DNA of 24,000 bases from an uncultured Alphaproteobacteria bacterium (GTDB taxonomy: Bacteria > Pseudomonadota > Alphaproteobacteria > Rhodospirillales > Rhodospirillaceae): contig LT599022.1 in NCBI GenBank assembly GCA_900079695.1, forward strand, positions 142,222 through 166,221, written 5' to 3'. This document shows, one piece after another, positions 1-24,000 of the stretch. Made by a program: the position numbers and the translations under genes. The notes under the pieces are model-generated. The model saw only the letters and a program-made list of their open reading frames with translations, did no database searches and was not told the origin of the DNA. Every line of letters begins with the position of its first letter. Position 1 is the stretch's first letter.

Positions 1-38
1 TCTCTATCGTCTTCAAGAAGTTCAATAGGCGCTAATCG

Positions 39-677
39 ATGCACATTTACGCATTTGGATCGGTCTGCCGCGGAGATATCGGGCCGGACTCTGACATCGA
101 CCTCCTGGCCATAGTGGAGGGATTCGATGACCGGTTCGATCTAGACGCCTATTCGATATACTCACGCCAACGCATCCAGGAAATCTGGGCTGAGGGCAAT
201 CCGTTCGCGTGGCACCTCTCGCTAGAATCTCGACTACTACATTCTTCGGATGGAACAGACTTCTTGGGCGAACTTGGTCGGCCAATGCGGTATGGTGCAT
301 GCGCACGCGATTGCAAGAAATTCCAAGAATTGTTCCTTGATGCCCGATCGTCCATGGCCAGTGGCAGGACTACCAAGGCGTTCGATCTGTCGATGGTTTT
401 CCTCGCTATTCGGAACTTCGCAACGTGTTTCTCACTTGGATGCCTAAATCGTCCCGATTTCTCCAGGCATGCTGCCATCCGTATCGGCGCATCCAGTTTG
501 GCGATACCTGCGGATGCCTATAAGATACTGGAACGGGCTCGCGTCCTATGTACCCGTGGGCAGGGCACGACGATCACCGACACAGAGGTCGAACTCGCCG
601 TCCGACAGTTTCCAGCCATCGACGAATGGATGATCCAGCTTCTATCGCAGGTAAAGGCGTCAGGCTATGGAGTATGA
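39..677 (+). CDS. Pol-beta-superfamily nucleotidyltransferase (minimal NTase N-terminus) with helical C-terminal domain
   Basis: ATG at 39 is preceded by an in-frame TAA (33-35). The N-terminus carries the minimal NTase signature FGSVCRGDIGPDSDIDLLAIV (G-S-x-x-R-G plus D-x-D). The ~150-aa C-terminal half looks helical and contains NRPDFSRH (R-x5-H). That is compatible with, but not proof of, a HEPN/KNTase_C-like domain. Confidence 0.75.
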   Translation: MHIYAFGSVCRGDIGPDSDIDLLAIVEGFDDRFDLDAYSIYSRQRIQEIWAEGNPFAWHLSLESRLLHSSDGTDFLGELGRPMRYGACARDCKKFQELFLDARSSMASGRTTKAFDLSMVFLAIRNFATCFSLGCLNRPDFSRHAAIRIGASSLAIPADAYKILERARVLCTRGQGTTITDTEVELAVRQFPAIDEWMIQLLSQVKASGYGV

Positions 678-969
678 ATTTAACAATCGGATTACCACCC
701 AACGAGTGCTGCTGAGGGTGATCAATCGAAAATCCTGGCCCGTCGAGGATCTGTTCGGCTTGTCCGCCAAAGCAATTGACAGGTGGGTTCGCGCCAATCA
801 ATTGAACCCACAGGCGGCAATCGTACGCATGGTCGTCGCCGTCTCAGACAAGCTCTTCTTTCTCGCGAACAAAAGCCAAGAGCAGATTTCCGAGCAGTAT
901 CAGTTGGTTCGCTCCGAGATTGTCGCAGCATGCCGCGACATAGAACGCGAACTCGGGTCTATCGCCTGA
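667..969 (+). CDS. Small hypothetical protein, possible helix-turn-helix, overlapping the NTase gene
   Basis: ATG at 667 overlaps the NTase stop (TGA 675-677) by 11 nt on the same strand. 100 aa. The segment VEDLFGLSAKAIDRWVRANQ resembles an HTH. No family recognised and the RBS is weak. Confidence 0.4.
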   Translation: MEYEFNNRITTQRVLLRVINRKSWPVEDLFGLSAKAIDRWVRANQLNPQAAIVRMVVAVSDKLFFLANKSQEQISEQYQLVRSEIVAACRDIERELGSIA

Positions 970-1153
970 ATCAAGCTCAATTCTTCTCTGCCTTTCGTCG
1001 TCTGATGTCCGCCGTTGGCGGCCGATATCGCCAAGTCATGCCTGTTTAGGCCATGACGGGGATGGCAATTTGTCGGTCCACCAATCTAAAGCTGGTCGTT
1101 CCGGTTTCCATCGTTTCTTTCCGAAACCAGACCGTCTTCTTCCGGCCCCATTT

Positions 1154-1220
1154 GGCCTAAGGGGATCGCGCCCCTCGCGCGGGGAGGGGCCAAGCGCTGC
1201 TTCGCGTCCTGAGGGGGCGG
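1154..1220. repeat. GC-rich 67-bp repeat, copy A (direct repeat with 3589-3655)
   Basis: ggcctaaggggatcgcgcccctcgcgcggggaggggccaagcgctgcttcgcgtcctgagggggcgg matches 3589-3655 at 62 of 67 positions by manual alignment, same orientation. It contains near-palindromic GGGG..CGCG..CCCC segments. Confidence 0.85.
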
Positions 1221-1357
1221 ACCTTCCCGTAAGCGTCAACGGATGAACGTATCAAAGCAAAGAGTTTGGCCTCCAACGTCTGCGTCCGTCCCCTGGTGGT
1301 CCCCGGTGACCTGAATGGGGAATGATACACAGCAGGCCGAGAATGGCATTATGTCGT

Positions 1358-1381
1358 GTCATATACTCGTGAGTATATGAC
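1358..1381. promoter_or_regulatory. Perfect 11-bp-arm palindrome (gtcatatactc-gt-gagtatatgac) followed by ATTTTT; operator or plus-strand terminator-like hairpin upstream of tcmP
   Basis: Arms 1358-1368 and 1371-1381 are exact reverse complements. A T-run follows at 1383-1387. It lies ~165 bp upstream of the tcmP start in an AT-richer spacer. The function is inferred only. Confidence 0.5.
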
Positions 1382-1545
1382 ATTTTTCGACATCGCGGAG
1401 CATCGCCAGAGCTCCGACCCCTGTGCATAAGTTGACATATTCGACGTATCGTTATGGTGTTAGTGTTATCGAGCGCCACCATGAATGATGGCGGATCTAA
1501 ATCCATGCTTGTGACGTACCTTAGGGAAAATAGGGGGGAAGCGAG

Positions 1546-2373
1546 TTGGGCAAACTGGTTGAGGGGGACGATGGGCTTCCCGCCGAAGACGTTGGTGTGT
1601 GGGCCAAGGAGAAACACGACTACCTATGCCGCTATATTGATATTTCGCGTGGGGCGCGTGCGAAGTATCTCGGTCCTGGAAAGGCAGGCGCGACCTACAT
1701 CGACCTGTTCTGCGGCCCAGGCCGATGCCAAGTGCGGGACACCGGAGAGTGGATTGACGGCGGTGTCGTCGCGGCTTGGAAGAAGAGCCAAGAAGGCCAT
1801 GCGCCGTTTTCGCAGGTCTTCATTGGCGATCTCGACATCCAACGGCGTCACGCCGCCGCTACTCGCCTGCACGCTTTAGGAGCACCGGTTGTAGAAGTTG
1901 ATGGCGCCGCACTCGATGCGGCGGAAAAAGTCATTTCCATGCTCAATCCCTATGGCTTGCACTTCGCTTTCCTCGACCCTTTCGACCTGGGAACGCTGAA
2001 CTTCGGTATCATCCTCACCCTTTCAAAGCTCAAGCGTATCGACATGCTGGTTCATCTCGCCCAGATGGATTTGCAGCGAAATGCCGTGACATACGCGACT
2101 ACCGACAATTCGTCGTTTGATACCTTCGCTCCTGGATGGCGAGAAAAAGTGTCCATCGCTTGCAGCCAGCAGGATCTCCGGCGGCAAATAATCCAATTCT
2201 GGCGCGATAAGGTTGCCAACCTTGGAGTGTGGCCGTCCACCGAGATGAGCCTACTCACGGGCAGCCATAATCAGCCGCTGTATTGGCTGCTCCTAGCGGC
2301 TAAGCACGAGCTCGCCCACAAGTTTTGGGTCACGGCCTCCAACGTTGAAGGCCAGGGGGCTTTCAGTTTCTAA
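1546..2373 (+). CDS. tcmP: Three-Cys-motif partner protein TcmP-like (TIGR04474-like), probable Rossmann/methyltransferase-like fold
   Basis: 275-aa ORF with a TTG start at 1546, a few nt after a GGGGGGA run; the start codon is uncertain. Recognised features are VWAKEKHDYLCRYI near the N-terminus, YIDLFCGPG (SAM motif-I-like) and FAFLDPFD (motif-IV-like). It sits directly against its canonical PF07505/DUF5131 partner. Confidence 0.7.
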   Translation: MGKLVEGDDGLPAEDVGVWAKEKHDYLCRYIDISRGARAKYLGPGKAGATYIDLFCGPGRCQVRDTGEWIDGGVVAAWKKSQEGHAPFSQVFIGDLDIQRRHAAATRLHALGAPVVEVDGAALDAAEKVISMLNPYGLHFAFLDPFDLGTLNFGIILTLSKLKRIDMLVHLAQMDLQRNAVTYATTDNSSFDTFAPGWREKVSIACSQQDLRRQIIQFWRDKVANLGVWPSTEMSLLTGSHNQPLYWLLLAAKHELAHKFWVTASNVEGQGAFSF

Positions 2374-3119
2374 GGCTGTGGCGCTTCCAGTTCCGGATAG
2401 TCGTTCCACGTGCGGCCGCGGAAAATGCGGCCGTTCGCTTTCTTGTGGCGTTTGATGCCATCAGCGCCCCAGCCACCCCACTGTTTGAAAAAGAACGCCG
2501 CACCGGCCGCCAAAGCCTGCACCTGCACGTTTGCCACCCACTCTTCGCGCATGGGGCGCGCCTTGGGGCCGGACTCGCCGCCAACAATGACCCAGTGGAT
2601 ATCGCGCAGATCGACGCGCCCTAAGTCTTCCAGCAGCGGTTCGACAGAGAGGAAGCGGATGTGAGCATCCACTTTGCGCAGGTGGTCGATGCGCGGAACG
2701 CCGTACTTCTTGTCCTCTACCGATACGCCCAACCACACGTTCTGCGGGCAAGCCCGCCGCGCGAAATACGCAGGCAGGCGCTCCGCGCGTTTGGTGAGGA
2801 TTTGATAGGTGTGCCGCGGCGTGGCCTCAATGATTGAAAATACACGGTCAAGAAATTTATCCGGTACATCCTCGTGAAACAAATCGCTCATGCTGTTGAC
2901 GAAGTAGGTGGTCGGCTTCTTTCGCATCAGCGGTTGTTCCAGCCGGTGTTCATGCAAGGTGAGTTTGAAGTCGTTCTCGTAGCCGGGCGCGCCCATCGCG
3001 TGCAGTCGCCGCGCCATCACTTCAGCATAGCAGTGCTTGCAACCCGGCGAGACCTTGGTACATCCGGTGGTCGGGTTCCAGGTCTGTTCCGTCCATTCGA
3101 TGGTCGATTGCGTCGCCAT
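2370..3119 (-). CDS. Phage Gp37/Gp68 family protein (DUF5131/PF07505), three-Cys C-x6-C-x2-C motif
   Basis: The frame is open to 3188, but the ATG at 3119 has AGGAGG (3129-3124) 4 nt upstream. The N-terminus MATQSTIEWTEQTWNPTTGCTKVSPGCKHCYA is the family hallmark and includes the three cysteines. The TAG stop at 2372-2370 overlaps the tcmP TAA stop (2371-2373). Confidence 0.85.
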   Translation of the reverse strand: MATQSTIEWTEQTWNPTTGCTKVSPGCKHCYAEVMARRLHAMGAPGYENDFKLTLHEHRLEQPLMRKKPTTYFVNSMSDLFHEDVPDKFLDRVFSIIEATPRHTYQILTKRAERLPAYFARRACPQNVWLGVSVEDKKYGVPRIDHLRKVDAHIRFLSVEPLLEDLGRVDLRDIHWVIVGGESGPKARPMREEWVANVQVQALAAGAAFFFKQWGGWGADGIKRHKKANGRIFRGRTWNDYPELEAPQP

Positions 3120-3132
3120 GCGACCTCCTATC

Positions 3133-3468
3133 TCACTGCGGTGCGCTGCCCGACGAACGGGCTTGTGCGGCTTCGGATGCAAAGGCATTTACCAAACGAG
3201 ATAATGCCGATCGCACAGGTCCTAACTTCGGGTCATCCAGGGATTCGCGCACGAGGTCAGCCAATTGTTCCGCTGATGGAGCCGTCTCGCTTTCAGTGGC
3301 ATGCACCAGACGCATACAGCGGTTGATGACGCTGATCGGCGGGCTGGCCTTGCCCCGCTCGTACTTGCTCACCATCGACTGATCAACCTCAAGCAAAGCA
3401 GCTAATTCCCTCTGGCTGCGCCCCTTACGTGCCGCCCGGATGATCTCTTCAACGCTGTTGAAGACCAT
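3133..3468 (-). CDS. XRE-family helix-turn-helix transcriptional regulator
   Basis: 111 aa. The HTH_3-type segment is RSQRELAALLEVDQSMVSKYERGKASPP. ATG at 3468. The stop lies 13 nt upstream of the DUF5131 start, so the two are probably co-transcribed. Confidence 0.85.
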   Translation of the reverse strand: MVFNSVEEIIRAARKGRSQRELAALLEVDQSMVSKYERGKASPPISVINRCMRLVHATESETAPSAEQLADLVRESLDDPKLGPVRSALSRLVNAFASEAAQARSSGSAPQ

Positions 3469-3545
3469 GTTCTTGCCACCACAAAAATTCGTTTGCAGAA
3501 TATTTTATCCATTTTATGCGCCTGATGCCTAGAAAAATTTCTCCA
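3469..3545 (-). promoter_or_regulatory. AT-rich upstream region of the XRE-DUF5131 operon with tandem ATTTTAT half-sites
   Basis: This is the most AT-rich stretch near these genes. ATTTTAT occurs at 3502-3508 and 3511-3517 (9-bp register). I could not assign convincing -35/-10 hexamers. Confidence 0.35.
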
Positions 3546-3588
3546 GGACGCGTCCCGATCTGCAGGGAGAGTGGCCCTCCGTCACTCA

Positions 3589-3655
3589 GGCCTAAGGGGC
3601 TCGCGCCCCTCGCGCGGGGAAGGGCCGAGCGCCGCTTCGCGTCGTGAGGGGGCGG
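3589..3655. repeat. GC-rich 67-bp repeat, copy B (direct repeat with 1154-1220)
   Basis: ggcctaaggggctcgcgcccctcgcgcggggaagggccgagcgccgcttcgcgtcgtgagggggcgg; 62 of 67 identical to copy A. Together the two copies bracket the lower-G+C tcmP/DUF5131/XRE segment. Confidence 0.85.
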
Positions 3656-3718
3656 GTCTCCCCGCCCTTCCTCCGCTGCGCTCCGTGCAGGGCGGGGGAT
3701 ACCCCTCCCGCCCCCTCA
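3645..3718. repeat. 12-bp inverted repeat tgagggggcggg / cccgccccctca separated by 50 bp
   Basis: 3645-3656 is the exact reverse complement of 3707-3718. The left arm is the end of repeat copy B. The element lies in the leader of the methyltransferase gene. Confidence 0.7.
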
Positions 3719-3784
3719 GCCCTTCCCCTTGCTACCCCCGATGAAGACGACGGGAAAAGGTTCACCAGTCAGGGGATAGCAGCC

Positions 3785-5218
3785 ATGCACACCGCTTCCG
3801 ACCTCATTCCGCGCCAGACTGTCACCCAGATCTGCGCACAGCGCGACAACGCCCTCGCGCTCTATGGTCGCGCGTTCGACGCCCTCGGCATCGCCAGCGA
3901 CGCATTCGCCGCCGCCGCCAAGGCCGTAACCGCCGCGTCGCCCGCGAACGGCAACGCCTACACCTATCCCTCCGAAGAGGCCCGCAAGCTTTTCCTCGCC
4001 GGGATCCAGCTTCCCGATCCGGACACTTTCCGCGATGCCGCCCGCCGCCTCACCGACGCCGCCGTGTGGGGGCGGATCATGGAGATGACCGACCTGGAGC
4101 GGCTGATGGACAAGACCGCGAAGGACAACTTCCGCCGCCAACTCACCACCGAACCGCCCGAGGTGACGGAGGGCAACGTGCGGGCGACGCTCGAAGAGAT
4201 GGCGCTGAACGCCGGAACCATCTTCCGGCGCGGGATCGCCACCGTGTTCTCCAACCTCGATCGCCGCTTCCGCAGCCACGACGGATGGAGGATCGGCAGC
4301 CGCGTCATCCTCTCCAACGCCTTCGACGACTTCGGCCACTGGAACCACTACCGCAATCACCGCGACACGCTGACCGACATCGAGCGGACGTTCTTCGTTC
4401 TCGACGGCCGCAAGCAGCCCGAGAGCTATGCGGGCGTCGTCGCCACCATCGACCAGGACCGGCGGCAGCACTGGCGCGCGCATCAGTCCGAGTGCGAAAC
4501 CGAGTTCTTTACGGTTCGGTGCTTCAAGAACGGCAACTTGCATGTCTGGTTCAAGCGCGGCGACCTGGTTAGCCAGGTCAACCGGCTGATCGGGGAATAC
4601 TACGGCGCACCGATCCCCGAGGATCGCGAGTCCGAAGACGACGGCGACCTGTTCACGCCGAAGACCACACCCGCCCGCAACTTCGGTTTCTTCCCGACGC
4701 CCGACGGTGCGGCCGAGCGGCTGTTCGATCGTTTTCCGCTCCGGCACGCCAAAGACGAACCGGCGCTGACCTTGTTGGAGCCGAGCGCGGGCACCGGCAA
4801 CCTCGCGCGCCGCGCCGTCGCGGCCGGGGCGGTCGTGGATTGCATCGAGATCCAGGGGAGCCTTGCCCAGGGTCTTCGAGGCGAGGGCATCTATCGCAAC
4901 GTCGTCGCCGCCGACTTCCTGGCGCTCAAGCCGAACCCGGCGGCGCTGTACGATCGCGTGGCGATGAATCCGCCCTTCGACCGAGAGCGCGACATCGACC
5001 ATGTGATGCACGCGCTGACCTTCCTGAAACCGGGCGGCATCCTCACCGCGATCATGTCGGCCGGCACCGAGTTTCGCGAGACGCGCAAGAGCAAGGCGTT
5101 CCGTGCGCTGATGGCGGAGATGCGGGCGGAGTGGTCCGACCTTCCCGACGGGTCGTTCTCTTCGGTCGGGACGAACGTCAACACGATCGTTCTTAAGGTC
5201 AGGAAGGGGGCAGCTTAG
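3785..5218 (+). CDS. SAM-dependent DNA (amino, NPPF-type) methyltransferase with ~290-aa N-terminal non-MTase domain (DUF4942-like by recollection)
   Basis: The frame is open from 3644, but those extra 47 codons are encoded by the GC-rich repeat. ATG at 3785 with AGGGGA upstream is preferred. The C-terminal part has motif I LEPSAGTGNL and motif IV NPPF. No adjacent restriction endonuclease gene is visible. Confidence 0.85.
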   Translation: MHTASDLIPRQTVTQICAQRDNALALYGRAFDALGIASDAFAAAAKAVTAASPANGNAYTYPSEEARKLFLAGIQLPDPDTFRDAARRLTDAAVWGRIMEMTDLERLMDKTAKDNFRRQLTTEPPEVTEGNVRATLEEMALNAGTIFRRGIATVFSNLDRRFRSHDGWRIGSRVILSNAFDDFGHWNHYRNHRDTLTDIERTFFVLDGRKQPESYAGVVATIDQDRRQHWRAHQSECETEFFTVRCFKNGNLHVWFKRGDLVSQVNRLIGEYYGAPIPEDRESEDDGDLFTPKTTPARNFGFFPTPDGAAERLFDRFPLRHAKDEPALTLLEPSAGTGNLARRAVAAGAVVDCIEIQGSLAQGLRGEGIYRNVVAADFLALKPNPAALYDRVAMNPPFDRERDIDHVMHALTFLKPGGILTAIMSAGTEFRETRKSKAFRALMAEMRAEWSDLPDGSFSSVGTNVNTIVLKVRKGAA

Positions 5219-5221
5219 GCC
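5018..5221. repeat. ~204-bp direct repeat, copy 1 (functional 3' end of the methyltransferase gene)
   Basis: Aligns with 6123-6327 with about 11 substitutions and one 1-nt indel by manual alignment. Includes the TAG stop at 5216-5218. Confidence 0.9.
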
Positions 5222-5307
5222 CCTCATATTCATGCTCTGTGTTTCGGCTTCCTTCTCCCCACGGATGCCCAGGATAGACATCCGGCAACCGAGATGTTGT
5301 GTTCAAA

Positions 5308-5356
5308 ATACACACTATCGTTGACTTCCCAAGAAACAGTGTGTATGTTATACACA
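5308..5356 (+). promoter_or_regulatory. hicAB promoter with operator-like inverted repeat
   Basis: TTGACT (5321-5326), 17-nt spacer, TATGTT (5344-5349). The 9-bp inverted repeat atacacact (5308-5316) / agtgtgtat (5338-5346) brackets the -35 and overlaps the -10. A third ATACACA half-site is at 5350-5356. Confidence 0.55.
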
Positions 5357-5374
5357 ATGTATGCGGAGTCAATT

Positions 5375-5578
5375 ATGTCGCCGAAACGCACCCCAGAGAC
5401 ACCCGAAGCCATCCGGAAGCGCCTTCTCGCCGATGGATGGACGGAGCGGAAGGGCAAAGGCGACCACCGGAATTTTCGCAAACCGGGTCATCACGTCGTA
5501 ACCGTGGACATGGGTGTACGCGAAATTCCATCCAGGACGCTCCGGAACATCTATCGTGTCGCGGGGTGGGTGTGGTGA
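5375..5578 (+). CDS. hicA: HicA-family mRNA interferase toxin
   Basis: ATG at 5375 with GGAG at 5365-5368. 67 aa. LLADGWTERKGKGDHRNFRKPGHHVVTVDMGVREIPSRTLRNIYRVAGW fits the HicA/YcfA pattern, including the conserved His. Confidence 0.85.
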   Translation: MSPKRTPETPEAIRKRLLADGWTERKGKGDHRNFRKPGHHVVTVDMGVREIPSRTLRNIYRVAGWVW

Positions 5579-5604
5579 GCGGCCGCCAGCTTGAGGAGAG
5601 TGCC

Positions 5605-6009
5605 ATGGCTACTGTGATTGCCTTGATCCATCGTGACGAAGGATCGGACTACGGCATCAGCTTCCCCGACTTCCCGGGGTGCGTCTCCGGCGGGGCGACC
5701 CTGGAAGACGCCTTCCGGCGCGGGCGCGAGACGCTGGCGGCGCATGTGGAGGCTCTGGTGGAGGATGACGAGGGATTGCCTGCCGTGCGCAGCCTCGACG
5801 CCCTCAAGGCTGACCTGGCGTTGGCCGAGGATTTCGCCGACGCGGAATTGATCGGAGCCATCGAGGTTGAGCTTCCGGGCAAGTCCAAGCGCATCAACGT
5901 GTCATTGGAAGAGCGGCTGTTGGAGCGGATCGACCGACGCGCGCAGAGCCTTGGGCTCAATCGGTCCGCATATCTTGCCGAAGCGGCGCGGCGCGAGATG
6001 GGGGGGTGA
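5605..6009 (+). CDS. hicB: HicB-family antitoxin with C-terminal ribbon-helix-helix
   Basis: ATG at 5605 with GAGGAG at 5593-5598. The N-terminus ALIHRDEGSDYGISFPDFPGCVSGGATLEDAFRRGRETL is HicB-like. The C-terminus KRINVSLEERLLERIDRRAQSLGLNRSAYLAEAARREM is CopG/RHH-like. Confidence 0.85.
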   Translation: MATVIALIHRDEGSDYGISFPDFPGCVSGGATLEDAFRRGRETLAAHVEALVEDDEGLPAVRSLDALKADLALAEDFADAELIGAIEVELPGKSKRINVSLEERLLERIDRRAQSLGLNRSAYLAEAARREMGG

Positions 6010-6122
6010 ATTGCTCCTGGAGCGGCGTTCCCGTCGCGTCATATACCCACGCAACTATGCCCCCGACTTCGTTGCCAGATTCGCCTGACTTCCAGCCATT
6101 TCGCCGCCTGACCCGGGTGTCA

Positions 6123-6324
6123 ACCTTCCTGAGGCCGGGCGGCGTTCTCACCGCGATCAATGTCGGTCGGCACCGAGTTCCGCGAGACGCGCAAGAGCAA
6201 GGCGTTCCGTGCGCTGATGGCGGAGATGCGGGCGGAGTGGTCCGGCCTTCCCGACGGATCGTTCTCCTCGGTCGGGACGAACGTCAACACGATCGTTCTC
6301 AAGGTCAGGAAGGGGGCAGCTTAG
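6123..6324 (+). pseudogene. Relic 3' fragment of the methyltransferase gene (copy 2 of the ~204-bp repeat), frameshifted
   Basis: Matches 5018-5218 but has an extra A (atcaatgtcgg versus atcatgtcgg). This breaks the frame relative to TFLRPGGVLTAI. There is no methyltransferase homology upstream of 6123. It ends at the equivalent TAG (6322-6324). Confidence 0.8.
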
Positions 6325-6337
6325 GCCGCCCTGCGTG

Positions 6338-6349
6338 CCCCCCCCCCCC
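6338..6349. repeat. Homopolymeric C12 tract
   Basis: Twelve consecutive C residues at 6338-6349. They lie between the methyltransferase relic and the ORF at 6428. Confidence 0.95.
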
Positions 6350-6427
6350 AGGCTTGTTTCCGGATAATCCCTTGACCGGCCGCGGAGCGCGAGCTTCATT
6401 TGCTCAAGAGGACGAGGAAGGCCGCTT

Positions 6428-6634
6428 ATGATCGAGACGCGCATCTGGAATGCCATCGACCACCTCGACACCCTCGAGGCGATCGCGGCCTACCTGCACG
6501 CCGCCATGGAGGACGGAGACCTCAGGCTGATCGACGCCGCGCTCGCAGATATCGCTCGCGCCCTTGGCGTAGGCGACGGCCTCGCGCATTCCCTGAACGA
6601 TCTTGTTAACCATGGCGCTGGCCCTCGCGACTGA
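6428..6634 (+). pseudogene. Truncated addiction-module antidote (TIGR02684-like) remnant, HTH region lost
   Basis: The 68-aa ORF contains LEAIAAYLHAAMEDGDLRLIDAALADIARALG. This matches the conserved N-terminal half of that antidote family as I recall it (..EAIAAYLNAALE.GDP.L...ALGDIARA.G). The sequence then diverges and stops where the HTH should be. No cognate upstream toxin gene is present. Confidence 0.5.
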
Positions 6635-6650
6635 GCTGTATTCGGCTAAC

Positions 6651-6680
6651 GATGTTATTTAATCATGATTAAATGACATC
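6651..6680. repeat. 30-bp near-perfect palindrome GATGTTATTTAATCATGATTAAATGACATC
   Basis: 13-bp arms around a CATG core. There is a single mismatched pair (T6/G25, which would be a G-U pair in RNA). The inner 18 bp (6657-6674) are a perfect palindrome. No T-run follows. Confidence 0.8.
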
Positions 6681-6834
6681 GTAGCACATTGCCCGTCAAC
6701 GTCCGCAACCACCCCCTTCAGGGCGCCGATTGAGCGTCATTTCCGGCAATGCGTAACGCTTATCTGTTTCCGTTCAGGCAACTCACGCTGGCGCCACACC
6801 GAGGGCTCAGGTTTCGCCGATAGCGATTCCCTGC

Positions 6835-6863
6835 TTGACACAGAATTCGCTGTCAGCGAATAT
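6835..6863 (+). promoter_or_regulatory. Candidate sigma70-type promoter for the relE-like/antitoxin operon
   Basis: TTGACA (6835-6840), 17-nt spacer, GAATAT (6858-6863), with alternative AT-rich -10 hexamers just downstream. It lies ~25-50 nt upstream of the ATG at 6886. Confidence 0.45.
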
Positions 6864-6885
6864 ACGGCATCGGGCGGGGGCGTGA

Positions 6886-7143
6886 ATGCGGATCGAATAC
6901 GAGACGAAGGCGATCAAGGACCTGAAGGCCATTACATCGGCTGATCGGGCTCGCATCATCGGGAAGATCGAGCAGTACGCCAAGTCCCCGCACAGCCTCG
7001 CCAATCAGGTGAAACACCTTGTGGGCTCGCCGTTTCATCGACTTCGGGTCGGCGATTATCGGGTGATTTTCTCGCTTACGGAAGAGGCTGTCGCGATCAT
7101 GGTGGTGATCCGTGTCAGACATCGGAGGGAAGCCTATGACTAA
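6886..7143 (+). CDS. RelE/ParE-superfamily type II toxin
   Basis: 85 aa. IEYETKAIKDLKAI...RARIIGKIEQYA...HLVGSPFHRLRVGDYRVIFSL..EAVAIMVVIRVRHRREAY is the typical RelE/StbE pattern. Confidence 0.85.
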   Translation: MRIEYETKAIKDLKAITSADRARIIGKIEQYAKSPHSLANQVKHLVGSPFHRLRVGDYRVIFSLTEEAVAIMVVIRVRHRREAYD

Positions 7144-7462
7144 GACCGTGACGATTCCGCAGGAAGAGTACGATGCGCTTCTCGCCCGGGTCGAGGACCT
7201 GGACGATATTCTGGCAGCCAATGCCGCGATGACCGGCGCGAGGTTGCCGCACGAGTGCGCCATGCGCATCATCGACGGCCAACACCCCACGCGGGTGTGG
7301 CGCGAGTATCGTGGTTTCAGCGCGTTGGCGCTCGCGAAGAAATCCGGCGTGTCGCAGGCGTATCTCAGCGAGATTGAAACCGGGAAAAAGCCGGGCTCGG
7401 TGGAAGCCTACAAGGCCATAGCCGAGGCTTTGAGCGTGCCGTTGGATGCCGTCGTACCGTAA
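7136..7462 (+). CDS. XRE-family HTH antitoxin (downstream of toxin, HigA-like arrangement)
   Basis: ATG at 7136 with GGAGGGA at 7124-7130. It overlaps the toxin stop (ATGACTAA). The C-terminal HTH is FSALALAKKSGVSQAYLSEIETGKKPGSVEAYKAIAEAL. Confidence 0.8.
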   Translation: MTKTVTIPQEEYDALLARVEDLDDILAANAAMTGARLPHECAMRIIDGQHPTRVWREYRGFSALALAKKSGVSQAYLSEIETGKKPGSVEAYKAIAEALSVPLDAVVP

Positions 7463-7530
7463 GGGGGCAACATGCCGGATCTCGATTTCTCCAGGGCGGA
7501 GCCCCTGGTCTTGCAGGCGGAGCGCGAGCC

Positions 7531-8226
7531 ATGGTGATCGAACTCACCGATGTGGCGATCCGGCGCGGCGGCAAGGGCGGGTTTCTGATGTCGGTGCCGA
7601 AGTTCGCGGTGGCGGCGGGGGAGGCGGTGGCGATCACCGGCGCGTCGGGCAGCGGCAAGAGCACGGTGCTGGATGCGTTGGGACTGGTGTTGCGGCCGGA
7701 GGCGGCGGCCGGGTTCCGCTGTTGCGGCGCGGATGCGGCGACGCTGTGGCGGGCGGACGATCTCGACGGTCTGGCGGCGGCGCGTGCGGCGGGGATCGGC
7801 TACATCCTCCAAACCGGCGGGTTGCTGCCGTTCCTGAGCGTGCGGGAGAATATCGGCCTATCCCCGTCGCTGCTGGGGCAGAAGGATTTCGCGCGGCACG
7901 TCGCGATGCTGGTGGAGGCGCTGGGGCTGGGGCCGCACCTCGCCAAGATGCCCGCACAGCTTTCGATCGGCGAACGCCAGCGCGCGGCGATCGCCCGCGC
8001 CCTGGCGCACCGCCCGGCGCTGCTGCTGGCCGACGAGCCGACCGCCTCGCTCGATCCGGTGAACGCGGGCAAGGTGCTCGACCTGCTGCTCGGTCTGGTG
8101 AAGGGGCTCGGCACCGCGCTGGTGCTGGTGAGCCACGACTGGTCGAAGGTCGCGAGCCTGGGCCTCCGGCGCTACGCCACCGCCAGCGCGACCGCGGGCG
8201 GCTGGCTGGCGGAGGTGGCGTCATGA
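7531..8226 (+). CDS. ABC transporter ATP-binding protein (LolD/MacB/FtsE-like)
   Basis: Walker A GASGSGKST, Q-loop ILQTGG, signature LSIGERQR, Walker B LLLADEPT, H-loop LVSHD. GGAG lies 8 nt upstream of the ATG. Confidence 0.9.
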   Translation: MVIELTDVAIRRGGKGGFLMSVPKFAVAAGEAVAITGASGSGKSTVLDALGLVLRPEAAAGFRCCGADAATLWRADDLDGLAAARAAGIGYILQTGGLLPFLSVRENIGLSPSLLGQKDFARHVAMLVEALGLGPHLAKMPAQLSIGERQRAAIARALAHRPALLLADEPTASLDPVNAGKVLDLLLGLVKGLGTALVLVSHDWSKVASLGLRRYATASATAGGWLAEVAS

Positions 8227-9443
8227 AGCGGCGCGGCGCGGTTCAGGCGGCGCGGCTCGCGCTCGCCGACTTCCGGTTCGACGCACGGGTCTCGGCGTGT
8301 CTGGTGTTGGCGTTGGCGGCGGTGATGACGCCGCTGCTGGTGCTGTTCGGGTTGAAATACGGCATGGTCTCGACGTTGCAGCAGCGCCTGCTCGCCGACC
8401 CCACCAATCGCGAGATCGTCGTCGTCGGCAGCCAGCGCCTTGCGCCCGAGTGGTTCGAAAGCCTGCGGCAAAGCCGCGACGTCAGCTTCCTCGCGCCGCG
8501 TTCGCGCTCGCTTTCCGCCACGCTCGACGCCCGCGGGCCCGAGGGCGCGGCCTATCCGGGCCTGGAGATGGTGCCCTCGGCGGCGGGCGATCCGCTGTTG
8601 CCGTCGGGCGCGAAGCCGCCGACCGGAAACGCCGTGTGGCTCACCGCCACCGCCGCCCAGCGCCTCGGCGCGCGCCCGGGCGACACGGTGACGGCGCAGG
8701 TCGCCCGCACCCTCAACGGCGAAACCCAGGCGGCGCGCTTTCCGCTGACGGTCGCGGGGGTGATCCCGGAATCCGCGTTCGGCCGCGCCGCCGCGTTCGT
8801 CGCCGTCGAACTCCTGCTCGTCACCGAGGATTTTCGCGACGGCTACGCCGCCCCCGGGATCGGCTATGCCGCCGGAACCCCGCGCCCCGCCTCGCCGCCG
8901 CGCGCATTCGCGGGGCTGCGCCTTTATGCCGTCGATCTCGACGGTGTCGCGCCGCTCGCCGAGCGCCTGCGCAGCCAGGGCATGGAGGTGCGCACCCGCG
9001 CCGCCGAAATCGAGAACGTCAAGGCGATCGACCGGGTGCTGTCGCTCATCGTTCTCGTCATCGCCGCGATCGGCGCGACCGGCTTCCTCCTGTCGCTCGG
9101 GGCGTCGCTCTGGGCCAACGTCGAACGCAAGCGCCGCGATCTCGCGCTGATGCGCCTGATCGGCTTCTCTCCCGGCGCGGCGGCGCTGTTTCCCGCCGTC
9201 CAGGCGGTGCTGGTCGCCGTCCTCGGCGCCGCGCTTTCGGGCGTCGTCTATCTCGGCGTTTCCGCGCTGTTCGACCTTGCCCTCGGAGCCAATCTCGGCG
9301 CCAACGAATTCGTCACCCGCATGCCGGCGCTCCATTTCGCCGCCGCCTGCGCCGCCACCCTCGTCGCCGCGCTCGCCGCCGCCAGCTTCGCCGGACGTCG
9401 GGCGGCCACGGTCGATCCTGCGGAGAGTTTGCGCGATGTTTGA
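8223..9443 (+). CDS. FtsX/MacB-type ABC permease with large periplasmic domain
   Basis: The start ATG overlaps the ATPase stop (ATGA at 8223-8226). It has an N-terminal TM helix and a ~240-aa soluble region. The C-terminal FtsX-like TM bundle is IVLVIAAIGATGFLLSLGASLWANVERKRRDLALMRLIGFSPG... The longer ORF from 7446 was rejected. Confidence 0.85.
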   Translation: MKRRGAVQAARLALADFRFDARVSACLVLALAAVMTPLLVLFGLKYGMVSTLQQRLLADPTNREIVVVGSQRLAPEWFESLRQSRDVSFLAPRSRSLSATLDARGPEGAAYPGLEMVPSAAGDPLLPSGAKPPTGNAVWLTATAAQRLGARPGDTVTAQVARTLNGETQAARFPLTVAGVIPESAFGRAAAFVAVELLLVTEDFRDGYAAPGIGYAAGTPRPASPPRAFAGLRLYAVDLDGVAPLAERLRSQGMEVRTRAAEIENVKAIDRVLSLIVLVIAAIGATGFLLSLGASLWANVERKRRDLALMRLIGFSPGAAALFPAVQAVLVAVLGAALSGVVYLGVSALFDLALGANLGANEFVTRMPALHFAAACAATLVAALAAASFAGRRAATVDPAESLRDV

Positions 9444-11040
9444 GACGGAAAAGATGTTTCGGGTCTTCTATTCCTCCGCGAAGCGGGGCTCGAGGGCCTG
9501 CGGTTGGGGCGGAGCCCTGGCGGTGCTGTTGGCCTTGGCCGCGCCCGCCCTGGCCGACTGGGACGCGAAGCTCTTCAATCCGCAGGCGGCGAAGGACGAC
9601 GTGGTGCTGCCGATGCCGTGCGGCGGGGCGATGGCGTTCCGGCGGGTGGCGATTCCGGCGGAGGGTGCGCTCGGCGACCGCGCGGTGACGCTGGGGAGCG
9701 CGGCGGCGGAGCGGGGCTACGCGGAGGGACCGCGGCGCACCTGGGTGGCGGGCAGCCTGCCGGGCGGCAAGACCACCTCGGAGTACTGGATCGGCAAGTA
9801 CGAGGTGAGCGAGCTTCAGTACAAGGCGGTGATGGAGGAGACCTGCCCGACGGCGAACCTCGGCGGGCGGTTGGCCAAGGGCGGGGTGTCGTGGTTCGAC
9901 GCGGTCGCGTTTTCCGAACGTTACACCACGTGGCTGCTGAAGACCGCGGCGAAGAGCCTGCCGAAGAACGGGGACGAGCCCGGCTTCGTGCGCCTGCCGA
10001 CCGAGGACGAATGGGAGTTCGCGGCGCGCGGTGGCGCGGCGGTGGCGGACGCCGACTTTTCCGAGCCCGCGTTCCCGATGCCGGAGGGGATGGCGCGCTA
10101 CGTGTGGTTCGCGGGCACCCAGTCGGCCAACGGCAAGCCGCAGCTCACCGGGTTGTTGAAGCCCAATCCGCTGGGGGTCTACGACATCCTCGGCAACCTC
10201 GACGAGATCGCGTTCGCGCCGTTCCATTTGAACAAGCTCGGCCGCGCGCACGGCGCGGCGGGCGGTTTCGTGGTGCGGGGCGGCAACTATCTGACCGCGG
10301 AGTCGGACATTCGCGCCGCGGCGCGGGCGGAGGTGCCGTATTTCGACGCCGCCGGGCCGCGGCGGGCGAAGACCACCGGCTTTCGCGTCGTGGTCTCCGC
10401 GCCGGTGATCGGGGCGGCGGCGCAGTTGCAGGCGGCCCGGGCGGCGTGGGAGAAGCTCGGCGCATCCTCCGCGCCGGAGGCGTCGCCGCAGGCGGCGCTC
10501 GGCAAGCGCGCCGCGGACCCCGTGGCCGAGCTGGAGCAGATCGCCAAGGCCGCGCCGACGCCGGAGATGAAGGCGCGGCTGGAGCAGTTGCGCTCGGATT
10601 TGCGGGCGAACATCGCGGCGCGCGACGAGCAGCGCGACCGCGCGGCGAAGACCGCGCTGCGGATGGGCGCGTTCCTCGGCCGCAAGCTCAAGGACGACGG
10701 CCTCGCCATCGACACGCTGGCGAAGCTCGCCGAGGCGCAGAAGGCGCGCGATCCGAATTCGGAGCGGACCCGGGATTACCTCGCGGCGCTGCAGGCGGAT
10801 CAGGCGGCGATGGACGACAACCTGCGCTATTATGCGGATACCGTGATCCGTACCGCCGAGGACTACGGCGAGGATACCCTGACGCGCCAGCGGGAACTGC
10901 TGACCACGGAGCTCAAGGGGATCGGGCTCGGCGAGCTTGCGCCGTTCGTGGCTCTTCACCTGGAGCACGTCCTGACCTATCGTAAGGACATGCGCGTCAG
11001 CCGCGCGAAGTGGCTGAACGATTGGAAAACCCTGCACTGA
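9436..11040 (+). CDS. Secreted FGE-sulfatase/SUMF1-fold domain protein (non-catalytic variant) with ~210-aa helical C-terminal domain
   Basis: ATG at 9436 overlaps the permease stop (ATGTTTGA); an alternative ATG is at 9454. The signal peptide is GGALAVLLALAAPALA/DW. FGE-family blocks seen are YWIGKYEVSELQY, VSWFDAVAF, RLPTEDEWEFAARGG, NPLGVYDILGNLDE, RGGNY and TGFRVV. There are no Cys residues where the FGE catalytic Cys pair would lie. Confidence 0.8.
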   Translation: MFETEKMFRVFYSSAKRGSRACGWGGALAVLLALAAPALADWDAKLFNPQAAKDDVVLPMPCGGAMAFRRVAIPAEGALGDRAVTLGSAAAERGYAEGPRRTWVAGSLPGGKTTSEYWIGKYEVSELQYKAVMEETCPTANLGGRLAKGGVSWFDAVAFSERYTTWLLKTAAKSLPKNGDEPGFVRLPTEDEWEFAARGGAAVADADFSEPAFPMPEGMARYVWFAGTQSANGKPQLTGLLKPNPLGVYDILGNLDEIAFAPFHLNKLGRAHGAAGGFVVRGGNYLTAESDIRAAARAEVPYFDAAGPRRAKTTGFRVVVSAPVIGAAAQLQAARAAWEKLGASSAPEASPQAALGKRAADPVAELEQIAKAAPTPEMKARLEQLRSDLRANIAARDEQRDRAAKTALRMGAFLGRKLKDDGLAIDTLAKLAEAQKARDPNSERTRDYLAALQADQAAMDDNLRYYADTVIRTAEDYGEDTLTRQRELLTTELKGIGLGELAPFVALHLEHVLTYRKDMRVSRAKWLNDWKTLH

Positions 11041-11051
11041 CGCGGGCGAGG

Positions 11052-11756
11052 ATGATGAACAGCAAATTTTTCAAGGGCGTAGCTCTGGCGTCGGCGCTGC
11101 TGCTGGGCGCCTGCACCACCACCGGCAACGATACCGCCCGCACCCCGGCCGAGCAGAAGATGCGCGACCAGGCGGCCACCTTCAACACCACGGTGGCGGA
11201 GGGCGCGGTGACGGGTTGCGTGGTCGGCGCGATCATCGGCATCCTCGCCTCCAACCGCAACCACGGCTCCGGCGCGGCGATCGGCTGCGGCGCGGGCGCG
11301 GCGCTCGGCGGCGCCACCGGCTACATGGTGGCGAGCACGCAGGAGAAGTACGCCAACGAGGAGACGCGGCTCGATGCGATGACCGCCGACCTCAAGGCCG
11401 ACAACCAGCGCCTTGCCGGGCTGATCGACAGCAGCCGTCAGGTGATCGCCTCCGACAAGGCGGCGATCGAGAACCTCGACAAGCAGATCGCGGAGAAGAA
11501 GATCACCACCGCGCAGGCGCGCGCCGAAATTTCGAAGGTCGACGAGAACATCTCCTACCTCAAGCAGACGGTCGCGAACCTCAAGAAGCGCGAGGAGGAA
11601 TACAAGGTGGCGCGCGACAAGGCGGCGGCCGAGGCGGGCGCGCAGGCGGCGGCCGAGGTCGATGCGGAAATCTCGACGCTGCAAACCCAGATCGCCACGT
11701 TGGAGCAGGACCTCGACGGTCTGGTGACGCGGCGCAAGATTTCGCGAGTGGGGTAA
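11052..11756 (+). CDS. Lipoprotein with glycine-zipper segment and long coiled-coil tail
   Basis: Start ATG at 11052 or 11055. The lipobox is LLLGAC. The glycine zipper is GAVTGCVVGAIIGILASNRNHGSGAAIGCGAGAALGGATGY (Rick_17kDa/SlyB-like). The C-terminal ~130 aa look heptad-rich (DKAAIENLDKQIAEKK...TLQTQIATLEQDLD). Confidence 0.75.
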   Translation: MMNSKFFKGVALASALLLGACTTTGNDTARTPAEQKMRDQAATFNTTVAEGAVTGCVVGAIIGILASNRNHGSGAAIGCGAGAALGGATGYMVASTQEKYANEETRLDAMTADLKADNQRLAGLIDSSRQVIASDKAAIENLDKQIAEKKITTAQARAEISKVDENISYLKQTVANLKKREEEYKVARDKAAAEAGAQAAAEVDAEISTLQTQIATLEQDLDGLVTRRKISRVG

Positions 11757-11759
11757 GTC

Positions 11760-12242
11760 ATGAAGCTGTGGACGATCGCGGCGCTCGCCGCGCTGGTGGC
11801 CCTGGGCGGTTGCGCCCGCAACGAGGACCCGGCGAAGGGCGGGTTCTTCTCCGGCATCGCCAACATGTCGGACGGCACCTACGAGCGCCGTCAGCAGGAC
11901 CGCAAGGAGGCGCTGGAGAACGAGCAGGACATGAACCTGCAGAAGCAGCGCGAGCTCGAACGCACCAACGCGCAGAGAGACGCGGTGGCGGCGCAGCGGG
12001 CGCAGGTGGAATCCCAGGCGGCGGCGCTGGAGAGCGAGGTGTCGGCGCTCAAGGCGAAGCTTGCCAAGGCGAAGACCCAGCACGGCGATCTGCAGCGTCA
12101 GGCGGACGTTTTGCAGGCGAAGATCGACGTGCTGCAGCAGGATAGCTTCACTCCGCCCGCCGACAAGGCGGCGCGCCTCGACGCGTTGCGCAAGGAAAAG
12201 GCCGATCTCGAAAAGCAGATCGACACCGCGATCGGGCGGTGA
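11760..12242 (+). CDS. Coiled-coil lipoprotein
   Basis: ATG lies 3 nt after the previous stop. The signal peptide plus lipobox is AALVALGGC. The remainder is charged and Q/A/E/K-rich coiled coil (LESEVSALKAKLAKAKTQHGDLQRQADVLQAKIDVLQQD). Confidence 0.75.
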   Translation: MKLWTIAALAALVALGGCARNEDPAKGGFFSGIANMSDGTYERRQQDRKEALENEQDMNLQKQRELERTNAQRDAVAAQRAQVESQAAALESEVSALKAKLAKAKTQHGDLQRQADVLQAKIDVLQQDSFTPPADKAARLDALRKEKADLEKQIDTAIGR

Positions 12243-12285
12243 GGGCGGCGCGGCGGCCGGAGGCGGCGGTCGCGGGTTTCCGGCG

Positions 12286-13260
12286 TCAGAAGGTGTGGCT
12301 GCGGCGGATCACCGCCGCCGCCGCGTGGCCGGGGGCGAGCCGGGCGGCCTCCTCGGCCGGGAGTTCCGCCTCGATCCTGCGGCCGCCCGCGATCTCCAGT
12401 TCCACGTGGGCGCGCGGACCGGCGGCGCGCACCGCCACCACCGTGGCGGCGAGGCCGTGCGGCGCGCCGGGCGGCGCGATGCCGATCTCGTGGGCGCGCA
12501 CATAGGCGACGCCTTCGGGGGTGTCGACGCGGTTGACCGATCCCAGAAACTCGCAGACGAACGGCGTCGCCGGGTGGGCGTAGAGCTCGGCGGGCGGCGC
12601 GATCTGTTCGAGCCTGCCGCCGTCGATCACCGCGACCCGGTCGGCGAGCTCCAGCGCTTCCTCCTGATCGTGGGTGACGAACAGGGTGGTGTGGCCGGTG
12701 CGGTCGTGGAGTTCGCGCAGCCAGCGCCGCAGTTCCTTGCGCACCCGCGCGTCGAGCGCGCCGAAGGGCTCGTCGAGCAGCAGCACGCCCGGATCGATGG
12801 CGAGGGCGCGGGCCAGCGCGACGCGCTGGCGCTGGCCGCCGGAAAGCTGCGCCGGATACCGGGCCTCGAAGCCTTCGAGATGGACGAGCCGCAACAGCTC
12901 GCGGGCGCGGCGGCGGATCTCGGCCTTGGGCGGGCGGGTGGCGCGCGGCCGCACCGAGAGGCCGAAGCCGACGTTGGCCTCCACCGTCATGGTGCGGAAC
13001 AGCGCATAGTGCTGGAACACGAAGCCGACGTTGCGGTCGCGCGCGTCGCGCCCGGCGACGTTTTCGCCGTCGAAGCGGATCTCGCCGCCTTCGAGGGTTT
13101 CGAGCCCGGCGATCGCGCGCAGGAGGGTGGTCTTGCCCGAGCCCGAGGGGCCGAGCAGCGCCACCAGTTCGCCGTCCGCCACCGTCATCGAGATGCCGTT
13201 GAGCGCCGGCCGCTCGCCGCCGGGGAAGGTCTTTACCGCGTTGTCGATGTCGATCCGCAT
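12286..13260 (-). CDS. cysA: Sulfate/thiosulfate ABC transporter ATP-binding protein CysA
   Basis: Walker [10 protein letters not shown], signature LSGGQRQR, Walker B LLLDEPF. It is the last gene of an sbp-cysT-cysW-cysA run. Confidence 0.9.
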
Positions 13261-13264
13261 GCGC

Positions 13265-14104
13265 CTATTTTCCGCTCAGGGCTTCGAGGCCCGACTTCAG
13301 CGCCAGGGTGAGGAGGGCCATCGCCGCCAACAGCGACGCCACCGCGAACGCGGCGACGAAGTTGTATTCGTTATAGAGGATTTCGATGTGCAGAGGCATG
13401 GTGTTGGTCAGTCCGCGCAGGTGGCCGGAGACCACCGACACCGCGCCGAATTCCCCCATCGCCCGCGCGTTGCACAGCAGCACGCCGTAGAGAGCCGCCC
13501 ATTTGACGTTGGGCAGGGTGACGCGGAAGAAGATCTGCCAGCCCGACGCGCCGAGGGTGCGCGCCACCTCCTCGTCGCCGCGGCCGAGCATCTCCATCGT
13601 CGGGATCAGTTCGCGCGCGACGAACGGCAGGGTCACGAACACCGTGGCGAGCACGATCCCCGGCACCGCGAAGATCACCTCGACGCCGTGGGCGGTGAGC
13701 CACGGACCGAGGAGACCGTGCGCGCCGAACAGCAGCACGTAGATCAGCCCGGCGATCACCGGCGATACCGAGAACGGCAGGTCGATGAGGGTGACGAGCA
13801 CGCTCTTGCCGGGGAAGTCGAACTTGGTCACCGCCCACGCGGCGGCGATGCCGAAAACGAGGTTGGCCGCTACCGAGACGGCGGCTACCAGCAGGGTGAG
13901 GCGGATCGCCGCCAATGCGTCGGGATCGGCGAGGCCTTCGGCGAACGCCGTCCAGCCCTTGGCGAACGCCTCGGCGAACACCACGCCCAGCGGCAGCACC
14001 AGAAACAGTAGAACCACGGCGAGGGCGAAGGCGAGCAGAACGCGGCGGATCGCCGGAGCTTCGGCGACCCGCGGCGCGCGGCGCGGCCGGAGCAGAGCGG
14101 TCAT
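13265..14104 (-). CDS. cysW: Sulfate ABC transporter permease CysW
   Basis: This is the C-terminal 279 aa of the 901-aa track ORF. The ATG at 14104 overlaps the cysT stop (ATGA). It has typical CysW TM segments and the EAA-like loop [21 protein letters not shown]. Confidence 0.9.
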
Positions 14105-14928
14105 GTGCCGATTCTCCGGCGGTTCCATGCCTGCAGCAGGTTGAGCGCGAGCAGCAGGAGGAAGGCGATCGCCAGCATCGCGAGGGCGATCACCGCCGCG
14201 GCCGCGTCGTCGTGTTCCTCCAGGCGGATCGCGATCAGCAGCGGCGCGATCTCCGAGGCCATCGGCAGGTTGCCGGCGATGAAGATCACCGAGCCGTATT
14301 CGCCGATGCCGCGGGCGAGCGCCATCGCGAATCCGGCGAGCACCGCGGGCGCGATCAGCGGCAGGACGACGCGGCGGAAACTCTGCCCCCAGCGCGCGCC
14401 GAGGGATGCGGCGGCTTCCTCGACCTCGGCGTCGAGGGCCTCGAGCACCGGTTCGACGGCGCGCACCACGAACGGCAGGCCGACGAACACCAGCGCGACG
14501 ACGATGCCGAGCGGCGTGTACGCGACCTTGACCCCGAGCGGCGCGAGCAGCCGCCCGAGCCAGCCGTTCGGCGCGTAGAGGGCGGCGAGGGAGATTCCCG
14601 CCACCGCGGTGGGGAGCGCGAAGGGGAGATCGATCAGCGCATCCAGCAGCCGCCGCCCGGGAAAGTCGTAGCGCACCAGAACCCAGGCGAGCAGAGTGCC
14701 GAGCGCGGCGTTCGCCGCCGCCGCCGCGAGCGCCGCGCCGAGGCTGAGGCCGAGGGCGTGGAGGGTGCGCGGGTCGCCGACGATCGCCCAGGCGCGCGCG
14801 GCCGAAAGCCCGAGGGCGGTCGCCGGGATCATCGCCAGCGGCAGCAGTACCACCAGCGACAGATAGGCGAGCGTGACCCCGAGGGTCAGGCCGAAACCGG
14901 GTATCACCTTGGGCGATCGGGAGACCAT
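14101..14928 (-). CDS. cysT: Sulfate ABC transporter permease CysT (CysU)
   Basis: 275 aa. PGFGLTLGVTLAYLSLVVLLPL... and the EAA loop EEAAASLGARWGQSFRRVVLP are CysT-like. Confidence 0.9.
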   Translation of the reverse strand: MVSRSPKVIPGFGLTLGVTLAYLSLVVLLPLAMIPATALGLSAARAWAIVGDPRTLHALGLSLGAALAAAAANAALGTLLAWVLVRYDFPGRRLLDALIDLPFALPTAVAGISLAALYAPNGWLGRLLAPLGVKVAYTPLGIVVALVFVGLPFVVRAVEPVLEALDAEVEEAAASLGARWGQSFRRVVLPLIAPAVLAGFAMALARGIGEYGSVIFIAGNLPMASEIAPLLIAIRLEEHDDAAAAVIALAMLAIAFLLLLALNLLQAWNRRRIGT

Positions 14929-14931
14929 GCG

Positions 14932-15936
14932 TCAGCGCCTGCCGAAAACCTGATCGAAGACGCCGCCGTCGTCGAAGAACCGCTTCTGCGCCGTGCGCCA
15001 GTCGCCGAAACGGTCCTTGAGGGCGATCCGGCGAATCTCGGGGAAGCGCGCGAGGTCTTCCGGCGCGGCGAATTCCGGTCGAACCGGCCGGTAGAAGTGC
15101 TTCGCCGCGAGGCGCTGGCCCTCGGGCGCGTAGAGGAACGCGAGATACGCCTCCGCCGCCTTGCGGGTGCCGTGCTTGTCGGCGTTGGCGTCGACCAGCG
15201 CCACCGGCGGCTGCGCGAGGATGCTCATCGACGGCGCGACGATTTCGAAGTCGTTCCGCCCCAGTTCCTCGCGCGCGAGATGGGCTTCGTTCTCCCACGC
15301 CAGCAGCACGTCGCCGATGCCGCGCTTGGCGAAGGTGGTGGTGGCGCCGCGCGCGCCGGTATCGAGCACCGGCACGTTGCGGAACAGCGCGGCCATGTAG
15401 TCGCGCACCTTGGCGTCGTCGCGGTCGAAGGCGTCCTCCGCCCACGCCCACGCGGCGAGGAAGTTCCAGCGCGCGCCGCCCGAGGTCTTGGGGTTGGGGG
15501 TGATCACGCCGATCCCCGGTTTCGCGAGGTCGCCCCAGTCCTTGATCCCCTTCGGGTTGCCCTTGCGCACCAGGAACACCACGGTCGAGGTGTAGGGGGC
15601 GCTGTCGTTGGGCAGGCGGGTCTGCCAGTCCGGGGGCAGCGCCTTGCGGACGTCGGCGATGACGTCGACGTCGTAGGCGAGCGCGAGGGTGACGACGTCG
15701 GCCTCCAATCCGTCGATCACCGCGCGCGCCTGACGGCCGGAACCGCCGTGCGACATCCGCACCTGCACCGTCTCGCCGGTCTCGGCCTTCCACGCCTTGG
15801 CGAAGGCGGCGTTGACCTCGCGATAGAACTCGCGGGTGGGATCGTAGGAGACGTTGAGCAACGTCGTTTCGGCATGCGCCGCGGACCACGGCAGCGCGAA
15901 CAGAGCGACGGCGAACCAGATGCGCACGAGCTTCAT
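14932..15936 (-). CDS. sbp: Periplasmic sulfate/thiosulfate-binding protein
   Basis: ATG at 15936 with GGAGGGAGG upstream. The signal peptide is MKLVRIWFAVALFALPWSAAHA. TLLNVSYDPTREFYREVNAAF...HGGSGRQARAVIDGLEADVVTLALAYD is the Sbp/CysP pattern. Confidence 0.9.
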   Translation of the reverse strand: MKLVRIWFAVALFALPWSAAHAETTLLNVSYDPTREFYREVNAAFAKAWKAETGETVQVRMSHGGSGRQARAVIDGLEADVVTLALAYDVDVIADVRKALPPDWQTRLPNDSAPYTSTVVFLVRKGNPKGIKDWGDLAKPGIGVITPNPKTSGGARWNFLAAWAWAEDAFDRDDAKVRDYMAALFRNVPVLDTGARGATTTFAKRGIGDVLLAWENEAHLAREELGRNDFEIVAPSMSILAQPPVALVDANADKHGTRKAAEAYLAFLYAPEGQRLAAKHFYRPVRPEFAAPEDLARFPEIRRIALKDRFGDWRTAQKRFFDDGGVFDQVFGRR

Positions 15937-15978
15937 GGCCAAACCTCCCTCCCAAGGACGACGGCCGCACCTCGAACC

Positions 15979-16010
15979 GAACCGCAACGCACGAAGCCGG
16001 GTTGCGGTTC
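15979..16010 (-). other. GC-rich stem-loop (10-bp perfect stem, 12-nt loop) between the protease gene and sbp
   Basis: gaaccgcaac (15979-15988) pairs with gttgcggttc (16001-16010). It lies immediately downstream of the protease stop (16012-16014). No clear U-tract follows on the minus strand, so a terminator role is uncertain. Confidence 0.4.
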
Positions 16011-16011
16011 C

Positions 16012-16926
16012 CTAACGGCAGGGCGCGGCGGATACGGTGGGCCGCACGCCCCGTTCGGCGAGGAATCGCAACACGTCCTCGGCGGCGATGGCGTAGCCGG
16101 CATGGCTCGCCTGGTCGACCGAGACGCGGATGAAGGTGTTGATGCCGACCACGCGGCCGCAGGAATCCACCAGCGGTCCGCCGCTGTTGCCCGCCGAGAT
16201 CGCCGCCGAATGGGCGATGGTGGGCAGGCTGCTGCCGCGGTTCTGCACCGCCATGATGCTGCCCTGCGAGAGGATCAGGTCGGGCAGCCCGGTGGGGGTG
16301 CCGCGCAGCAGGCGCTGGAAGTGGATGTCGTTGTCGAGCAGCAGGCCGGGGAAGCCCGCGGCGATCACCGGTTCGAGTTCGGTCGCCTGCGCGGCGATCG
16401 GCAGCGTCGCCTTGGCCTTGGCTCCGGTGACGCGGAGGATTGCGTAGTCGCGCGCCTGAAGGCCGCCCTTGCCCGCCTCGACCGCCACTACCTGCGCCAT
16501 TTCCGCGCCGCCGACGCCGGGGCCGATCAGCGCGATCTTGCCGTTCGCGCCTTCGATCACGTGGGCGTTGGTGATGAGGGTGTCGGGAGTGACGAAAAAG
16601 CCGCTGCCGCTCGCCTCCGGGGTCAGCACCAGCACCACCGCCTGCTTCAGCCGCGCCACCAGTTGGTCGCGCGGCAGGGCCGCGTCGGCGGGCAGGGCCG
16701 CGCGTGCGGCGGCGGCGGTGGGCTTTTCCACGGCGGGTGCGGCGGAAGATTCGCCCGGCAGGCCCGCCTCCAACACCGCGCGTGCGGCGCGCGGATCGAG
16801 GCAGACGTCGCCCGCCAGCGTGGTTTCGAGCGCGTCGAGTCGGGCTTCGAGCTGCGCGCGGGTCGGTTCGGCGGCGGAAGCGGCGAAGGAAACCAGGCAG
16901 CAGGCGGCGACGATCAGGCGTTTCAT
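16012..16926 (-). CDS. Secreted trypsin-like (S1 family, DegP-like, no PDZ) serine protease
   Basis: The signal peptide is MKRLIVAACCLVSFAASA. The catalytic triad context is TNAHV (His), RDYAIL (Asp) and GNSGGPL (Ser). Confidence 0.8.
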   Translation of the reverse strand: MKRLIVAACCLVSFAASAAEPTRAQLEARLDALETTLAGDVCLDPRAARAVLEAGLPGESSAAPAVEKPTAAAARAALPADAALPRDQLVARLKQAVVLVLTPEASGSGFFVTPDTLITNAHVIEGANGKIALIGPGVGGAEMAQVVAVEAGKGGLQARDYAILRVTGAKAKATLPIAAQATELEPVIAAGFPGLLLDNDIHFQRLLRGTPTGLPDLILSQGSIMAVQNRGSSLPTIAHSAAISAGNSGGPLVDSCGRVVGINTFIRVSVDQASHAGYAIAAEDVLRFLAERGVRPTVSAAPCR

Positions 16927-16981
16927 TCCGGCGTATCCTCGGGGACGACGCGGGAATGATAACCCGGCGCGGCGGCGGCGG

Positions 16982-17419
16982 CTAGTTCACCATGACCGCG
17001 GTCTCGCGCACCTCGCGGAAGATCTCCGAGAGCGGCACGATCCGCGCCGCCATGCTGCGCGCAAGCTCCGCCACGTCGGCGGGGACGCCGAGCGCGTCGA
17101 GGGTTTCCGACGGGGCGTAGACGGTCAGGCCGAGTTCCCGCGCGATTTCCGCCGAGACCACCAGCGCCTTGGCCGAGAGCGCGCCGGTCAGCACGATCGG
17201 GCCGCCGGCGTCGCGGGAATCCTCGGGGCGGGCCGCCGGAACCGGCCACGCGCCCTCGGGCGCGGCGTCGCCGAAACGCGTCACCGGCCAGCCGTGGGCG
17301 CGCCAGTGGGCGAGCAGGGTGGCGGCGTGGTCCATCGCCGCGGTCGAGGGCAACGGCGGCGGCGGACCGTCCGCGCGGTCGCGCGCGGGGGTCAGCATCA
17401 GGAGGGTGGGTTTGCTCAT
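16982..17419 (-). CDS. Hypothetical protein (146 aa)
   Basis: ATG at 17419 with GGAG 8 nt upstream, in the same frame as the long 394-aa track ORF. Codon usage looks consistent with its neighbours. There is a faint resemblance to the cysteine-hydrolase/isochorismatase C-terminal half (IVLTGALSAKALVVSAEIARELGLTVY). No firm family assignment. Confidence 0.45.
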   Translation of the reverse strand: MSKPTLLMLTPARDRADGPPPPLPSTAAMDHAATLLAHWRAHGWPVTRFGDAAPEGAWPVPAARPEDSRDAGGPIVLTGALSAKALVVSAEIARELGLTVYAPSETLDALGVPADVAELARSMAARIVPLSEIFREVRETAVMVN

Positions 17420-17459
17420 GGCGCGTCTCCGGAGGTTTGCTCCGGTGATACGCGCCATG

Positions 17460-17487
17460 TCCGCGCAGACTGGCGCGGAAATTTTCC
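17460..17487. other. Stem-loop tccgcgc-agactg-gcgcgga followed by AATTTTCC, just downstream of the GH4 stop
   Basis: 7-bp perfect stem (17460-17466 / 17473-17479). The T-run is on the plus strand only, so its role for the minus-strand genes is unclear. Confidence 0.3.
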
Positions 17488-17490
17488 GAA

Positions 17491-18774
17491 TCAGATGCAG
17501 GGACGGATGTAGGGTGCGTTGATCTCCCAGAGTTCGTCGAGGATCGCCCTGGCGGCGTCGGTGGAGTTGACCACCGGATCGAGCAGCAGCGCCTGCATCG
17601 CCAGCTCCTTCGATCCGTGCACCGCCGCCTCCACCGCGATCTGCTGCACGCTCGCCTGCTGCAGCAGCAGCTTGGCGCAGGTGTCGGGCAACGGCCCCTG
17701 GCTTACCGGATGGATGCCCGCGGCATCGGCGGCGAACGGCACCTCGACCGCGAGGTCGGCGGGAAGGTTGGGAATCACGCCCCGGTTGTAGACCACGCCG
17801 GATTCGATCACCCGCGGACGGTTGTGAAGAATCGCGCCGATCGTCTGCACCGCGCGCTCGCCCCAGGAGTGGGCGAGCCACTCGTCCGGCACCGGCAGGC
17901 GCTTCGCGATCACCGCTTCGATGCGTTGCCGGAAGTCTTCGCGCCCCTTGTCGTCGCCGTCGAAGTCGAAGCCGTGCTCGCCCCCCTCCCAGCCGTAGGC
18001 GAGGTACTCGCCGGTATGGTCGTCGGAGCAGGTGGGCCACAGGCCGAAGGTGCGGAACAGGGTGCGCACCAGCGGCGTGAACGCCGGGTCGTGGGCCGCC
18101 TCGGCGGCGCGCAGGGCGGGATAGAGATCGGCGCCGGTGGCGCGGTCGCGGATCGCCGTGACCCATTGGAAATGGTTCAGACCGGCGGCGCGGAGTTCGG
18201 TTTCCGGCTCCGGGCGGCCGAGAATCTGGCAGATGAACCAGCGTGCCAGAAAAATTCCGTGGCAGAGGCCGAGCGCCTTGACCCGGGTGTACTTCGAGAG
18301 CCCGAGGACGAGGCGGCTCTCGGGGTTGGAGAGGTTGATGAACAGCGCGTCGGGGCAGATCTCTTCGACGTCGCGGGCGAAGTCGAACACCAGCGGCATG
18401 GTGCGGAGGGTGAAGAACAGTCCGCCCGGGCCGCCGTTCTCGCCCAGGGTCTGACGGATGCCGTGCTTCTTCGGCACTTCGAAGTCGTGCCGCCAGAGGA
18501 CGTTGCGGCGGATCGCCGCGGAGTTGACGACGAAGTCCGCGCCGTCGAGCGCGGCGCGGCGGTCGGCGGTGCGCTCGACCGCGATCTTCACCCCCGCCGT
18601 GGCGAACAGAACCTCGGCGAGGTCGGCCATGCGGTCGAGGGCGGCCGGGTCGGTATCGACCATCGTCAGGGTGCAGCCGTCGAAGTCGCGCTCGGCGACG
18701 AGATCCTGCAGCAGACTGACGGTGAATGCCGCACCGCCCGCGCCGATGAGGACGATCTTTCCGGTATTGGCCAT
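17491..18774 (-). CDS. Glycoside hydrolase family 4 enzyme (NAD+/Mn2+-dependent alpha-glucosidase / alpha-galactosidase-like)
   Basis: The N-terminal Rossmann segment is [20 protein letters not shown]. Other GH4 blocks are FINLSNPES and the conserved ALGLCHG (Cys-His). At 427 aa, the length fits GH4. Confidence 0.85.
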
Positions 18775-18827
18775 TCGCGCCTCCCGATTATGTCTTTTAT
18801 CCGAACATCATACCGGCAAATGCGGGT

Positions 18828-18852
18828 GGCCGCAGCAGCGGCCTTGCGTTTT
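18828..18852 (+). other. Short terminator-like hairpin in the 5' leader of the ZIP transporter gene
   Basis: ggccgc-agca-gcggcc (18828-18843) is followed by ttgcgtttt. It lies ~55 nt upstream of the ATG at 18905. The stem is only 6 bp. Confidence 0.3.
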
Positions 18853-18904
18853 CGCACGCCGCGCCGGAGACTCATCCCACGCTACCGCGAAACAGGGGGA
18901 CCCG

Positions 18905-19846
18905 ATGCCTTCGACCGCCGCTACCCGCACCTCGTTCGCCGTCGCCTGGCTTGGCGCGGCCCGCCGTCAGGCGCGCCACCGCCCGCTCGTCGCCGTCGGG
19001 CTCGGGGTTTCGGCGCTCGCGGTGCTGGCGCTTCTGGTGCAGAGCCTCGCGCAGGTTGCGGGTGGGGAGTTGCAGCGGCCGACCCTCTATGCGCTGTACG
19101 GCGGGCTCTCCGCCGCCGCCGCCACCGCCGCGGGGGCGCTGCCGGTGCTGGTGATGCGCGGCATGCCGCAGAAGGTCGAGGACACCATGCTCGGCTTCGC
19201 CGCCGGGATGATGCTCGCCGCGACCGCGTTCTCGCTGATCCTGCCGGGGCTCGACGCCGCCAAGGCACAGGTGGGGAGCGAACTCGGCGCCGCCGGGGTG
19301 GTGGTTCTGGGAATGGCGCTCGGGGTGCTGCTGATGCTCGGGCTCGAACAGTTCACGCCCCACGAGCACGAGGTGATCGGGCCGATCGGGCCGGGATACG
19401 AGCGTCTCGGTCGGGTGTGGCTGTTCGTGTTCGCGATCGTGCTGCACAACCTTCCGGAGGGCATGGCGATCGGCGTCGGCTTCTCCAATTCCGACATGGC
19501 GGTGGGAATCCCGCTCACCACCGCGATCGCGATTCAGGACTTTCCCGAAGGGCTGGCGGTGGCGCTGGCGATGCGCACCGCCGGGTTTTCGGTCTGGACG
19601 GCGACCGCCGCGGGCATCGGCAGCGGTCTGGTCGAGCCGATCGGCGCGCTTCTCGGCGTCGGCCTCGCGGGTGGCTTCGCGATCGCCTATCCGGTCGGCC
19701 TCGGCCTTGCCGCCGGAGCGATGCTGTTCGTGGTCTCCCACGAGGTGATTCCCGAGACCCACCGCAACGGTCATCAGACTCCCGCCACCATCGGCCTGAT
19801 GGGCGGCTTCATGCTGATGATGGTGCTCGATACGGTTCTCGGCTGA
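18905..19846 (+). CDS. ZIP-family divalent metal (zinc) permease, GufA/ZupT-like
   Basis: ATG at 18905 after GGGGGA. It has multiple TM segments and the signature metal-binding helices [10 protein letters not shown] and [11 protein letters not shown], plus HEVIPETH. Confidence 0.85.
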
Positions 19847-19921
19847 GGGCTTCGGCGGGGGAGTGGACGCGGTCCGCCGGATGGCGTACCAAGGCGGCAT
19901 TCCCGCAATCCGGAGGACCCG

Positions 19922-20203
19922 ATGTTCAAGGTCAATACCTACTTCGACGGCAAGGTGGTGTCGCTCGGCTTTCGGGGCGAGGCGCTGCCCGCCACGGTCG
20001 GCGTGATGGCGCCGGGCGAGTACGAGTTCGGCACCTCGCAGCACGAGACGATGACGGTGGTGAGCGGCGCGATGACGGTGAAGCTGCCGGGCGCCGACGA
20101 CTGGCGCACCTTCGCCGCCGGAGAGCGCTTCGAGGTTGCCGCGGGGATGACCTTCCAGCTTCGCGTCGCCGCCGACGCCGCATACCTCTGTACCTACGCC
20201 TGA
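19922..20203 (+). CDS. ppnP: Pyrimidine/purine nucleoside phosphorylase PpnP (DUF1255/YaiE family)
   Basis: 93 aa. [17 protein letters not shown]...[18 protein letters not shown] closely follows the YaiE/PpnP cupin pattern. Confidence 0.85.
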
Positions 20204-20279
20204 CCCTTTGCGCCGCGCCGCGGCAACGCCTATATCGGCGGAGACGATCCCGCCGCAGACAGATCCGGAAACCCGACCG

Positions 20280-20639
20280 ATGCGCCTCCTCGCCGTTTTC
20301 GCCTTCGCCGCCGCCCTCGCGGGCGTTCCCGCCGTCGCCGGGGCGGCGACCCCGACCCCCGCGCAGTGCGACGCCAACTACGCCGCCTGCGACGCCAAGT
20401 GCAAGGCGGAGGATCCGAAGCACGGCTTCTCCTACGCCACCTGCTCGGCCGGTTGCGTGGCGAAGAAGGGCGCGTGCGACAGCGAGATCATCTACGACAA
20501 GTCCGCCGACTGGACCAAGAAGCAGTACGACGCCGCCAAGCCGTGGGTGGAGGAAAAGCTCGACAACGCCCCCGCCAACACCGAGTACACCTATCCCAAC
20601 CAGAACCGCGACGGGTCCGGGTCGACGCCGAAGAAATAG
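20280..20639 (+). CDS. Small secreted cysteine-rich protein, unknown function
   Basis: ATG at 20280. The signal peptide is [22 protein letters not shown]. There are six Cys in two C-x7-C-x3-C / C-x3-C-x6-C-like clusters. No family recognised. Confidence 0.55.
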
Positions 20640-20775
20640 GCTCCGGCGTCGGGCTTCGGGCGCGCCGGGGCCGCGGAAACTACGGGTTTCCAAGATTTGC
20701 GAATGCGCGTATATGGGATGGTCCGCCTCGACTGAAGCCATAGCCGCGGGCGGACCAACGCCCGAGGGAGATGAC

Positions 20776-22170
20776 ATGGCCGAGACTTCCGACTGGACCC
20801 CCGAAACCTGGCGCGCCCGACCGGTCGTGCAGATGCCCGATTACCCCGACGCCGAGGCCCTCGCAGGGGTCGAGACCCGGCTGCGCGGCTATCCGCCGCT
20901 GGTGTTCGCGGGCGAGGCGCGCAGCCTCAAGGCGTCGCTGGCGCAGGTGTCCGAGGGGCACGGCTTTCTCCTCCAGGGCGGCGATTGCGCCGAGAGCTTC
21001 GCCGACTTCCACCCCAACACCATCCGCGATACCTTCCGCATCCTTCTGCAGATGGCGGTGGTGCTGACCTTCGGCGGATCGCTGCCGGTGGTGAAGGTGG
21101 GGCGGATGGCGGGCCAGTTCGCCAAGCCGCGCTCGTCCAACACCGAGATCATCGACGGCGTCGAATATCCGTCCTACCGCGGCGACATGATCAACGGTCC
21201 GGACGTCTCGATGGCGGCGCGGGTGCCCGATCCGGACCGCTTGGTGCAGGCCTACAATCAGGCGGCGGCGACCCTCAACCTGTTGCGCGCGTTCTCGCAG
21301 GGCGGTTACGCCAACCTGCGCGCGGTGCACCAGTGGAACCTCGATTTCCTCGCCGACACGCCGCAGGCGCACCGCTACCACGACCTCGCCAACCGCATCG
21401 ACGAGGCGATGAGCTTCATGGCGGCGTGCGGCGTTACTCCCGATCTCGTCACGCAGATGCGCGAGACCGACTTCTACACCTCGCACGAGGCGCTGCACCT
21501 GACCTACGAGCAGGCGCTCACCCGCGTCGATTCCACCACCGGCGACTGGTACGACTGTTCCGCCCACATGCTGTGGATCGGCGACCGCACCCGCCAGGTC
21601 GACGGCGCGCACGTCGAATTCCTGCGCGGCGTCGGCAATCCGCTGGGCCTCAAGGCGGGGCCGAGCATGAGCGTCGACGACCTGCTGCGCCTGTGCGACA
21701 TCCTCAACCCGAACAACGAGCCCGGCCGCCTCACCATCATCGCCCGCATGGGGGCGGAGACGGTGGAGGCGAAGCTGCCGCCGCTGGTGCGCGCGCTCAA
21801 GGCCGAGGGACGCAAGGTGGTGTGGTCGTGCGATCCGATGCACGGCAACACCGAGAAGGTTTCGAGCGGCCTCAAGACCCGCGACTTCGAGCGTATCCTC
21901 GCCGAGGTGCGCGGATTCTTCGCCGTGCATGCGGCCGAGGGCACGCATGCGGGCGGGGTGCATTTCGAGCTCACCGGCAAGAACGTCACCGAGTGCATCG
22001 GCGGCGCCAGCGCGGTCACCGAGGAAACCCTCGGCGAGCGCTACGAAACCGCCTGCGATCCGCGCCTCAACGCCGACCAGTCGCTCGAACTCGCGTTCCT
22101 GATCGCCGGGCATCTCAAGGCCGAACGCGACAAGAAACGCGCCGCGCAGCATCCGCGCACGGCAGTCTGA
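20776..22170 (+). CDS. 3-deoxy-7-phosphoheptulonate (DAHP) synthase, class II
   Basis: ATG at 20776 after GAGGGAG. 464 aa. [49 protein letters not shown] and CDPMHGNT are class II (plant/actinobacterial-type) DAHPS blocks. Only this C-terminal third of the 1517-aa track ORF is real. Confidence 0.92.
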
Positions 22171-22188
22171 ACAGAGAGGGTGGTTCCG

Positions 22189-23370
22189 ATGGTGGCTGAT
22201 CGTCCGGTCGCCGACGACGCGTGCGCCGCTGTGGCGCACCCCGCCGCCGACGAGATCGCGCGTTATACCGACAAATACTTCACCCGCACCCGGATGATCG
22301 TCGAACGCTACGGCGACGCCGAGGTCACCTACGCGGTGTTCATGCGCCGGCCGGTGCTCCACACCGCCCGCCTCGCGCTCGAATGGCTGCGGCGGGTGAT
22401 GGCGGAGAAGGGGGCGGAACTGACCGTCGAGGAGCGGTTCGGCGAGGGCGAGTGGGTCGGCGCGGGCGAGCCGATGCTCTACCTCACCGGCTCGTTCGTC
22501 GCCCTCTCCGAGCTCGAAACCCTGTTCCTGCAGAAGCTCGGCGCGTGCTGCGTCGCAAGCTTCGCGGCCTATCAGATGGCGAGCGAACTGCCGAAGACCG
22601 CGTTCCTCGCGATGGACGCGCGCCATTGCGCCGGCACCGAGATGGCGGAGCTGATGGCCTACGCCGCCGCGGTGGGGTCGAAGGCGGCGCAGCGCGAGTT
22701 CGGCGCGGTCGGCTTCGTCGGCAACGCCACCGACGCCACCGCCCACTTCTTCGGCCAGGCCGAGGGCCTCGGCACGATGCCGCATGCGCTGATCGGCTAT
22801 GCGGGCTCGACCGTGCGCGCCGCCGAGATGTTCCACGCGGTGTTTCCCGAGGTGCCGCTCTACGTGCTGGTGGACTACTTCGGCCACGAGATCACCGACA
22901 CCCTCGCGGTGTGCGAGCGCTTCCCCGCTCTCGCCCGCGCGGGCAACCTCGGCGTTCGCCTCGATACCCACGGTGGCCGTTTCGTCGAGGGGCTGGATAC
23001 GCCGAAGTCCTACGCGGTGATCGACAAGCATGCGCCGGCGGCGCTGCGTGGCTACCGCTCCGATGACGAACTCAAGCATCTGATCGGCACCGGGGTATCC
23101 GCCGCGGCGCTGTGGCACGTCCGCGAGGCGCTCGACACCCACGGCTTCTCCAAGGTCAAGATCATCGCGTCGAGCGGCTTTTCCGGGAAGAAGTGCAGCG
23201 TGATGGCGCTCGCCCGCGCGCCGATCGACATCATCGGCACCGGCTCGTTCCTCCCCGATCTCTGGAGCGAGACCTACGCCACCGCCGACATCGTCGCCTA
23301 CGACGGCAGGCCCAAGGTCAAGGTCGGCCGCGAGTTCCTGCTGCGCCCGGAGCGCAAGCCGGGGGCGTGA
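22189..23370 (+). CDS. Nicotinate phosphoribosyltransferase-family (type II PRTase) protein
   Basis: ATG at 22189, 8 nt after AGAGAGGG; the track start at 22180 is a GTG. YTDKYFTRT..., GTMPHALI, VLVDYF, RLDTHG and the C-terminal IGTGS blocks are typical of the short NAPRTase/QPRTase-like family. Confidence 0.75.
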   Translation: MVADRPVADDACAAVAHPAADEIARYTDKYFTRTRMIVERYGDAEVTYAVFMRRPVLHTARLALEWLRRVMAEKGAELTVEERFGEGEWVGAGEPMLYLTGSFVALSELETLFLQKLGACCVASFAAYQMASELPKTAFLAMDARHCAGTEMAELMAYAAAVGSKAAQREFGAVGFVGNATDATAHFFGQAEGLGTMPHALIGYAGSTVRAAEMFHAVFPEVPLYVLVDYFGHEITDTLAVCERFPALARAGNLGVRLDTHGGRFVEGLDTPKSYAVIDKHAPAALRGYRSDDELKHLIGTGVSAAALWHVREALDTHGFSKVKIIASSGFSGKKCSVMALARAPIDIIGTGSFLPDLWSETYATADIVAYDGRPKVKVGREFLLRPERKPGA

Positions 23371-23627
23371 GGCGATGGCCGGGGGCGCGGGGCTTTCCTC
23401 GCCGGTCGCCTTCCGGTCGTGCCGAGAAGATATCGCGGCGATGAATCGGATGGTTTCGGCAGGTGCCGGACGGTACCGGGGCCGGGCCGTCGGCTCGGGG
23501 CCTCCCCGATGGCCGACAAGCTGGTGGATCGGACCGACAATCTGCGCGTCGAAATCGGGTACCTGACCGCACGGCGCTTCGACGCCGCGCGGATCGGCGC
23601 GGCGCTCGAAACCCCGAAGCTCCGACG

Positions 23628-24000
23628 TCAGACCGCGAGCGCCTGGGCGCGCGCGCGGGCATCGAGGGTGGCGAAGAAGTGGTCCACCGCCACCATCGTC
23701 GCGGCGTCGCAGTGCAGCGCCAGGGTGTCCGGCCCGGGGGCGTCGCGCGCAGCGCGCAGCGGCCGGGTCGCCGCCAGCAACAGTGCCAGCGCCTGCCGCT
23801 CGCCGAACGTCCAGTCGCGCTCGGCGGCGTTCGGGGCAGGGGGCGCGTGGGCGTCGACGATCGCCATCAGCCACGCGAGGCGGCGGTCGAAATCGCCGAA
23901 GTGGCGCACCAGCGCCAGCCCCGCGTCCTCCTGAATCGCCGCGCACTCCGGGTCGTGCGCCAGCGCCGCCCAGTCCGCCTCGCCCCGCTCGGGGGATAGA
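23628..24000 (-). CDS. Hypothetical protein, 5'-truncated by the window edge
   Basis: My manual translation shows the minus-strand frame of the 93-aa track ORF stays open upstream of its GTG to position 24000 (...PERGEADWAALAHDPECAAIQEDAGLALVRHFGDF...). No family recognised. Confidence 0.4.
   Translation of the reverse strand, partial: LSPERGEADWAALAHDPECAAIQEDAGLALVRHFGDFDRRLAWLMAIVDAHAPPAPNAAERDWTFGERQALALLLAATRPLRAARDAPGPDTLALHCDAATMVAVDHFFATLDARARAQALAV

Follow-up and report, generated by a model that had tools for sequence, protein, structure and literature searches.

The region analyzed here (the window) is a stretch of 24,000 nucleotides from an uncultured Alphaproteobacteria bacterium, and the foreign island within it holds a three-gene module in which tcmP, a DUF5131 gene, and a gene for an XRE-family regulator are all present and intact (Table 1). 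The 3' ends of tcmP and the DUF5131 gene are convergent and overlap by 4 nt (2370-2373), and xre is the first gene of an xre-DUF5131 operon, its stop lying 13 nt before the DUF5131 start as the original prediction had described. That start is most likely the methionine M24 of the reading frame, judging from its use in all homologues. Profile matches also bore out the predicted neighbors, namely a DUF4942 methyltransferase, HicAB, and ParE/HTH, and a leading-region-type element together with the orphan DUF4942 methyltransferase adjoins the module in the window.

Table 1. Features of the module and of its immediate flanks, in window coordinates
Feature	Position	Strand	Remarks
Left direct repeat	1154-1229	+	76 nt, 89% identical to 3589-3664; truncated hairpin-element copy, left arm alone
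Perfect 26-bp palindrome TGTCATATACTC-GT-GAGTATATGACA	1357-1382	.	Holds operator-type CATAT-N10-ATATG; 164 nt upstream of the TcmP start
tcmP, three-Cys-motif partner protein	1546-2373	+	TTG start, 275 aa; TIGR04474
DUF5131 (Gp37/Gp68) three-Cys protein	2370-3119	-	249 aa from M24 of the ORF; PF07505
XRE-family HTH regulator	3133-3468	-	111 aa; HTH_3 E 5e-11, HTH_31 E 2e-10
xre-DUF5131 promoter-like site TAGGCA-18-TAAAAT	3498-3531	-	Promoter scan
Terminator-like hairpin TCGGGACGCGTCCTGG + T-run	3543-3558	-	Terminator scan; just upstream of the xre promoter
Right direct repeat (3589-3664) within a GC-rich hairpin element of about 200 nt	3589-3784	+	Context, outside the conserved module

The module had been described as a discrete insert, a segment of about 2.4 kb with lower G+C framed by two direct repeats of 67 bp. 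The compositional difference is real against the chromosomal part of the window (0.566 versus 0.704) but does not serve as an insert limit; since the left flank is equally low (0.534) and the whole of positions 1 to 7462 looks foreign (0.598), composition provides no boundary for a 2.4-kb insert. The repeats, which we measured at 76 nt rather than 67 bp, share a 24-nt core that occurs at just these two sites in the window (up to three mismatches allowed; none expected by chance), and their similarity breaks off where the hairpin apex of the right copy begins. That copy belongs to an element that ends directly before the ATG of the DUF4942 methyltransferase gene (3785) and folds as single-stranded DNA with z-scores of -3.7 on the plus strand and -4.0 on the minus strand. 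Related copies were found in 57 alphaproteobacterial plasmids, recurring upstream of leading-region genes; the Sphingobium plasmid pDE2 alone carries three, each touching the start of a leading-region-type gene, and in one metagenome contig (L126) the element lies beside genes other than those of the window. The unit that is conserved at the nucleotide level in other genomes spans 1535 to 3531 (78 to 82% identity, with homology to L004 reaching as far as 3531) and leaves the repeats out. The picture of an insert framed by them did not survive. An att-bounded integrated island was also considered and rejected, as the repeats are 89% identical members of a dispersed plasmid element family and profile searches detected no integrase between them or anywhere in 1 to 7462.

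TcmP matched TIGR04474 with 166.2 bits (cut-off, 53) over model positions 2 to 258 of 263 and gave no match in Pfam. Both motifs named beforehand, YIDLFCGPG and FAFLDPFD, lie in this reading frame, and conservation across the family covers motif I (D53-x-F-C-G57-x-G59), D95, and motif IV (L143-D144-P145), with motifs I, II, and IV kept even in subtypes at 25 to 27% identity. The AlphaFold2 model (pLDDT 90.4) is consistent with the RlmJ-like fold that had been expected. In Foldseek, its TM-scores to the RlmJ entries 4BLV, 6QDX, 6QE0, and 7P8Q were 0.47 to 0.54 (0.50 to 0.54 for Escherichia coli RlmJ), the highest among the matches listed; geranyl diphosphate methyltransferase had the lowest E-values (TM-score 0.31 to 0.34), and the best structural neighbors also include the tRNA/rRNA methyltransferases Trm1 and PH1915. 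TcmP therefore models, at the level of predicted structure, as an RlmJ-like class I SAM methyltransferase with conserved SAM motifs. Reading its motif IV as the amino-methyltransferase signature (D/N)PP(Y/F) was rejected, because the family has L143-D144-P145-[F/Y/H], which contains a single proline and brings the aromatic residue forward by one position. The active site of RlmJ is itself akin to that of DNA m6A methyltransferases (PMC3814359). The likeness to RlmJ suits an RNA target equally well, which counts against reading the module as one for DNA modification.

The second HMM expected to match also did so: DUF5131 matched PF07505 with 361.6 bits (threshold, 28.9) over the whole model (positions 1 to 243). 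The three-Cys stretch GCTKVSPGCKHCYA contains the predicted C-x6-C-x2-C, and all 27 homologues compared keep C20-x6-C27-x2-C30, C124, and G180-G-E-S-G184 unchanged. Among the PADLOC models, PDC-M41B (370.9 bits) and PDC-M30B (374 bits) were matched, and TIGR04471, "radical SAM mobile pair protein A," reached E 3.6e-27 with 95 bits, against an equivalog cut-off of 355. RadicalSAM.org places DUF5131 as a radical SAM subgroup (megacluster 5-2) beside spore photoproduct lyase (5-3) (PMC9477430). The Pfam Radical_SAM profile (PF04055) gave no match even at E 5, where only PF07505 and GP88 were reported, and the canonical CX3CX2C is absent from the protein. The DUF5131 model (pLDDT 70) has an alternating beta/alpha core; its fold matches were weak, none of them below E 0.03, and included TIM barrels as well as two radical SAM enzymes, PqqE and AprD4. 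Searches in Pfam, NCBIfam, PHROGs, and PADLOC returned no nuclease match, and sequence profiles matched no solved lyase. From family classification and motifs, we infer an Fe-S, radical-SAM nature for DUF5131.

Homologues of the regulator (54 to 84% identity) lie 13 to 16 nt upstream of DUF5131 in 20 of the 27 close genome loci, and the protein weakly matched the PADLOC "Control_protein" models (E about 0.006). The original prediction placed the cassette under its own repressor, and the relatives agree with it, as the promoter is conserved among them and carries a palindromic operator. The motif CATAT-N10-ATATG marks the XRE promoter in 21 of its 24 matches across 1.97 Mb of loci, and of 27 distinct relatives 16 have it 46 to 51 nt ahead of the xre start codon (60 nt in L006); furthermore, the blocks TAGGC, GCAT, ATAAAAT/ATAAACT, TATGC, and GTGCAT are conserved across 13 homologous upstream regions. 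The window has one exact site in its 24 kb (0.06 expected even with one mismatch allowed), within a palindrome whose 12-nt arms are 100% complementary, and this perfect copy is upstream of TcmP, not at the xre promoter. There, a degenerate copy, GCATAA-N10-ATATTC (3498-3519, two mismatches), lies inside the promoter-like site, and because of this degeneracy the regulation of the window copy may have decayed. The putative terminator upstream would shield the xre operon from upstream transcription; the scan behind it scores a weak consensus and found four sites where 2.7 were expected.

TcmP and DUF5131 are already known as a defined family pair and as the PADLOC candidate system PDC-M41. A search of 7.7 million papers and of bioRxiv returned neither biochemistry nor genetics for the two families, and no report of an anti-phage test of PDC-M41. 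At E <= 1e-10, the TcmP profile recovered 886 clusters among 1.84 billion representative proteins. DUF5131 was present in the locus in 73 of 80 TcmP genomes and within 200 nt of TcmP in 65 of the 80, in three gene orders (convergent, TcmP then DUF5131, and DUF5131 then TcmP). Among 29 viral loci, DUF5131 lies next to TcmP in 28, and adjacency by the count that gave 65 of 80 genomes holds in 25. As anticipated, the pair is sporadic, mobile, and often found beside defence genes and toxin-antitoxin loci; it also forms solitary two-gene islets amid housekeeping genes. Two natural variants stand out. In one, the TcmP body is swapped beside a 95%-identical DUF5131, and in the other (L013-L015), XRE and DUF5131 are intact at 99 to 100% identity and TcmP is shortened to about 100 aa.

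Relatives with a TcmP at least 65% identical comprised 27 genome loci and 13 viral contigs. In half of the close relatives, the module terminates a prophage of about 40 kb, in the order tail, lysozyme, XRE, DUF5131, convergent TcmP, and then variable defence cargo; it directly follows the prophage lysis and tail genes in 14 of the 27 loci and 11 of the 13 contigs. Other copies occupy small chromosomal toxin-antitoxin islands like that of the window. A uniform prophage setting, which the original prediction had counted against itself, is thus half borne out, by the close relatives; the wider family is not uniformly prophage-borne. Cargo directly beside the module in relatives includes DUF1156/DUF499, TIR, SMODS, and SLATT genes, and the defence gene hna of S. 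meliloti has a TcmP gene as its neighbor (PMC12445080). The predicted association with defence islands holds insofar as defence and toxin-antitoxin genes often adjoin the pair, but part of it may stem from the fixed place of the module next to a prophage cargo hotspot, a case of guilt by position. Our own survey calls for this caution. These results emphasize that the mobile gene module is intact in the window; its core is the obligate TcmP and DUF5131 pair, joined by an XRE gene that is specific to the close clade, and its predicted chemistry is probably nucleic-acid modification.

Isolated phage genomes add a second setting for DUF5131, with 175 records, mostly from Mycobacterium and Gordonia phages. 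In the examples examined, the gene lies among replication and recombination genes. Gordonia phage Bakery has a PF00145 cytosine methyltransferase (gp63) abutting DUF5131 (gp64), prophiT36-2a has a tiny DNA-binding ORF (gp15) between a methyltransferase (gp14) and DUF5131 (gp16), and in Synechococcus phage Ssp-JY39, DUF5131 and TcmP converge next to recombination genes. One phage record labels its DUF5131 gene a spore photoproduct lyase, an unverified annotation.

The explanation we favor, tentatively and at a little under an even chance, is a mobile module of two DNA-modifying enzymes that an XRE autorepressor controls. TcmP would be an active SAM-dependent methyltransferase of the RlmJ or DNA-m6A type, and DUF5131 would be a [4Fe-4S] enzyme related to radical SAM proteins. 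The two would share one nucleic-acid substrate, most likely DNA because DUF5131 of isolated actinophages is paired instead with C5-cytosine DNA methyltransferases among replication genes, and by adding a covalent, methyl-dependent base modification they would mark the DNA of both the element and its host. XRE would repress its own DUF5131 operon and, in the window, probably also bind the palindrome upstream of tcmP. The least certain step is the role, which may be a protective, self-marking DNA modification for mobile elements, acting as anti-restriction or epigenetic immunity. In its favor count the close linkage of the pair, the conserved DNA unit, the prophage-end synteny, the RlmJ-like model and SAM motifs of TcmP, the invariant residues and radical SAM classification of DUF5131, its phage partners, the promoter with its operator, and the neighboring leading-region-type element and DUF4942 methyltransferase. 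Against it weigh the absence from DUF5131 of CX3CX2C, of a PF04055 match at E 5, and of a fold match below E 0.03, as well as the LDP[FY] of TcmP and the degenerate operator at the xre promoter.

A restriction-modification-like defence or addiction module, in which TcmP methylates self, DUF5131 damages unmodified incoming DNA, and XRE as a C-protein-type controller delays the effector, seems to us rather unlikely. Its architecture is that of C-protein type II systems, in which the methyltransferase gene converges on an operon of HTH gene and effector with a palindromic operator, and the weak "Control_protein" match of XRE points the same way. PADLOC models are matched by DUF5131 (PDC-M41B and PDC-M30B) and, weakly, by TcmP (PDC-M41A). 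The adjoining DUF1156/DUF499, TIR, SMODS, and SLATT cargo, the hna neighbor in S. meliloti (PMC12445080), and the solitary islets would also suit it, and the TcmP swap resembles an exchange of specificity. On the contrary, DUF5131 lacks any nuclease-family match, and the variants that keep it intact with a shortened TcmP suggest that the effector is tolerated without its partner. Additionally, a place among phage replication and recombination genes is unexpected for a host-protecting restriction gene, and the defence association perhaps reflects the cargo hotspot. In its convergent layout, defence-rich surroundings, and PADLOC candidate status, the module also fits restriction-modification-like defence. 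A broader statement, that DUF5131 is a radical-SAM-type enzyme acting on DNA with a dedicated methyltransferase (TcmP or the Dcm-like one of actinophages), is one we put forward with low confidence. It would yield either a new methyl-dependent DNA hypermodification serving phages and conjugative elements or the first restriction-modification-like system with a restriction arm based on radical chemistry, controlled by XRE.

We regard it as improbable that the two proteins modify RNA, with TcmP methylating an rRNA or tRNA base and DUF5131 performing a radical step on the same molecule so that host translation is retuned. The best structural neighbors of TcmP, RlmJ (23S rRNA m6A), Trm1, and PH1915, favor this alternative, and RNA is the target of many radical SAM enzymes (RlmN/Cfr, MiaB, and TYW1). 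The DNA-like active site of RlmJ (PMC3814359), the DNA C5-cytosine methyltransferases that replace TcmP as partners, and the lack of any tRNA or Rfam feature near the module argue against it. Equally doubtful, if not more so, is a stranded remnant of a decayed prophage or conjugative element, now idle in the genome. No phage structural genes are left in the window, the xre operator is degenerate, and rearrangement scars (a hairpin element reduced to one half, and a second copy of a methyltransferase 3' end) surround the module, but the three ORFs are full length with every family-invariant residue, the spacings of 4 nt and 13 nt are retained, as are the ribosome-binding sites, both read off the sequence, and the same module recurs in toxin-antitoxin islands of other genomes. 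Finally, it is very improbable that DUF5131 reverses DNA lesions in the manner of spore photoproduct lyase with TcmP as an accessory factor: the neighboring megacluster and the phage annotation suggest it, but that annotation is unverified, sequence profiles match no solved lyase, and the obligate methyltransferase partner and its exchange between families would go unexplained.

The pair is a recognized module that occurs in hundreds of phages, prophages, and islands. If both enzymes do write a new DNA mark, as in the DNA-modification reading we favor, a radical-SAM step would be added to the modification and immunity of mobile-element DNA, and the travel of the pair with defence and anti-defence cargo would be explained as well. 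The window and its relatives offer a compact, intact, self-regulated 2-kb cassette (1535-3531), a defined predicted operator, and the natural partner-swap and TcmP-shortened variants, and with all of these at hand direct tests would be straightforward.

Compared with known systems, the closest is PDC-M41 itself (TIGR04474 plus PF07505), which the module matches in both HMMs, adjacency, the Cys triad, and sporadic mobile spread. The window copy is typical, with no difference in kind; the XRE gene is the clade-specific extra, TcmP matches the M41A model weakly (33.3 bits, residues 14 to 182), and the copy has parted from the prophage in which its closest relatives reside. The best structural match of TcmP, RlmJ (23S rRNA A2030 N6-methyltransferase; PDB 4BLV, 6QDX; PMC3814359), shares the class I fold, a conserved helix at the N terminus (K23 in TcmP), a motif I rich in glycine, and an acidic-Pro motif IV, whereas sequence identity is 7 to 10%, motif IV is DPPY in RlmJ (PMC3814359) and LDP[FY] in TcmP, and the extra helices follow beta5 in TcmP (residues 173 to 225) and occupy residues 47 to 98 in RlmJ. 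With the radical SAM superfamily (the subgroup near spore photoproduct lyase, and TIGR04471), DUF5131 has in common a Cys triad, a GGE-like motif, and, in its model, an alternating beta/alpha core; it differs in its CX6CX2C in place of CX3CX2C, in giving no PF04055 match at E 5, and in a model that finds no convincing fold match. C-protein-controlled type II restriction-modification systems are exemplified by Esp1396I and PvuII. The module resembles them in gene layout and operator, as its methyltransferase gene converges on an operon in which a small HTH gene precedes the effector, and the HTH promoter carries a palindromic operator; its effector is radical-SAM-like with no nuclease signature, TcmP is not of a recognized DNA methyltransferase family, and natural variants lack an intact TcmP. 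The actinophage modules (Bakery gp63-gp64 and prophiT36-2a gp14-gp16) likewise have a DNA methyltransferase and a small DNA-binding protein as direct neighbors of DUF5131. Their partner is a C5-cytosine methyltransferase of about 525 aa, co-directional with DUF5131 in the early phage region, whereas that of the window type is TcmP, which is convergent and sits in an island or where a prophage ends.

The locus in the window is an intact and typical representative of the TcmP/DUF5131 pair, which is known but uncharacterised, and it comes with a clade-specific XRE repressor. The three genes and the layout of the original prediction were confirmed, while its reading of the segment as an insert framed by repeats failed. 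TcmP, with the motifs YIDLFCGPG and FAFLDPFD, scored 166 bits against TIGR04474 (cut-off, 53), and the three-Cys Gp37/Gp68-DUF5131 protein scored 361.6 bits against PF07505 (cut-off, 28.9), both above the cut-off in these profile searches; the HTH protein encoded just upstream of DUF5131 matched HTH_3 (E 5e-11). The tcmP and DUF5131 genes are convergent, and their 3' ends overlap by 4 nt. M24 is most likely the true start of DUF5131, since a MATQSTIEWTEQ-type N terminus is present in 26/26 aligned homologues. In PHROGs, this protein belongs to phrog_2045, a family of unknown function.

Positions of the features discussed, in the window unless another locus is named
Feature	Position	Strand	Remarks
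tcmP	1546-2373	+	275 aa; YIDLFCGPG and FAFLDPFD (ORF list)
DUF5131 gene	2370-3119	-	249 aa from M24 at 3119; contains GCTKVSPGCKHCYA
xre	3133-3468	-	111 aa; stop 13 nt ahead of DUF5131 start
Sigma-70-like site ahead of xre	3531-3502	-	TAGGCA-18-TAAAAT
Perfect palindrome	1357-1382		26 bp; 164 nt upstream of tcmP
Conserved unit	1535-3531		78-82% nt identity
Direct repeats	1154-1229; 3589-3664		76 nt each, 89% identity
Hairpin element, right copy	3589-3784		~200 nt, GC-rich; ends just before ATG 3785 of DUF4942 methyltransferase gene
NTP_transf_2 nucleotidyltransferase	39-677		
100-aa ORF	667-969		overlaps nucleotidyltransferase by 11 nt
Direct duplication copies	5018-5221; 6123-6327		~205 nt
HicA/HicB cassette	5294-6009		
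ORF in second duplication copy	6160-6324		gene fragment
Short ORF, dnstrm_HI1420 match	6428-6634		
ParE toxin gene, then HTH_3 gene	6886-7462		overlapping
Element copies, Sphingobium baderi plasmid pDE2 (L128)	4949-5196; 7901-8190; 12502-12736		
Element copy, locus L127	6001-6159		
Element copy, metagenome contig L126	1885-2051		
tcmP, related locus L008	2333-3247		
Gordonia phage Bakery (L132)	921-3475		C5-cytosine methyltransferase, DUF5131
Mycobacterium prophiT36-2a (L133)	805-3861		C5-cytosine methyltransferase, DUF5131
Phage Squirty (L131)	2413-3737		DUF5131, DUF4326

BLAST comparison of the window with related loci delimited a conserved unit that spans from 11 nt ahead of the tcmP start through the xre promoter, and TcmP homologues at 65 to 83% identity occur in beta- and gammaproteobacteria. 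In the first contigs examined, the triad lies downstream of prophage late genes, in the order BR0599/Phage-tail_3 tail genes, DUF2793, DUF6127, lysozyme, XRE, DUF5131, and convergent TcmP. Upstream of TcmP follow defence-like genes that differ in each contig (DUF1156-DUF499-TIR; MmeI-type methyltransferase plus AAA_15, RNA ligase, and HNH; helicase-MZB-PLD-Vsr), and this region looks like a prophage cargo hotspot. DUF5131 stood beside TcmP in 28 of 29 IMG/VR loci, the XRE-lysozyme-tail order was kept in 11/13 close ones, and TcmP often coincided with the predicted terminus of a viral region of ~40 kb. A survey of one genome per species gave 80 TcmP loci, with DUF5131 present in 73 and at most 200 nt away in 65, in convergent, TcmP-then-DUF5131, or DUF5131-then-TcmP order. 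This adjacency outlasts rearrangement, which argues that the two form a functional pair.

A conserved wider system was considered and discarded, as general recurrence in the neighbour clustering was limited to TcmP and DUF5131 (XRE, 17 loci; DUF499, 14; DUF1156, 11), the other neighbours being heterogeneous. There were 27 genome loci whose TcmP reached 65% identity or more, of which 20 kept XRE and 14 lysozyme. The sampled close loci without lysozyme, which have chromosomal or toxin-antitoxin neighbours (GroEL, RpoN, ClpB, or BrnA, Gp49/HigB-like, Fic) or lie in a Mu-like prophage, resemble the window. Distant alphaproteobacterial clades have mixed housekeeping neighbours and few HTH, integrase, or phage genes. 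Embedding in prophage modules, which would speak against the original prediction if it were uniform, was found in about half of the nearest clade and does not hold for the family. Giant DUF1156/DUF499 proteins, often with TIR, SMODS, or SLATT_4, are encoded directly upstream of and co-directionally with TcmP in 11 to 14 of the 80 genome loci (L001-L003, L048, L053, L056, L057, L062, L068, L086, and others), and L001 and L004 share a 20-nt gap ahead of the TcmP start, despite different upstream genes.

We tentatively read the pair as a two-enzyme, SAM-dependent DNA modification used by mobile elements, a reading to which we give a little less than even probability. The strongest pointer so far to DNA as the substrate is that DUF5131 has methyltransferase partners from different families, two of these partners being DNA enzymes. 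DUF5131 occurs in 175 isolated phage records, at up to 56% identity. A C5-cytosine DNA methyltransferase (~525 aa; PF00145) abuts it in Gordonia phage Bakery, and in prophiT36-2a such an enzyme precedes DUF5131 with a single tiny DNA-binding ORF between them, both in a replication-gene setting. These arrangements suggest a wider theme of DNA methyltransferase plus DUF5131 beyond TcmP. In Gordonia phage Confidence, an HTH protein overlaps the DUF5131 start. The window TcmP had no tblastn match in 50,697 phage records; absence of TcmP from isolated phages was nevertheless rejected, as an HMM search found a divergent TcmP (TIGR04474, 216 bits) in Synechococcus phage Ssp-JY39, convergent with DUF5131 and next to a recombination gene that carries the annotation Bet. 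In Squirty and prophiT36-2a, the gene after DUF5131 encodes DUF4326, also in a replication-gene setting.

A restriction-modification-like defence system appears unlikely as an alternative. The pair is already among phage-defence candidates according to PADLOC, in which DUF5131 matches PDC-M41B and PDC-M30B at about 371 to 374 bits and TcmP matches PDC-M41A weakly (33 bits), and in Sinorhizobium meliloti the TcmP gene SMa2243 adjoins hna, a defence gene, the two being upregulated together (PMC12445080). The fixed place of the module beside a prophage cargo slot may account for part of the "defence island" signal. A literature search found no functional study of DUF5131, TcmP, PDC-M41, or PDC-M30, nor experimental data on either family.

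TcmP can also be exchanged, and it may be lost. Three related loci (L008-L010) carry a DUF5131 95% identical to that of the window and a TcmP body of another subtype (27% identity; TIGR04474, 192 bits); the first 11 TcmP residues (MGKLIDGDDGL) are identical to those in the window, which places a recombination junction inside the tcmP 5' end. In another three (L013-L015), XRE and DUF5131 are 99 to 100% identical to those of L016, and TcmP is reduced to about 100 C-terminal residues, with divergence inside tcmP at one point, L016 position 3500. These represent either natural TcmP loss or assembly branching or chimeras. In two further loci (L065 and L074), an IS5 element lies between the TcmP and DUF5131 genes. 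Thus, DUF5131 without TcmP seems tolerated, assembly artefacts being possible, and a strict toxin-antidote model is weakened. The genes beside the TcmP remnant are common to L014 and L015 and different in L013.

For TcmP itself, the RlmJ-like fold that had been expected was recovered: in a Foldseek search of the PDB, the AlphaFold2 model (pLDDT 90.4) matched class I SAM methyltransferases, with Escherichia coli RlmJ giving the top TM-scores among the matches listed (0.47 to 0.54). The TcmP sequence profile had no match among solved structures. Motif I (D53-x-F-C-G57-x-G59), D95 after strand 2, and motif IV (L143-D144-P145-F/Y) are conserved, as is the N-terminal helix with W19, K23, and Y30, in an alignment that takes in subtypes down to 25 to 27% identity. 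Conservation of the motifs across such distant subtypes argues for a putatively active enzyme. Motif IV reads DPPY in RlmJ and DNA m6A methyltransferases (PMC3814359) and LDP[F/Y] in TcmP; hence, TcmP resembles this class and fails its motif test. Modification of RNA, to be weighed with the likeness to RlmJ on one side and the DNA methyltransferase partners of DUF5131 on the other, is improbable. The locus being an inert remnant is quite improbable, given its conserved motifs.

In DUF5131, C20, C27, C30, C124, and G180-G-E-S-G184 are invariant across the homologue alignment. RadicalSAM.org places the family in megacluster 5-2, beside spore photoproduct lyase (PMC9477430), and the protein matches the NCBIfam model "radical SAM mobile pair protein A" (E 3.6e-27, far under the equivalog cut-off). 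The Cys spacing is non-canonical for radical SAM enzymes, Pfam Radical_SAM gave no match even at E 5, and no PDB sequence profile matched. The model (pLDDT 70) has a beta/alpha core with weak Foldseek matches to TIM barrels, including PqqE and AprD4, all with E of at least 0.03, and a BFVD structure search returned generic methyltransferases only. Taken together, these results leave radical-SAM membership plausible. DNA repair, for which the adjoining spore photoproduct lyase megacluster might speak, is a very faint prospect beside the methyltransferase partners.

The flanking repeats exist as predicted, at 76 nt rather than 67 bp and with imperfect identity, and their 24-nt core matches the window only at these two sites (0 expected by chance). 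They were rejected as att sites or target duplications on account of this 89% identity, of the left copy being half of a hairpin element, and of that element standing upstream of unrelated genes in 57 plasmids. Folded as single-stranded DNA, the right element forms a long hairpin (z of -3.7 and -4.0 for the two strands), of which the right repeat forms the left arm; 101-nt windows around the repeats folded no better than shuffles, which the full 200-nt right element alone exceeded. Similarity of the left copy breaks off at the hairpin apex, so it is a truncated element. The 57 alphaproteobacterial plasmids are mostly conjugative or mobilizable and often hold several relatives. Plasmid pDE2 has three ~240-nt copies (92 to 93% identical), each lying flush against the start codon of a gene of leading-region type (DUF3768, large ParB-like, and ArdC-like zincin), with a DUF4942 gene in the same stretch, and in a Defluviicoccus plasmid the element is ahead of an ArdC-like gene. 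The exact core had no match in 185,579 species genomes, a metagenome scan found the repeat in one contig (L126), beside unrelated ORFs in another gene context, no close plasmid relative of the whole window was found, and Rfam contained no RNA family in window 1-8000 and none matching the element. The element could function as a promoter or leader of leading-region genes, perhaps in single-stranded form.

Composition likewise does not delimit a discrete insert. The segment between the repeats is indeed lower in G+C (0.566) than the chromosomal remainder (0.704), but the left flank is lower still (0.534), and the whole of 1-7462 (0.598) is a foreign island, in which no integrase was found. GC3 is about 0.65 to 0.74 for the three module genes versus about 0.91 for chromosomal genes. 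The module lies apart from the prophage end that its closest relatives occupy. The island around it has features of plasmid leading regions and of toxin-antitoxin loci, and it comprises a nucleotidyltransferase pair, the triad, the hairpin element and DUF4942 methyltransferase, HicAB, a duplicated 3' end of the methyltransferase gene, a fragment of an antidote gene, and ParE with an HTH gene. The nucleotidyltransferase is weakly similar to Hailong HalB and MntA antitoxin models, and the ORF overlapping it, close to the window edge, has no family match; together they could form a toxin-antitoxin or defence pair. The duplication on either side of HicA/HicB (168 nt at 96% plus 37 nt at 89%) derives from the DUF4942 gene 3' end and has the look of a scar left when a cassette inserted or recombined. 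The dnstrm_HI1420 antidote ORF has no obvious toxin partner, and it and the ParE genes stand at the island border with chromosomal ABC-transporter genes.

As an entry point the locus is of moderate interest; it is not in itself a discovery. The sigma-70-like site ahead of xre has a terminator-like hairpin immediately upstream. Thirteen homologous upstream regions have TAGGC, GCATAT, ATAAAAT/ATAAACT, ATATGC, and GTGCAT blocks in common, which amount to an inverted repeat, CATAT-N10-ATATG, across the -10 element. With at most one mismatch, it lies 46 to 51 nt ahead of the start codon of xre in 15/27 distinct relatives and at 60 nt in L006, and xre-promoter sites make up 21/24 matches in the 1.97 Mb of fetched loci. 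The window copy at the xre promoter has two mismatches, and the palindrome upstream of tcmP holds a perfect copy, the sole exact match in 24 kb (0.06 expected even with one mismatch). Autorepression of xre-DUF5131 by XRE would be the likeliest arrangement, and in the window XRE probably also binds the putative site upstream of tcmP. Such putative operators at both xre and tcmP would be alike to the controller-protein circuits of restriction-modification systems.

Follow-up and report, generated by a model that had tools for sequence, protein, structure and literature searches.

The closest characterised relative of the locus analysed here is the envelope-damage sensor TagQRST (PA0070-PA0073), which acts upstream of PpkA/PppA/Fha1 and belongs to the threonine-phosphorylation pathway of the P. 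aeruginosa H1-T6SS (PMC13584744; PMC6657622). This system combines a LolD-type ATPase (TagT, COG1136), a LolE/FtsX-type permease (TagS, COG4591), a periplasmic FGE-domain protein (TagR, COG1262), and a Gly-zipper-type outer-membrane lipoprotein (TagQ), the COG assignments being those of PMC13584744. TagS and TagT constitute an inner-membrane ABC with ATPase activity and are considered modulatory, while TagQ and TagR form the core of the system (PMC6657622).

Related genes have also been described next to srfABC. In host-associated Desulfovibrio, 'tagQRST/ppkA-like' genes adjoin srfABC (Campbell et al. [quoted passage not shown]

The window (the whole 24,000-nucleotide stretch of DNA that was analysed) carries five co-directional genes at 7531-12242 whose products are those claimed by a sequence-only reading, namely an ABC ATPase, an FtsX-type permease (here with four helices), a secreted FGE-fold protein, and two coiled-coil lipoproteins:

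7531..8226, forward strand: g1, ABC ATPase, 231 aa, TagT-like
8223..9443, forward strand: g2, FtsX/MacB-type (type VII ABC) permease, 406 aa, TagS-like
9436..11040, forward strand: g3, secreted FGE-fold protein, 534 aa, TagR-like
11052..11756, forward strand: g4 (LP1), lipoprotein, 234 aa, TagQ-like
11760..12242, forward strand: g5 (LP2), second coiled-coil lipoprotein, 160 aa

The tight coupling of these genes was confirmed at each junction, with an ATGA overlap between g1 and g2 (8223-8226), a ATGTTTGA overlap between g2 and g3 (9436-9443), an 11-nt gap between g3 and g4 (stop 11038-11040, next ATG 11052), and a 3-nt gap between g4 and g5 (stop 11754-11756, next ATG 11760). They are real genes and not chance ORFs, on the basis of the E-values of their homologues (as low as 0) and of low pN/pS values relative to a 98%-identical relative (0.00-0.17 for all five genes). 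A membrane-fusion protein, TolC, a sulfatase, and a second permease, all previously declared missing, were indeed not found in the window or among the called genes of this relative (L008). Two other claims of the sequence-only reading had to be abandoned: a characterised system of such composition does exist in TagQRST, and g1-g5 are not a self-contained unit, as they form the distal half of a larger conserved cluster. The best reading of g1-g5 is that of a trans-envelope signalling module, rather than an exporter or a defence system, and the probability that they form a trans-envelope sensor cassette of the TagT/TagS/TagR/TagQ type, extended by one lipoprotein, is put at roughly 0.6.

Sequence comparison establishes g1-g5 as orthologues of the final five genes of a conserved srf cluster, which they end in no fewer than eight distinct loci of the classes Alpha-, Beta-, and Gammaproteobacteria. 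The conserved order is (srfA-)srfB-srfC, a bitopic Sel1 protein, vWA, ABC, FtsX, FGE-like, LP1, and LP2. The five genes keep their order in different proteobacterial classes, and the synteny check proposed earlier thus gives strong support. Full synteny from srfB to LP2 is found in metagenomic alpha- and gammaproteobacterial contigs (L003, L005, L006, L007, L008, and L010), and the series srfB-srfC-Sel1-vWA-ABC-FtsX-FGE-LP1-LP2 is found in Castellaniella (L013). The srf-cluster synteny also extends to Pseudomonas guariconensis (L011), in which Sel1 was not detected, and to a Haematospirillum plasmid, SrfA included. The srf-linked core occurs without LP1 and LP2 on the Cereibacter plasmid pORIO1 and also on a plasmid from Klebsiella, a genus in which 113 plasmids carry a g3 homologue.

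In the window, the partners srfB, srfC, the Sel1 bitopic protein, and the vWA protein fall outside the analysed stretch, and the sequence immediately upstream of g1 is divided as follows:

1..7493, no strand assigned: inserted island, given for context and not counted in the module, left end beyond the window
7494..7530, forward strand: remaining native upstream sequence, 37 nt from the island junction to the ATPase start, from the L008 pairwise alignment and blastn boundaries

L008 is 98.3% identical over window positions 7494-21039 and carries srfB-srfC-Sel1-vWA directly upstream of the cassette. Homology starts at window position 7494 (L008 position 8059), that is, 37 nt before the ATPase start, and therefore window positions 1-7493 are an inserted island, without counterpart in L008. 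An insertion exceeding 7.5 kb thus parts the vWA gene from the cassette, its junction lying 37 nt before the ATPase start. Judged from its sequence, the cassette has stayed intact and evolves under purifying selection, but it no longer adjoins its srf-cluster partners. The island contains a nucleotidyltransferase-domain ORF, a PDC-M41A/B-like pair including DUF5131, a DUF4942 methyltransferase-like gene, a HicB-like antitoxin, and a ParE toxin with its HTH antitoxin. Its candidate defence genes, and the co-directional ParE/HTH module 68 nt from the cassette, would favour a shared role in phage defence or linked envelope surveillance. Nevertheless, GC content differs sharply between island (53-66%) and cassette (70-74%), and PADLOC assigns none of the five proteins to a defence family, their matches being generic P-loop or coiled-coil ones. 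The toxin-antitoxin/modification island, whose abutment had earlier made a defence or envelope-surveillance role seem conceivable but unsupported, is a secondary insertion, and its position next to the cassette has no functional significance; as the 98%-identical L008 lacks the island and has its cassette after srfB-srfC-Sel1-vWA, a role within the island is effectively refuted.

The ATPase g1 matches Pfam ABC_tran (80.6 bits), and its motifs are all intact (Walker A GASGSGKST, signature LSIGE, Walker B LLLADE, H-loop HD). Its top NCBIfam models are LolD, DevA, YbbA, and FtsE, each scoring under its cut-off; the best-scoring one, LolD, gives 125 bits (cut-off 308), and FtsE 111.8 bits (cut-off 264.85). 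The permease g2 matches Pfam FtsX at residues 279-397 (31.1 bits) and, weakly, MacB_PCD at residues 27-195 (23.2 bits, cut-off 27). Hydropathy places TM1 at residues 21-49, a periplasmic domain of ~215 aa at ~50-264, and TM2-4 within ~265-391, which, together with Pfam, confirms the single FtsX-type permease with a large periplasmic domain. The LolC and LolCE models match the TM region only (17.4 and 13.4 bits; cut-offs 473 and 362), and no FtsX_Gneg match to g2 was found in NCBIfam. With every NCBIfam equivalog score far under its cut-off, the pair lies outside LolCDE, MacAB, FtsEX, and bacteriocin exporters, which agrees with the earlier reading.

A Lol-like or export apparatus has nevertheless to be considered, in which the ATPase/permease pair would either release LP1 and LP2 from the inner membrane or act on the SrfABC 'toxin', processing it or exporting it (e.g., into vesicles), the FGE-like protein being a periplasmic maturation factor. 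This is the view of the 2026 preprint, in which HHpred likens the permease to LolC and LolE (bioRxiv 10.64898/2026.09.18.752743). LolD does top the ATPase models for g1, the permease gene is translationally linked to those of two lipoproteins, and the cassette sits with srfABC in many genomes. Nevertheless, the LolC, LolCE, and LolD scores are all under their cut-offs, the homologous P. aeruginosa ABC has been described as a signalling component (PMC6657622), and the core is found in other contexts, without srf genes.

For example, Tistrella mobilis pTM1 has the order tssJ-tssK-tssL-tssM-tagF-PP2C-STK-vWA-ABC-FtsX-FGE-hyp-vgrG, without LP1 and LP2. The identity of this T6SS-embedded version reaches 51% for the ATPase, 40% for the permease, and, with respect to the window/L008 proteins, 39% for the vWA protein and 37% for the FGE-like protein (residues 30-515, tail included). 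In an FHA/PP2C cluster of Tabrizicola (L014), the order is LP1-LP2-VWA/FHA-FHA-PP2C-STK-trypsin/FHA-ABC-FtsX-FGE-STK-vWA. The FGE-LP1-LP2 part can also stand by itself, attached to a CHASE2 histidine kinase, and in Methylococcus it occurs without any ABC genes, just as the Klebsiella, Cereibacter, and Tistrella cores occur without either lipoprotein. A Lol-like or export apparatus is thus rather unlikely. No T6SS, kinase, phosphatase, or FHA genes were found in the window or its close relatives. The srf-type transducer has no kinase domain and carries a ~170-aa non-kinase domain instead, while the TM and periplasmic part of this Sel1 protein are homologous to the C-terminus of the Tistrella/Tabrizicola-type kinases.

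The three downstream products carry export signals, as claimed, namely one SPase I signal (g3) and two lipoboxes (g4 and g5). Protein g3 matches Pfam FGE-sulfatase at residues 112-319 (99 bits) and comprises:

residues 1-40: signal peptide, h-region ending A-L-A|D at residues 38-41
residues ~45-325 (window 9568-10410): FGE-like domain, Pfam FGE-sulfatase
residues 376-531 (window 10561-11028): family-specific helical tail, AlphaFold2 model

The AlphaFold2 model has a mean pLDDT of 77.5, with 84-98 in the tail. This C-terminal helical bundle of ~155 aa is confined to the g3 family: only 138 matching cluster representatives were found among 1.84 billion, and it is C-terminal in every full-length match (proteins of ~500-725 aa). 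In human FGE, Cys336 and Cys341 occupy the segment corresponding to the stretch after the RGGNY motif. No cysteine follows this motif in g3 or in any family member examined, the only invariant cysteines being C62 and C137, and g3 thus appears to be a non-catalytic FGE fold, devoid of the formylglycine-generating cysteine pair. The solved structures nearest to g3, both by sequence and by fold, are CarF, TvpA, and PorK/GldK, none of which is known as a formylglycine-generating enzyme. The Pfam score could also suit a true enzyme, performing formylglycine or another oxidative modification on a periplasmic Cys partner such as the SrfA C-terminal domain, a modification proposed in bioRxiv 10.64898/2026.09.18.752743. 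The missing cysteines, the status of the solved relatives, and the failure to find a sulfatase gene in the window or L008 make this highly improbable.

The lipoprotein g4 has the lipobox LGAC (Cys21), a Gly-zipper at 49-93 (Pfam), and then a coiled coil through to the C-terminus, where the family alignment conserves ...RRK(I/V)SR(V/I)G. It matches NCBIfam VI_TagQ (E 1.8e-11, 43.9 bits; equivalog cut-off 300), as do 15/18 LP1 family members (best 2.9e-17), a match that may in part reflect Gly-zipper and coiled-coil composition. The lipoprotein g5 has the lipobox LGGC (Cys18), a coiled coil, and a conserved N-terminal motif, DPxxGGFFxGI...GxYxxRQQ; its homologues follow LP1 in L001, L003, L005, L006, L007, L010, L011, L013, L014, and L091. 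The coiled coils of g4 and g5, the long helical tail of g3, and the type VII ABC topology of g2 would be compatible with an FtsEX-like activation, in which the permease would conformationally activate the FGE-fold protein, or else a hydrolase or protease close by, by way of the coiled-coil proteins, and so remodel the wall or envelope. Some LP1 homologues bear a PG_binding_1 domain, and a trypsin-like protease recurs within or adjoining the cluster, both of which point the same way. Against it, a domain search found no hydrolase domain in g3, g4, or g5, the FGE-like domain lacks the catalytic cysteines, a LytM/EnvC-like or amidase gene is absent, and g1 and g2 fail the FtsE cut-off and FtsX_Gneg, respectively; such activation is quite improbable.

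By homology to TagQRST, LP1 in the outer membrane, probably with LP2, would tether the non-catalytic FGE-fold protein there via coiled-coil contacts. Envelope perturbation may alter this tethering, whereupon the FGE-like protein would engage two periplasmic elements, the vWA protein and the Sel1-like domain of the bitopic transducer. ATP-driven mechanotransmission by the ATPase/permease pair would set or reset the periplasmic complex, without substrate export. The transducer would act through its cytoplasmic kinase in T6SS-type and FHA-type clusters, while in srf-type clusters its ~170-aa domain presumably talks to SrfA/B/C. Of the earlier proposal, the FtsX-type module acting on periplasmic coiled-coil partners is consistent with TagQRST, FtsEX-like enzyme activation being kept solely as an alternative. 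As the signal and mechanism of TagQRST are not settled in the literature (PMC7817224), the analogy carries over an incomplete model, and, given the Klebsiella, Cereibacter, and Tistrella versions without LP1 and LP2, the lipoprotein-tether step cannot be universal.

Compared with known systems, the cassette shares with FtsEX-EnvC, LolCDE, and MacAB-TolC a separate or partnered ATPase, a four-TM permease whose large periplasmic domain lies between TM1 and TM2, and periplasmic coiled-coil partners. Unlike these type VII ABC systems, it reaches no equivalog cut-off (FtsE, FtsX, LolC, LolD, LolE, MacB) and has no membrane-fusion protein, TolC, LolA/B-type, or LytM/amidase partner. PorK/GldK (T9SS ring), T. 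denticola TvpA, and CarF resemble g3 as its best solved matches, and g3 lacks the formylglycine-generating Cys pair, but it is not a lipoprotein and adds the helical bundle. The srfABC-associated cassettes of PMC3608642 and bioRxiv 10.64898/2026.09.18.752743 represent the same cluster as the five genes of the window, which differ in being separated from the srf genes by the island. With respect to TagQRST, the cassette has no T6SS, PpkA, PppA, or Fha gene in its vicinity, the order is T-S-R-Q and not Q-R-S-T, a second lipoprotein is present, LP1 stays under the TagQ equivalog cut-off, and vWA and transducer are separate proteins instead of one PpkA, the srf-type transducer being devoid of a kinase domain. 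Nevertheless, g1-g4 match its four protein classes and a homologous vWA-ABC-FtsX-FGE core lies within the Tistrella T6SS/kinase/phosphatase locus, the proposed homology resting on the TagQ HMM, shared COG/Pfam classes, and this Tistrella bridge.

The cassette consists of five co-directional genes, joined in order by an ATGA overlap, a ATGTTTGA overlap, an 11-nt gap, and a 3-nt gap, as read directly from the sequence.

Genes of the cassette (window coordinates from the ORF listing; domains from Pfam)
7531-8226, plus strand: g1, ABC ATPase (ABC_tran, 80.6 bits)
8223-9443, plus strand: g2, FtsX-type permease (FtsX, with a sub-threshold MacB_PCD match)
9436-11040, plus strand: g3, FGE-fold protein (FGE-sulfatase, 99 bits, residues 112-319)
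11052-11756, plus strand: g4, lipoprotein LP1 (Gly-zipper, plus coiled coil)
11760-12242, plus strand: g5, lipoprotein LP2 (coiled coil)

The start/stop overlaps between the ABC and FtsX genes and between the FtsX and FGE genes are also kept in the PGAP-annotated plasmid homologs of Haematospirillum, Cereibacter, and Tistrella. The ATPase retains all its nucleotide-binding motifs (Walker A, signature, Walker B, and H-loop) in intact form, and the permease displays a first transmembrane span (TM1), a periplasmic domain of ~215 aa, and three more hydrophobic spans. The signal peptide of g3 ends A-L-A↓D at residues 38-41, and the lipobox cysteines of g4 and g5 (Cys21 and Cys18) are followed by a threonine and an alanine, respectively. 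The E. coli +2 rule, which is not established for Alphaproteobacteria, would predict outer-membrane sorting of both lipoproteins. Because they have many homologs and show pN/pS values of 0.00-0.17 against a 98%-identical relative (L008), g1-g5 are real and intact genes, under purifying selection. Other long ORFs overlapping them (7446-9443, plus strand, 665 aa; 8172-9335, minus strand; 9313-11037, minus strand, 574 aa; and 10977-12083, minus strand) were rejected as high-GC artefacts; homologs or domains were found for g1-g5 only, and for none of these ORFs.

The observations of the sequence-only reading, which had proposed a five-gene envelope operon, are confirmed: the overlaps, gaps, and domains of the co-directional genes (ORF listing, direct reading, and Pfam), the export of the last three products (one signal peptide and two lipoboxes), the single FtsX-type permease with a large periplasmic domain (Pfam FtsX and hydrophobic spans), and the absence from the window of a membrane-fusion (MacA-like) protein, TolC, a sulfatase, and a second permease. 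Its interpretation holds only in part.

The neighborhoods of g3 homologs (46-98% identity) were read in ten loci. The order SrfB-SrfC-Sel1-vWA-ABC-FtsX-FGE-LP1-LP2, confirmed by phmmer, is found in loci L003, L005, L006, L007, L008/L009, and L010; in its upstream part, SrfC corresponds to PF10139, the Sel1-repeat protein counts ~350 aa, and the vWA protein ~660 aa. Orthologs of g1-g5 stand in the same order directly 3' of srfB-srfC-Sel1-vWA in L003, L005, L006, L007, L008, and L010, and also in Pseudomonas guariconensis (L011, where the gene order is the same but the Sel1 gene was not detected), Castellaniella (L013), and a Haematospirillum plasmid (L091). A larger conserved cluster thus has g1-g5 as its distal half, and the co-occurrence across genera on which the operon idea depended was found, with the five genes in the same order in Alpha-, Beta-, and Gammaproteobacteria.

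A scan of species-representative genomes, in which 8 of the 80 loci listed were family members and the rest was swamped by generic FGE-domain proteins, yielded the full order in Castellaniella hirudinis and a cluster without LP1 and LP2 on a Pantoea plasmid. Short Desulfovibrio contigs carry FtsX and FGE only, or FGE alone. Among annotated plasmids, 125 carry a relative of g3; Klebsiella accounts for 113 of these, with a homolog at about 38% identity. The Haematospirillum jordaniae plasmid bears the full set (VWA-SrfA-SrfB-SrfC-TPR/Sel1-vWA-ABC-FtsX-FGE-LP1-LP2). The one Klebsiella plasmid examined (L092; NZ_CP015026.1, 148589-162901, IncFIB/IncHI1B) reads SrfA-SrfB-SrfC-hyp-vWA-ABC-permease-FGE, followed by an unrelated 167-aa secreted protein in place of LP1/LP2; on this plasmid, a tellurite-resistance-domain gene precedes the cluster. 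The Klebsiella, Cereibacter, and Tistrella versions of the cassette are all devoid of LP1 and LP2.

The window itself departs from this arrangement, with no srf, Sel1, or vWA gene adjoining the cassette. L008 is 98.3% identical to it over 7494-21039. Homology begins at 7494, 37 nt 5' of the g1 ATG at 7531; window 1-7493 has no counterpart in L008, where srfB-srfC-Sel1-vWA lie immediately upstream of the ATPase gene. The GC content is 53-66% in window 1-7493 versus 70-74% in the cassette. More distant relatives have contiguous or overlapping vWA and ABC genes, and this contiguity is, therefore, ancestral. Window 1-7493 is a secondary insertion, hereafter called the island.

Features of the island (window coordinates)
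39-677: NTP_transf_2 (nucleotidyltransferase-domain) ORF
1546-2373: PDC-M41A-like ORF
2370-3119 (-): DUF5131/PDC-M41B-like gene (E 8e-112)
3644-5218: DUF4942/mad2-like methyltransferase-like gene
within 5299-6009: HicB-like antitoxin
6428-6634: HI1420-type antidote fragment
6886-7143: ParE
7112-7462: HTH antitoxin, paired with ParE

This gene content is one of candidate defense and addiction genes. Neither an integrase nor a tRNA was found in the window, and the left end of the island lies outside it. From the abutment to this toxin-antitoxin/modification island, a defense role of the cassette had been considered conceivable but unsupported. However, L008 does not have the island and the vWA-ABC contiguity is ancestral, so the abutment is functionally uninformative; in addition, none of the five cassette proteins belongs to a PADLOC family, and a cassette working as a defense-island component is effectively excluded.

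In the window's lineage, the vWA-ABC spacer measures about 220 nt (L008, 7867-8095; L010, 7872-8090), with a 72-aa ORF called in it in L010; elsewhere, in other genera, there is a 4-nt overlap instead. Since the island was inserted into this spacer, transcription of the cassette as a unit of its own may predate the insertion. On the other side, a sulfate-type ABC importer operon (12286-15987, minus strand) is convergent to g5. It encodes an ATPase with a TOBE domain, at least one BPD_transp_1 permease (two in the L008 gene calls), and a binding protein, and is placed between the cassette and a trypsin-like serine protease gene. As the protease gene comes directly after LP2 in L010 and on the Haematospirillum plasmid, the importer operon seems to have come to this place by an insertion or rearrangement specific to the lineage. 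Genes for such a protease turn up repeatedly, next to the cluster or within it (window 16012-16926, minus strand; L010 12941-13843; L091 16705-17598; Cereibacter plasmid pORIO1, L093, 2081-3949; Tabrizicola, L014, 6624-7955). The protease gene is convergent downstream in Haematospirillum and L010, lies within the Cereibacter cluster upstream of the SrfA-like gene, and is fused to an FHA domain in Tabrizicola. The protease may be a further functional partner of the cassette.

The assignment of the ATPase/permease pair relies on NCBIfam models, among which LolD, DevA, YbbA, and FtsE are the best matches of g1. A Lol-like releaser or exporter, serving SrfABC or the lipoproteins, keeps some weight as an explanation, although the scores are far from the family thresholds (LolC, 17.4 versus a cut-off of 473; lolCE, 13.4 versus 362; LolD, 124.9 versus 307.75) and membership in LolCDE/LolDF was rejected, with all permease and ATPase models below their cut-offs. 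MacAB-TolC membership was also rejected: the ATPase is encoded apart from the permease, the MacB score is 103.5 versus 966, and that of MacB_PCD 23.2 versus 27. Neither the window nor L008 contains an HlyD-type gene. An FtsEX-like activator of an enzyme was a further candidate; the FtsE score is 111.8 for a cut-off of 264.85, g2 has no FtsX_Gneg match, and g3, g4, and g5 have neither a LytM nor a hydrolase domain; membership in FtsEX or in the bacteriocin exporters was rejected on NCBIfam scores. The pair, which the sequence-only reading recognized might fall squarely within LolCDE, MacAB, or a bacteriocin exporter, is thus placed in none of them, all scores being below the cut-offs.

The FGE-sulfatase domain of g3 could also denote a true FGE enzyme. 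The catalytic cysteine pair of such enzymes follows an RGGS motif (Cys336 and Cys341 in the human enzyme), in what we take to be the same segment as that after RGGNY in g3. Judged from this motif position, the pair is missing: the g3 segment reads RGGNYLTAESDIRAAARAEVPYFDAAGPRRAKTTGFR, without Cys, the corresponding segments of family members L001-L012 likewise lack Cys, and the only invariant cysteines of the family are C62 and C137. A regex search retrieved the two-cysteine motif of true FGEs from none of the loci obtained, and there is no sulfatase gene in the window or near g3 homologs in related loci. The best solved-structure matches of g3 are CarF, T. denticola TvpA, and PorK/GldK, and no true FGE structure is found among those at E ≤ 0.001. 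These results argue against catalysis of the FGE type; g3 probably serves as a binding module instead. In its AlphaFold2 model (mean pLDDT 77.5), residues 376-531 form a confident helical bundle (per-block pLDDT 84-98). Used alone, this tail finds only 138 proteins among 1.84 billion representatives, and it is always C-terminal in the full-length matches, which are proteins of about 500-725 aa. On sequence grounds, the tail is a family-specific domain.

Cassette genes are also associated with outputs other than SrfABC. On Tistrella mobilis pTM1 (L094), the order is tssJ-tssK-tssL-tssM-tagF-PP2C phosphatase-Ser/Thr kinase-vWA-ABC-FtsX-FGE-hypothetical gene-vgrG. Its ATPase and permease are 51% and 40% identical to those of the window, its FGE-like protein is 37% identical to g3 over residues 30-515, helical tail included, and its vWA protein is 39% identical to that of L008. 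Tabrizicola (L014) has LP1-LP2-VWA/FHA-FHA-PP2C-STK-trypsin/FHA-ABC-FtsX-FGE-STK-vWA and no srf genes, and a Methylococcus MAG has a CHASE2 histidine kinase, then FGE-LP1-LP2, without ABC genes. In the srf clusters, the Sel1 protein is bitopic; its transmembrane segment is found around residue 150-206, at a position that varies between species. This segment and the periplasmic part are homologous to the C-terminal TM/periplasmic part of the Tistrella and Tabrizicola kinases (BLASTP E 1e-7 to 1e-10 in a small database), with the shared motif (M/F)YDP...SPF...YY..AA..G.

Proteins sharing the TM and periplasmic domain
L008, 4766-5884: srf-type Sel1 protein
L094, 8606-10033: Ser/Thr kinase
L014, 11832-13202: Ser/Thr kinase

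From this homology, the same periplasmic apparatus seems to be connected with a kinase in certain clusters and with a ~170-aa non-kinase domain in the srf clusters, and the cytoplasmic output domain of the bitopic transducer looks like a swapped part. In addition, there is a weak match (23.5 bits) between the Sel1 part and the periplasmic regulator ExoR.

Across these loci, the cassette genes are homologous, syntenic, and modularly recombined with different cytoplasmic outputs. A more far-reaching reading, with a probability of roughly 0.3, is that vWA-ABC-FtsX-FGE(-LP1-LP2) could be a general envelope-damage sensor plugged into different outputs. One bitopic transducer would exchange its cytoplasmic domain, being a Ser/Thr kinase with T6SS/FHA and a non-kinase with SrfABC; a histidine kinase would replace the transducer in a minimal form; and the window would represent sensor and effector halves split by the island, both still under selection.

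The closest described system is TagQRST (PA0070-PA0073), the sensor of the threonine-phosphorylation pathway of the P. aeruginosa H1-T6SS. [quoted passage not shown] TagR is recruited by TagQ, the two forming the sensor core, and TagS and TagT constitute an inner-membrane ABC with ATPase activity and a modulatory role (PMC6657622, PMC13584744). The signal is described as unresolved (PMC7817224), and a 2026 review presents the system as studied only in Pseudomonas (PMC13584744). An earlier paper already connects srfABC with tagQRST/ppkA-like genes, in host-associated Desulfovibrio (Campbell et al. 2013, PMC3608642), and a 2026 preprint places a Lol-like ABC, vWA proteins, and a SUMF1-family enzyme beside srfABC in Haemophilus and Xenorhabdus (bioRxiv 10.64898/2026.09.18.752743).

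Compared through domain classes, the TagQ model, and the Tistrella homologs, g1 resembles TagT as a LolD/FtsE-type ATPase with intact nucleotide-binding motifs (COG1136 class), g2 resembles TagS as an FtsX-domain permease with TM1, a periplasmic domain, and three hydrophobic spans (COG4591 class), and g3 resembles TagR by its signal peptide and FGE-sulfatase domain (COG1262 class). For the lipoprotein, g4 matches the TagQ model NF041250 with 43.9 bits (E 1.8e-11, positions 48-184 of 301), to which composition bias may contribute and for which the cut-off is 300 bits. This model is the one most often matched by the LP1 family (15 of 18 diverse members, best 2.9e-17), with scores far below the cut-off, which points to LP1 as a distant relative of TagQ rather than an equivalog. 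No protein named TagQ is among the listed matches of the g4 search (33) or of the 18-sequence LP1 profile search (246). The earlier statement that no characterized system has this composition thus fails, because TagQRST comprises a lipoprotein, an FGE-family protein, a permease, and an ATPase. Unlike TagQRST, however, the cassette is not linked to ppkA, pppA, fha, or T6SS core genes in the window or its close relatives; only the distant homolog on Tistrella pTM1 shows such a linkage. Some LP1 relatives (P0145, P0147, and P0148) are longer (312-321 aa) and carry a PG_binding_1 domain (precomputed Pfam column), which suggests that some versions contact the cell wall. The LP1 C-terminus (in g4, window about 11733-11753) shows a conserved ...RRK(I/V)SR(V/I)G or ...RSAITLG in Alpha-, Beta-, and Gammaproteobacteria; this motif might serve as a peptide for docking.

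By homology to TagQRST, we infer a mechanism in which LP1, with or without LP2, would tether the FGE-like protein at the outer membrane. An envelope perturbation would change this tethering, and the FGE-like protein would then act on the vWA protein and on the Sel1-like periplasmic domain of the transducer, the ABC/FtsX pair performing ATP-driven conformational work and not transport. The absence of LP1 and LP2 from several plasmid versions argues against a universal tether step.

The window cassette is an intact copy of a known but uncharacterized srfABC-associated TagQRST-like cassette, displaced by a mobile island. It is ordinary for its family, its local peculiarity being that the island split it from its partners while leaving the five genes intact. 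The family-level picture, only partly in the literature, is of more interest than the window itself: a single sensor core is connected with SrfABC in some clusters and, in others, with a T6SS plus kinase, an FHA/PP2C set, or a histidine kinase. To our knowledge, TagQRST is the only described device telling a bacterium where its envelope was just damaged, and the function of srfABC has been unclear since 2000. The TagQRST-like parts list is widespread in Alpha-, Beta-, and Gammaproteobacteria and, partly, in Desulfovibrio; as it is mostly wired to srfABC, it offers a shared experimental handle on what TagQRST senses and what SrfABC does. If the portable-sensor reading is true, SrfABC, for which 'virulence factor' and 'toxin' are the usual labels, would act as effector arm in a response to envelope stress, and TagQRST of P. 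aeruginosa a specialized offshoot of a much larger family.
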